Assembly: GCF_006345805.1 (NCBI RefSeq)
Contig: NC_043009.1
Coordinates: 22,258,001-22,322,000 of the forward strand
From: Octopus sinensis
Taxonomy: Eukaryota
Direction: 5' to 3'
Length of the DNA stretch: 64,000 nucleotides
Below the pieces are notes generated by a model that saw only the letters and a program-made list of their open reading frames with translations, did not search any database and was not told where the DNA came from. A program made the position numbers and the translations under genes. Of the stretch, positions 1 to 64,000 are shown in pieces. Within the stretch, counting starts at the first letter, position 1; the number at the start of each line of letters is the position of its first letter.

Positions 1-2075
1 AGGGGGATGTCATTGATAATATTAGGCCCATCACTCTGCTTAACGCAGAGCTGAAGATTTTGGCCAAAGTGTTATCGAACAGATTGGCGCGTGTCGCGAA
101 TGGACTGATTGGGAAGGCACAAACGTGTGCCGTACCGGGCAGGTCCATTCAGGATAATCTCCATCTCATTAAATACACTATAGAGGGAATTAATAACGAT
201 CCCGGCAAGGGATGGGCAGTGGTCCATTTAGACCAATCAAAAGCTTTCGATAGGGTCGACCATCATTACCTGGTGTCCGTTCTGGCTCAGTTCGGCCTAG
301 GTCTTGGCTTCCTCAGGTGGATCATTGAAATGTACGACAACGTCGACTCGGTAGTTCGGGTGAACGGCTTTCTTTCTAAGCCGTTCAGAGTCAAACGCTC
401 GGTTCGTCAGGGATGCCCGTTCTCCCCGCTTCTGTATGTAGTGGCTCTTGAGCCGCTGCTGCGAAAACTGAGTGGCATCCCGAGGCAGCCAGGTTGTGAA
501 ATGTCGGTTTCGGCATACGCGGATAACATCACTATCATCGTGACCGAAGTGGACCTCCTACGTAAAGTAGGCAAGGCCATAGAGGTTTACCAGACGGTGA
601 TAGGAGCAAAAGTTAATCGTGAAAAGTCGGTCGGCTTGAAACTTGGCACCTAGAGAGGCAAGTCGATACCTCCAGACAGCGTCGTGGGACGTTGGACGGA
701 GGGTCCGATTAAGTTGCTCGGGGTTTGGTTTGGACCAGACCTCCAAATAGAGAAGAACTGGAGCGAGGTATCGAGCAGGGTGGCTGCAGTAGCCAAGACC
801 TGGTCTTGGCGGTGGTTATCCCTGAAAGATAGGGCGGAGGTAGCCAATGTGTTTATCGCATCGGTGATCACCTACCGCCTTGCCCGGATTCGTGGTTGAC
901 CAAGTTGGAAAGACAGCTCTTTCACTTCTTGTGGAAGGGCTCGAAACCACTTGTGAGACGCTCTATTTGTTGTCAAAAACCGTTAAAGGGTGGACTAGGG
1001 ATGCCGTGGCTAACGATGTGCAGAAATGCGCTGAGGTTAAGGCATCTGTGGATCCATCTGGATGGTGAACGCGTGTGGTCTCCGCTGGCGAAACAGATGT
1101 TTCCCAAATTCACCAGTTTCGGTGGACGGGAAGCCTGGTATAATCGCAGATCGAAGTTGGGTTCATGGTATACGGAGTGTCGCAAAGCACTCCGACTATT
1201 CTGTCGCTCGGGCAATGCTTGCGGCAATGGTTCTACCGCTGTTTTCTATAGAGGGTTTGTGGAGGCCGGTAGCGATGATACGCTAGGGGAAACCCTAGGT
1301 TTCGACGATAATCAGCTGGCCAGTCTGTTCCAACGTACATTCGGGCCGAAGGCACTGGATAATTTTCAGAAGTCCTTGGCTTGGCAGTGTTACCGAGGAG
1401 CCTTACCTGTTCGGGACAAACTCGCAAGGCACGGTGGCCAAGTCAGCCCGACCTGTCCGAGGTGTGGGCAGGACAAGGAAACCGTCTTGCACGCGATCGT
1501 GCAGTGTTCGGAGGTGGCAGATATGTGGGTTTTTGCCGAATAACTGTTGTCAAATGGAGGAGGAGTACAGCTATCAACTGAATCCATTGTAAAAATCAAT
1601 CCACCGGATTTCTTAACGAAAGAAGGTAAGAATTGTTTTCTCTCAGTGGTTTCAACTGCGAAACAGGTAGTATGGAAGACAGGGATGAAAGGAATGATAA
1701 CAGGCGACTTCATCTCTGGTTCTAGTCTGGTGGTTTTCTTTAAATTCCACCTGAAAAGACAAATAGAACTAGAGAGGAGGGGCCTGAGTAAGAAAGTGTT
1801 TGATGAAAGGTGGAAGAATGTTGTGAGTAAAAGGTCCCTCATAAATACGAGATAGGCCGAAAAGGAAAAAAGAGAAAAAAAAACATAAGGTCAAGTGTCG
1901 TGGCGGGGTTCGTGGGGTCCGTAGACCCGCCCCACTCCATTTGTGAAATTGTCTAGTTGAATGTCTTGTCATCCGAAAATGTATAATCATCATTAAATTT
2001 TTAATTGACCCCAAATGCATAATTATATAAAAATCATTCGTGATTGTTTTGTCTGTATTTATGGTGAATAAAGAA
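1..2075 (+). mobile_element. L1/Tx1-clade non-LTR retrotransposon, 3' part of ORF2 plus 3'UTR, degenerate; starts before the window
   Basis: ORFs 60-653, 684-899, 896-1543 and 1547-1855 together give RT motifs (DQSKAFDRV, VRQGCPFSP, YADN) and the C-terminal C-x2-C...H-x4-C knuckle (CPRCGQDKETVLHAIVQC) typical of L1/Tx1. They are broken by stops and a frameshift. AATAAA and an A-rich end lie near 2067-2078. Confidence 0.85.
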
Positions 2076-2229
2076 AAAGCAGTTGGCTTTTTGGCACTCG
2101 ACTGATGTAAATCGTGTCCCTCTCGCCTCGAACCTTTGTACTGCTATTTCACGCCTGAAATAAATCGCTGTATAAACTTACACCTCTTGTCTGCTCGTCA
2201 TTTCAACTACTGCTTTCGTCTGTCCGGTT

Positions 2230-2408
2230 TTGCTGATTACGACCGCAGTCCTTCTCAGGGCTCATTCAAGTCTGATCTGAATGCGATAACAGTCCTTTTT
2301 AGGACTACTCTCAGACCCGATCTAATTACGATAACAGTCCTTTTCAGGACTATTCTTGGATCGGATCTCATTGCGATAACCATCCTTTTAAGGGCTACCC
2401 TCAGATCA
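2230..2408. repeat. 45-bp tandem repeat, 3 clear copies plus 1 degenerate, with an internal AGTCCT-N4-AGGACT hairpin
   Basis: Units start at 2274, 2319 and 2364 (GATCTnAnTrCGATAACmrTCCTTTTnAGGrCTA...). A weaker copy lies at ~2230-2273. Confidence 0.8.
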
Positions 2409-2444
2409 GACCAGAAGTAGTGGCCAAGAATCCTACCCGCTACA

Positions 2445-3155
2445 AACTCACTAAAACTTTTTCCATCTACGTTCAGGTATTAAAAATAGAGTTACTTCCC
2501 CTTTAACCGTTTTTATGTTTTTGTTAGTTCTTCATTATTACTTTTCCTACATAAACTTGCTATTAATTAAAACATTTAGATTTAATTCGTCAGAACAAGT
2601 TTGCAACTGACACTAAGGAAATCATACTGACTGTAAATCATTGCGAATTTACTTAATTTAGAGTGGTCATTCCTAGCGATCGTCAAGATGTTTGTTTTAC
2701 AGTAAACGTTGACGTTATGCCCTGTCTCTTTCAATTATATTATGCCATCTTCCTCGTCGGTTATATATTATGTAAGTATTATTCATATAAACATCGGTAT
2801 TGTATACGTTTTTTCATATTCGTTTTCTACACAGTTGTTAACACCCAGTAGGCTGCGGGGGAGGGGGTTTGTGTGTTTTCGTTAATTGGTGAGGATCTTT
2901 ATATTGTGTTGTATCTGGGGAGTGTCATTCTCTTTTAGTGCCTTATAATTTAACACTCAACCATAAAATTTCCACTCATTTACTTATTTTACTAAATATT
3001 TCTTTATATTGACCGTCACTTTTACATACATCTAGTTGATTTGTTGTGAGCAGTAGAAATAAAAGGAAGAAACGAAAGATATCTCACGAACTAACGATGT
3101 TGTATTTATAATTGCACTGTTTTTTAAATCTGTATTTCAGTTTTCATTCTTCCCA
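2445..3155 (+). repeat. Upstream module of the ZNF gene cassette, copy 1
   Basis: Near-identical to ~19187-19890. Homologous in reverse orientation to ~39400-40040, 57400-57890 and 63310-63730 (shared GGTATTAAAAATAGAGTTACTTCCCC and CTTTTACATACATCTAG). Confidence 0.85.
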
Positions 3156-3231
3156 GGGCGCACATGTCGGAGACGTAATCCACCCCTTCCTCTTTATTTT
3201 ATTAATTTTTTTACGGAAACCCACATCGGTA

Positions 3232-3631
3232 CTACTTAAGAAGAGTGGTCCCGGTGCGCGCCCTCGCGCTAGCAAGTCGTGACTAGTCGATCCTACAACG
3301 ACTACCTAGAAAAGTAAATAAAACATAAAATAAATAATTTTTTACACAAAGTAAATAATTTGGCGAACCATCGGTATATGTACCGCTGTAAGTACCGGAT
3401 ACATTTCAAAAAAGTGTTTGTTTGTTTTTTGTATATGGGGGCTTAGAGTTAGGGGTCGGAGAAAAGGGTCTCTGTTATCTTCGGAAATGTAAACAAAGTC
3501 ACGTGTGTACATATACCGAAACATCGCCAATAATTTTTTTTTTAACGAAGTAAATAAAACACAAAGTAAGGATCCACTAGGCACGACTAGCTGGCGCGAG
3601 TGCGCGCACCGGGACCACTCTTCTTAAATAG
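3232..3631. mobile_element. Tc1/mariner-type MITE with ~65-bp TIRs and TA target duplication, carrying a nested MITE
   Basis: The left end TA|CTACTTAAGAAGAGTGGTCCCGGTGCGCG... is the reverse complement of the right end ...CGCGCACCGGGACCACTCTTCTTAAATAG|TA. Confidence 0.8.
3362..3528. mobile_element. Merlin-like MITE: GG-starting ~22-bp TIRs, 8-bp TSD AATAATTT
   Basis: TIRs are GGCGAACCATCGGTATATGTAC and GTACATATACCGAAACATCGCC. AATAATTT occurs at 3354-3361 and 3529-3536. The element is absent from the paralogous host MITE at 19964-20179 (empty site). Confidence 0.8.
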
Positions 3632-3719
3632 TACCCATTTTCGGCTATCGTGATTTCGATTTGGCAAAAACGCGACTTCATAATTTTGATTCTGCTATTG
3701 ACATCCTTATTCTAATCCT

Positions 3720-3917
3720 TTGGATGTAGGATAACTAAGCGGAAGGGAAAAGGAGAGACTGCGCAGGAGGATCGGCAGGGACCAGATGACGTCAAGTCTG
3801 CCTCTTTTTGCGTCGCTCTTCTAGAATTTGTTTTGAAGGGATCCGAGCTGAGGAGATATGTCGAGTCAACAGATGATACCTGAATAATCTGGCCGCGGTA
3901 CCCAATTGCAACTCAAG
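3720..3917 (+). promoter_or_regulatory. Putative promoter and non-coding exon 1 of ZNF-1
   Basis: CpG-rich island with CGGAAG, TGCGCA and a perfect CRE TGACGTCA (3787-3794). It aligns with the same block upstream of the other three genes, where it ends in a canonical GTAAG donor. Here the aligned donor is AAG|GCATGA. Confidence 0.6.
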
Positions 3918-4000
3918 GCATGAGCAACTATATTTTCGTACCTTTAAACTACAAGTGCATACCACAGAGTTCGAAATCAGTCATAAAACATTTAAACAAT

Positions 4001-4220
4001 TGTTACACATTCATATCTATGTGTATACGTGCATAGAATACATCCCCACTTTTGGCACTATTTTGTTAGTGAACAGTACAACTGTGTGTAAAGTATAAAG
4101 TGTATCACTACGCTGAACGTCGAGTCCGTGTAACATGAAAAGTAAATAAACACGTAAACAATAACAATGGCTTTAATATTGGTTGCCTATCCCATTAGAA
4201 CCCAAAAACTACACATAACA
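4001..4220 (+). repeat. 5' LTR (220 bp) of the Gypsy element
   Basis: TGTTACA...ATAACA. Differs from the 3' LTR by 6 substitutions and 2 indels (5 nt and 2 nt) in a manual alignment. Confidence 0.95.
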
Positions 4221-4233
4221 TGGTGGCAGCGGT
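4221..4233 (+). promoter_or_regulatory. Primer-binding site complementary to the tRNA-Leu (AAG/UAG type) 3' end
   Basis: TGGTGGCAGCGGT directly follows the LTR. Its reverse complement ACCGCTGCCACCA matches the 3' end of metazoan tRNA-Leu(AAG/UAG) as I recall it. Confidence 0.75.
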
Positions 4234-7200
4234 AAATAATTAATCGGAAACTGTGCCTTTACAACAAAACAGAAACACAACGAACCAGGAATTTAACAAA
4301 CAAAACATCGCTCGTCTTCGGACAACACGAGGATCCAACATGGCGACCCCCGTCGCCGTACAGATGAATCTACATCCGATCATGAACTGGGACTTGCATG
4401 ATGTCTTAGAAGCATTTAAGAAATTCAAACAGAAAACTCAACTAGCTTTCAAAAGTTTCCTGAAAGGCACAACTGACGATTAGAAGGTAAGCTATATCCT
4501 TTTATGGACGGGCAGTAAAGGTATAGACCTATTCAATAGCTGGGATATGTCAGAATCTGACTGCAATAACCCAGACACACTTTTAGAAAAATTTGAAAGG
4601 CACCTAGAGCCCAGATCGAACCATAGAATTCACAGATACGAATTCCAGGGCCTGAAACAAGACCCACAAGGAATGATTGACAATTTCCTGTCCAGACTAA
4701 AGAATGTTGCCGAAAAATTCAAAGATAAGGACGAAAGAATCGTTGATCAATTAATATGGGGGTGTGCTCATAAAGAAGTTCAGAAATCCCTCATAGGTAA
4801 GGACGCTCTCCAGTTGATAGAAGCAGTAGACACTGCAAGAGCATTCGAAGCTACTACCAAACAAATGGCCTCACTTAGCTTACAAACAAGCTCACTAGGC
4901 AGCAGTGTAGATATTGTATCTAGGCACAGGACAAAACATAGCCGCAAAGAACATGCCAGTACTGTGGTACAGAGCACAATTTCAACAACCGGAAAAAATA
5001 TCCTGCATTCGGTACACACTGCAAAGCATGTGGAAAACTTAACCACTGGGGGAAAATGTGTAGGATAACAAAATCCCAGAAATACAAGCCCCAATTTTCA
5101 AAGAGGAGCGGAAATAGAAGAAGAGATATACATGCCCAAGAACAAAACACCTCAGAGGAGGAATTCTTGGCAGTTGGCACAATAAATGTGCATGAGATGG
5201 GAAATGACGACCAGAAAAAAAATGAGGCATACACGACAATAAGAATACAAAAGAAGTCTGGCAGGAAACAAATAAACATAGTCTTAAGGCTAAAGATTGA
5301 CACTGGAGCCCAGAGTGATATCTTGCCTATCAACCTCTACAAAAAGATGTTCCTAGAACACATGACACAAGAGGATAAAGTCAGAGAAGGAATCCTCACA
5401 CCAAGTGATGTAATCCTCACTGCGTACAGAGGTACCAGGATTCCACAACTGGGCAAAACAACTATCACAGGGACACAAAGGAAAAACAATCAAGTGTTCT
5501 TTTTATGTCACAAGAACAGAAGGACCAGCAATTCTTGGACTCAATACCTGCAAAAAGTTAAATATTGTATCGATCAATGCTGAAGTGAAAGCAGCTCCAA
5601 GCAGGATTGACAGAGATATGCCTATCAAAGATCGACCACAAATCACAAACAAAGAGAAACTGATAAGCATGTACCTTGAATGCTTTGATGATACAGTCAG
5701 GTGCTTTGTGAAATGTCGATATCATATAACAGTCGACGCCAATATCAAACCAATTGTTCACCCACCTCGCCGCGTCCCTCTAGAACTAAAAGAGAAGCCG
5801 AAGACAGAGTTGGACAGAATGGAAAAAAAAGAAATAATCACCAAAGTGATACATCCAACAGATTGGGTGAATTCAATTGTAATCAAGGAAAAACCCAATG
5901 GTACCCTACGGATATGCCTCGACCCAAGGGACCTGAACAAAGCATTAAAAAGAGAGCACCATCCAATTCCAACTCTTGAAGAAATCACACCATCATTGGC
6001 TGGATCCAAATTATTCAGCAAACTGGATGCCAGCAATGGGTACTGGAATGTAAAGATAGACAAAGAATCATCCAACCTCACTACCTTCAACACACCATTT
6101 GGCAGATATCGATTCAACTGACTCCCATTTGGATTGAAGGTGAGCCAAGATGTTTTCCAGCGCCAAATAGATGAGACATACCAAGGCTGCAAGGGAGCAA
6201 TTGGAATAGCAGATGATATCCAAGTGCATGGCAAGGATGAGACCACACATGACTTCAATTTACATGAAGCTATGGAGAAAACCCGACAAGCAGGCATCAA
6301 ACTCAATGCAGACAAGTGTGTAATAAAAGCAAAGGAGTGCAAATTCTTTGGAATTATATACTCTGCAGAGGGAGCTAAACCATACCCCGCTAAAGTGGAA
6401 GCCATCAGAGACATTAAAGAACCCAAAGGCAAGAAGGAACTCAGGAGCTTCCTGGGACTCATCCACTACATGGGAGCCTTCATACCCAAGCTGGCCGATC
6501 ACACTGCAAATCTCCGAGAGCTAAACAAAGATGACGTAGAGTTTGATCGATGTGCTTCACACACACAGGATTTCAAAACAATCAAAACGCTCATCAATAA
6601 GGAGACAACTCTGCAATACTATGACAGACGTAAGCCAGTAACACTCCAAGTCGATGGTTCTATGAGAGGAGTTGGCGCAGCACTGATACAAGAAGGTAAA
6701 CCCATTGCATATGCCTCGAAAGCTCTCTCACCCTCAGAGACAAGGCATGCAAATATTGAAAGGGAACTCGTGGCAGTAGTATATGGATGTGAAAAGTTCC
6801 ATACATACCTGTATGGCAGACATTTCAATATAGAAACAGACCATCGCCTGCTAGAACAAATACATAGAAAAAACCTGACAAAAGCACCAGCCAGACTGCA
6901 AAGGTTACTACTAAGGCTTCGAACATACGACTATGACATCAGGTACAAGCCAGGAAAAGACCTGATATTGGCGGATGCTCTTTCCAGACTATCATCACAT
7001 AATAAACAGGAGATGGAAGGACTAAGCATAAAGGTCCACCACATTATAAATGTGACAACCACAAAGCTAGCAGAAATCAAAGAGGAGACCAGCAAAGATG
7101 AAGAACCCTAGCTCCTTACTCAGACGGTGATTCAGGGGTGGCCAGAAAAGAGACATCAGGTGCAACCCCTAATTCGTGAATATTGGGCCATCCATGATAT

Positions 7201-8534
7201 ATCAGTGGAGACTGGAATCCTGATGGCTGGATCCCGAATAATTATACCCAAGTCAATGCAAAAAGAGATTCTTGACAAGATCCACCAAGGGCATCTAGGA
7301 ATGGAGAAATGCAAGCTCCGAGCCAAGTCAGCAGTATATTGGGTAGGCATGTACAAAGACATAGAAAAGACAGTTTCTACATGCCACATCTGTCAAAAGT
7401 ACAGAAACTCACAACAAAAGGAGGAAATGATATCTAGTGACATCCCAAGAAGGCCATGGCAAACTATTGGAGTAGATCTGTTCAAAGAGGGCCAAGAATG
7501 GTATTTGATAATGGCCTGCTACTACTACAAATTTCCATTTGTGAGTAAAGTGAAAGACCTGACTGCCAAAACAATCACTACAGTGGATCGAGGACTTCTA
7601 GCAGAGCAAGGAATACCAGAGCAGATCATGTGACAAGGGAACCCAGTTCACATCGCAAGAGTTCAAAAAGCTAGCCGATGAGTATGGGTTCAATATTACA
7701 ACCTCATCTCCACACTACCCCAAAGGTCATGGGTTTATAGAAAGACAGGTGCAGACAGTGAAGAGAACACTAGTCAAATGCCGAGAGACTAAGGAAGACC
7801 CACACCTGGCACTTCTGTCCCTGCGAGCGACACCACTGAGAGCTGATATGAAATCCCCAGCAGAATTGTTGAATGGTAGGAAGTACAAAACTACCCTGCC
7901 AACTAAGATCCAACCTCCTATTGACCAAGAAGAGACAAGGGCAAAGCTAGCAGCCACTCAAGAACAATCACAGAAATATTTCAACAAACATGCACAATAT
8001 TTACCTGAGATACTTGGAGGACAACATGTGCATACTCAAGATCCCATAACTAAAACATGGATCCCAGCACAGGTTGTCAGGAGAGCTGAAAATTCAAGAT
8101 ATATATAATAGAAACGGAATCTAGTGGGCAGCTGAGACGCAACAGGGTCCACATCCGCCCAACACCAAAGCTGTCGAGGACAACGTGTACAACACTTGCT
8201 GCATCAGTGACAACACCCACAGAATCATCACCCCAATGGGCACCAACCACCTATCAGCCACCCAACAACACACCTCAGACACCGGTGCGAAGCACAAGAT
8301 CCACCAGATGGAGAAAGAACATCTGCCACCGGTTCGATACCGTTAAAGAAAAAAAAAAGAAAATGAAAAGATAAGTAACTAATTCAGCTAGATTACAAAG
8401 CAGAGGCAGAAGAATCTCACGGTTTCTGCTGTAGGATTGCCACCTCAGGCTGACAATCCATTAGAGTAAGAGAGACTACTCATAATTGTCTTCACTGCCA
8501 AAAGACCCCTTTATTTTTTTTCAAGAAGAAGGGA

Positions 8535-8747
8535 TGTTACACATTCATATCTATGTGTATACGTGCATAGAATACATCCCCCCTTTTGGCACTATTTTGT
8601 TAGTGAACAGTACAAGTGTGTGTAAAGTATAAAGTGTATCACTACACTGAATGTCCGTGTAACATGAAAAGTAAATAAACACGTAAACAATAACAATGGC
8701 TTTCATATTGGTTGTCTATCCCATTAGAACCCAAACTACACATAACA
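8535..8747 (+). repeat. 3' LTR (213 bp) of the Gypsy element
   Basis: Preceded by the polypurine tract and followed by TSD ACAAT (8748-8752). Confidence 0.95.
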
Positions 8748-9459
8748 ACAATAATTAAGCGACTAAAGTAAACAGCAACATGTGTGTTTGTATGTATGTA
8801 TATAAGCATGTACGTAAAGTCTGGACGATCTTTCGTTTTAACTTGAAAAATCATAACAAAGAACTCGGTAATTTCTGTGACCACGTGTTGTCTTTTCAAC
8901 TGTGATTTGACTTATCAAAACGGCAAGAGAAACATATTACCATATGAAATGTGAGAACACTGAAGCTAAATGGAAACTAAAATGACCTGCGTATGAGATG
9001 GTGAAACAGTTTCTTCAGCTCTGTGAAAACGAACCAAAGAACGTAGGGGAAAAAAAGGACATGTATTTTAACGAAGTGGCAAACAGCTACTCAAATGGTG
9101 TAGGGTTCTTAATAAAGAACATTGTGCTATGATGCTGATTAGTTTCAGAAGTGCCCAAAACCTGGTTTGTAGCACAAGTCTAAAATAATTCTCTAAAAAC
9201 TTGAAGATATCATCAATAAAGAGAGGGAGAGATATATTGTACAAACAAGGTGAGGGGGGATGCACAAATGACTGGGGGTGAGGGGAAGGAATTTTGGTGG
9301 CCTTTCACCACAAATGAGGGAAGGAGCTACCCCTACTTGAATTTGCCAGTTATAACAATACAGTGTAGTACCTTGATAACTACAAAGCATTTCGTACATG
9401 TACTTTGCATGCCCCAATAAATCTTACTGTGAGGGTGGTTTTTGTAATTCATACCATTA

Positions 9460-9660
9460 CAAAAGTGTATCAAACCTGCTTCCTCTCACTCCATTTCTCC
9501 TCGGTGTTTTCCTGGAGTGGGTCATAAATGATGGCAGAACAGTTAACATGAGAAAGACAAACATCACAAACCTAAGATATGCTGACAACATTGATAGGAT
9601 TGGCAGGAAGGAAGGACAGATTGGTCAACTTAGGTAGCCACTTTGATGCAAGCAAATTAG
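9460..9660 (+). mobile_element. Old RTE-type RT fragment in the ZNF intron; copies at ~23090-23290 (+) and ~50560-50760 (-)
   Basis: Translation ...GVFLEWVINDGRTV...TNITNLRYADNID resembles the RTE RT core (GRTITNLRFADDID). Confidence 0.6.
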
Positions 9661-10221
9661 CATGTATTGTATTTATTGTTGTGTATGCAGGTACTTTGAA
9701 AATACCTCATGGAATGATGACCGTGTGCTGCTTAGTAACGGGCTGCTCTTTGACAAGGTACAGGATCTGTTGAGTCACCGTGCCAGCGACGAAGTGAAGT
9801 TAAGGGACTGTAGCATGGTGGATTATGAAGAGTTAACAGAAAAGCTCAGCTGAGCCAATGTTGCTTCTTACATTGAGGCTGAGTGAAGGAATCCCAGAAG
9901 ATCGACAGTCAGAATCACCAAGTTCTATCAAGATAGTAACTGTAATGCATCCAGAGGGGTGACGTCCATGTAATTAGCCAATGAAAGATTCACTATGACT
10001 CAATCTCCCAATTGAAATTCTTAATAATGGAATTGGATGGTGACAGAGAGTCATGGGAGTCTGCAAAAGCTGCATGACCAAAGAGAGTGTATATATTGTA
10101 TGTATCACCTATGCATTGTATATATATATAATATATATATATATATTGTATGTGCATGTGCTGTTGAATCTTTTCACTTTGGCAGTCTTTGATTTCTTAT
10201 ATTCTTTCTCTTTTATTTCAG

Positions 10222-10318
10222 AATAACTGATGATATTGGCAGAAAAGGAATTTTTATATCTGACATCTTCCTTATTCATCTTCTTTGATAGACTAAAGGA
10301 AGCTGTTATACAGAAGAG
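10222..10318 (+). other. Putative 97-nt internal 5' exon of ZNF-1
   Basis: Polypyrimidine acceptor TTCTTTCTCTTTTATTTCAG and donor AG|GTATAA. The same length and boundaries occur in all four genes. Confidence 0.65.
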
Positions 10319-10877
10319 GTATAACCATGTTTATATAAATTGGTGATGAATTATAGTGAAACGTTTCCTCTCTATGAGATTGTCATCAACATTTCTCACA
10401 TTCACTGCTTAATATTTGTAGCAGATTAATTTCATTTGAAATAAGCTTGGATTAAATTACAAAGACACTTTCTGCACCTTCAGATATCAGCAAAGATAAA
10501 AGTTGATAAAAATATAACAAAACAAACTGCTGGTACGTGTAAGTTATAAAATGAGAAATAAGAAAAATATTCCTACAGAGTAGTGAGAGCCAAAAATTAT
10601 GGAAGATTTAATTACATAAGAAAGTTTGAGAGTTGATTTTCTTTTTCTTAATGCCCTTAACATTGAAACCAGCCATACCCTGCCTATATATTCTGACTAT
10701 TTTACAATCAGTACAACAAGATTTGGCCTATCATACCTACCCTGCAATGCCACTCTCAAAAAAATCACATCTTTGAAGTTGCAAACCTATGAGATAATGC
10801 AGGTTTAATTCAAAACAACTTGAATAAAAATAGAATTACAAATAGCAGAGTAATTTGAATACTAAAAGGTTTAAAAG

Positions 10878-12266
10878 ATGCCGAAAGAGGTAGGGAAAAC
10901 ACCATACCAATGTGATATGTGTCAAAAATCGTTCTCTCAAGAACATCACCTTACAACTCACAAATATATTCACACAGGAGAAAAACCATATTACTGTGAT
11001 ATCTGTGGTAAAACATTTCGTCAGAATGTACACTTAATTGTCCACAAACGTATTCATACAGGAGAAAAACCATATCACTGTGACACCTGTGGTAAATCAT
11101 TCGCTACGAAAACAAACTTAATTCGACACAAGCTTATTCATACAAGAGAGAAACAGAATCACTTTGATGTTTGTCGTAAATCATTTCCTTGGCATGCCAG
11201 TGTAGATAAAGACAATCGCACACATACGGGGATGAAACCTTATCGCTGTGATATCTGTGGTAAATCATTCTCTCGGAGTGGTAACTTAGCTAGACACAAG
11301 CACATTCATACGGGAGAGAAGCCATATTGCTGTGATATCTGTGGCAAATCGTTCTCTCAGAATGGTCACTTAGCTAGGCACAATCGCATTCATACAGGAG
11401 AAAAACCATATTCCTGCGATATCTGTGGAAAATCATTCTCTCACAAAACTAACTTGGCTCAGCACCATCACATTCATTCAGAAGAGAAGACATTTCGATG
11501 TGATATCTGTGGTAAATCCTTCTCTCGGAATGACCACTTAGTTGTGCACAATCGCATTCATACAGGAGAGAAGCCATATCGCTGTGATATCTGTGGTAAA
11601 TTCTTCTCTCGGAATGAGCTATTAGCTACGCACAATCGCATTCATACAGGAGAGAAGCCATATTGCTGTGGCATCTGTGGTAAATCATTCTCTCAGAATC
11701 AGCACTTAGCTAAGCACTATCGTATTCATACAGGGGAGAAACCTTATCACTGTGATATCTGTGGTAAATCATTTCCTTGGCGTGCCAATTTAGCTAAACA
11801 CAGTCACATACATACAGGGGAGAAACATTATCACTGTGATATCTGTGGTAAATCATTTGCTTTGAGTGATAGCTTAGCTAAACACTGTCGCATACATACA
11901 GGAGAGAAGCCATATCGCTGTGATATCTGTGGTAAATCATTCTCTCAGAATTATCACTTAACTGCACACAATCGCATTCATACAGGAGAGGAGCCGTATT
12001 GCTGTGATATCTGTGGTAAATCATTCTCCCAGAGTAATAGTCTGGCTAAGCACAATCACATTCATACTGGAAAGAAACCATATTGTTGTGATATCTGTGG
12101 TAAATCATTCTCCCGCAGTGATCACTTAGCTAAACACTATCGTATTCATACAGGGGAGAAGCCATATTGTTGTGATATCTGTGGTAAATCATTCTCTCAG
12201 AATTATCACTTAACTAAACACAATCGCATTCATACAGGAGAGAAGCCATATCCCTGTGATATCTGA
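10878..12266 (+). CDS. Poly-C2H2 zinc-finger protein ZNF-1 (462 aa; 16 finger units, unit 4 degenerate; stop inside unit 17)
   Basis: 28-aa C-x2-C-x12-H-x3-H repeats with TGEKP linkers after a 9-aa leader. No accessory domain in this ORF. Confidence 0.92.
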
Positions 12267-12500
12267 AGTAAATCATTCTCTCAGAATGATAGCTTAGCTA
12301 AACACTGTCACATTCATACAGGAGAGAAGCCATATTGCTCTGATATCTGTGGTAAATCATTCTCTCAGAATTATCACTTAACTAAACACAATCGCATTCA
12401 TACAGGAGAGAAACCGTATCAATGTGATATCTGTGGTAAATCGTTCTCTCAGAATGATTGCTTAGGTAAGCACAGTCAATTTTATTCAGAAGAGAAAATA
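12267..12500 (+). pseudogene. Finger units continuing in frame after the ZNF-1 stop codon
   Basis: GATATC TGA AGT AAA replaces GATATC TGT GGT AAA. The rest of unit 17 and units 18-19 follow in frame. Confidence 0.85.
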
Positions 12501-13423
12501 TTTCAAGCCTTCTACCTAGAGCAGCAAATTTTTTTATGTCAGTTTAACATGTATTTTATTGTATAAAAAAAAGTTCTTTAAGCAAAATTTGGGTGAACTG
12601 ACGAACTATAAGCCATATATAAACAAATATATTGTTTCATTTTCCCTGAGTTTTTTATTGTTGTGCAAATGTAAGTCTTCTTTGTTTAACTAATTCTTGA
12701 GCTTCAGATATTTTACTCTCTTTAAGAAAGAATTACATTTTCAATAATATCATATCAAAAACAAGGTTAAAAGGAAAAAAATCCAGAATCCATAGGCCAT
12801 GGTGCTCCATATATGACTGAAAGACTTCCTCAGGTGGTGCTATTAAGTTACACATGGCCCAGGCCTTACTGGCTGGATCCTATTAGAGTTATCAACATTA
12901 TTGGGAATTTGTGAGTTTGAGTAAAGTAGTTTCACCAACCTCTCAAATTTTAATAGCATTCCCAAGAAAAGTTAGTTTTGACCATTGTAAGTAATTATAT
13001 CTTCACATTTATACCATAATATTTATTAATAAAGTTTTTAGAAAAACTCATGTCTTGTCAACAATTTCTTGTTCTTAAGAAATTATCAATTACTTTGTAA
13101 TACTAAAGCAAATACTACAGTACAACTTCATATGTGGCAAAAGGGCAGTTGAGTTGGCAGAACTAAAGGATCACTGAATTATATTTTTTCTGTATATTTT
13201 CTAAAATAACCTATTCTTAAATATTTTCTAATTCATGGAATTTATGTATCATAGTTGTTTCTATAAAATAGCCATTATTGATATTTTGTTCTTTTTAAAT
13301 TTTATAACTACTATTGATGAGAAATAAAAAAAACATACACTACCATTTGTTTTTTTCTTTCTTCTTACATTCAATATAGAATTTATGTTCACACAAACAC
13401 ACATGATTTTGGTTATTCTTCAG

Positions 13424-16180
13424 CATCATCATTGTTTAACGTCTGCTAGCATGTGTTGGACGGTTTGACTGAGGACTGGCAAACCAGATGGCTGCACCAG
13501 GCTTCACTCTTGATCTGGCAGTTTCTACAGCTGGATGCCCTTCCTATCGCCAACCATGCCGAGATTGTAGTGGGTGCTTTTACGTGACACCAACACGAGG
13601 GCCAGTCAGGCACTACTGGCAATGACCTCGCTTGAATCTTTTTATACATGCCAACGGCACAGGTGCCAGTAAGGCGATGCTGGTAACGATCCCGCTCGAA
13701 TGGTGCCTCCTACATGCCACCAGCACGGAAGCTAGTTAGCTGCTCTGGCAACGATCATGCTCAGATGGTGCTCTAAACACCCTACTAGCATGGGGCACAA
13801 GTGCCAGTAAGGCGAAGCTAGTAACGATCACACTTAAATGGTGCCTTTTATGTGCAGTCGTCTCTCTTGCACACCACATCTGATGCTTCTTAGGTCACAC
13901 TTTTCTCTCAAGGTATTTACACTCTGTCGAGTATGCACACTGACATTAAACATCCATCGGATCATACTGGTTTCATTCCTTGCGAGCTTATGCATGTCCC
14001 CAGCAGTCACAGCCCATGTTTCACTGCCATGTAGCATGGCTGTTCGTACACATGCATCATACAGTCTACCTTTTACTCTGAGCGAGAGGTCCTTTGTCAC
14101 CAGCAGGGTTAAGAGCTCTCTGAACTTTGCCCAAGCTATTCTTATTCTAGCAGCTACACTTTCAGAGCACCCTCCCCGGCTACTGACTTGGTCACCTAGG
14201 TAACGGAAGCTATCAACTACTTCTAGTTTTTCCCCCTGGAATGTGGCAGAAGTTGTTCTCTGCGCATTGTCAGTGTTTATTGCACCTGAGCATCTGCCAC
14301 ATACAAAAGCTATCTTCCCAGTTAGCCTTCCTTTGATATTACTGCACCTCATGTGTCCATAGTTTACACTGGGTATATCTTATAGAGTTTCTACCTACAC
14401 CTCTACTACAGATCAAGCAGGGCCATCTACCTGAAGGGATTTGTGGTTTGCCTGCCTTACTACTTATTAGGAGTTTGGTTATAGCTACATTGACTCTAAG
14501 GCCCTTCGAGTCTAATCCTTGTTTCCACACTTGAAACTTCTCTAGTTCTGAGAGTGACTCAGCAATTAGAGCAAGGTCATCAGCATAGAGGAGCTCCCAG
14601 GGGCATGCTGTCTTGAATTCCTCTGTTATTGCCTGGAGGACTATGATAAATAGGAGGGTGCTGAGGACTGAACCTTGGTGGACCCCTACCTCTACCCAGA
14701 ATTCTTCAGTGTACTCGTTGCCAACCCTCACCTTACTGACAGCATCCTTGTACATGGCTTGCACAGCTCTCACTAACCATTCATCTATTCCTAGTTTCCT
14801 CATTGATCACCAGATAAGGGACTGGGGGACCCTGTCAAAGGCTTTCTCCATGTCAACGAAAGCGAGGTACAGGGGCTTATCTTTGGCTAGGTATTTCTCC
14901 TGCAGCTGTCTTACCAGAAATAAAACATCATTGGTGCTTTTCCTTGGCACGAAACCAAACTGCATCTCATCCAAACTGACTCTCTCCCTAATTAATTGGG
15001 CTATGACCCTCTCCGTGACCTTCATTACCTGATTCAAAAGCTTGATACCTCTGTATCTAAAGCGTCACCTTTACAGAGAGAGGTTTGGAGACACCATAAA
15101 GAAAATGAATGGGAGAAAGAGAGTCTGCCAAATGTCGACCCAACAGAGGGACCAGCTTTGTAGCAGTTGACTATTATGCTGCTACACCAGTCATTGGGTA
15201 TGATTCCTTTGTATATCAACTGGTTAACTATGCGGGTGACTAGGCTATAGCCAACACTGCCAGATATTTTGAGTATCTCTGCAGTAATTCCTGATGGGCC
15301 GGGGGCTTTCCCTGTCTTCATTCTTCTAGTTGCCTTATCTACTAAGGTACTGTCAACTCAGATAGCTGGTCCCTCTGTTGGGTCGACATTTGGCAGACTC
15401 TCTTTCTCCCATTCATTTTCTTTATGGTGTCTCCAAACCTCTCTCTTTGCAGCCCCATTTAGCACAAGAGAACTATCATCCATGCGGACACATTTCTCTC
15501 CTACAACATCTCAATTCTCTATCACACACTGTCTTGCAGCACGAAATGCCTCAAGTCTTTCAGTGCAGAACATTGGCAAATTTTTTCTCATCTGCTTCCC
15601 CTCTGGCTAAGTAAACCTGTCTCCTAGCTTCTCTTCTAGCAGTCTGATACAATTCCCTGCTACCACCGTTCTTCCAGTCCTTCCAAGCCTGTCTCTTTTC
15701 TCTAATAGCCCTGTCTACAACATTGTTTCACCACCATGTTATTTTGGGTCGAGAGGGGACTTTGCACCATCCACAGATCTGGTCAGTGGTTCTCAGCAGG
15801 TTGTCCCGTAGAAACCTCCAGTTGTCTTCTACACTATGTGAAGCTATATCCTCTTCTATTTCGTCAAAGGCTTCGAGTAATATGTCTCTAAATCTCTGTC
15901 CATTTGCAGGATCTTTAAGCTTCCAGACCCCTATTTTCTATGTTGTGGGGTACATTCTTCACCTGGGAAGGTTTTGGCATTTATAAGCAGCCATCTTTCC
16001 CTTTTTCTGGCAAGGATGTAGTCAATTTGGCTAGTATGTCGGCCCAATCGGTAGGTGACTAGGTGACTGGTAGGTTTCCTGAAGTTAGTATTGCAAACCA
16101 TAAGATCATTTGCATCGCAGAACTCCAGCAGCCTGGTTCCCTCCTCTTTGCGGGAACCATAGCCGTAGCCTCCTTCTTGG
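13424..16180 (-). mobile_element. RTE LINE, 5'-truncated and degenerate (endonuclease to 3' tail)
   Basis: Minus-strand pieces give GYGSRKEE/LLEFCDAND (endonuclease), LAFVDMEKAFDRVP, GVHQGSVLS, LLYADD and AMLHGSETW. (GAT)n tail at 13424-13432. The flanks rejoin as in the empty paralogous site at ~31590-31620. Confidence 0.9.
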
Positions 16181-16664
16181 TTAGTGTAAATGCTATAGTC
16201 AAAAATATTAGTTGCAATAATCCAATTTTCAAATACTAGAAATGATCAGTTAATGAGGAAGGGAAAAACTTAAAGCAATACATTGATAAAAACAAATGAA
16301 TAGATTCGGCAGTTTTAGCAGATTCAGTGAAACAGTGTTGTTCACTATACATCTTTGTGGTTGTTGAATGTAATACTTTTTTCAAAGATCTGAATATTCC
16401 TGAATTTTCATTCGATTTGTTTACTTCAGTCTCAATTGTATCACTGCCTCTGTGTGTGTGTAAAACAAAAAACACAAAGTGGAGTTTAAAATGGTTTGGT
16501 AGCATTTTACTGATGCATTTTAAAATTACATCAGGCAAGTTGGAAACTAAAAGATGACCTATTAATCAACATGACAAACTGTAGATGTTAGTGTGTGCAC
16601 TTTCTTACTGCAAAATGCATTCTTTATTGGTAGATGAAGAATGCTGTTCATTGCACATCTTTTC

Positions 16665-16987
16665 CCTTTTTTTTTACTGGTTTCAGTCACACGATTGCAG
16701 TCATGCTGGGGCACCACCATGCCAATCTTTTTAGTTGAATGAATCGACCCCAGTACTTACTTTTTGTAAAGCCTGGTATGTATTCTATCACCATCTTTTG
16801 CTGAACAGCTAAGTTACAGGGACACATAGATATATACAACGGGCATCTTTCAGTTTCCCTCCACCAAATCTACTCACAAGGCTTTCGTTAACCTGAGGTT
16901 ATAGTAGAAGACATGTCCATGGGTCATGAAGTGGGACTGAACCTAGAACCATGTAGTTGGAAAGCAAACTTCTCACACAGCCATGGA
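16665..16987 (-). mobile_element. tRNA-derived octopus-type SINE
   Basis: On the minus strand: head ATGGCTGTGTGAGAAG...GGTTCAGTCCC (A/B-box-like), body AAAGCCTTGTGAGTAGATTTGG, tail GGGGTCGATT...CCAGCATGACTGCA...ACTGAAACCAG. Partial copies lie at ~33415-33590, 38280-38460, 40590-40740, 47190-47640, 56160-56360 and 63770-63890. Confidence 0.7.
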
Positions 16988-17114
16988 CAAGGAATATGTT
17001 TTTGAAAAAAAAAAAGTCAACAAAATTATGGAAGAACAAAGCAAATGATTAGTAATATCAAGTTAGAGAAATGTGTAACTATTATCATACGCTAATCAAA
17101 TCTGTTGTGAATTT

Positions 17115-17770
17115 CTGAATCTCTCCTCATCCTGTTAGTAGAATATATCTTTCTCTCTTTGTTCACAACATCTTGAAGTTTTAATGCAATTTCTTTACAG
17201 ACTTGTGCTAGTGCTACAAACTAGGTTTTGAGCCCTTCTGAAACTAATTGGCATCAGAACACAATGTTCTTGATGAAGTACACTGCCTCCTTTGAGTATC
17301 TGTTTGCCACTTTGTTTTTGCATTCTGTGTTTCTCTGTTTTTTGGTCTGTTTTCACCATGTCATATGCAGGTCATTTCAGTTTCCATTTAGCTTCAGTGT
17401 TCTTACATTTCATATGGCAATTGTGATGCTCCCTCATCAAAAATCTTTCCTGTTAGGTCACATGTAGTACACAAACAAAACCACCCTGGTGGAAGATAAC
17501 ACTATCATTGGCAACCAAGGCCACAAGTGATTCGATATAGAGTTGTTGCTTGGCTTGTTTGTCATACAACATCTTGGCTATGTAAAGTGATACGTCTCCA
17601 GATTGAAAAACAGCTAATTTCTTTCAGCTATGTACCTTGTCCTGACAATAAACAAAGCACAGGTGTGGCAGGGTAGTTTTGTTTGTATACTACTTGTGAC
17701 CTAACAGAAATTATTTTTCACAGAAGGAACATCACAATTGCCACATGAATTGTAAGAACACTGAAACTAA
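17115..17770 (-). pseudogene. Intron remnant of a lost minus-strand ZNF unit
   Basis: Collinear on the same strand with the ZNF-4 intron (~37330-37800) and the ZNF-5 intron (~54745-55230). Part of it is the reverse complement of ZNF-1 intron 9070-9260. Confidence 0.7.
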
Positions 17771-18800
17771 ATGGAAACTAAAATAACCTGCATGGTGAAG
17801 CAGTGTCTCCACCTCTCAGCTTCTCCGCAGGTAGTCAATGCAAGCAAGAAATGATAGGAATTCCCTTTGTTTCGATAGTGAGTAATACTGCCCACTATAA
17901 AGTTTAAATTGCTTAATTCTGGAAAGGAATTCAAGAGACATTGGTGTGGGTCGTGAGAAGCAGTGATAAAGAAAACTGGACAGGTCAACAGGGTCGATGA
18001 TCGATGACCAGGAATGGAAAGGTCCGTGGACTCGTCCCATAATCGATAAGCATGCATGTCCACGAGAAGACTGTAGTGATGCAAAGAATCGGCACCTAAC
18101 ATAGGATATAGCTGAGCTGCAACGATAAAATCAAGGTAAACGCCCTATGCAAGTCCAAATCCTGAGAGCGGGGGATTTCGTCATACGTAAGAATAGCAAA
18201 GTGATAGACAGTTCACGTGGAAGCACGGAAACGTCTGTGATGTCAACAGAACGACGATGAATACGAAGGAGAACGATGACATAGTGCAAACGAATGATTC
18301 CATGACCGACGTCGAGAAGACTGAGTCTGTGAGACATGAAAGAGTTGCACTTCCCTAGTAAGATCCAATAATGCCTTTAAAATAGCCGCCGAATTGGACT
18401 CCTGATCCGACGACAACGAAGCAACAGGCAGAAAGGAAGAAGAAGGGTTTGCTGATGCTCCCAACGGAATAGGTGTGGCAGGATTGCAAGTATAATCCAT
18501 GATATTCGCAGCAGAAACCGAAATGGTTTCCGTCATATACACCAAAATGGTCTGAACGTTAGGTTGCAGTCTGGAGAAAAAGCGTTGTTTGATCATTATA
18601 CAATCTGCTGGTGAATTTTCGGCTAGTTCCTTCATTTGTCTCAATAGCTGTGAAGGCATATGATCAGCAAGGTGTTCATCGTTCACTTATGTGCGAAACT
18701 TCTGCTCTGCTAATATGGAAGTCTGTCAAAAAGTCACTGTCTTAACATCTGATGCTGGGTGGGTAACAAGATGCTTATCTTCTGACCTTAAAGAAGCCTA
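17770..18800 (-). mobile_element. Decayed Gypsy gag-protease fragment (family A)
   Basis: HLADHMPSQLLRQMKEL gag motif and a protease-region peptide (LGADSLHHYSLLVD). Homologous to 29555-29990 and 43600-44600. Confidence 0.75.
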
Positions 18801-19186
18801 TTGGCAGTCATTCAGCAGAAGTCCCGCGACGCCATAACCTTCAGCGAAGAAACATTGACGTTTCACACCAGACTCCGTACCACCGGCTTCTGCTTGTTCG
18901 TTTCTCATATCGTCACCACTGCAAACGTCTTATCTATCAGTGCAATTGTCTGTTTTCATGCCTTCCCTCTGATTCCTACACATCTACGCTCACTTTGATC
19001 AACACTTGTCAGCAATCCAAAACAAATTACTATGCTTTAAAAACAAAACATGCCTTCTGACATTTATGCATACATTTATTTCCACGGTATATTGGGACAC
19101 TATTACATTCGAACACACGACAATCAACCCTATTACATTTAGAACCACTAATATTAATAGCTTACCACTAAATTTGGTGAACACGA

Positions 19187-19890
19187 AACTCACTAAAACT
19201 TTTTCCATCTACGTTCAGGTATTAAAAATAGAGTTACTTCCCCTTTAACCGTTTTTATGAGTTCTTCATTATTACTTTTCCTACATAAACTTGCTATTAA
19301 TTAAAACATTTAGATTTAATTCGTCAGAACAAGTTTGCAACTGACACTAAGGAAATCATACTGACTGTAAATCATTGCGAATTTACTTAATTTAGAGTGG
19401 TCATTCCTAGCGATCGTCGAGATGTTTGTTTTACAGTAAACGTTGACGTTATGCCCTGTCTCTTTCAATTATATTATGCCATCTTCCTCGTCGGTTATAT
19501 ATTATGTAAGTATTATTCATATAAACATCGGTATTGTATACGTTTTTTCATATTCGTTTTCTACACAGTTGTTAACACCCAGTAGGCTGCGGGGGAGGGG
19601 GGTTGTGTGTTTTCGTTAATTGGTGAGGATCTTTATATTGTGTTGTATCTGGGGAGTGTCATTCTCTTTTAGTGCCTTATAATTTAACACTCAACCATAA
19701 AATTTCCACTCATTTACTTATTTTACTAAATATTTCTTTATATTGACCGTCACTTTTACATACATCTAGTTGATTTGTTGTGAGCAGTAGAAATAAAAGG
19801 AAGAAACGAAAGATATCTCACGAACTAACGATGTTGTATTTATAATTGCACTGTTTTTTAAATCTGTATTTCAGTTTTCATTCTTCCCAG
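19187..19890 (+). repeat. Upstream module, copy 2; preceded by 18800-19187, which is homologous to 40040-40480 reversed
   Basis: Near-identical to 2445-3155. Confidence 0.85.
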
Positions 19891-19963
19891 GGCGCACATG
19901 GCGGAGCCGTAACCTATCCCACTTCCCCTTTATCTTATCTTTTTACGGAAACCCACATCGGTA

Positions 19964-20179
19964 CTATTTAAGAAGAGTGGTCCCGGTGCGCGCCTTCGCA
20001 TATTCGCGCATCCACGCTAGCAAGTCGTGATTAGTCGATCCTACAACGACTATCTAGCAAAGTAAATAACACAAAGTAAATAATTTTTTTAAACAAAGTA
20101 AATAAAACATAAAGTAAGGATCCACTAGGCACGACTAGCTGGCGCGAGTGCGCGCACCGGGACCACTCTTCTTAAATAG
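19964..20179. mobile_element. Tc1/mariner-type MITE, copy 2, without the nested insert
   Basis: TA|CTATTTAAGAAGAGTGG...CCACTCTTCTTAAATAG|TA. Confidence 0.8.
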
Positions 20180-20269
20180 TACCCATTTTCGGCTATCGTG
20201 ATTTCGATTTGGCAAAAACGCGACTTCATAATTTTGATTCTGCTATTGACATCCTTATTCTAATCCTTT

Positions 20270-20465
20270 GGATGTAGGATAACTAAGCGGAAGGGAAAAG
20301 GAGAGACTGCGCAGGAGGATCGGCAGGGACCAGATGACGTCAAGTCTGCCTCTTTTTGCGTCGCTCTTCTAGAATTTGTTTTGAAGGGATCCGAGCTGAG
20401 GAGATATGTCGAGTCAACAGATGATACCTGAATAATCTGGCCGCGGTACCCAATTGCAACTCAAG
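20270..20465 (+). promoter_or_regulatory. Putative promoter and exon 1 of ZNF-2
   Basis: Essentially identical to 3720-3917. CRE at 20335-20342 and GC donor-aligned site at 20466-20467. Confidence 0.6.
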
Positions 20466-20766
20466 GCATGAGCAACTATATTTCCGTACCTTTAAACTAC
20501 AATTCCTTAGCACAGAGTTTGAAATCAGTCATAAAACATTTAAACAATAATTAAGCGACTACAGTAAACAGCAACATATGTGTGAGATATAAGCATGTAC
20601 GAATTGTCTGGACGATCTTTCGTTTTGACTCGAAAAATCATTACAAAGAACTCGGTAATTTCCGTGACCGCGTGTGGTCTTGTCAACTGTGATTTGACTT
20701 ATCAAAACGGCAAGAGAAATATATTACCATATGAAATGTGAGAACACTGAAGCTAAATGGAAACAG

Positions 20767-21420
20767 GATCTTTTCCTTTTGAACGGCAGACAATTTCTAG
20801 TTAACTAAACTACACACTTTCTGTTTCCAAATGTCAACAGCAACAACATTAAAAGATTAATATGTTATTTTAAATAAGTTCAACAAAATGCAGCCATGGC
20901 TGTGTGGATATGGAGTCTACTTTGTAACCAGATGGTGTTAAATTCTATCTCACCATGTGACACAGGAAAGAATTTCGGATCTTTTCCTTTTGAACGGCAG
21001 TTTGTAACATAATTTCTAGGTAACTAAAAAGTTTTAAACTTCGTATACTGGTAGAATGTGTTTATAAAATATCATTTTCTCTTGGTTTTATTGAGAAAAT
21101 TCTATAGTTTGTAAGATATTTCGTCTGAAAATCCGAGCATTTCGGCAATTTTAACCAATCGATTACCTCCAATGAACTAAAATCATTTGCTGCGTCTAAA
21201 ACTGAGACAACATCCTGTCACTAACCCTAACCCTAAATTTTTTTTCTTAATTGTTAATTTAATTGTTACGCGTGTAAAAAAAAACGAAAGCAATGGAAAA
21301 TAATTTAAACAATGAACAAACAAAATAATTCTAGAATTTTATACACACGCTATCCGTATACGTACGGAATTAAATTAATTTAACAATTAAGAAAAAAAAA
21401 ATTAGGGTTAGGGTTAGGGG
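20767..21420. mobile_element. Composite non-autonomous repeat ending in a telomere-repeat-tipped inverted repeat
   Basis: GGATCTTTTCCTTTTGAACGGCAG occurs twice (~20766 and ~20977). Arms (CCCTAA)n-TTTTTTTTCTTAATTGTTAA at 21221-21256 and TTAACAATTAAGAAAAAAAAAA-(TTAGGG)n at 21380-21417. Absent from the ZNF-1 intron. Confidence 0.55.
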
Positions 21421-21479
21421 CAGGTTTATAATAATAATGAAATTATTGTATACAGTGCTCAGGTGCACCACAACTTGTC

Positions 21480-21980
21480 AGAAAGTGTATATAAAGTACA
21501 TGCAGTAATGTAGAAATGTCTGGAAAGCGAACAATGTATGAGTCAGATACATGCTTGTGTGTGTATGGAGGGGAGAAAATCAAGTGTAGTGTTGGCGAAT
21601 CTCAGGAAGCATGGAAGTTTTGAAGGATGCAGTGCTCCGACAACTAACAACTGATGCCGGCAGTTTGTTCCATGCTTCAGCAACTCTCAGCGTGAAAAAA
21701 TGTTTCCTGAAGTCATGGGAGCTGTGCTGTTTTCTTACTTTGTAAATATGTCCACGGGTGTTAGATGGGTGGAGTTTGAAAAGGTGCTCAGAGTTATTGT
21801 TTGTACGATGGTCGATAATTTTATAGGTGTCTGCCAAGTCAGCTGCCAGACGTCGGAGTTTCAATGTGTCCATGCCCAGGGAAGTAAGGCGTTCAGGATA
21901 TGGCAAATGCCTGATGGAGGGTATTCTTTTGGTTGCACGTCGCTGAACAGCTTCCAGACGATTGATATCCTGGGCAAGAT
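21480..21980 (-). mobile_element. CR1-clade LINE 3' fragment
   Basis: ORF 21580-21906: YPERLTSL...RRLAADL...YKI...TRGH.YKV...RKHFFTLRVAEAWNKLPASVV...FKT, the characteristic CR1 ORF2 C-terminus. Confidence 0.85.
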
Positions 21981-22059
21981 AGGATTAGTGATAGGATGTT
22001 GTCTCAGTTTTAGACGCAGCAAATGATTTTAGCTCAGAAGAGAGCATAGGATTGGTTAA

Positions 22060-22605
22060 AATTCAAAAAATTAAACTACGTTAAACAAACAAATTACAAT
22101 TGTCTCAAGGCCTTCCGCGTGACCATATCACGCCATCCGACGAATTTTTTTTTGGCTGCATCCTTCATGCTAGCTCCACACAATGTACATATTTTCTGGG
22201 TATTTAAAAGTCCATTTCTCTTAAGCCAATTAAGGCTATCTGCTGTTGTAGCGGTGGCGATGGCAATATCGCGGTGATTAATTCCTTTTACACTGGGATA
22301 TGCAGAAGCCATACTGAATTACGCGCAGTTTCGATGGTGGTGGTGGTGGTGGTGGTGGTAGTGGTGGTCATTAGTGGTGCAGATTGGTGTGATTTCTTTT
22401 TAAAAACAATAATGAATAATGCAAGAATATATTTATTTATAAAGTTTAAACAGAACATGGAATGAAATGAACTTCAATTGTTTTATAAACCTATCAGCGT
22501 GGTGGTATGTAAATAAACAGTGTAAATTAACGAAGGTATAAACCTGACGTAAATACACGAAGTTGACGTCAGATTTTTCTACTTTCACTTCTGACAGCTA
22601 ATACC
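22060..22605 (-). mobile_element. Merlin (IS1595-like) transposase 5' remnant
   Basis: ORF 22094-22312 (..NWLKRNGLLNTQKICTLCGASM..) resembles the N-terminal zinc ribbon of Merlin transposases. A (GGT)n microsatellite lies at ~22336-22368. Confidence 0.55.
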
Positions 22606-23840
22606 ACGACAGTGCATATGTGATGGTGAAGCAGTTTCTTCAGCTCTCTGAAAACGAACCAAAGAACATAGGGAAAAAAAGGACATGCATTTTAACGAAG
22701 TGGCAAACAGCTACTCAAATGGTGTAGGGTTCTTAATAAAGAACATTATGCTATGATGCTGATTAATTTCAGAAGCGCCCAAAACCTGGTTTGTAGCACA
22801 AGTCTGTAAAATAATTCTCTAAAAACTTGAAGATATCATCAATAAAGCGAGGGAGAGATATATTGTACAAACAAGGTGAGGGGGGATGCACAAATGACTG
22901 GGGGTGAGGGGAAGGAATTTTGGTGGCCTTTCACCACAAATGAGGGAAGGAGCTACCCCTACTTGAATTTGCCAGTTATAACAATACAGTGTAGTACCTT
23001 GATAACTACAAAGCATTTCGTACATGTACTTTGCATGCCCCAATAAATCTTACTGTGAGGGTGGTTTTTGTAATTCATACCATTACAAAAGTGTATCAAA
23101 CCTGCTTCCTCTCACTCCATTTCTCCTCGGTGTTTTCCTGGAGTGGGTCATAAATGATGGCAGAACAGTTAACATGAGAAAGACAAACATCACAAACCTA
23201 AGATATGCTGACAACATTGATAGGATTGGCAGGAAGGAAGGACAGATTGGTCAACTTAGGTAGCCACTTTGATGCAAGCAAATTAGCATGTATTGTATTT
23301 ATTGTTGTGTATGCAGGTACTTTGAAAATACCTCATGGAATGATGACCGTGTGCTGCTTAGTAACGGGCTGCTCTTTGACAAGGTACAGGATCTGTTGAG
23401 TCACCGTGCCAGCGACGAAGTGAAGTTAAGGGACTGTAGCATGGTGGATTATGAAGAGTTAACAGAAAAGCTCAGCTGAGCCAATGTTGCTTCTTACATT
23501 GAGGCCTGAGTGAAGGAATCCCAGATCGACAGTCAGAATCACCAAGTTCTATCAAGATAGTAACTGTAATGCATCCAGAGGGGTGACGTCCATGTAATTA
23601 GCCAATGAAAGATTCACTATGACTCAATCTCCCAACTGAAATTCTTAATAATGGAATTGGATGGTGACAGAGAGTCATGGGAGTCTGCAAAGGCTGCATG
23701 ACCAAAGAGAGTGTATATATTGTATGTATCACCTATGCATTGTATATATATATATATATATATATTGTATGTGCATGTGCTGTTGAATCTTTTCACTTTG
23801 GCAGTCTTTGATTTCTTATATTCTTTCTCTTTTATTTCAG

Positions 23841-23937
23841 AATAACTGATGATATTGGCAGAAAAGGAATTTTTATATCTGACATCTTCCTTATTCATCT
23901 TCTTTGATAGACTAAAGGAAGCTGTTATACAGAAGAG
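23841..23937 (+). other. Putative 97-nt internal 5' exon of ZNF-2
   Basis: Identical boundaries and sequence to 10222-10318. Confidence 0.65.
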
Positions 23938-24502
23938 GTATAACCATGTTTATATAAATTGGTGATGAATTATAGTGAAACGTTTCCTCTCTATGAGATT
24001 GTCATCAACATTTCTCACATTCACTGCTTAATATTTGTAGCAGATTAATTTCATTTGAAATAAGCTTGGATTAAATTACAAAGACACTTTCTGCACCTTC
24101 AGATATCAGCAGAGATAAAAGTTGATAAAAATATAACAAAACAAACTGCTGGTACGTGTAAGTTATAAAATGAGAAATAAGAAAAATATTCCTACATATA
24201 TACAGAGTAGTAAGAGCCAAAAATTATGGAAGATTTAATTACATAAGAAAGTTTGAGAGTTGATTTTCTTTTTCTTAATGCCCTTAACATTGAAACCAGC
24301 CATACCCTGCCTATATATTCTGACTATTTTACAATCAGTACAACAAGATTTGGCCTATCATACCTACCCTGCAATGCCACTCAAAAAAATCACATCTTTG
24401 AAGTTGCAAACCTATGAGATAATGCAGGTTTAATTCAAAACAACTTGAATAAAAATAGAATTACAAATAGCAGAGTAATTTGAATGCTAAAAGGTTTAAA
24501 AG

Positions 24503-25891
24503 ATGCCGAAAGAGGTAGGGAAAACACCATACCAATGTGATATGTGTCAAAAATCGTTCTCTCAAGAACATCACCTTACAACTCACAAATATATTCACAC
24601 AGGAGAAAAACCATATCACTGTGATATCTGTGGTAAAACATTTCGTCAGAATGTACACTTAATTGTCCACAAACGTATTCATACAGGAGAAAAACCATAT
24701 CACTGTGACACCTGTGGTAAATCATTCGCTACGAAAACAAACTTAATTCGACACAAGCTTATTCATACAAGAGAGAAACAGAATCACTTTGATGTTTGTC
24801 GTAAATCATTTCCTTGGCATGCCAGTGTAGATAAAGACAATCGCACACATACGGGGATGAAACCTTATCGCTGTGATATCTGTGGTAAATCATTCTCTCG
24901 GAGTGGTAACTTAGCTAGACACAAGCACATTCATACGGGAGAGAAGCCATATTGCTGTGATATCTTTGGCAAATCGTTCTCTCAGAGTGCTCACTTAGCT
25001 ATGCACATTTGCAGTCATACAGGAGAGAAGCCATATTGCTGTGATATCTGTGGAAAATCATTCTCTCAGAAAACTAACCTGGATATGCACAATCACATTC
25101 ATTCAAAAGAGAAGACATTTCGATGTGATATCTGTGGTAAATCATTCTCTCGGAATGATCACTTAGCTAGACACAAGCACATTCATACTGCAGAGATGCC
25201 ATATCGATGTGATATCTGTGGTAAATTCTTTTCTCGGAACGAGCAATTAGCTACGCACAATCGCATTCATACAGGAGAGAAGCCATATTGCTGTGGCATC
25301 TGTGGTAAATCATTCTCTCAGAATCAGCACTTAGCTAAACACTATCGTATTCATACAGGAGAGAAGCCATATTGCTGTGATATCTGTGGTAAATCATTCT
25401 CTCAGAGTTATAACTTAGCTAAACACTATCACATTCACACAGGAGAGAAACCGTATTGTTGTGATATCTGTGGTAAATCATTCTCCCGCAATGATTGCTT
25501 AGCTAAACACTATCGCATTCATACAGGAGAGAAACCGTATTGCTGTGATATCTGTGGTAAATCTTTCTCTCAGAATGATAACTTAGCTAAACACTATCAT
25601 ATTCATACAGGAGAGAAGCCATATCACTGTGATACTTGTGGTAAATCATTCTCCTGCAATAATAACTTAGCTAAACACTATCGCATTCATACAGGTGAGA
25701 AACCATATTGCTGTGATATCTGTGGTAAATCGTTCTCTCAGAATGCTCACTTAGCTGCACACAATCGCATGCATACAGGAGAGAAACCGTATCAATGTGA
25801 TATCTGTGGTAAATCATTTCCTTGGAGTGCCAGTTTAGCTAAACACTGTTGCATTCATACAGGCGAGAAGCCATCCCACTGTGATATCTGA
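24503..25891 (+). CDS. Poly-C2H2 zinc-finger protein ZNF-2 (462 aa; 16 units, units 4 and 6 degenerate)
   Basis: Finger repeats with TGEKP linkers. Units 1-5 are nearly identical to ZNF-1. Unit 6 has CDIF instead of CDIC. Confidence 0.92.
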
Positions 25892-26300
<409 letters not shown>

Positions 26301-27185
26301 CCTTCTACCTAGAGCAGAAAATTATTTTATGTCAGTTTAACATGCATTTTATTATATAAAAAAAAGTCCTTTAAGCAAAATTTGGGTGAACTGACGAACT
26401 GTAAGCCATATATACACTGTGCGAATGTAAGTCTTTGTTTAACTAATTCGTGAGCTTCAGATATTTTACTCTCTTTAAGAAAGGATTACATTTTCAATAA
26501 TATCATATCAAAAACAAGGTTAAAAGGAAAAAAATCCAGAATCCATAGGCCATGGTGCCCCATATATGACTGAAAGACTTCCTCAGGTGGTGCTATTAAG
26601 TTACACATGGCCTAGGCCTTACTGGCAGGATCCTATTAGAGTCATCAACATTATTGGGAATTTGAGAGTTTGAGTAAAGGAGTTTCACCAACCTCTCAAA
26701 TTTTAATAGCATTCCCAAGAAAAGTTATATTTGACCATTGTAAGTAATTATATCTTCACATTTATACCATAATATTTATTAATTAAGTTTTTAGAGAAAC
26801 TCATGTCTTGTCAACAATTTCTTGTTCTTAAGAAATTATCAATTACTGTTACCAATGTCTTTGTAATACTAAAGCAAATACTACAGTACAACTTCATATG
26901 TGGCAAAAGGGCAGTTGAGTTGGCAGAACTAAAGGATCACTGAATTATATTTTTTCTGTATATTTTCTAAAATAACCTATTCTTAAATATTTTCTAATTC
27001 ATGGAATTTATGTATCATAGTTGTTTCTATAAAATAGCCATTATTGATATTTTGTTCTTTTTAAATTTTATAACTACTATTGATGAGAAATAAAAAAAAC
27101 ATACACTACCATTTGTTTTTTTCTTTCTTCTTACATTCATCTTTGCAATATAAAATTTATGTTCAGATAAACACACATGATTTTG

Positions 27186-27800
27186 GGCAGCGTTCCAGCT
27201 TGTGCTTGTACCACTTAAAATTTGCAGAAAAGGCAAACAAGTGTATTCAGCCGTGCAATTTCAAAACTTCGGTAATCTAAATCCGGAGAAGTTGAGCACA
27301 GCATCTTCTTCCTTTTCTCTTCCTACTAATAGTGTATTCTTCATCAAAAATCTGGTGTCGAAGAAATTCTTCATGGTAGACGCCCGTTCTTGTTGTAGCA
27401 TTTGGCCTATTCGTCTCACTGCAGACAAGCCCAAGCGTTCTTCAATTTTTTTGCACGCCACTGACTCGTCAGATTTGCACCCCATCGACTCAGTCAGATT
27501 TCACTACGCCTCGACATTAATCTTCGTCAAGATTTTCAATGGGTTTTCGTCATCTCTGACATCCCGCATCCTATTCCCGGTGCTGATTTCTTGGATCGGT
27601 TTAATCTATTGGTAGATGTCAGCCATCGAAAGCTTTTTGACAGTACTACGTCACTCTCCATGCCGACTGGAAGTTCCACCAATGCGGTTCTTAGACTGAC
27701 ATTTTTTGTTGCCACCTCTGTAGACTTCTTTCATTCTCTTTTGGCTTCATTTCTGGAGCTAGTGGACATTACCTTTCTGCCAGCAAAGCCTACCCACTCG
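27186..27800 (-). mobile_element. Possible BEL/Pao gag fragment
   Basis: Minus-strand RLPKF(EI)...KF/SGTSTSW, across frameshifts, weakly resembles the LPK-EIPKFSG---W motif. It replaces the normal ZNF 3' tail after ACACATGATTTTGG. Confidence 0.3.
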
Positions 27801-27809
27801 ACCATTTTA

Positions 27810-29550
27810 TCACCACCACTGGGTCGCCTGTTTTATTGCGCCTTGCACCTGACCGTCTAAGAATGGCTAGGGCCAAGTTTGAGCACCTGCTCCAACTTGG
27901 CCTAATATGCCCCTCCACCAGCCCATGGGTATCTCCCCTTCATTTCGCGCGAAAAGGGGTGTCTGATTTTCGCCCTGTAGGAAATTATATACGCCTCAAT
28001 GCGGTAACAATATCCGATTGCAACCCAATAAGAAACCTCCAGGACTTTTCGGCCAATCTTCATGGTTGTTCCATTTTTTCAAAAGTCAATCTTATACGCG
28101 CTTATCACTGAATACCAGTCAACCCAGCCAATGTTCCCAAAACTGCGATTACTACCCCTTTTCAGTGTTATGAGTTTTGGTTTGCGGAATGCTACCAGCA
28201 CTTCATTGTTGAGGTTGTCCGTGTTCTTAGATTTTGTGTTTGCCTATGTTGGTGATATGCTCATTTTGAGCAACACCCGTGAAAATCATCTCCGGCACCT
28301 CTCTCAGCTTTTTCAGCGCCTTCGTGCTTATTGTACGCCTCAATCCCCACAAGTGTGTTTTTGGACAATCTTCTCTAGATTTTCTAGGTCATCGTGGAAT
28401 CAGACCTCTGTCGTCAAAAGTCGATGCCATTCAATGCATCGCACCTCCTACTTCCTTGCGCCAGCTCAGGCATTATCTAGGGATGGTCAATTTCTACAGA
28501 CGTTTTATTCCCGGTTGTGCAGATAAGCTACTTCCTCTCATCAAGCTATTAAAGGACACCCCTAGAAAGGATGGTCAAGTCACCCTCTCTGTTAAGGCAC
28601 TGACAGCTTTTGAGTCCATCAAGAAGGATCTAGCTTCTGTTCTTTTGCTTGCACATCCGGTTCCTGGGGCTTCTCTCTCTTTAACTGTAGATGCATTGGA
28701 CACTGCGATTGGCGCTGTGTTACAACACACAGTGGACGATTGTACTTGACCTCTGGCTTTCTTTTCTCGCCAACTGCAACCAGCTGAATGACGATACAGC
28801 ACTTTTGATCGTGAGCTCCTAGCGGTCTATCTATCGGTTCGTTATTTCCAGCATCAACTCAAAGCTCGAGATTTTGTGATCTATACAGATCACAAGCCTC
28901 TTACGTTTGCCCTGTCTTCTAAAATGGACAAACTCTTGCCTCGTGCTTTCCGTCACTTGGATTTTATTTCACAAATTACCAGTGACATTCGTCACATACC
29001 TGGAAAAGAGGACGTTCCTGCTGACGCTCTTTCTCGCCTTCCAGTCTGTTCTCTTTTTTCTCCTGCTGCGATTGACTTAACTCCCATTTCGCAGGACCAG
29101 CCACCTTTGGCGACGTTAGACTTAACTTCGCCTAAGTTCTCCTGTTGCCAGTTTGACTATTTTCCGCTTCCGTCAGCTGAAGGTGCCATTCTTTGTGATA
29201 CTTCCACTGGTTCTCCAGGCCATTCATGCCAGAGAATCATCAACACTCAGTGTTTGAGGCACTGCACTCCTTATCACATCCCGCTACCCTTAAGCTTATC
29301 ACTGCTCCGTTTTTCTGGCCGAATATGCGTCACACTATTACCTCATGGGCATGCACTTGCTCAAAGTGCCAATGGTCCAAGATTCAATGGCACATTCGTA
29401 CCCTGTTTGGACACTTTCCCTCTACGGAGGCCCGTTTTTGCCATGTCCACATTGATCTGGTTGGACAATGGCTTGTGAGACGTGGGTTTCCTTATCTTTT
29501 AACCTGTGTCGATCGCTTCTCCTGTTGGCCAGAAGCCATTCCGATTTCCC
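27810..29550 (+). mobile_element. Decayed Gypsy pol (RT, RNase H, integrase), family A
   Basis: RLAPDRL...SPWVSPLH...FSKVNLIRAYH, YVGD, LTVDALDTAIGAVLQ, YTDHKPL, HIDLVG...WPEAIP; many stops and frameshifts. Confidence 0.85.
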
Positions 29551-29554
29551 GTTT

Positions 29555-29990
29555 CGGAGTTCCATCCAGATTGACTACAAAGCAACTGGCAGAAAGGAAG
29601 AAAAAGGGTTTGCAGATGCTCCCAATGGAAAATGAGTAGCAGAATTGCAAGTATAATCCATGATATTCTCAGCAGGAGCTAGTTGATTTGCCAAAATTGT
29701 TTCCGTCATAGGCACCAAAATGGTCTGAACATTAGGTTGCAGTCTAGAGGAAAAGCGTTGTTTGATCATTACACAATCTGCTGGTGCATTTTCAGCTAGT
29801 TCCTTCATTTGTCTCAATAGCTGTGAAGGCATATGATCAGCAAAGTGTTCATCGTTCACTTATGTGCAAAACTTTTACTCTGCTAATATGGAAGTCCGTC
29901 ACAAAGTCACTGTCTTAACATTGTAATAAGTGGCATCTGATGCTGGGTGGGTAATAAGATGCTTATCTTCTGACCTTCAAGAAGCCTGTT
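29555..29990 (-). mobile_element. Gypsy family A gag fragment, inverted relative to the adjacent pol
   Basis: ORF 29575-29859 (HFADHMPSQLLRQMKEL). Homologous to 18400-18800. Confidence 0.75.
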
Positions 29991-30660
<670 letters not shown>

Positions 30661-32919
30661 GAAAACATTTTAGGCCTTCTACATACAGCAGAAAATTATT
30701 TGATATCAGTTTAACATGTATTTTATTATATAAAAAAAACGAGTTCTTTAAAGAAATTTTGGGGGTTTAGGTTAACTGATGAACTATAAGCCATAAATAC
30801 ACAAATATATTGTTTCATTTTCCCTGTGATTTTTATTGTTGTGCAAATGTAAGTCTTTGTTTAACTAATTCTTGAGCTTCAGATATTTTACACTCTTTAA
30901 GAAAGAATTACATTTTCAATAATATCATATCAAAAACAAGGTTAAAAGGAAAAAAATCCAGAATCCATAGGCCATGGTGCTCCATATATGACTGAAAGAT
31001 TTCCTCAGGTGGTGCTATTAAGTTACACATGGCCCAGGCCTTACTGGCTGGATCCTATTAGAGTTATCAACATTATTGGGAATTTGAGAGTTTGAGTAAA
31101 GTAGTTTCACCAGCCTCTAAAATTTTAATAGCATTCCCAAGAAAAGTTATTTTTGACCATTGTAAGTAATTATATCTTCACATTTATACCGTAATATTTA
31201 TTAATAAAGTTTTTAGAAAAACAATTTCTTGTTCTTAAGAAATTATCAATTACTGTTACCAATGTCTTTGTAATACTAAAGCAAATACTACAGTACAACT
31301 TCATATGTGGCAAAAGGGCAGTTGAGTTGGCAGAACTAAAGGATCACTGAATTATATTTTTTCTGTATATTTTCTAAAATAACCTATTCTTAAATATTTT
31401 CTAATTCATGGAATTTATGTATCATAGTTGTTTCTATAAAATAGCCATTATTGATATTTTGTTCTTTTTAAATTTTATAACTACTATTGATGAGAAATAA
31501 GAAAAAACATACACTACCATTTGTTTTTTTCTTTCTTCTTACATTCATCTTTGCAATATAGAATTTATATTCACACAAACACACATGATTTTGGTTATTC
31601 TTGTTCAGTGTAAATGCTACAGTCAGAAACATTAGTTGCAATAATCCAATTTTCAAATACTAGAAATGATCAGTTAATGAGGAAGTGAAAAACTTAAGCA
31701 ATACATTGATAAAAACAAATGAACAGATTTGGCAGTTTTAGCAGATTCAGTGAAACAGTGTTGTTCACTATACATCTTTGTGGTTGTTGAATGTAATACT
31801 TTTTTCAAAGATCTGAATATTCGTGAATTTTGATTTGATTTGTTTAGTTCAGTATCAAGTCTATCACTGCATCTGTGTGTGTGTGTAAAACAAAAAAAAA
31901 AAAACACAAAGTGGATTTTAAAATGTTTTGGTAGCATTTTATTAATGCAATTTTAAATTACATCATAGCAACATTTTCAGGTAGGCAGGAAGCAAGCTTC
32001 TCACACAGCCATGGGCAAGGAATATGTTTTTATATAAAAAAAAATGTCAACAAGGTTATGGAAGAACGAAGCAAATGTTTAGTAATATCAAGTTGGAGAA
32101 ATGTGCTACTATTATCATACACTGATCATATCTGTTGTGAATTCTATAGTTTATGGTGAGGGTCAGTACAAATGATATGTGTTGTACATGTGGCAGGAGT
32201 ATCTAGCAATCAGATCAGTATATCCAATGTTGTGATTTGCTGGAATATTACCCACATCATTGAAAAAAATCTGACCAATCGAGTCTTTGTGAGGAACCAG
32301 CTACAACAGTAATTTCATCTTTTGGCACTCTTCTCACCAGTCTAACCATTGCTATGTATCCAGTGCACCATAGCTACTTAGACAGATGATGGACAGCATC
32401 TGACCAAGCCAAGCAGACAACACAAAAGCAATGCACACATGGCAAATGAGAGACTTTAGAAGACAGTGGCATGACCAGCAGCTAACCATGATAAGCAAAT
32501 AGTGACAAACACCAGCAAGCATTTCGACTGTTGTATGCGACAAGAACTCAAATCCAAGAAAAATATTAAAACACTCTCGATTTGTCATTCATAGTAATGA
32601 TATTTTTCTTTATAAAAAGAATATTTCGTTTATCAAAAACCTCAACAGATATCAGTGGTTTCTTTGTAACATACAAAATGATAGAAAAATAATTTAAGCG
32701 TAAACCAGGTATATTTAGCATAAAGTGGCTATAGTAGAACACCTTGGATGGTGGAATCACTTGGCCTGTCCATCAATAAAGAGTACAGCTATCCAAGTGA
32801 ACTGATAGAAAATTGCATGACTCAGTGAATACCAACAACTTGGACACACAATGGAGCCCTGGGAACCCACCGGCCCAGAGCACCATCCAGTTCCAAGTGA
32901 AATGTGTGGAGGCACATGA

Positions 32920-33030
32920 CCTAGTGGTTAGGGAGTGGACTCATAATTACAAGATTGTGGTTTTGATCCCTGAACCAAGCGATGTGTGTTCTTGAGCAAA
33001 ACGCTTCATTTCACATTCCTCCAGTCCACT
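32920..33030 (+). mobile_element. tRNA-derived SINE head; duplicate at ~46690-46815
   Basis: A-box-like TGACCTAGTGGTTAG and B-box-like GGTTTTGATCCC, followed by GTGTTCTTGAGCAAAAC. Confidence 0.55.
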
Positions 33031-33599
33031 CAGCAAAAATGAGTAGTCTTGATGGACCAGTACCCCATCCATGAGGAAATATTTGTGTTACAGAATGACA
33101 GAAAAAGAAATCCATAACCTACAAAGAGCACAACAAAAACAGCAGGCTATATATTGAAAAGGAAATCTGAAGAGGTTTCTGACTTTGCCTTTTCTTCAGG
33201 ATGTTGTGTGGGTTTTTTTTGCCCCATATACACAAAAAAAAGACTATCCCAAAATACAACAATATCTGTTTCAACACACAGTTTCACATTAGGGATTTTG
33301 CAACACAAGTTCATACATGTAATTTTTCTTCACAATGCTTTTTTTTTTTTTGGTCTAACATGCATGACTGTGAGATTAACATAGGAATAGTATTTCACAA
33401 AAAAAGAATTGTACCTTTTAATCTTTTACTTGTCTCAGACAATGGACTGCAGCCATGCTGAGGCCTTGCATTGAAAGGTTTTAGTCAAACAAATTGACCC
33501 CAAGACTAATTTTTAGAATGTGGTAATTTTCTGTTAAACTCTTTCCCTAAGCTGTTAAGTTATGGAGACGTGAACAAACTAATGCCAGTTTTCAAGCTG

Positions 33600-34665
33600 T
33601 GGTTGAGGACACACAAACAAATATGGGCTTCTTTCCAGACAACTGGAGATTCCTATGGAACCTACTGAGGGTTACTGACCAAAACTGTGGCTGATGCAAA
33701 GACCCTTCTTGACTGAGGTGACATGGTGGTGGAACAATGTAGTTGACAGGGCCATTAAGAGAAAAGCAACGGGTCTGGAACAACTGGAAATGTGATGGTA
33801 GCAGAGGACTGTATCAGACAGCCTGAATGGAAGTTAGGAGGCAGGTATACTAGTGAGAGGTGAAGCAGAAAAGAACTTTGCCAACGCTCTGTGACATGAG
33901 GACCAGAGATTTGAAGTGTTTTGGATTGCAAGACAGTGTGAGAGAAAATTGTGATGTCATAGGAGAGAAATGTGTCCGCATCAATGATAGCTCACTTGCA
34001 TTTAATGATTCTACAAAGAAAGAGGCTTGGAAACACCATTATGCTACGCTGCTAAATGTGGAGAATGAATGAGAGAAGAGTCTGCCAAATGTCGACCTAA
34101 CACTCAGACCAGCTATCTCTAACAACAGTTTGGTAGATAGAGCAATTAAGGATATGAAAACAGGGATCACTGCTGCAGTGCTTCAAATATCTCACCTAGT
34201 CAGCCATATAGTTAATGAGGTTGTCCACAAGGGAGTCATACCCAATGATTGGTGTAGCAGCATCATAGTCAACTACTACAAAGGCAAAGGTGACACTTCA
34301 GACAGCAATAATTACAAAAGTATCAAGTTGCTGGAAATCGTAGCTCAATTAATTAACCCTTTCGTTACCAACCCGGCTGAAACCGGCTCTGGCTCTGTTG
34401 TACAAATGTCTCGTTTTCATACGTTTTGAATTAAAATCTTCCATCAAACCTTAGTCACAATTTATGTTCCTAACTCTTGCTGAATGATTACTAAGTTATT
34501 TTACTAAATTCTTTGTTATACTTAAAGTAATTGAAAGAAACACAGAGCATCTCAAAATAAATACAGTAACGAAAGGGTTAAAGACAGATGAAATTCAGTC
34601 TGGATTTGTGCCAGTCAGATGATATATTCCTGCTTGGGTAACTACAAGTGAAATCTACCTAGCAT
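33600..34665 (+). mobile_element. Degenerate RTE LINE fragment abutting the ZNF-4 stop
   Basis: Homologous to the 13424-16180 family (KEAWKHHYATLLNVENEW, GVIPNDWCSSIIVNYYKGKGD, GFVP). Confidence 0.75.
34357..34577. mobile_element. piggyBac-type MITE (221 bp)
   Basis: TTAA|CCCTTTCGTTAC...GTAACGAAAGGG|TTAA, inserted in the RTE fragment. Confidence 0.85.
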
Positions 34666-34691
34666 TTCAAAATAATGATTCACTACAAATA

Positions 34692-36323
34692 TCACAGTGA
34701 TGTTTTCTCTCCTGTATGAATGCGCCTGTGTTTAGTTAAGTGCTCATTCTGAGAGAATGATTTACCACAGATATCACAGCAATATGGTTTCTCTCCTGTA
34801 TGAATACGATTGTGCACAGCTAAGTGAATATTCTGAGAGAATGATTTACCACAGATATCACAGCGATATGGCCTCTCTCCTGTATGAATGCGACTGTGTT
34901 TAGCTAAACCATCATTCTGAGTGAATGATTTACCACAGATTTCACAGTGAAATGGTTTCTCTCCTGTATGAACGCGATGGTGTTTAGCTAAGCTATCATT
35001 CCGAGAAAATGATTTACCACAGATATCACAGTGATATAGCTTCTTTTCTGAATGAACACGATGGTGTTTAGCTAAGCTATCATTCTGAGAGAATGATTTA
35101 CCACAGATATCACAGCAATATGGCTTCTCTCTTGTATGAATACGAATGTGCACAGCTAAGTGATCATTCCGAGAGAATGATTTACCACAGAGATCACAGT
35201 GATATGGCTTCTCTCCTGTATGAATGCGACAGTGTTTAGCCAAACCATCATTCTGAGTGAATGATTTACCACAGACTTCACAGTGATATAGTTTCTCTCT
35301 TGTATGAATGTGATTGTGCTTTGATAGGCTATCATTATGAGAGAATGATTTACCACAGATATCACAGCGATATGGCTTCTCTCCTGTATGAATACGATTG
35401 TGCACAGCTAAATGATCACTCCGAGAGAATGATTTACCACATATATCACAGTGATATGGCTTCTCTCCTGTATGAATGCGACAATGCTTAGCTAAGCTAT
35501 CATTCTGAGAGAATGATTTACCACAGATATCACAGCGATATGGCTTCTCTCCTGTATGAATACGATTGTGAATAATTAAGTTATCATTCTGAGAGAATGA
35601 CTTACCACAGGTATCACAGTGATATGGCTTCTCTCCCGTATGAATGCGATTGTGCATAGCTAAGTGACCATTCTGAGAGAATGATTTACCACAGATATCG
35701 CAGGAATACGGTTTCTCTCCTGTATGAATGTGACTGTGTTTAGCTAAGCTATCATTCTGAGAGAATGATTTACCACAGATATCACAGTGATATGGCTTCT
35801 CTCCTGTATGAATGCGATTGTGTCTAGCTAAGTGATCATTCTGAGAGAATGATTTACCACAGATATCACAGCGATAAAGTTTCTCACCTGTATGTATGCG
35901 ATTGTGTTTAGTTAAACTGGCATGCGAAGAGAATGATTTACCACAGATATCACACTGACATGGTTTTTCTCCTGTATGAATATACTTGTGTTTTGTTAGG
36001 GCATGAATGAGAGAGAATGCTTTACCACAGACATCACACTGATATCGTTTCTCTTTTGTATGAATAAGCTTGTGTTGAATTAAGTTTGGTTTCCTGGCAA
36101 ATGATTTACCACATGTATCACAGTGATATGGTTTTTCTCCTGTATGAGTACGTCTATGGTCAATCAAGTGCAGATTCCGTCGAAATGTTTTACCACAGAT
36201 ATCACAGTCATATGGTCTTTCTCCTGTATGAATATATTTGTGAGTTGTTAGGTTATATTTTTGAGAAAACGATTTTTGACATATATCACATTGGTATGGT
36301 GATTTTCCTAATTCTTTTGGCAT
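34692..36323 (-). CDS. Poly-C2H2 zinc-finger protein ZNF-4 (543 aa; 19 intact fingers)
   Basis: Uninterrupted finger array with TGEKP-type linkers. A frameshifted relic of a 20th finger lies at the end. Confidence 0.95.
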
Positions 36324-36842
36324 CTTTTTAATCTTTAAGTATTCAGATTACTCTGTGATTTGTAATGCTTTTTTATTCAAGTTGTTTTGAATCAATTATC
36401 TATTATTTCATAGGTTTGACACTTCAAGGAGTGACATTGCAGAGTAGATATGATAGGACAAATCTCTTTCGTTTGATTGTAAAATAGTCAGAATATATCG
36501 GCCAGATATGGTTGGTTTAAACAAGAAAAAGGAAAATCAACTGTCAAACTTTCTCATACAATTAAGTTTTCCATAATTTTTAGCTCTCACCACTATACAT
36601 ACATGTAGGAATATCTTTCTTTTTTCTCTTTTTATAGCTTGTTCATAACTATTTGTTCTGTTCCATCAACTGTGATCCTGAAGGTGCAGAAAGCGTCTTT
36701 GTAATTTAATCCAAGCTTATTTCAAATGAAATTAATCTGCTACATATATTAAGCAGTGAATGTGAGAAATGTTGATGACAATCTCATAGAGAGGAAACGT
36801 TTCACTATAATTCATCACCAGTTTATATAAACATGGTTATAC

Positions 36843-36939
36843 CTCTTCTGTATAACAGCTTCCTTTAGTCTATCAAAGAAGATGAATAATGAAGATGTCA
36901 GATATAAAAATTCCTTTTCTGCCAATATCATCAGTTATT
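36843..36939 (-). other. Putative 97-nt internal 5' exon of ZNF-4
   Basis: One substitution versus the ZNF-1 exon, with the same AG/GT boundaries. Confidence 0.65.
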
Positions 36940-38944
36940 CTGAAATAAAAGAGAAAGAATATAAGAAATCAAAGACTGCCAAAGTGAAAAGATTCAACAG
37001 CACATGCACATATGTACATACAATATATATATACAACGCATAGCCGATACATACAATATATACTCTCTTTGGTCACACTGCTTTTGCAGACTCCCATGAT
37101 TCTCTGTCACCATCCAATTCCATTATTAAAAATTTGAATTGGGAGATCGAGTCATAGTGAATCTTTCATTGGCTGATTACAAAACCATTGCACAAACAGT
37201 GTGACTTATTGGGGCGTGCAAAGCCAATGTATGAAATGCTTTCTGCTTATAAAAGTATTTTGGCAATACTGTGTTGATAAAACTAGAAAATTCCAGTAGG
37301 TGTAGCTCCTTCTCATTTGTGCATCCCGTTTCACCCTGTTAGTAGAATATATCTTTCTCTCTTTGGTCACGACCTCTTGAAGTTTTAATACAATTTCTTT
37401 ACAGACTTGTGTTAGTGCTACGAACTAGGTTTTGAGCCCTTCTGAAACTAATTGGTATCAGAACACAATGTTTGAGTAGCTGTTTGCTACATTGTTTTTG
37501 CATTCTGTGTTTCTATGTTCTTTGGTCTGTTTTCACCATCTCATATGCTGGTCTTTTTAGTTTCCCTTTAGCTTCAGTGTTCTTACATTTCATATGGCAA
37601 CTGTGATGTTTCCTCTGTCAAAAATCTTTCCTGTCAAGCCACAAGTAGTACACAAACAAAATCAGTTTGGTGGAAGATGAATAACACTATCATTGGCAAC
37701 CCTGGCTACAAGAGATTTAATATAAAGTTGTTGCCTTGTCTGTTTGTCATATACCATCATGGCTTGGTAAACCTGGTAGATCTCCTGGTCTAACAACAGC
37801 TAATTTCTTTCAACTATGTGCCTTGTCCTGATAGTAAAAATAGCAGAGGTGTGGCTGTTTGATAAAAAGTTTGCTCCGCAACCACATTGTTCTGGATTTA
37901 GTCCCATACAAATGTTACTTTTGGCAAGTTGTTTTTTAATATGGCTTCGGGCTGACCAGAACCTTGTGAGTGGATATGGAAGACGGAACACAGATAGATA
38001 GCATAAAAAAGGGTAGAGATTCCCTTGAGACATGAATGATCAAGGGATTGCACCTACAAAGTTCCCCCACTAGGCACAAATCTGGAAACAGCTGTTCCTG
38101 GAAGACCAGCAGTTACACATGCATACCAAACTACCCTCACCTCGTCACTGATGTTTATCTAAGGGAGAGACAAAGGTCGATACAGCTTGGCACCAGTGAC
38201 GTTGCAACTCATTTCTACAGCTGGATGAACAGGAACATCGTGAAATAAAGTGTCTTGCTCAAGAACATGTGTGTGTGTATTTGCGACTATGTTTGTCCCA
38301 CATTACTGGTTGACAACTGGTGTTGATGTGTTTACGTTCCTGCCACCTAGCAGTTCAGCAAAAGAGATTGATAGCAGGCTTTAAAAGAGAAAATAACTAG
38401 CGAGGTCGATTTGACTGTAATTCCTTAAGGTAGTGTCCGAGTATTACTGCACTCTGAATAACTCTATCAAGGAAAAGATGATGCTGTGAAAATTTGTCTG
38501 AGAACTTCTCTTGCCTTGGCTACTGATTTCATTGTAGAAATCATTGCTCTATTGGTGCAATGTTAGCCCAACATGATTTCGCCTTTCAGCTGAAGGTGTT
38601 TGTAACAATAGTGAGAGATTTAGAATATGGACAAGAACCAGATATACCTGTGAAATTATGCCAGTCAAAGGCCAATGTGTAAGCCATCAGCTGTACATAC
38701 TTACTTGCTATGCCTCTATATAGTCCTATATACACACACACACCTATCTACATACACGTATTACCTCTGCATAAAGACTGTTAGATAAACACATACTTTC
38801 GAACATGCTTATATACATACATGCATACAAACGTGTTGCTGTTTACCTTATTCGCTCAATTATTGTTTAAAGGTCTTATGACTGATTTCAAACTCTGCGG
38901 TAAGGAATTGTAGTTTAAAGGTTCGAAAATAAATTTGCCCTTAC

Positions 38945-39140
38945 CTCCAATTGCAATCAGGGACCGCGATCAAATGACTCAGTTGTCACCAGGTCTTCCC
39001 TTGGCTGATTCCCACACTACGAATCCCCTTCGCACGATTTCGAGAGGAACGAGATAAAAAGAGGCAGGAAGACGTCATCAGCCCACTTCCAGTTCTCCTG
39101 CGCAGTCTCTCGTTTTCTCTTCCGCTAAATCTCTCTTCCA
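38945..39140 (-). promoter_or_regulatory. Putative promoter and exon 1 of ZNF-4
   Basis: Minus strand reads CGGAAG...CTGCGCAG...TGACGTCT (39070-39077)...GAG|GTAAGG, with the donor at 38944. Confidence 0.65.
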
Positions 39141-39399
39141 CCAAAATAAAAAAAATGAAACTTGGTCCTGTTTCGATAATAGAAAGAAATTTGCGCTTTT
39201 TTCCTGTCTTTCTGTCGATAGGAAATAATTGTTTCCAGTTTAGGTACAAACACAGCAATTTTAGTGGCTGAGGCTAGACAGTTTATTTTATCATTCTCCG
39301 ATGGATGAAAGGCGAAGCTGACCGCAGAGAGATGAAAAACAACGAGATTTAAATTTCGGACATAAAGAGCAGGACGAAATACTGTAGAGCTTTTCCCTC

Positions 39400-40040
39400 G
39401 ATTGTTATTCCACAGCCCTTAATACTGGGAACAACGAAAGCTGAAATAAAGTATTCAAAAAAGAAAAAAGCAAACAGTGAAATTATAAAATCAAAATCGT
39501 TATTTTGTGAGATATCTTTCTTTTCAGTTTCCTTTTATTTCTACTGCTCACAAAAAAAATAATAATAATAAAACAACTAGATGTATGTAAATGTAGCACG
39601 TATACTACACAGATGCTTATATTAATATACAACCGATGAGGAAGACGGCACAATATAATTGAAAGAGACAGTACTTAATTTAGACTGTTTTTGGCGTAAC
39701 TTCGGTATAAGTACCGGATACATTTCAAGAAAGTGTTTTTTTATATAAGGAAAGGGGGTAGGGTTTCTGTTAGGGTTGAGAGAAAAGGGTTTCTGTTATA
39801 TTCAGAAATGAAAACAAAGTCACGTGTGTACTTATACCGAAGGATCACCCTGTTTTTTTTTTTTTTACATCAAACGTTGACATCAAGTAAATTCGCAATT
39901 ATTTACAGTCAATATGATGTCCTAAGTGTCAGCTGCAAAATAGTTCCGACGAAGTAAATGCAAATTCAATAACAGGAAATTTTTTTGCGAGGAATTTTAA
40001 CAGAAAGCTGTTCAGGGGGAAGTAACTCTATTTTTAATAT
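39400..40040 (-). repeat. Upstream module, copy 3
   Basis: Reverse-orientation homologue of 2445-3155. Confidence 0.8.
39693..39849. mobile_element. Merlin-like MITE, copy 2 (8-bp TSD CTGTTTTT)
   Basis: TIRs GGCGTAACTTCGGTATAAGTAC and GTACTTATACCGAAGGATCACC. TSD at 39685-39692 and 39850-39857. The internal sequence is homologous to 3362-3528. Confidence 0.8.
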
Positions 40041-40849
40041 TTTAATGTATCTCGAGGGATTTTTTAGTTGGTGGTCATCAATTTAATGGTAAGCTACCAA
40101 TGTTACTGGTTCCAAATGTAGTAGTTTCAATGTTGTAATGGGCTGGTTGCGCGTGTTGGTATGTAACAATGTCCCAATATAACGTGAATATAAGTGTATG
40201 CATATATGTCAGAAAGCATACTTTTTAAGGCAAAGTAATTTAGTTGGGATTGCTGAAAGTGAGCGTAGATATGTAGAATCAGAGGGAAGACATAGAAACA
40301 GACAATTGCACAGATAGATAAGAGGTTTGCAGTACTGAGGTTGTAAGAAAAACGAACAAGCAGAAGCCGATGGTACGAAGGCTGGTGTGAAATATCAAGA
40401 TGTGTTCGCTGAAGATTATGGCGTCGCGGGCCTTCTGCTGAATGACGGTCAACAGGCGTGCCCTTGTTTTTTCTTTTGTAGAGATGGCGAATCGTGCATC
40501 TATACGCTTGGCCGCGCACTGCCCACATCATGCATAGATAGAAGACGACTATGCCAGTGGAAAGTATATCCACTACAGATTTATTGGACCGTGGTCTGAC
40601 TTGGGCACTGCGTTAAAGGGTTCAGGCGAATAAATCGACCTCGGTATTTATTTTATTTTAATAAGTAGGAGGCATATTATTCTATCGGTCGCTTTTTGCC
40701 GAACCGTCAAGACACAGGGACATAAAAGAACAAACACAGGTTATTAAGTGGTGGAGTGGAGACACTCGCACGCACGCCCACCCACCCACCCACCCACACA
40801 TAAATACATACATAGAAAAACTACAAAGATAAGCAATATTTATACACAT

Positions 40850-41160
40850 TATTCTAATTAGCTAACCGAAACAAAATGTAGAAATATACATCGTCCTTGT
40901 AACTATCCTGTAACAACATAACAATTCTACTCGGTGTCAATTTTGACTGGTGACTGTCAAAAGAGCTTCTACTTGATCGCAGGGGAAGTCTGAGATGCTG
41001 CGATTTCCCCATGGCCTTTTCCCTGGCAGCAGTTTCGAGCGATATGCCCTGTCTGCCTGCACCCGTATCAAATGATATCAGGCTTTGTCTCCACACAGTC
41101 CCCTGCCATCTGTGCTTCTTGGCTCTTAAAACACCAGCTGCTAAGCAGTCTCTACCACTG
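40850..41160 (-). mobile_element. Gypsy family B gag C-terminus (CCHC knuckle); duplicate at ~57890-58170
   Basis: Across a frameshift the minus strand reads VETKPDI..GCRQTGHIARNCCQGKG. The copy at 57986-58288 reads ICYRYGQTEHIARNCSQG. Confidence 0.6.
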
Positions 41161-41199
41161 TAAATGTCCTTGGATAATTTACTGGGCCAGTGCACTTGT

Positions 41200-44100
41200 T
41201 GACCACTACAAGTTGTGGTCAAATGTCGGTGAGGGTGTGAGGGGATATGTGCCATTGTGTTTGTGATGAATGTGATGGTGCAGCATTTAGTTCATGCTGT
41301 GCAGTGTATGCAGGGGCGTATGTGGATCCAGTGTAAGAGCACCCATAAAAGCCCGTTTTACCCTGTCAATTGATACAGTTTCATTTCTCCCATTAATGCC
41401 TAGGGTGAAAGGATAATTTGAGTTGGAAAGGATGCGGTAAGGTCCTGTGTATGGTGGTGTGAGAGGACTTCTCACAGAGTCATTGCAAAGAAATACATGG
41501 GTCCATGAAGGAATGTCCTTTGAGGCCAAAGCTGTAACAGTCTATTGCCAAGAGGTCATTGTTGGAAGACTGGAGAAATGCGACTGTAGTTTGTTAACAT
41601 ATAGAGTAGGATCTTGGGAGGATAAGTCCACTGGGGCTGGCATCTGACCCGGCAAGTATAATGGTACTCCATTAAGCAGCTCCATTGCAGAGATTCCAAG
41701 ACCCTCCTTGACAGCTGAAGGACAACTCAGAAGAACAGTGGGTAGATATTCGCTCCATCGATGTAGATCAGGATAAGCACAAAGTGTAGCCTTCAATTTA
41801 CGATAGAAATGGTCCAACATACCATTTGAAGCTGGATGGTAACTTGTAGTCTGAATGTGCAACACTCCTAGAATTTTTGAAAGCTCATGGAAGAGTTGGG
41901 ATTCAAACTGCCTACCACGGTTAGTGGTTAGCATGGTAGGAACACCGTAGCATGATATCCAACCCAATACCAGAGTTCGTGAAACCGATTCTGCTGTAAT
42001 ATCACATAGAGGAATGGCTTCAGGCCAATGTTAAAGCAGTTGATGCACATGAGATATATAAAGCATTGACTGACTGGCCACGGTCCAACTAGTTCAATAT
42101 GGACGTGGTGCTAATGCACCTATGATTCCTTGCAGGAAAGGCAAGAACATGACCAAGCAGTGATATCTTGTCTCATATTCGGCCAGAAGAATCTAGCCGA
42201 AATGGTGAGTATCTGGAACAAGAGGATGTAGTATATCCGTTCAGATGTCACAAAATAGTTGTATCTCAGAATTAGGCACAGGCAAATGCATAGATTTATA
42301 TGTTGCAAATTCAGGTTAAGCAAGATCGAGGGCAAGCTCATCCACAGAAAGATGGAGGTTGATATCTGAAATTGATGACAGAGAATATTCACAAAGTTTA
42401 GAGAGAGCAACTGCCACTGCATTCTGTGCATCAGATATATGAAGAATATCATTGGTAAATTGCAAAACAAAATTGAGGTGATGAGTTTCCTGATGCAAGT
42501 ATTTGCCTGTAGTTCACAGCCTAATATGTTATAGCATGTCTCAGCAGGGTTAAGCTGCCGGGAGAAAAAGGCAAGAGGTAATTGTTGGTGGTGATGTTGT
42601 TGCAAAACTGCACTGAAAGCTGTGTCTGATGTGTCCATGACTAGCGAAAGCTAGACATCATACATAGGGTGTGCAAAAAGAGATACATTAGCTACTTCTT
42701 GTATCACATTTGTTAAATGCTTCCAGTTGTAGTGCACTAAAGGAAATATGTTCATTTTTGTTCCTATTCCACAGATTGGTCAGTGGTAATGAGAGCTCTG
42801 CACAATGTGAAATAAAATTATCAAAAATACTGATAAAATGTCATAACTGCCATAAGGAAGTGCATGTAGAAAGATCATGAAGGGCTTTCATTTTATCTGG
42901 AAGTAGTGATATTTTGTCTGTGCTGATGTCGTGCTCCAGATAGACAGGTGAGGACGCATCAAAAACACACTTTACTGGATTAACATAAACTCGATAGTGC
43001 TTAAAGCGTGCAAACAGTAGGTGCAAATGGGTAACATGATCCTCAGGAAAAGTGCTCACAATAAGATTGCTTTCAATATAGGCATATACAATTCAAAATC
43101 ACACATAACTTTGTCAATGTAATGGTGGAAGGTATTAGCAGTATTGCATAATCCAAATGGCATGGTTAAAAATTTGAATGCGCCAAAAGGAGAAGTTATT
43201 GCAGTTTTTGGTATATCGTCAGGATCCACTGGGATTTAGTGGTAAGTTTTTGATCAGGTCCAATTTTGGAAAGACGGTACATACGTGAAGGGAAAAAGCA
43301 AAGTCTTAAATGTGTGAAATCAGATAATGTTCCGGTACAGTAATTGAAATCGTTCAATGATAGTCTCCAGAAGGACAATAGTCACTTGAACACTTGGGAA
43401 ACATATGTAATGAGGAGGTCCATGGGCTGGTATACAAGCAGAGGATGCCAAACTTTAGCTTATGTTTGAATTCCACCTTTCAACTTCACAGGTAGTCAAC
43501 GCAAGAAATGACAGGAATCCCCTTTGTTCTGATAAAACGCTTTGCAGATTGAGTAGGACTGCTCACTACAAATTGGTTAATTCTGAAAGCAGCAAGAAAG
43601 GAAACTGGACTGGTCGACAGGGTTGATGATCAACGACCAGGAATGGAAAAGTCCATGGACTCATCACATAATCGATGTGCATGTATGTCCACGAGAAGAC
43701 TGTATTGATGCAAAGAATCAGCATCTAAGATAGGATATGTCTAATCTGCAATGATAAAAATCCAGCTAAACTCCCAATGCAAGTACAGATCCAGACAGTG
43801 AGAGATTTGGCCATAAATAGGGATAGCAGAATGATTGACAGCTTGCAGAGAAATTGGTGAAATCAGAGGTTTATCCTTTAGCAGCTTCAAGGACCAAATA
43901 CTACAAGCTGCACGTCTGTCAATCAGGCAGCATTCACATAAAGACAAATCTGTGGCCAAGAATGCGTAATTTTGAGTGTGTGCTGATGGGGCAAGGTAAC
44001 GTGCTCAATTCCCCAGAGGAGAGTTTCCCTGATTAGAAAAGGAACAAGGCTGTATACACTGTCATGTTGTCATGTGAAAGTACCTAAATGTCTGTGATGC

Positions 44101-44860
44101 CAACAGAACGACGATGACATGGTGGAAACGAATGATTCCATTACCGATGTCGAGAAGACTGAGTCTGTGAGACATGAAAGAGTTGCACTTCCCTAGTAAG
44201 ATCCAATAATGCCTTTAACATAGCCGCCGAAGTGGACTCCTGATCCGACGACAACAAAGCAACAGGCAGAAAGGAAGAAGAAGGGTTTGCTGATGCTCCC
44301 AACGGAATAGGTGTGGCAGGATTGCAAGTATAATCCATGATTTTTTCAGCAGAAAAAGCTAGTTGATTTGCTGAAATGGTTTCCGTCATAGGCACCAAAA
44401 AGGTCTGAACATTAGGTTGCAGTCTGGAGGAAAAGCGTTGTTTGATCATTACATTATCTGCTGGTGTATTTTCGGCTCGTTCCTTCATTTGTCTCAATAG
44501 CTGTGAAGGCATATGATCAGCAGGATGTTCATTGTTCATTTATGTGTGAAACCTTTCCTCTGCTAATAGAGAAGTCCATCTCAAAGTCTCTGTCCTAACA
44601 CTGTAATAAGTGGCATCTGATGGTGGGTCAGTAATAAGATCCTTAAGTGTTGACGTTAAAGAAGGTGGGATAGCATTGAGTAAAACTTGAGCTGTTGTTC
44701 CTCTGAGCATATCTTATTACCCACAAAATGCAACTTCATCTGGGCAGACCATACACAAACATCACCGGTAAAATCCGGCAAGTTGTTATCCATGATGGAA
44801 GGATAGTACAACACTTGAATAAGAAGAAAATCAGATACAGCAGCTAGGAATGCCTGATCT
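41200..44860 (-). mobile_element. Decayed Gypsy family A (gag, protease, RT, RNase H, integrase)
   Basis: gag MDNNLPDFTG...HPADHMPSQLLRQM, RT remnants (NPVKCVF), RNase H (DTSDTAFSAVLQQ) and integrase (GRQFESQLF, YHPASNGM, VSIDRVK). No intact LTRs seen. Confidence 0.85.
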
Positions 44861-44899
44861 CTCAAAGGAGAAGAAATAATATCCTCCTGCATGAAAAAT

Positions 44900-45330
44900 G
44901 AAAAGAGAGGACAAGCTGGCTGTGTGTATTTATGCGTGGGTCAAACGACAGATGTGCTAACCAAATCACACATACATAGATATTGTTCCACCAAGATGAA
45001 ATAGTTCTACACATCCATGTCTTTGTGAGAGCATTAAAGTATTCCCTCCAGATACAGAGCCATGACACCTGCTAAATCCTCAATGCTTTGCAGCCATTAT
45101 TCATCTTATAGAGCCAGGTAATCACATCTCCGTTGCCACAAAAAGGTCTAATGGTATTACTACTGATCCTTATTTTTGATGCCATCTCATGGAAAGAGAC
45201 TGCTTGGAGACAAAGGCTGAACTCATTTGCTATGAGTGCAGGCAGATAGGGCATATTGCTTGAAACTTCAACCCGGAACAAGACCATGGGTAAATTGCAG
45301 CCTGTCAAACTTCCCCAGCAAGCAAGTAGA
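44900..45330 (-). mobile_element. Gypsy family B gag N-terminal fragment
   Basis: ISSNTIRPFCGNGDVITWL... resembles the FxGEGDVxAWL Gypsy gag start. Confidence 0.45.
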
Positions 45331-46169
45331 GGGTCTTTTGATTGTCACCAAGTAAAATTATCTTGTATATTTCAGCATTTTATTTCAGTTAGCTGATTAG
45401 GATAAGGTGTATAAATATCCCTCATCTCAGTAGTTTTTCTATATGTATGTGCCTCTTATTTATTAAAATAAAATAAGTACTGAGGTCGATTTATTCACAT
45501 AAACCCTTCAAAGCGGTGCCCTAGCATGGCCATGGTCTAATAAATCTGCAGTGGAACTACTTTTCTCTGACGCAGTCGACTTCCTTTTAATCGTGTAATG
45601 CTGTAACCATTCTGGCAAATATTGATTAACATTCATAACACGATTCCTCAGAATTTTCTAAAACAATATAGGCCAATTGAACCAACATCTGCTATTTAGA
45701 TTATAAAAGAAATCCTTCATAGTACATGAAAATTAATAGTTTCTGGAATGATTACAGCATTATGTATGGTTGGCAATATTGAATGATGATGAAACAATTG
45801 TAAATAAAGTATTAAAATGATTTGCTTACTCCCTTCTTTGATATTTATCGTTATATATACATGCCTACACTCAAATGAAGAATCTAGAAAAGTCTAATAC
45901 ACCACGACACTCTCTTCGTCTATAAATATGTGGCCTTCAGCTAAGTTGAAAGGAATAAATATTAAGATGGCAAATTTCACAGATATAGAATCATTTTCTG
46001 GAAAACTGAGTTTGAGTCATTTGATTCCTGGCTGGAACAATTTCTATTCTCCCCAAGTCAAAAGCTTTATGAAAAAAGAAGGCAAAAACTTCACAGCTTC
46101 CCATGAAATATCCTCTAAAAACCTCTCAGGCTTCATGTCTTTATAAAAAAAAATCATTATTAGTATTAA

Positions 46170-47340
46170 GCTTTAAATATATTTTTTCTGTATATTTTCT
46201 AAAATAACCTATTCTTAAATATTTTCTAATTCATGGAATTTATGTATCATAGTTGTATTCTACAAAATAACCCTCATTGATATTTTGTTCTTTTTAAATT
46301 TTATAACTACTATTGATGAGAAATAAAAAAACATACACTACCATTTGTTTTTTTTCTTTCTTCTTACATTCATCTTTACAATATAGAATTTATGTTCACA
46401 CAAACACACATGATTTTGGTTATTCTTGTTCAGTGTAAATGCTACAGTCAGAAACATTAGTTGCAATAATCCAATTTTCAAATACTAGAAATGATCAGTT
46501 AATGAGGAAGGGAAAAACTTAAAGCAATACATTGATAAAAGCAAATGAACAGACTATAGTAGAAGACCTTGGCCAGTCCATCAATGAGGAACACAGCTAT
46601 CCAAGTGAACTGATGCAAAGACGCACACAATGGAGCCCTGGGAACCCACCGGCCCAGAGCACCATCCAGTTCCAAGTGAAATGTGTGGAGGCACATGACC
46701 TAGTGGTTAGGGAGTTGGACTCATAATTACAAGATTGTGGTTTTGATCCCTGAACCAAGCGATGTGTGTTCTTGAGCAAAACGCTTCATTTCACATTCCT
46801 CCAGTCCACTCAGCAAAAATGAGTAGTCTTGATGGACCAGTACCCCATCCATGAGGAAATATTTGTGTTACAGAATGACAGAAAAAGAAATCCATAACCT
46901 ACAAAGAGCACAACAAAAACAGCAGGCTATATATTGAAAAGGAAATCTGAAGAGGTTTCTGACTTTGCCTTTTCTTCAGGATGTTGTGTGGGGTTTTTTT
47001 GCCCCATATACACAAAAAAAAAGACTATCCCAAAATACAACAATATCTGTTTCAACACACAGTTTCACATTAGGGATTTTGCAACACAAGTTCATACATG
47101 TAATTTTTCTTCACAATGCTTTTTTTTTTTTTGGTCTAACATGCATGACTGTGAGATTAACATAGGAATAGTATTTCACAAAAAAAGAATTGTACCTTTT
47201 AATCTTTTACTTGTCTCAGACAATGGACTGCAGCCATGCTGAGGCCTTGCATTGAAAGGTTTTAGTCAAACAAATTGACCCCAAGACTAATTTTTAGAAT
47301 GTGGTAATTTTCTACAAAGAGCACAACAAAAACAGCAGGC
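46170..47340 (+). repeat. Orphan ZNF 3'-tail copy with no coding exon
   Basis: Near-identical to ~31350-31700 joined to ~32760-33510. Confidence 0.8.
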
Positions 47341-47768
47341 TACATTGAAAAGTAGTTTACAAAAAAAAAACAATTCTACCTTTTATCTTTTACTTGTTGC
47401 AGTCAGTGGACTGCAGCCATGCTGGGGCCCTGCATTGAAGGGTTTTAGCCGAACAAATTGACCTCACGTCTTATTGTTTCAAGTTGTGGTTGAGGATAAA
47501 CACACATACAATATAGGCTTCTTTCAGTCTCTACCAACTAAATCCACTCAGTAATCTTTGGTCACCTGGGGTTGTAATAGAAGACACTTGCCCAAAATGT
47601 CACACAAAACCCAGAAGAATGTGGTAGGAAACCAAAATTCTTAACACATGTGTGCATAATTAGTGAACTTTCTCAACTAATTCCACTTCATTATCTGTGC
47701 AAAGAGACTAATATATTGCAAAAGAATTTCAAGTTTCTAACTTCTTAAATCTATGCCTGTGATGTTTT

Positions 47769-49387
47769 CTATCCCGTATGAACGTGCATGTGTTTCACTA
47801 AATAATCACTCCGAGAGAATGATTTACCACAGATATCACAGCAATAAGGTTTCTCTCCAGTATGAATGCGATTGTGCATAGCTAAGCTATTATTCTGAGA
47901 GAATGATTTACCACAGATATCACAATGGTACGGCTTCTCTCCTGTATGAATGCGATTGTGAATAGCTAAGTAATCACTCCGAGAGAAGGATTTACCACAG
48001 ATATCACAACAATATGGCTTCTCTTTTGAATGAATGCACTTGTGTTTAGTTAAGTGTTCATTCCGAGTGAATGATTTACCACAGATATCACAGTGATATG
48101 GCTTCTCTTTTGAATGAATGCGATGGTGCACTTAGCTAAGTGATCGTTTCGAGAGAAGGATTTACCACAGATATCACAGCAATATGGCTTCTCTCCTGTA
48201 TGAATGCGATTGTGCATAACTAAGTAATCACTCCGAGAGAAGGATTTATCACAGATATCACATCGAAATGTCATCTCTTTTGAATGAATGTGATGATGCT
48301 TAGCCAAGCTATGACTGTGAGGGAATGATTTTCCACAGATATCACAGCGATATGGTTTCTCTCCTGTATGAATGCGACTGTGCACAACTAAGTTATTTTT
48401 CTGAGAGAATGATTTACCACAGATATCACAACAATATGGCTTCTCTCCTGTATGAATGCGACAGTGTTTAACTAAGATATCATTCTGAGAGAATGATTTT
48501 CCACAGATATCACAGCGATATGGTTTCTCCCCTGTATGAATGCGATTGTGCATAGCTAAGTGATCATTCTGAGAGAATGATTTACCACAGATATCACAGT
48601 GATATGGTTTCTCCCCTGTATGAATGCGATTGTGTTTAGTTAAATGATCATTCTGAGAAAATGATTTACCACAGATATCACAGTGATATGGCTTCTCTCC
48701 TGTATGAATGCGATAGTGTCTAGCTAAGCTGTGATTTTGAGAGAATGATTTACCACAGATATCACAGCAATATGGTTTCTCTCCTGTATGAATGCGATTG
48801 TGTTTAGTTAAATGATCATTCCGAGAGAATGATTTACCACAGATATCACACCAATATGGCTTCTCTCCCGTATGAATGCGATTGTGATTAGTTAAGTGCT
48901 GATTCTGAGAGAACGATTTACCACAGATATCACAGCAATACGGTTTCTCTCTTGTATGAATGCGATTGTGCATAGCTAAGCTATTATTCTGAGAGAACGA
49001 TTTACCACAGATATCACAGCAATAAGGCTTCTCTCCTGTATGAATGCGATTGTGTGTTGCTAAGTAATCACTCCGAGAGAATGATTTACCACAGATATCA
49101 CATCGAAATGTCATCTCTTTTGAATGAATTTGATGATGCTTAGCCAAGCCATGATTGTGAGGGAATGATTTACCACAGATATCACACTGATATTGTTTCT
49201 CTTTTGTATGAATAAGCTTGTGTCGATTTAAGTTTGGTTTGCCGGAGAATGATTTACCACAGGAATCACAGTGATATGGTTTTTCTCCTGTATGAATATA
49301 TTTGTGAGTTGTTAAGCTATGTTTTTGAGAGAAAGATTTTTGACAGATATCACATTGATGTGGTGTTTTTCCTAAATCTTTCGGCAT
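47769..49387 (-). CDS. Poly-C2H2 zinc-finger gene ZNF-5: 19 fingers if the 2-nt insertion at 48129-48130 is removed, otherwise 14 fingers plus a 16-aa aberrant tail (445 aa)
   Basis: ORFs 48050-49387 and 47769-48131 join at AAG-TG-CAC-CAT-CGC. Either an assembly error or a real frameshift. Confidence 0.8.
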
Positions 49388-49914
49388 CTTCTTAACCTTT
49401 TACTCTGGTACTTGAAATTCTTTTCCATTCACGTTGTTTTGAATTAAACCTGCATTATCTCTTAGGTTTGAAACTTCAGTAAACTGATTGTTTTCAAAGT
49501 GACTTGCAGGATAGGTATGAGAGAACAAATCTCATTCATTTGATTGTAAAATAGTCAAAATTTAGCTGCTAAAGTGATGAAGAAAAAGAAAATCAACTCT
49601 CAAACTTTCTCATATGATTAAGTTTACCATAATTTTTGGCTCTCACCACTATATAGATATATGTAGGAATATTTTTCATATTTCTCTTTTTATAACTTGT
49701 TCATAACAACTATTTGGTCTGTTCCATCAACTGTTATCTTTGCTGATATCTGAAGGTGCAGAAAGTGTCTTTGTAATTTAATCCAAGCTTATTTCAAATG
49801 AAATTAATCTGCTACATATATTAAGCAGTGAATGTGAGAAATGTTGATGACAATCTCATAGAGAGGAAACGTTTCACTATAATTCATCACCAATTTATAT
49901 AAACATGGTTATAC

Positions 49915-50011
49915 CTCTTCTGTATAACAGCTTCCTTTAGTCTATCAAAGAAGATGAATAAGGAAGATGTCAGATATAAAAATTCCTTTTCTGCCAATAT
50001 CATCAGTTATT
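49915..50011 (-). other. Putative 97-nt internal 5' exon of ZNF-5
   Basis: Identical by eye to the ZNF-1 exon, with the same boundaries. Confidence 0.65.
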
Positions 50012-51162
50012 CTGAAATAAAAGAGAAAGAATATAAGAAATCAAAGACTGCCAAAGTGAAAAGATTCAACAGCACATGCACATACAATATATATATATAC
50101 AATGCATAGGTGATACATACAATATATACACTCTCTTTGGTCATGCAGCTTTTGCAGACTCCCATGACTCTCTGTCACCATCCAATTCCATTATTAAGAA
50201 TTTCAGTTGGGAGATTGAGTCATAGTGAATCTTTCATTGGCTAATTACATGGACGTCACCCCTCTGGATGCATTACAGTTACTATCTTGATAGAACTTGG
50301 TGATTCTGACTGTCGATCTTCTGGGATTCCTTCACTCAGCCTCAATGTAAGAAGCAACATTGGCTCAGCTGAGCTTTTCTGTTAACTCTTCATAATCCAC
50401 CATGCTACAGTCCCTTAACTTCACTTCGTCGCTGGCACGGTGACTCAACAGATCCTGTACCTTGTCAAAGAGCAGCCCGTTACTAAGCAGCGCACGGTCA
50501 TCATTCCATGAGGTATTTTCAAAGTACCTGCATACACAACAATAAATACAATACATGCTAATTTGCTTGCATCAAAGTGGCTACCTAAGTTGACCAATCT
50601 GTCCTTCCTTCCTGCCAATCCTATCAATGTTGTCAGCATATCTTAGGTTTGTGATGTTTGTCTTTCTCATGTTAACTGTTCTGCCATCATTTATGACCCA
50701 CTCCAGGAAAACACCGAGGAGAAATGGAGTGAGAGGAAGCAGGTTTGATACACTTTTGTAATGGTATGAATTACAAAAACCACCCTCACAGTAAGATTTA
50801 TTGGGGCATGCAAAGTACATGTACGAAATCAAGGAATTTAGCAACACTGAGTTGTTATAACAGTAGGTGTAGCTCCCTCTCACTTGTGGTGAAGGGCCAA
50901 CAAAATTCCTCCCTTCTTCCCCAGTCATTTGTGCATCCCTCCTCACCATGTCAGTACAATATATCTTTCTCTCTTTGTTGATGACATATTGAACATCATC
51001 ATCATCATCATCATCATCATTTAGCGTCCGTTTTCCATGCTAGCATGGGTTGGACGGTTCAACTGGGGTCTGGGGAGCCCGAAGGCTGCACCAGGCCAGT
51101 CAGATCTGGCAGTGTTTCTACAGCTGGATGCCCTTCCTAACGCCAACCACTCCGAGAGTGTA

Positions 51163-53503
51163 GTGGGTGATTTTATGTGCCACCGACACAGGTGCCAGAC
51201 GAGGCTGGCGAACGGCCACGCTCGGATGGTGTTTTTATGTGCCACCGACACAGGTGCCAGACGAGGCTGGCAGACGGCCACGCTCGGATGGTGTTTTTAT
51301 GTGCCACCGACACAGGTGCCAGATGAGGCTGGCGGACGGCCACGATCGGATGGTGTTTGTTACGTCCCCAAAGCACGGAGGCCAGTCTATGCGGTACTGG
51401 CTACGGCCACGTTCGGATGATTTTCTTGTGTGCCACCGGCACTGGTACCACAAAGATACAAATTCCATTGATGTTCATCTATTTTGATTTGTTTTGATTT
51501 GATTTGATTTTCACTTGCCTCAACAGGTCTTCACAAGTGTCACAAGAAGGAAGGTATGCACAGGTGGACTGACTACGTCCCAGGTAGGGGCCACGGGTTA
51601 TGGCCTGACTAGTCTTGCCGGGTCTTCGGATGGTGTTTTTATGTGCCACCGACACAGGTGCCAGATGAGGCTGGCGAACGGCCACGATCGGATGGTGTTT
51701 GTTACGTGCCCACAGCACGGAGGCCAGTCGATGCGGTACTGGCTACGGCCACGTTCGGATGGTTTTCTTGTGTGCCACCAGCACTGGTACCACAAAGATA
51801 CAAATTCCATTGATGTTCATCCATTTTGATTTGATTTGATTTGATTTTCACTTGCCTCAACAGGTCTTCACAGGTCTTCACAAGTGTCACAGGAAGGAAG
51901 GAAGGTATGCACAGGGGACTGACTACGTCCCAAGTAGGGGCCACGGGTTATGGCCTGACTAGTCTTGCCGGGTCTTCGGTTGGTGTTTTTATGTGCCACC
52001 GACACAGGTGCCAGATGAGGCTGGCGAACGGCCACGATCGGATGGTGTTTGTTATGTGCCCACGTCACAGACGCCAGTCGATGCGGTACTGGCTACGGCC
52101 ACGTTCGGATGGTTTTCTTGTGTGCCAACGGTACTGGTACCACAAAGATACAAATTCCATTGATGTTCATCTATTTTGATTTGGTTTGATTTGATTTTCA
52201 CTTGCCTCAACAGGTCTACACAATTGTCACACACTTGCCTCAACAGGTCTTCACAAGTGTCATAAGTAGGTGTCACACACTTGCCTCAACAGGTCTTCAC
52301 AAGTGTCATAAGTAGGAAGGTATGCATAGGTGGACTGACTACGTCGCCGGGTCTTCGGATGGTGTTTTTATGTGCCACCGACACAGGTGCCAGATGAGGC
52401 TGGCGAACGGCCACGATCAGATGGTGTTTGTTGTGCCCACAGCACGGAGGCCAGTCGATGCGGTACTGGCTACGGCCACGTTCGGATGGTTTTCTTGTGT
52501 GCCACCGGTACTGGAACCACAAAGATACAAATTCCATTGATGTTCATCTATTTTGATTTGGATTGATTTGATTTTCACTTGCCTCAACAGGTCTTCACAA
52601 GTGTCACACACTTGCCTCAACAGGTCTCCACAAGTGTCACACACTTGCCTCTGCCTCAACAGGTCTTCACAAGTGTCACACACTTGCCTCAACATGTCTT
52701 CACAAGTGTCATAAGAGGGAAGGTATGCACAGGTGGACGACTACGTCGCCGGGTCTTCGGATGGTGTCTTTATGTGCCACCGACACAGGTGCCAGATGAG
52801 GCTGGCGAACGGCCACGATCGGATGGTGTGTGTTGTGCCCACAGCACGGAGGCCAGTCGATGCGGTACTGGCTACGGACACGTTCGGATGGTTTTCTTGT
52901 GTGCCACCGGTACTGGAACCACAAAGATACAAATTCCATTGATGTTCATCTATTTTGATTTGGTTTGATTTTGATTTTGATTTTCACTTGCCTCAACAGG
53001 TCTTCACAAGTGTCACACACTTGCCTCAACAGGTCTCCACAAGTGTCACACACTTGCCTCTGCCTCAACAGGTCTTCACAAGTGTCACACACTTGCCTCA
53101 ACAGGTCTTCACAAGTGTCATAAGAGGGAAGGTATGCACAGGTGGACTGACTACGTCGCCGGGTCTTCGGATGGTGTCTTTATGTGCCACCGACACAGGT
53201 GCCAGATGAGGCTGGCGAACGGCCACGATCGGATGGTGTTTGTTGTGCCCACAGCACGGAGGCCAGTCGATGCGGTACTGGCTACGGCCACGTTTGGGTG
53301 GTTTTCTTGTGTGCCACCGGCACTGGTACCACAAAGAGTACAATTCCACTGATGTTCATCTATTTTGATTTGTTTTGATTTTGATTTTCACTTGCCTCAA
53401 CAGGTCTTCATAAGTGTCACAAGAAGGAAGGTATGCACAGGAGGACTGACTATGTCCCAGGTAGGGGCCACGGGTTATGGCCTGACTAGTCTTGCCGGGT
53501 CTT
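51163..53503. repeat. Hierarchical tandem array derived from the RTE 3'UTR (62-bp, 33-bp and ~336-410-bp periods)
   Basis: Long units start at 51285, 51627, 51977, 52356, 52758 and 53168. 62-bp units lie at ~51163, 51223 and 51285. The inner unit is CACACTTGCCTCAACAGGTCTTCACAAGTGTCA. Confidence 0.9.
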
Positions 53504-54724
53504 CTCACGCACAGCATACTTCCATAGGTCTCGGTCTCTAGACATTTCCTTAGTGAGACCTAAAGTTCGAAGGTCGTGCTTCACCACCTCATCCCAGGTT
53601 TTCCTGGGTCTACCTCTTCCACAGGTTCCCTCAACTGCTAGGGTGTAGCACTTTTGCACACAACTATCTTCAGCCATTCTCATCACATGACCATACCAGC
53701 GCAAACGTCTCTCTTGCACACCACAACTGACGCTTCTTAGGTTCAACTTTTCTCTCAAGGAACTTACACTCTGACGATTATGAACACTGACATTACACAT
53801 CCATCGGAGCATACTGGCTTCATTTCTTGCGAGCTTACGCATATCCTCAGCAGTCACGGCCCATGTTTCACTACCATGTAGCATGGCTGTACGTACACAT
53901 GCATCATACAGTCTGCCTTTTACTCTGAGCGAGAGGCCTTTTGTCACCAGCAGGGGTAAGAGCTCTCTAAACTTTGCCCAGGCTATTCTTACTCTAGCAG
54001 TTACACTTTCAGCACACCCGCCCCCGCTACTGACTTGGTCTCCTAGGTAGCGGAAGCTATCAACTACTTCTAGTTTGTCTCCCTGGAACGTGGCAGAAGT
54101 TGGTCTCTGCACATTTCCAGTGTTTATTGCTCCTGAGCATTTGCCACAGACAAAAACTATTTTCCTAGTTAGCCTTCCTTTGACATTGCTGCACCTCTTA
54201 TGTGTCCATAGCTTACACTTGGTGCATCTTATAGAGTTTCTACCTACACCTTTTTTACAGATCGAGCAGGGCCATCTACCTGAAGGCGTATGTGATTGAT
54301 CAACCTTCCTACTTATCAGGACTTTGGTTTTGGCTAGGTTGATTCTAAGGCCCTTCGATTCTAATCCTTGTTTCCACACCTGGAACTTCTCCTCCAGTTC
54401 TGATAGTGACTCAGCAATTAGAGCAAGGTCATCAGCATAGAGGAGCTCCCAGGGGCAACCTGTCTTGAATTCCTCCGTTATTGCCTGGAGGACTATGATA
54501 AATAGGAGGGGACTGAGGACTGAACCTTGGTGGACCCCAACCTCTACCCGGAATTCTTCACTGTACTCGTTGCCAACCCTCACCTTACTAGCAGCGTCTC
54601 TGTACATGGCTTGCACAGCTCTCACCAACCATTCTTCTATCCCTAGTTTCCTCATTGACCACCAGATAAGGGATCGGGGGACCCTGTCAAAGGCTTTCTC
54701 CAAGTCAACAAAAGCCAGGTACAA
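53486..54724 (-). CDS. RTE reverse transcriptase, open 412-aa C-terminal part (5'-truncated)
   Basis: FVDLEKAFDRVP, GVHQGSVLSPLLF, LLYADD, FRYLG, LRWYGHV, GRGRPRKTW. Confidence 0.85.
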   Translation of the reverse strand: MYLAFVDLEKAFDRVPRSLIWWSMRKLGIEEWLVRAVQAMYRDAASKVRVGNEYSEEFRVEVGVHQGSVLSPLLFIIVLQAITEEFKTGCPWELLYADDLALIAESLSELEEKFQVWKQGLESKGLRINLAKTKVLISRKVDQSHTPSGRWPCSICKKGVGRNSIRCTKCKLWTHKRCSNVKGRLTRKIVFVCGKCSGAINTGNVQRPTSATFQGDKLEVVDSFRYLGDQVSSGGGCAESVTARVRIAWAKFRELLPLLVTKGLSLRVKGRLYDACVRTAMLHGSETWAVTAEDMRKLARNEASMLRWMCNVSVHNRQSVSSLREKLNLRSVSCGVQERRLRWYGHVMRMAEDSCVQKCYTLAVEGTCGRGRPRKTWDEVVKHDLRTLGLTKEMSRDRDLWKYAVREKTRQD

Positions 54725-55570
54725 GGGCTTATCTTTGGCTAGTATAGACTTTTATGCTACAAACCTGGTTTTTAGCCCTGCTGAAACTAATCAGCATCAT
54801 TGCACAATGCCCTTGATGGATTCCTTCACAAAGAACTCTACACCATTTGAACAACTGTTCGCCACTTTGTTAAAATGCATGTCTTTTTTTTCAGTCTGTT
54901 TTCCTCCTATGTTCTTTCATTTATTTTTACAGAGCTGGAGGCACTGCTTCACCATCTCATATGCAGGTCATTTTATTTTCAATTAGTTTCAGTGTTCTTA
55001 CATTTCATATGGCAATTGTGATATTCTTTCTGTTAAAAATATTTCCTGTCAGGCCACTAGTAGTACACAAGCAAAACCACCCTGCTGGAAGATGAACAAC
55101 ACTATCATTGGCAACCAAGGCCACAAGCGATTCGATATAGAGTTGTTACTTGGACTGTTTGTCATAGAGCATCTTGGCTAGATCTTGGGAAGATCTCCTG
55201 GTCTAAGAACTGCTAAATATCTTTCAACTATATGCCTTGTCCTGACAAGAAATTTTTGAGTGGATATGGTAGACAGAAACTGAAAAAAGCTTGTTGGATG
55301 GATGGACGAACAGACAGAGAGATTAGGTATAAAAGGGTTAACATTCCCTTCAGTCATGAATGGCCATGGGATTGCACTTAGATAGTTCCTCTCAAAGGTA
55401 GAAGTCTGGACAAGGTTGTTCATGGACGACCAACAATTACCCATGCATACCAGCCTCCCGTTCCACCGATGCTTATCTAAGGGAAAGACAAAGGTCGATA
55501 CAGCTTGGCACCAGTGATGTTGCAAATCATTTCTACAGATGAGTGAACAGGAACATCGTGAAATAAAGTG

Positions 55571-56150
55571 TGTAACGGGAATAGGTTGCTTCTTGCACTT
55601 TTAGGGTGCAACTGGTCCATTCACAATTTCCGTTGCTTAAATTTCCAGATTCTACCAGTCAAAGAACACAAACGCGACAGTAAAAATATATACTCTTTAT
55701 TGTTCTTATAACAGTAAGAAATAAGGTGGTATATTTGATTCCACTTGGTATGGATTGGCAAGGCTGAAACTTTAACGCTTGTAAGAATCTTACAAGTACA
55801 ACAGCAAACTGAGCTGGTCGAATATAGCGTCCTTAGGGAGCGAAGAAAATATAGTCTGCAACAATGTCTGGTGGAAAGCCTTCTATCCGACTGCTACGTG
55901 AATTAGTTGATCACACGTATGAAAATACGTGCTTTCCCTTCGGTCGCTGTGCCTCAAGTCGCTCTGCTCACTGCTGCTATGCGTCTCCCTGTACCCTTTT
56001 TAGGGGAACGCCACATCATCATTCCCTTCTTCCGGTCTTCGCGCATTCGCGAGAGGGCCCTTCCCTTCTGCCTCTACAGAAGGCTCCAAACTCCACACAC
56101 GCGAACTGAAGTGGCGTTAGCGCGCGCGCTGTTGGAATAGCGTCACTACA
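55571..56150 (-). mobile_element. Solo LTR (580 bp) in the ZNF-5 intron
   Basis: TG...CA ends with 4-bp TSD AGTG (55567-55570 and 56151-56154). Empty site AATAAAGTGTCTTGC in the ZNF-4 intron (~38245-38259). AATAAA on the minus strand near 55700. Confidence 0.85.
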
Positions 56151-56873
56151 AGTGTCTTGCTCAAGAACATGTGTGTGTGTATTTGCGACTATGTTTGTCC
56201 CACATTACTGGTTGACAACTGGTGTTGATGCGTTTACGTTCCTGCCATCTAGCAGTTCAGCAAAAGAGATTGATAGCAGGCTTTAAAAGAGAAAATAACT
56301 AGCAAGGTCGATTTGACTGTAATTCCTTAAGGTAGTGTCTGAGTATTACTGCACTCTGAATAACTCTATCAAGGAAAAGATGATGCTGTGAAAATTTGTC
56401 TGAGAACTTCTCTTGCCTTGGCTACTGATTACATTGTAGAAATCATTGCTCTATTGGTGCAATGTTAGCCCAACATGATTTCGCCTGTCAGCTGAAGGTG
56501 TTTGGCGTGTTTGAAACCATACTGAAAGATTTAGAATATGGACAAGAACCAGAGATACTTGTGAATTATGCCAGTCAAAGGCCAATGTGTAAGCCATCAG
56601 CTGTACATACTTACTCCTGAGCTCCCTATATCTTGCTATGCTTCTATACAGTCCTATATACATACACATGTATCTACATACTCATATTACTTTTACATAA
56701 AGACTGATAAATAAATGCAGACTTTTCGTACGTATTTATATACATATTTGCACACACATATATGTTGCTGTTTACTTTATTCGCTTAATTATTGTTTAAA
56801 CGTTTTATCACTGATTTCAAACTCTGTGCTAAGGAATTGTAGTTTAAAGGCACGAAAATAGAGCTGCTCTTAC

Positions 56874-57060
56874 CTCGAATTTAAATTGGGTACCATGGTC
56901 AGATCAATTAGTTGTTATCATGTGTTGAGTCGCCTGATCTCCACAACTCGAATCCCTTCTCACTACTTCTAGAAGAACGACGTAAAAAGACGGCGACTTG
57001 ACGTCATCTGCGCCGTCTCTCCTTTCGCGTTCCGTTGAATTACACTTCCACTGCAAGATT
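56874..57060 (-). promoter_or_regulatory. Putative promoter and exon 1 of ZNF-5
   Basis: Perfect CRE TGACGTCA at 56999-57006. Donor GAG|GTAAGA at 56873. Confidence 0.65.
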
Positions 57061-57399
57061 TGAATATCGATTTCTGATTAACAGGATCAAAAGCTGAAGC
57101 TTGTCGTGTTTAGATGACAGAAAGAAAATTGCGCTGACGTTAGAACGAAATATCTTTTCTCTTTCATTCGATAGTTAGATATAGTTAATGATTGTTTTCA
57201 ATTTAGGTACAAACACAGCAATTTTAGTGGGTGAAGTCGGACGTAGTTTATTTTATCATTTTGGGGATGGATGAAAGGCGAAGATGACAGCGGAGAGATG
57301 AAAAACCACAGGATTTAAATTCCGGACGTAAGAAGCAGTCTGCAAGACTTTCCCCTCGATTCTCTAACGATTGTGTTATTCCATGGCTCTTAATACTGG

Positions 57400-57890
57400 G
57401 AACAATGAAAACTGAAATAAAGAATTAAAAGAAAAAAAGAAGCAGTGAAATTATAAACTCAACATCGTTCTTTCGCGAGATATCTTTTCTTCTTCAGTTT
57501 CCTTCTTTTATTTCTGCTATTCTCAACAAAACAAATTGATGTATGTAAAAGTGACACGTATACAATACAGATGTACATATTAATAATACTTACATATCCA
57601 ATATACTACCGACGAGGAAGATAGCACAATATAATTGATAGAGACAGGAGTTAATTTAGAATGCTTTTTTCTAGCGGTCGTCGAGACTTCTTTTACAGTA
57701 AACGTTGACGTTAAGTTAATTAGCAATTATTTACAGTTAATATGATCTCCTAAGTGTTAGTTGCAAACTAGTTCTGAGGAAATAAATGTAAATGTTTAAT
57801 TAAATCATAGCAAGTTTAGCGAGCACAAGTAATTATGAAGAACTACCAAGTAACTGTTAATGGAGAAGTAACTCTATTTTTAATACCTAA
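57400..57890 (-). repeat. Upstream module, copy 4
   Basis: Reverse homologue of 2445-3155. Confidence 0.8.
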
Positions 57891-58458
57891 TTAGCCAACT
57901 GGAATAAAAGGTACAAATGTACGTCGTCTTTGTATCTCTCCTGTAACAACATGGCAATTTTGACTGGTGAGCGCAATAAAAACCTCTATTTGTTCTGGGA
58001 AGTTTGAGAGGTAGCACTTTCCCTGTGGCCTTTTCCCTGGCTGCAGTTTCGAGCGATATGCTCAGTCTGCCCGTACCTGTAGCAAATGGGTTCAGGCTTT
58101 GTCTCCACACAGTTTCCAGCCATGTGCAATCTTGGCACTTGAAACACCAGGTAATAAACAGTCTCTGCCACTCCCTGGCAGTTTTCGAGATGAAATGTAA
58201 TGGTGAATTTTAAATTAATTTCAAAAAAGATTGTCTGAATTTTGGCAATCAGACACTGTAAAGTCACTATATTCGAAATTATGGTCACAAATGTTGATAG
58301 TCCCTTCTGTGTTTCCTGACATCATACGTTGTCGAAACCGGATTTAATACTGTCAATCACACATGGAAGGAAAGAAAAATTTTTTTAACAGTTTTTGGTG
58401 GGCAATTATGAATTAGCTTACGTCAAAAATAGCTTTTAGGGGACAATGGCTGGGAAAA

Positions 58459-58473
58459 GGTTGAGAACCACTG
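58459..58473 (-). mobile_element. hAT-type terminal repeat ending an insert at ~58180-58473
   Basis: GGTTGAGAACCACTG is the reverse complement of CAGTGGTTCTCAACC. The insert is absent from the paralogous 41150 region. The other end was not found. Confidence 0.4.
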
Positions 58474-58489
58474 ACTTAGATAATGTAAA

Positions 58490-60230
58490 TGTCCTTGGAT
58501 AATTTACTGGGATAGTGTGCCTGCCGACCACTACAGGTCGTTGTCACATGTTGGAGAAGGTGGGGGAGATATGTGTGATTGTGATGAATGCGATGGTGCA
58601 GCAATTAGTTCATGTTGTGCAGTATATGTGGTTGGAGCATGTGGCTCTGCTGTAAGAGCACCTGTAAAAGCCCGTTTTACCCAGTCGATTGATACAGTTA
58701 CTTTTCTCCCATGAATGGCTATGGTGAAAAGTTTGTTAGTGTTGGAAAGGATGCAGTAAGGTCTTGTGTATGGTGGTGTAAGAGGACTTCTCACAGAGTC
58801 ATTGCAAAGAAATACATGGGTCAATGAAGGAATGTCCTTCAAGATCAATGATGTCTATTGCCGAGAGGTCATTGGCAGAAGATTAGAGAAATACGACCGA
58901 AGTCTGTTAATGTAAAGAGCAGGATCTTGGGAGGATAAATCCTCTGGGGCCAGCATCTGACCTAGCAAGGATAATGGTACTCCATTAAGCAGCTTCACTG
59001 GAGAGGATCGAATATCTTCCTTGAACGGCTGAATAGCAGCCCAGAAGAACAATGGGTTGATACTCACTCCATTGATGTTGGTCAGGATACGTACGCAGTG
59101 CAGCCTTCAATTTTAAGGTGGAAATGTGCCACCATATCATTTGAAGCCATGCACCTAGAATTTTCAAAAGCTCCTGGAAAAGTGAGGATCTGAACTGCCT
59201 ACCATGGTCAGTGGTGAGCGTGGTAGGAATGCTGTAGCATGATATCCAACCCGATACCAGGGCTCTCGCTACTGATTCTGGTGTAATATCACATAAAGGG
59301 ATGGCTTCAGGCCAATTTGTAAAGTGGTCGATGCAAGTCAGGAGATACGTAAAGCCTGCTGGGCACAGTCCAACTAGATCAATATGGATAAGGTGTTTAT
59401 GCACCTTTGATTTCTGGCAGAAAAGGCAAGAACACGACCAAGCAGTGATATCCCATCTCATATTTGGCCAGAAGAATCCAACTGAAATGAGTTTAACTGT
59501 GGCTGAAGTTCTGAGATGTGAGAGACTATGCAGAGTGTGGTAAACAGTTCTATGTTGAGTCTCTGGAACAAGAGGATGAGGTGTAACCATTGAGATGTCA
59601 CATAATGCATCAGAAATAGGCACAGGCAAGCACTTGAATTTACATGTCACAAATTCAGGGGAAGCAAGATTGATCAACTCTAGGGGAGGCTGATATGCAA
59701 AAAGAAAATGAAGACCGATATCTAAAGGTGATGACAAAAATATACACAAAGGCTAGAGAGAGCACCTGCCACTGCATTCTGTGCACCAGAGATATGGAGA
59801 ATATCATTTGTAAACAGGGAAAAAAAATCTAGGTGATGAGTTTCCCAAGGAAAGTATTTGTGAACTCACTATGCAAGTCCAGATCCAGAGAGCAAGGGAT
59901 TTGGCCATAAGTAGGGACAGCAGAATGATTGTCAGCTTGCTGAGAAATTGGGGAAAGTGGGGGTTTAGCCTTCAGAAGTTTCAAGGGCCAAATACGACAA
60001 ACTGCACTCATGTCAATCAAGCAGAGAAGACAAATCGGTGACAAAGAATGCATGATTATGAGTGTGCACTGGCTAGGGTGGTCACATGCTCAATTACCTG
60101 ATTAGAAAAGGAACAAGGCTTTTTACACTGGTGTGTGGAAGCACCGACGTGTCTGTGATATCAACAAATGTCAATAAATACAGAGGAGATGGAAGACATG
60201 ATTCCGTGACCGACGTAGAGGAGAATTGAG
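58490..60230 (-). mobile_element. Gypsy family A remnant (integrase, RNase H, protease, short gag), RT deleted
   Basis: ORFs 58531-58848, 58985-59749 and 59829-60053 match 41200-42500 and 43700-44160. The RNase H-to-protease junction is at ~59860. Confidence 0.8.
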
Positions 60231-61148
60231 TTTGTTAGCTGCTGGTATCATTTGCGTGTCTTCATAAGTTTATTTGTCTGACAATTAATAGCCGTATCAT
60301 CACATTTTAAAAATATAACAATCACAGGGGTTGGGAGACAAAACAAATAGCCAGAAACAATCATTCAAAAGCAAGTGTTTGTTTGGCCATACAGGATTTC
60401 TTTGTGAACAGACTTGTGATCACAAGCAGTCTATTTATGACCATCCCATCTATTCTTTAGACACAGTATATTTAGGACTAGATTACCCAATGTGTCCTTC
60501 AGTTCTAAGATGATAGGATGTGATTTGAGTGATATTTTGCTGCTATTTCTAAGAAATTAAGAAGATATGTTTATTCTCTACTTTGGATACTGACTTAAGA
60601 TGAATATTGTTCACAGGTTAAAAGATTCACCCTTTTATTAACTATGGGTAGTAATGATGAGTCTACTTAGTATTATGATAAAGACCTTGGGTAGGTCAGT
60701 CAGTTACTGCTTTAGGTTTGTTACTGACTGACATGATCGTCTACAGGCAGATTACTTGATTTTTTTTTTTTTGCAACTGTTACTGGGCCCTTTTACCTTC
60801 TTTACACAGTGACAAGGATGCTGAGGCTGCAATAATGTGAAATGATTGCTATTGAGATAGGTCAAATGGCTAAGTGGATAACTCAATGTCTTATCACTTT
60901 AAATTCACTTTAGTCCTTTCTATTCTCATTCTATGCAGGACACCATATTCTACTTACCTTCAGGTCTCCTAGCAGTTGAAAATAGGGTGCCATGACTTTA
61001 GTATATACATCTTTAATATACTGGTGTTCTATCCAGGAAAACTGTCTCTCATCAGCTTTATTCTACAGAAGCTGATTGAATTAATTATGACTTTTATTGA
61101 TTTCATTATTGATCCCAAGGTGTGTAGTATGTGATTATCGCAGGGACT

Positions 61149-61672
61149 ATGACAAAGAAAGCTGAGCAGAGGGTCTGCATCAAATTTTACCAAAAACCTG
61201 GTGATACCTGCTCAGAAACCTATCTCCCTTTAGATATAATGGACTGAACTGAACCGTAGCTAATCTGCATATCCTCTGATAACTCACAATTCCTCTCACA
61301 GTTGCGATATTTTTCTCAGTTCTGCTGGTTGCGGGGTCTCCCAGAACGTTTGTCAATATCATTTTTTGCTATCTTGGAAACATCCGAACCACTTGTACAA
61401 TTGCTTGTGGCTCATATACTCCTCCCCATAGACTTTCTGAAACTTTGTGCAGGTATCACCATGACAATTTTCTCTGTCATGGTCAATGTGATGATCACAC
61501 GCTACACACCTTCCTTCGAAGCACTGCTGTAAACAGTGGAAGAGAGCTAGAATGTTAAAACTTAGTGCACATGCACAGCAGAGTTCAAGATCAATCTTTG
61601 CCAAGGGGCATCACTCTGCATGCTTTAGCTATGTTACTATGCCAACAGTCCGGATACGTACCGATCAGACGT
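61149..61672. mobile_element. Mariner transposase 5' fragments in opposite orientations, with one TIR
   Basis: Plus strand: MTKKAEQRVCIKFY...GDTCSETY (61149-61220). Minus strand: GDTCTKFQKVYGEEYMSHKQLYKWF...SGRPATSRTEKNI. TIR-like TACGTCTGATCGGTACGTATCCGGACTG at ~61646-61673 on the minus strand. Confidence 0.7.
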
Positions 61673-61728
61673 ATATGTATATACACATCTATACTCTCAA
61701 CATTTGATATATATAAATATATATATAT

Positions 61729-61828
61729 CATCATCATCATTTAACGTCCGTTTTCCATGCTGGCATGGGTTGGATGGTTTGGCTGGGGACAGTCCAACCC
61801 ATGCCAGGAGGGAAAACAGATGATGATG
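61729..61828. repeat. 100-bp hairpin made of two inverted RTE 3' tails
   Basis: (CAT)4...GTTTTCCATGCTGGCATGGGTTGGA, an 18-nt loop, then TCCAACCCATGCCAGGAGGGAAAAC-A(GAT)n. Confidence 0.7.
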
Positions 61829-62052
61829 AAAAATGAGTTGGGTTATGTAAACCATGTGTTTACCACATGAAACAATTCTGAAGATATTGGCTATCAAGAG
61901 ATTGAAAGGTCAGAAGCTATTTTTCTCTATCACTTGAATTATCTGAAAATCCACAAATATCCATTGAGTTTTTGTAATGACAAATATCAAAAGAATGGAG
62001 TTAAATCATTTTAATACTTCATTTACAATTATTTCGTCATTAATACGAAGAG

Positions 62053-62385
62053 GAAAGGCGAGATGCCGCCTCACTGATCCCCTTAATTACCCGATATATA
62101 CGCCAAGGGTCGGTAGTATATAGCGATTCTTGGGGTGCATATAACTCTCTTGGAAATCTCGGGTATACTCACTTTGTGGATCCGACAAACGCGTCGGTGC
62201 ACACACAGACGATAGAGAGATTGTGGGGGTCAGTGAAGAAATCGGTTGTTCGCCCAGGCATTCGTGCCTGTTACCTAAAACAATACATGGCGAAGTTCCT
62301 TTTTTTGGACAGCATTAAACCTGCTGCCAAGAGAATACACGTATTCTTATTGGCAGCAGCAAGTCTTTATCCTGGCCCGCGATAA
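62053..62385 (+). mobile_element. Merlin/IS1595-family DDE transposase C-terminal fragment
   Basis: In frame: ERRDAASLIPLITRYIRQGSVVYSDSWGAYNSLGNLGYTH-FVDPTNASVHTQTIERLWGSVK. The usual TVNH motif before FVDP is missing. Confidence 0.85.
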
Positions 62386-62649
62386 TTTTTTCCTCCAAAC
62401 GCAACCCATCTCATTTCTTTATCAACACTGTCGATGGACCACTCAAAGAGGTATGTATACATTATCATTTTCGTAACATAATTTCTGTAGTATTTCAAGA
62501 TGTTTCTGACACGTATTTTGATTCACATAGCGGAGATCCAACATTTCTTCACTTTTTCCAGAATTTCTTCTCTTTATTTTTTTTTTTTTGCGAAATATGT
62601 ACAAAAATACGGAGTTTATGATTCATGTGTGAGTGTGTGTTCTTGATAC

Positions 62650-63305
62650 TCGTTTAGAACAAGTAGTTTTACACCAATTACACTATTTTTTCTTAGTTTA
62701 AAGGCCGTGGACTGAAGATGGGAAATTTCCGAAGCCTCTCCCCCACCCCCCTTTCGCGAGCGCGCATTTTTTTCATCATAGTCGTTTAGAGCAAGTTGTT
62801 TTACACCTATTACGCTGTTTTCGTTTTTGTGCCCGGTTCAGACGCTTTCGGAAATTCCCGATATAAATTTTCCGAAGCCTCTCCCCCACCCCTCTTTCGC
62901 GAGTGCGAATTTTTTTTGTCATATTCGTTTAGAGCAAGTTGTTTTACACATATTACACTATTTTTTTTTGTTTTGGTGCCCGGGTCAGCCCCTCAGACGC
63001 TTTCGGAACTTCCCGATGTGAATTTTCCGAGGCATCTCCCCCACCCCCCTTTCGCGTGCGCGAATTTTTTTTTTCATATTCGTTCATAGGAAGTTGTTTT
63101 ACACCTATTACACACATTTTTTTTTTGATTTTCTGATATGCGTAACGCCCTATATTAACCAAAAAAATTGTTATAGGTCTAAAACAACTTCCTCTAAACG
63201 AATGTGAAAAAAAAACACGCGCGCACGCGAAAGGGGAGTGAGGGAGAGGCCTCGGAAAATTCACATCGGGAATTTCCGAAAGCGTCTGACCCGGGCACAA
63301 AACCA
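62650..63305. repeat. Three direct ~140-150-bp repeats followed by one inverted copy (fold-back)
   Basis: Core TTCCGAAGCCTCTCCCCCACCCCCTTTCGCG...GCAAGTTGTTTTACAC at ~62727, 62870 and 63025. Reverse-complement copy at ~63175-63305. Confidence 0.8.
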
Positions 63306-63309
63306 ACAT

Positions 63310-63730
63310 CATTATTTCGTGAGGTATCTGTCTTTTCTTCAGTTTCCTTCTTTTATTTCAGCTATTCACAACAAAACTAGATGTATGTAAAAGTGACACG
63401 TATACAATACAGATGTTCATATTAATAATACTTACATATTAATATACAACCGACGAGGAAGATAGCACAATATAATTGAAAGAGACGGTACTTAATTTAG
63501 AGTGGTTATTTCTAGCGGTCGTCGTGACTTTTCTTTTACAGCAAACGTTGACGTTAAGTTAATTAGCAATTATTTACAGTTAATATGATTGCCTAAGTGT
63601 CAGTTATAAACTAGTTCTGTCGAAGTAAATGTAAATGTTTTAGTAATTAATTGCAAGTTTAGCGAGGAAAAGTAATAATGAAGAACTAAGAAGATATTGC
63701 TAAGGGGGAAGTAACTCTATTTTTAATACC
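63310..63730 (-). repeat. Upstream module, copy 5 (orphan, with no adjacent promoter or gene)
   Basis: Matches 57470-57890 but is cut at ~63310 by the fold-back repeat. Confidence 0.8.
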
Positions 63731-64000
63731 CGAATGTATTTCGAAAGATTTATTAGACCGTTGCCATGAAAGGGCACCGCCTTGAAGAGTGTAGCGAGAT
63801 AAATCGATCTCACTAGTTGCTATTTCATTTTAATAAATGACAGGCTTTTTATTCTATGGGTCGCTTTTTTGTCGAACTGCTAATAGTAAATTTCTATATT
63901 AACACCCGCACGAAAAATACTATTGGATTTTACTCATAAGGTATTGGTATCTTATATGTATACCATTCTGCCTAAATAATGGATCTACAAATACAATATC

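Follow-up and report, generated by a model that had tools for sequence, protein, structure and literature searches.

Four neighbouring zinc-finger genes with well-diverged finger arrays carry almost the same stretch of DNA upstream of those arrays, and the question is what has kept it alike. The 64-kb stretch of octopus DNA analysed here (the window, to which all coordinates refer) is a C2H2 zinc-finger (ZNF) cluster of four finger genes (ZNF-1, ZNF-2, ZNF-4 and ZNF-5, or Z1, Z2, Z4 and Z5 where pairs are compared) and one truncated copy, set amid the remains of LINE and LTR retroelements. A sequence-only reading of this DNA had pointed to a near-invariant exon-intron cassette with a candidate upstream open reading frame (uORF). 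It left two explanations standing, a conserved uORF or RNA element imposing common translational control on a diversifying family, or a recurrent hotspot of gene conversion. Our analysis makes it likely that the identity of the block stems from recent non-allelic gene conversion of the 5' region within the ZNF family, acting on an old exon that carries an incidental uORF.

A block shared by four zinc-finger genes

The near-identity itself is readily confirmed. The forward-strand segment 10151-10483 shows no difference from ZNF-2 (23770-24103, forward strand), one from the reverse complement of ZNF-5 (49749-50082) and four in 333 positions from the reverse complement of ZNF-4 (36680-37010). The copies of ZNF-4 and ZNF-5 lie on the minus strand, an inversion that the sequence-only reading left unmentioned, and a same-strand alignment of all four copies fails (64% mean column identity) because these two are inverted.

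The limits of the block needed revision. The cassette had been described as one unit of ~330 bp with far more diverged surroundings; in ZNF-1, ZNF-2 and ZNF-5, however, the adjacent 350 bp upstream are undiverged, and near-identity spans ~9389 to ~10499 by sliding identity, alignment and segment counts. This block of ~1.1 kb takes in a 519-bp indel segment, a TA microsatellite, the exon and the intron (Table 1). ZNF-4 shares 9969-10483, with 10/140 mismatches (7%) in 9969-10110 and 4/333 (1.2%) in the cassette. The 97-nt exon, its splice sites, the ATG at 10230 and the second acceptor AG at 10482-10483 are all as originally noted, and we infer that the exon is transcribed and spliced in the four window genes, where it lies ~560 nt upstream of the finger ORF.

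Two parts of the block drew separate attention. Upstream of the microsatellite, at 9960-10100, inspection by eye finds TGACGTCC (CRE-like), two CCAAT motifs and a TATATATT motif, so this segment might serve the leader as promoter or first exon. The 519-bp indel was suspected from the motif NLRYADNIDRIG to be a fragment of a LINE reverse transcriptase; this idea was dropped when a Pfam scan and tblastn with the window's own reverse-transcriptase ORFs gave no reverse-transcriptase match in the segment.

Table 1. Coordinates of the block, its copies, the finger genes and their surroundings, and location of the other clusters compared.
Feature	Position or accession	Strand	Basis or remark
ZNF-1, full near-identical block, common with ZNF-2 and ZNF-5	9389-10499	+	~1.1 kb; sliding identity, segment table
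Cassette first flagged, 333 bp	10151-10483	+	Part of block with 98.8% identity to ZNF-4; alignment
TA/TG microsatellite within block	10111-10150	+	Copies differ in length; bounds the most similar ZNF-4 tract on the left
519-bp indel	9450-9968	+	Direct repeat TGTAATT at both ends; in ZNF-1, ZNF-2 and ZNF-5, absent from ZNF-4
ZNF-1 leader (5' non-coding) exon, 97 nt	10222-10318	+	Acceptor TTTCAG/AATAAC, donor /GTATAACC
uATG of ZNF-1	10230-10232	+	Weak initiation context (C at -3); spliced uORF stop TAA 10497-10499
Intron, 165 nt	10319-10483	+	Conserved like exon; acceptor CTTCAG/ at end (AG 10482-10483)
ZNF-2 block copy	23015-24119	+	Exon 23841-23937, uATG 23849
ZNF-4 block copy, shorter	36678-37181	-	Exon 36843-36939, uATG 36931-36929
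ZNF-5 block copy	49734-50829	-	Exon 49915-50011, uATG 50003-50001
ZNF-1 finger ORF, 462 aa	10878-12266	+	Start MPKEVGK; in-frame TGA inside finger, further fingers beyond
ZNF-2 finger ORF, 462 aa	24503-25891	+	
ZNF-4 finger ORF, 543 aa	34692-36323	-	Annotated as single-exon CDS in GCA_951406725.2
ZNF-5 finger ORF, 445 aa	48050-49387	-	Frameshifted relative to rest of own array
5'-truncated ZNF copy	~29991-31602		86% to ZNF-1 11811-13420; without leader exon
Retroelement-like ORFs	4547-7633; 60-1543; 13834-14803; 53486-54724; 28062-29639; 41542-42638; 58985-59749		By eye
Clusters L002, L004, L007	OX597842.1		
Clusters L005, L009	OX597840.1		
Cluster L008	OX597819.1		
Cluster L003	O. sinensis		
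Locus L010	O. bimaculoides		

The leader exon in the wider octopus ZNF family

Short octopus ZNF fragments, obtained in a profile search with the 58-aa N-terminus, served as handles to other clusters, of which ~190 kb were compared. BLASTN recovered diverged matches (68-74%) to three islands of the region upstream of ZNF-1, the exon among them. An exon profile built by iterated nhmmer from the exon and ~30 nt on either side then identified 23 copies, distributed over four O. vulgaris chromosomes and O. sinensis, all but one of them upstream of ZNF reading frames (22 of 23). In the nine copies with an annotated downstream gene the exon lies ~220-430 nt upstream of the CDS. The single 807-aa ZNF at the O. 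bimaculoides locus L010, the one locus of that species in the comparison, has no exon copy, and neither does the Logan contig L006 (1260 nt).

Of 22 scorable copies, 20 retain the acceptor AG, and most copies keep the donor GTATAA. Models from two independent annotations use this very site: the last coding exon of O. sinensis P0121 starts exactly at the leader acceptor (...HT/E-stop, L003 19164-19168), as does that of O. vulgaris P0130 (NITSC-stop, L008 16169-16186). Because the splice sites are conserved and two paralogue models use the same acceptor, the 97-nt element very probably represents an authentic leader exon that is old and found throughout the family, which indirectly supports the earlier claim of a real exon in the block. 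The acceptor that precedes the large finger exon in L002 and the second acceptor at 10483 are homologous. Identity of the leader exon between subfamilies is 48-76%, and its column conservation (0.71) is no better than that of its intronic flanks (0.73 and 0.67).

The annotations in these clusters show further peculiarities. P0121 (L003 10001-19168) and P0130 (L008 10001-16186) start in the finger exon of one gene, leave it by splicing within a finger linker and finish a few codons inside the leader exon of the next gene; these models are read-through or chimeric, of a kind that may be common in octopus ZNF clusters. The model P0122 (MSSDNLKRKRNN..., L002 10001-10839 and 1358-2196, forward strand) starts antisense to the leader-exon copy of a neighbouring minus-strand ZNF, which reflects either a head-to-head arrangement or a spurious model. 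In subfamily B (L002 9760-9385, minus strand) a tandem duplication lies directly upstream of the finger-exon acceptor. The homologue of the duplicated unit in the window genes, 10724-10874, comes after the acceptor-like site 10483, and the leader has therefore been rearranged between subfamilies.

Divergence steps and mosaic histories

The comparison of gene pairs inside and outside the block shows a contrast far beyond chance. Z1 and Z5 differ at 3 of 1055 positions in the block (microsatellite excluded) vs 84 of 512 in the non-coding flanks (p=4e-39); Z1 and Z4 differ at 4 of 333 positions in the cassette vs 64 of 346 in the downstream non-coding flank (p=6e-16). Outside the block the same pairs show 14-27% non-coding divergence. 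Within it, identity is indifferent to the class of feature. The mismatches of the ZNF-4 cassette are spread over exon (1/97), intron (3/165) and the 71 nt upstream (0/71), with no difference between exon and non-exon positions (3/236 in the latter; p=1). The intron differs from that of ZNF-5 at a single position (1/165), and the 519-bp indel segment of Z1 and Z5 at 1 of 520.

The groupings of the genes change along their length. ZNF-5 goes with ZNF-1 and ZNF-2 in the block and in the indel; in fingers 1-3 ZNF-1 is closer to ZNF-4 (34/283 mismatches) than to ZNF-5 (71/283). The block of ZNF-5 is as near to that of ZNF-1 as is the block of ZNF-2, though ZNF-1 and ZNF-2 are a young 13.6-kb tandem duplicate, and sites 10012 and 10416 group the copies in conflict with each other. 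The longest concordant run between Z1 and Z5 is significant by permutation (p=1e-4), in a Sawyer-type test whose power is low here, the block being almost free of polymorphic sites. Since the assembly is made from ONT reads polished with short reads, and such polishing may erase paralogue-specific variants, the counts of 0-1 differences are perhaps slightly exaggerated; the loss of a few variants could not create a 20-fold step in divergence.

Similar behaviour is seen in a second subfamily on another chromosome. At L005 and L009, loci 3 Mb apart, exon and leader are 94-100% identical, compared with 75-85% in the fingers. An orphan exon copy of this subfamily, with no zinc-finger ORF within 3 kb downstream, has 1 mismatch in 96 positions between flanks of 73-82% identity. 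Subfamilies B and D consist of uniformly young duplicates and are uninformative here.

The sharp step in divergence, the equality of exon and intron, the inclusion of an indel and a microsatellite and the mosaic groupings together point to ectopic conversion and not to constraint on a frame of 30 codons; the conversion hotspot that had been offered as the second explanation is thereby favoured, with conversion as the inferred mechanism. The flagged block would then be the 5' part of each gene, comprising the 97-nt leader exon, the next intron and, in three of the genes, ~830 bp upstream. The exon would be old and family-wide, and its near-identity among the four neighbours recent. Non-allelic gene conversion, or an equivalent ectopic recombination, would have copied one paralogue's 5' region over that of another, in one tract of ~1.1 kb joining ZNF-1 and ZNF-2 with ZNF-5 and in an older or shorter tract of ~0.3-0.5 kb involving ZNF-4, and the flanking intron or leader and the finger arrays would have kept their 15-25% divergence. 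Long-term constraint could not account for 99-100% identity in an exon so variable between subfamilies.

Fate of the upstream open reading frame

The uATG stands in a poor context for initiation. A purine at -3 is the rule for good initiation context; the uATG has C at this position and the main ATG has A. If the stretch from the second acceptor to the main start is exonic, it adds 6-9 further ATGs, so that the uATG would be at most one of several generic, leaky uORFs in the leader. The spliced product had been predicted to end in RYQQR followed by a stop. This is correct for ZNF-1, ZNF-2 and ZNF-5, which read MILAEKEFLYLTSSLFIFFDRLKEAVIQKRYQQR and then stop; the frame of ZNF-4 ends differently (44 aa, ...KRITVDGTEQIVMNKL and stop) because of an 11-nt deletion directly after the second acceptor. 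The substitutions TCC>TCA (10271, ZNF-4) and CAA>CAG (10493, ZNF-2) are indeed synonymous in the uORF frame. An exact look-up of the unspliced 38-aa uORF and of an antisense 56-aa ORF found nothing on record.

Following the frame through the family changes the picture drawn from the window. An ATG at the homologous site occurs in 13 of the 23 copies, namely in subfamily A (the window), subfamily B (L002/L007) and four of five subfamily-C copies; the other ten have CTG or ATC, a deletion, or a shifted acceptor there. With scores of 0.57-0.71, the ATG columns do not exceed the median of the exon columns. Exon lengths of 97, 98, 94-96 and 89 nt differ by non-multiples of three, and the subfamily peptides (MILAEKEF..., MTSASQDF..., MKLAKKYF...) are unrelated past ~10 residues. 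Subfamily C has a T-run whose length of 4, 5 or 6 alters the frame, and in one of its copies codon 7 is a stop. The visible differences among the four predicted subfamily-B peptides are all amino-acid changes; two of these copies (L002a, L007a) read in frame into the finger ORF and two stop early. From the two in-frame copies one might suspect that the exon ATG is the ancestral start codon, an idea rejected as a general rule in view of the stops in their two sister copies; the recurrence of the start M-x-(K/E)-E directly before the first finger in subfamilies A and C and in three O. sinensis genes counts against it as well.

RNA structure offers no substitute for the peptide. Rfam gave only sub-threshold matches, on the TA repeat, and folding against shuffled sequences revealed no extra stability (z=-0.32 for the exon, z=-1.36 for the cassette). 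Covariation, which had been proposed as a route to a conserved structure, yields nothing either, as RNAalifold on ten diverse copies predicts 0 pairs. The sequence-only reading had named loss of the ATG or frame among paralogues, and identity explained by recent conversion, as findings that would count against its regulatory interpretation. With only 13 of 23 ATGs retained, indels of 1-2 nt, unrelated peptides, and exon and intron equally conserved in ZNF-4, both are what we find. On sequence evidence, the uORF is incidental and not a conserved regulatory device, and a tempting false lead is removed.

Selection, insertion or conversion

Direct purifying selection on the block, through a uORF that acts by its peptide or position or through a structured RNA controlling ZNF translation, is most improbable. 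It could draw on the homologous ATG in three subfamilies, on the two in-frame substitutions in the window being synonymous and on the in-frame reading of two subfamily-B copies; yet two synonymous changes are expected by chance in some 5-10% of cases (a rough estimate, not a computed one), and the lost ATGs, inconstant exon lengths and unrelated peptides, the codon-7 stop and frameshift among close paralogues, the different end in ZNF-4 with an intron as conserved as the exon, the pyrimidine at -3 with further ATGs behind it, and the lack of an Rfam match, fold stability or consensus pairs all weigh against it. Independent arrival of the block at each gene, as a young mobile or captured element or as a very recent segmental duplicate, is also very unlikely, and so is an artefact of assembly or polishing. 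Copies in both orientations and an indel of 519 bp flanked by a 7-bp direct repeat would suit an element, and short-read polishing can homogenise close repeats. The block was not inserted independently, however, because both of its flanks are homologous (75-85%) among the genes and it occupies the same relative position in each. Moreover, 9389-10150 has no other copy in the window or in the ~190 kb of other clusters, a diverged version of the exon part sits at the same place throughout the family, Pfam and reverse-transcriptase searches gave no match, and polishing is unable to turn ~80% identity into 100%.

A third possibility, which we regard as unlikely but less so than the other two, accepts conversion as the mechanism and lets selection pick the surviving tracts and their ends, such that the 5' module is kept uniform within a ZNF subfamily for a shared regulatory input and the arrays diversify. 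Its best arguments are the occurrence of the 5'-block pattern in two independent subfamilies on different chromosomes and the right edge common to two tracts, since the two window tracts stop at the second acceptor with their edges, 10483 and 10499, no more than 16 nt apart; the CCAAT-, TATA- and CRE-like motifs seen by eye at 9960-10100 would also fit. Against it, homogenisation has extended over an indel segment and a microsatellite and has also reached an orphan exon copy that lacks a ZNF downstream, tract lengths are unequal (1.1 kb, 0.5 kb and 0.18 kb) and the module is weakly conserved between subfamilies (48-76%). If selection did act in this way, dozens of genes with different DNA-binding arrays would receive one transcriptional and translational input, and the shared 5' module, made up of promoter-proximal DNA, a leader exon with a weak uATG and the first intron, would be the non-coding counterpart of the KRAB exon in vertebrate clusters. 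Conversion by pure chance, for its part, does not predict the shared tract edge and the recurrence in a second subfamily; either selection or a homology barrier is needed in addition, and the candidates for such a barrier are the indels just downstream of the second acceptor. The recurrence may reflect conversion that sustains itself at high identity and halts at these indels. Recent gene conversion with an incidental uORF thus stays our preferred explanation, and concerted evolution of this kind, affecting the 5' regions of tandem ZNF genes, is ordinary gene-family evolution, not the new regulatory system that had been suspected.

Relation to known systems

The pattern resembles concerted evolution in tandem clusters such as those of vertebrate KRAB/C2H2 ZNF genes in several respects. 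Close paralogues occur in both orientations, divergence switches abruptly from ~0-1% to 15-25% within a gene pair and leaves a mosaic history, identity ignores the boundaries of exon, intron and indel, and the modules that contact DNA diverge as another part of the gene stays uniform. In contrast to the KRAB/C2H2 clusters, the part homogenised here is a non-coding 5' region and not an effector-domain exon such as KRAB.

The gene structure invites a related comparison. KRAB-ZNF genes have short non-coding leader exons and carry all fingers in one large 3' exon; similarly, the octopus leader, a short 5' exon with canonical splice sites, precedes by a few hundred bases the one large exon that holds the start codon and all the fingers. 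The octopus family differs in having no effector-domain exon between leader and finger exon, and in that the leader ATG of subfamily B can be in frame with the finger ORF. Well-known uORFs with a conserved peptide or regulatory role include those of GCN4/ATF4, the MAGDIS peptide of AdoMetDC and the plant bZIP uORF under sucrose control. Like these, the octopus frame is short, opens with an ATG in a leader exon 5' of an ORF for a transcription factor and ends before the main start. Unlike them, its start codon, length, frame and peptide vary among homologues, its context is weak and the leader may hold several other upstream ATGs.

An old leader exon, missing from the current CDS annotation, is thus present in many octopus ZNF genes, and these genes evolve in concert in their 5' regions as their finger arrays diverge. 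Dating of ZNF duplications and inference of selection in cephalopod clusters call for caution, because divergence estimated from the 5' region would be far too low. Homogenisation has been proposed for cephalopod protocadherin arrays (PMC9068888), and rearrangement and conversion of ZNF genes have been noted (bioRxiv 10.1101/2022.11.29.518450). The papers searched cover the expansion of octopus ZNF genes as well as conversion in other clusters of cephalopods; neither the leader exon nor the block is described in them.

The finger genes and their surroundings

The recorded gene for the ZNF-4 protein has a single exon and lies on OX597826.1, in the chromosome-level Octopus vulgaris assembly GCA_951406725.2. 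A cluster-membership look-up found none of the four window ZNF proteins, and protein searches with full ZNF-1 and with a conceptual subfamily-B protein that included the exon-1 peptide gave matches dominated by vertebrate KZFPs. The public annotation appears to fuse the truncated copy and ZNF-2 (~24692-31655) into one gene model of 669 aa.

As a tandem duplicate, ZNF-1 (8988-12496) and ZNF-2 (22613-26121) are 94% identical overall and mosaic in detail. The 5' region, like the first and last fingers, is ~100% identical; the middle fingers, where the alignment has gaps, reach 73-90%. This mosaic suggests exchange or shuffling at the level of single fingers. Both genes have a stop inside a finger (TGA 12264-12266 in ZNF-1, 25889-25891 in ZNF-2), where CDI-stop-SKSF replaces CDICGKSF, and finger units continue downstream. 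ZNF-5 has a frameshift at about 48050-48131, which leaves ZNF-4 with the only uninterrupted array. Such interruptions possibly reflect birth-and-death decay or, for the frameshift of ZNF-5, an assembly indel. The spaces between the ZNF genes are filled by ORFs that by eye resemble gag/pol and integrase of LTR retrotransposons and LINE reverse transcriptase. A perfect inverted repeat of 83 bp lies at 15075-15157 and 15364-15446, with ~200 bp between its arms.
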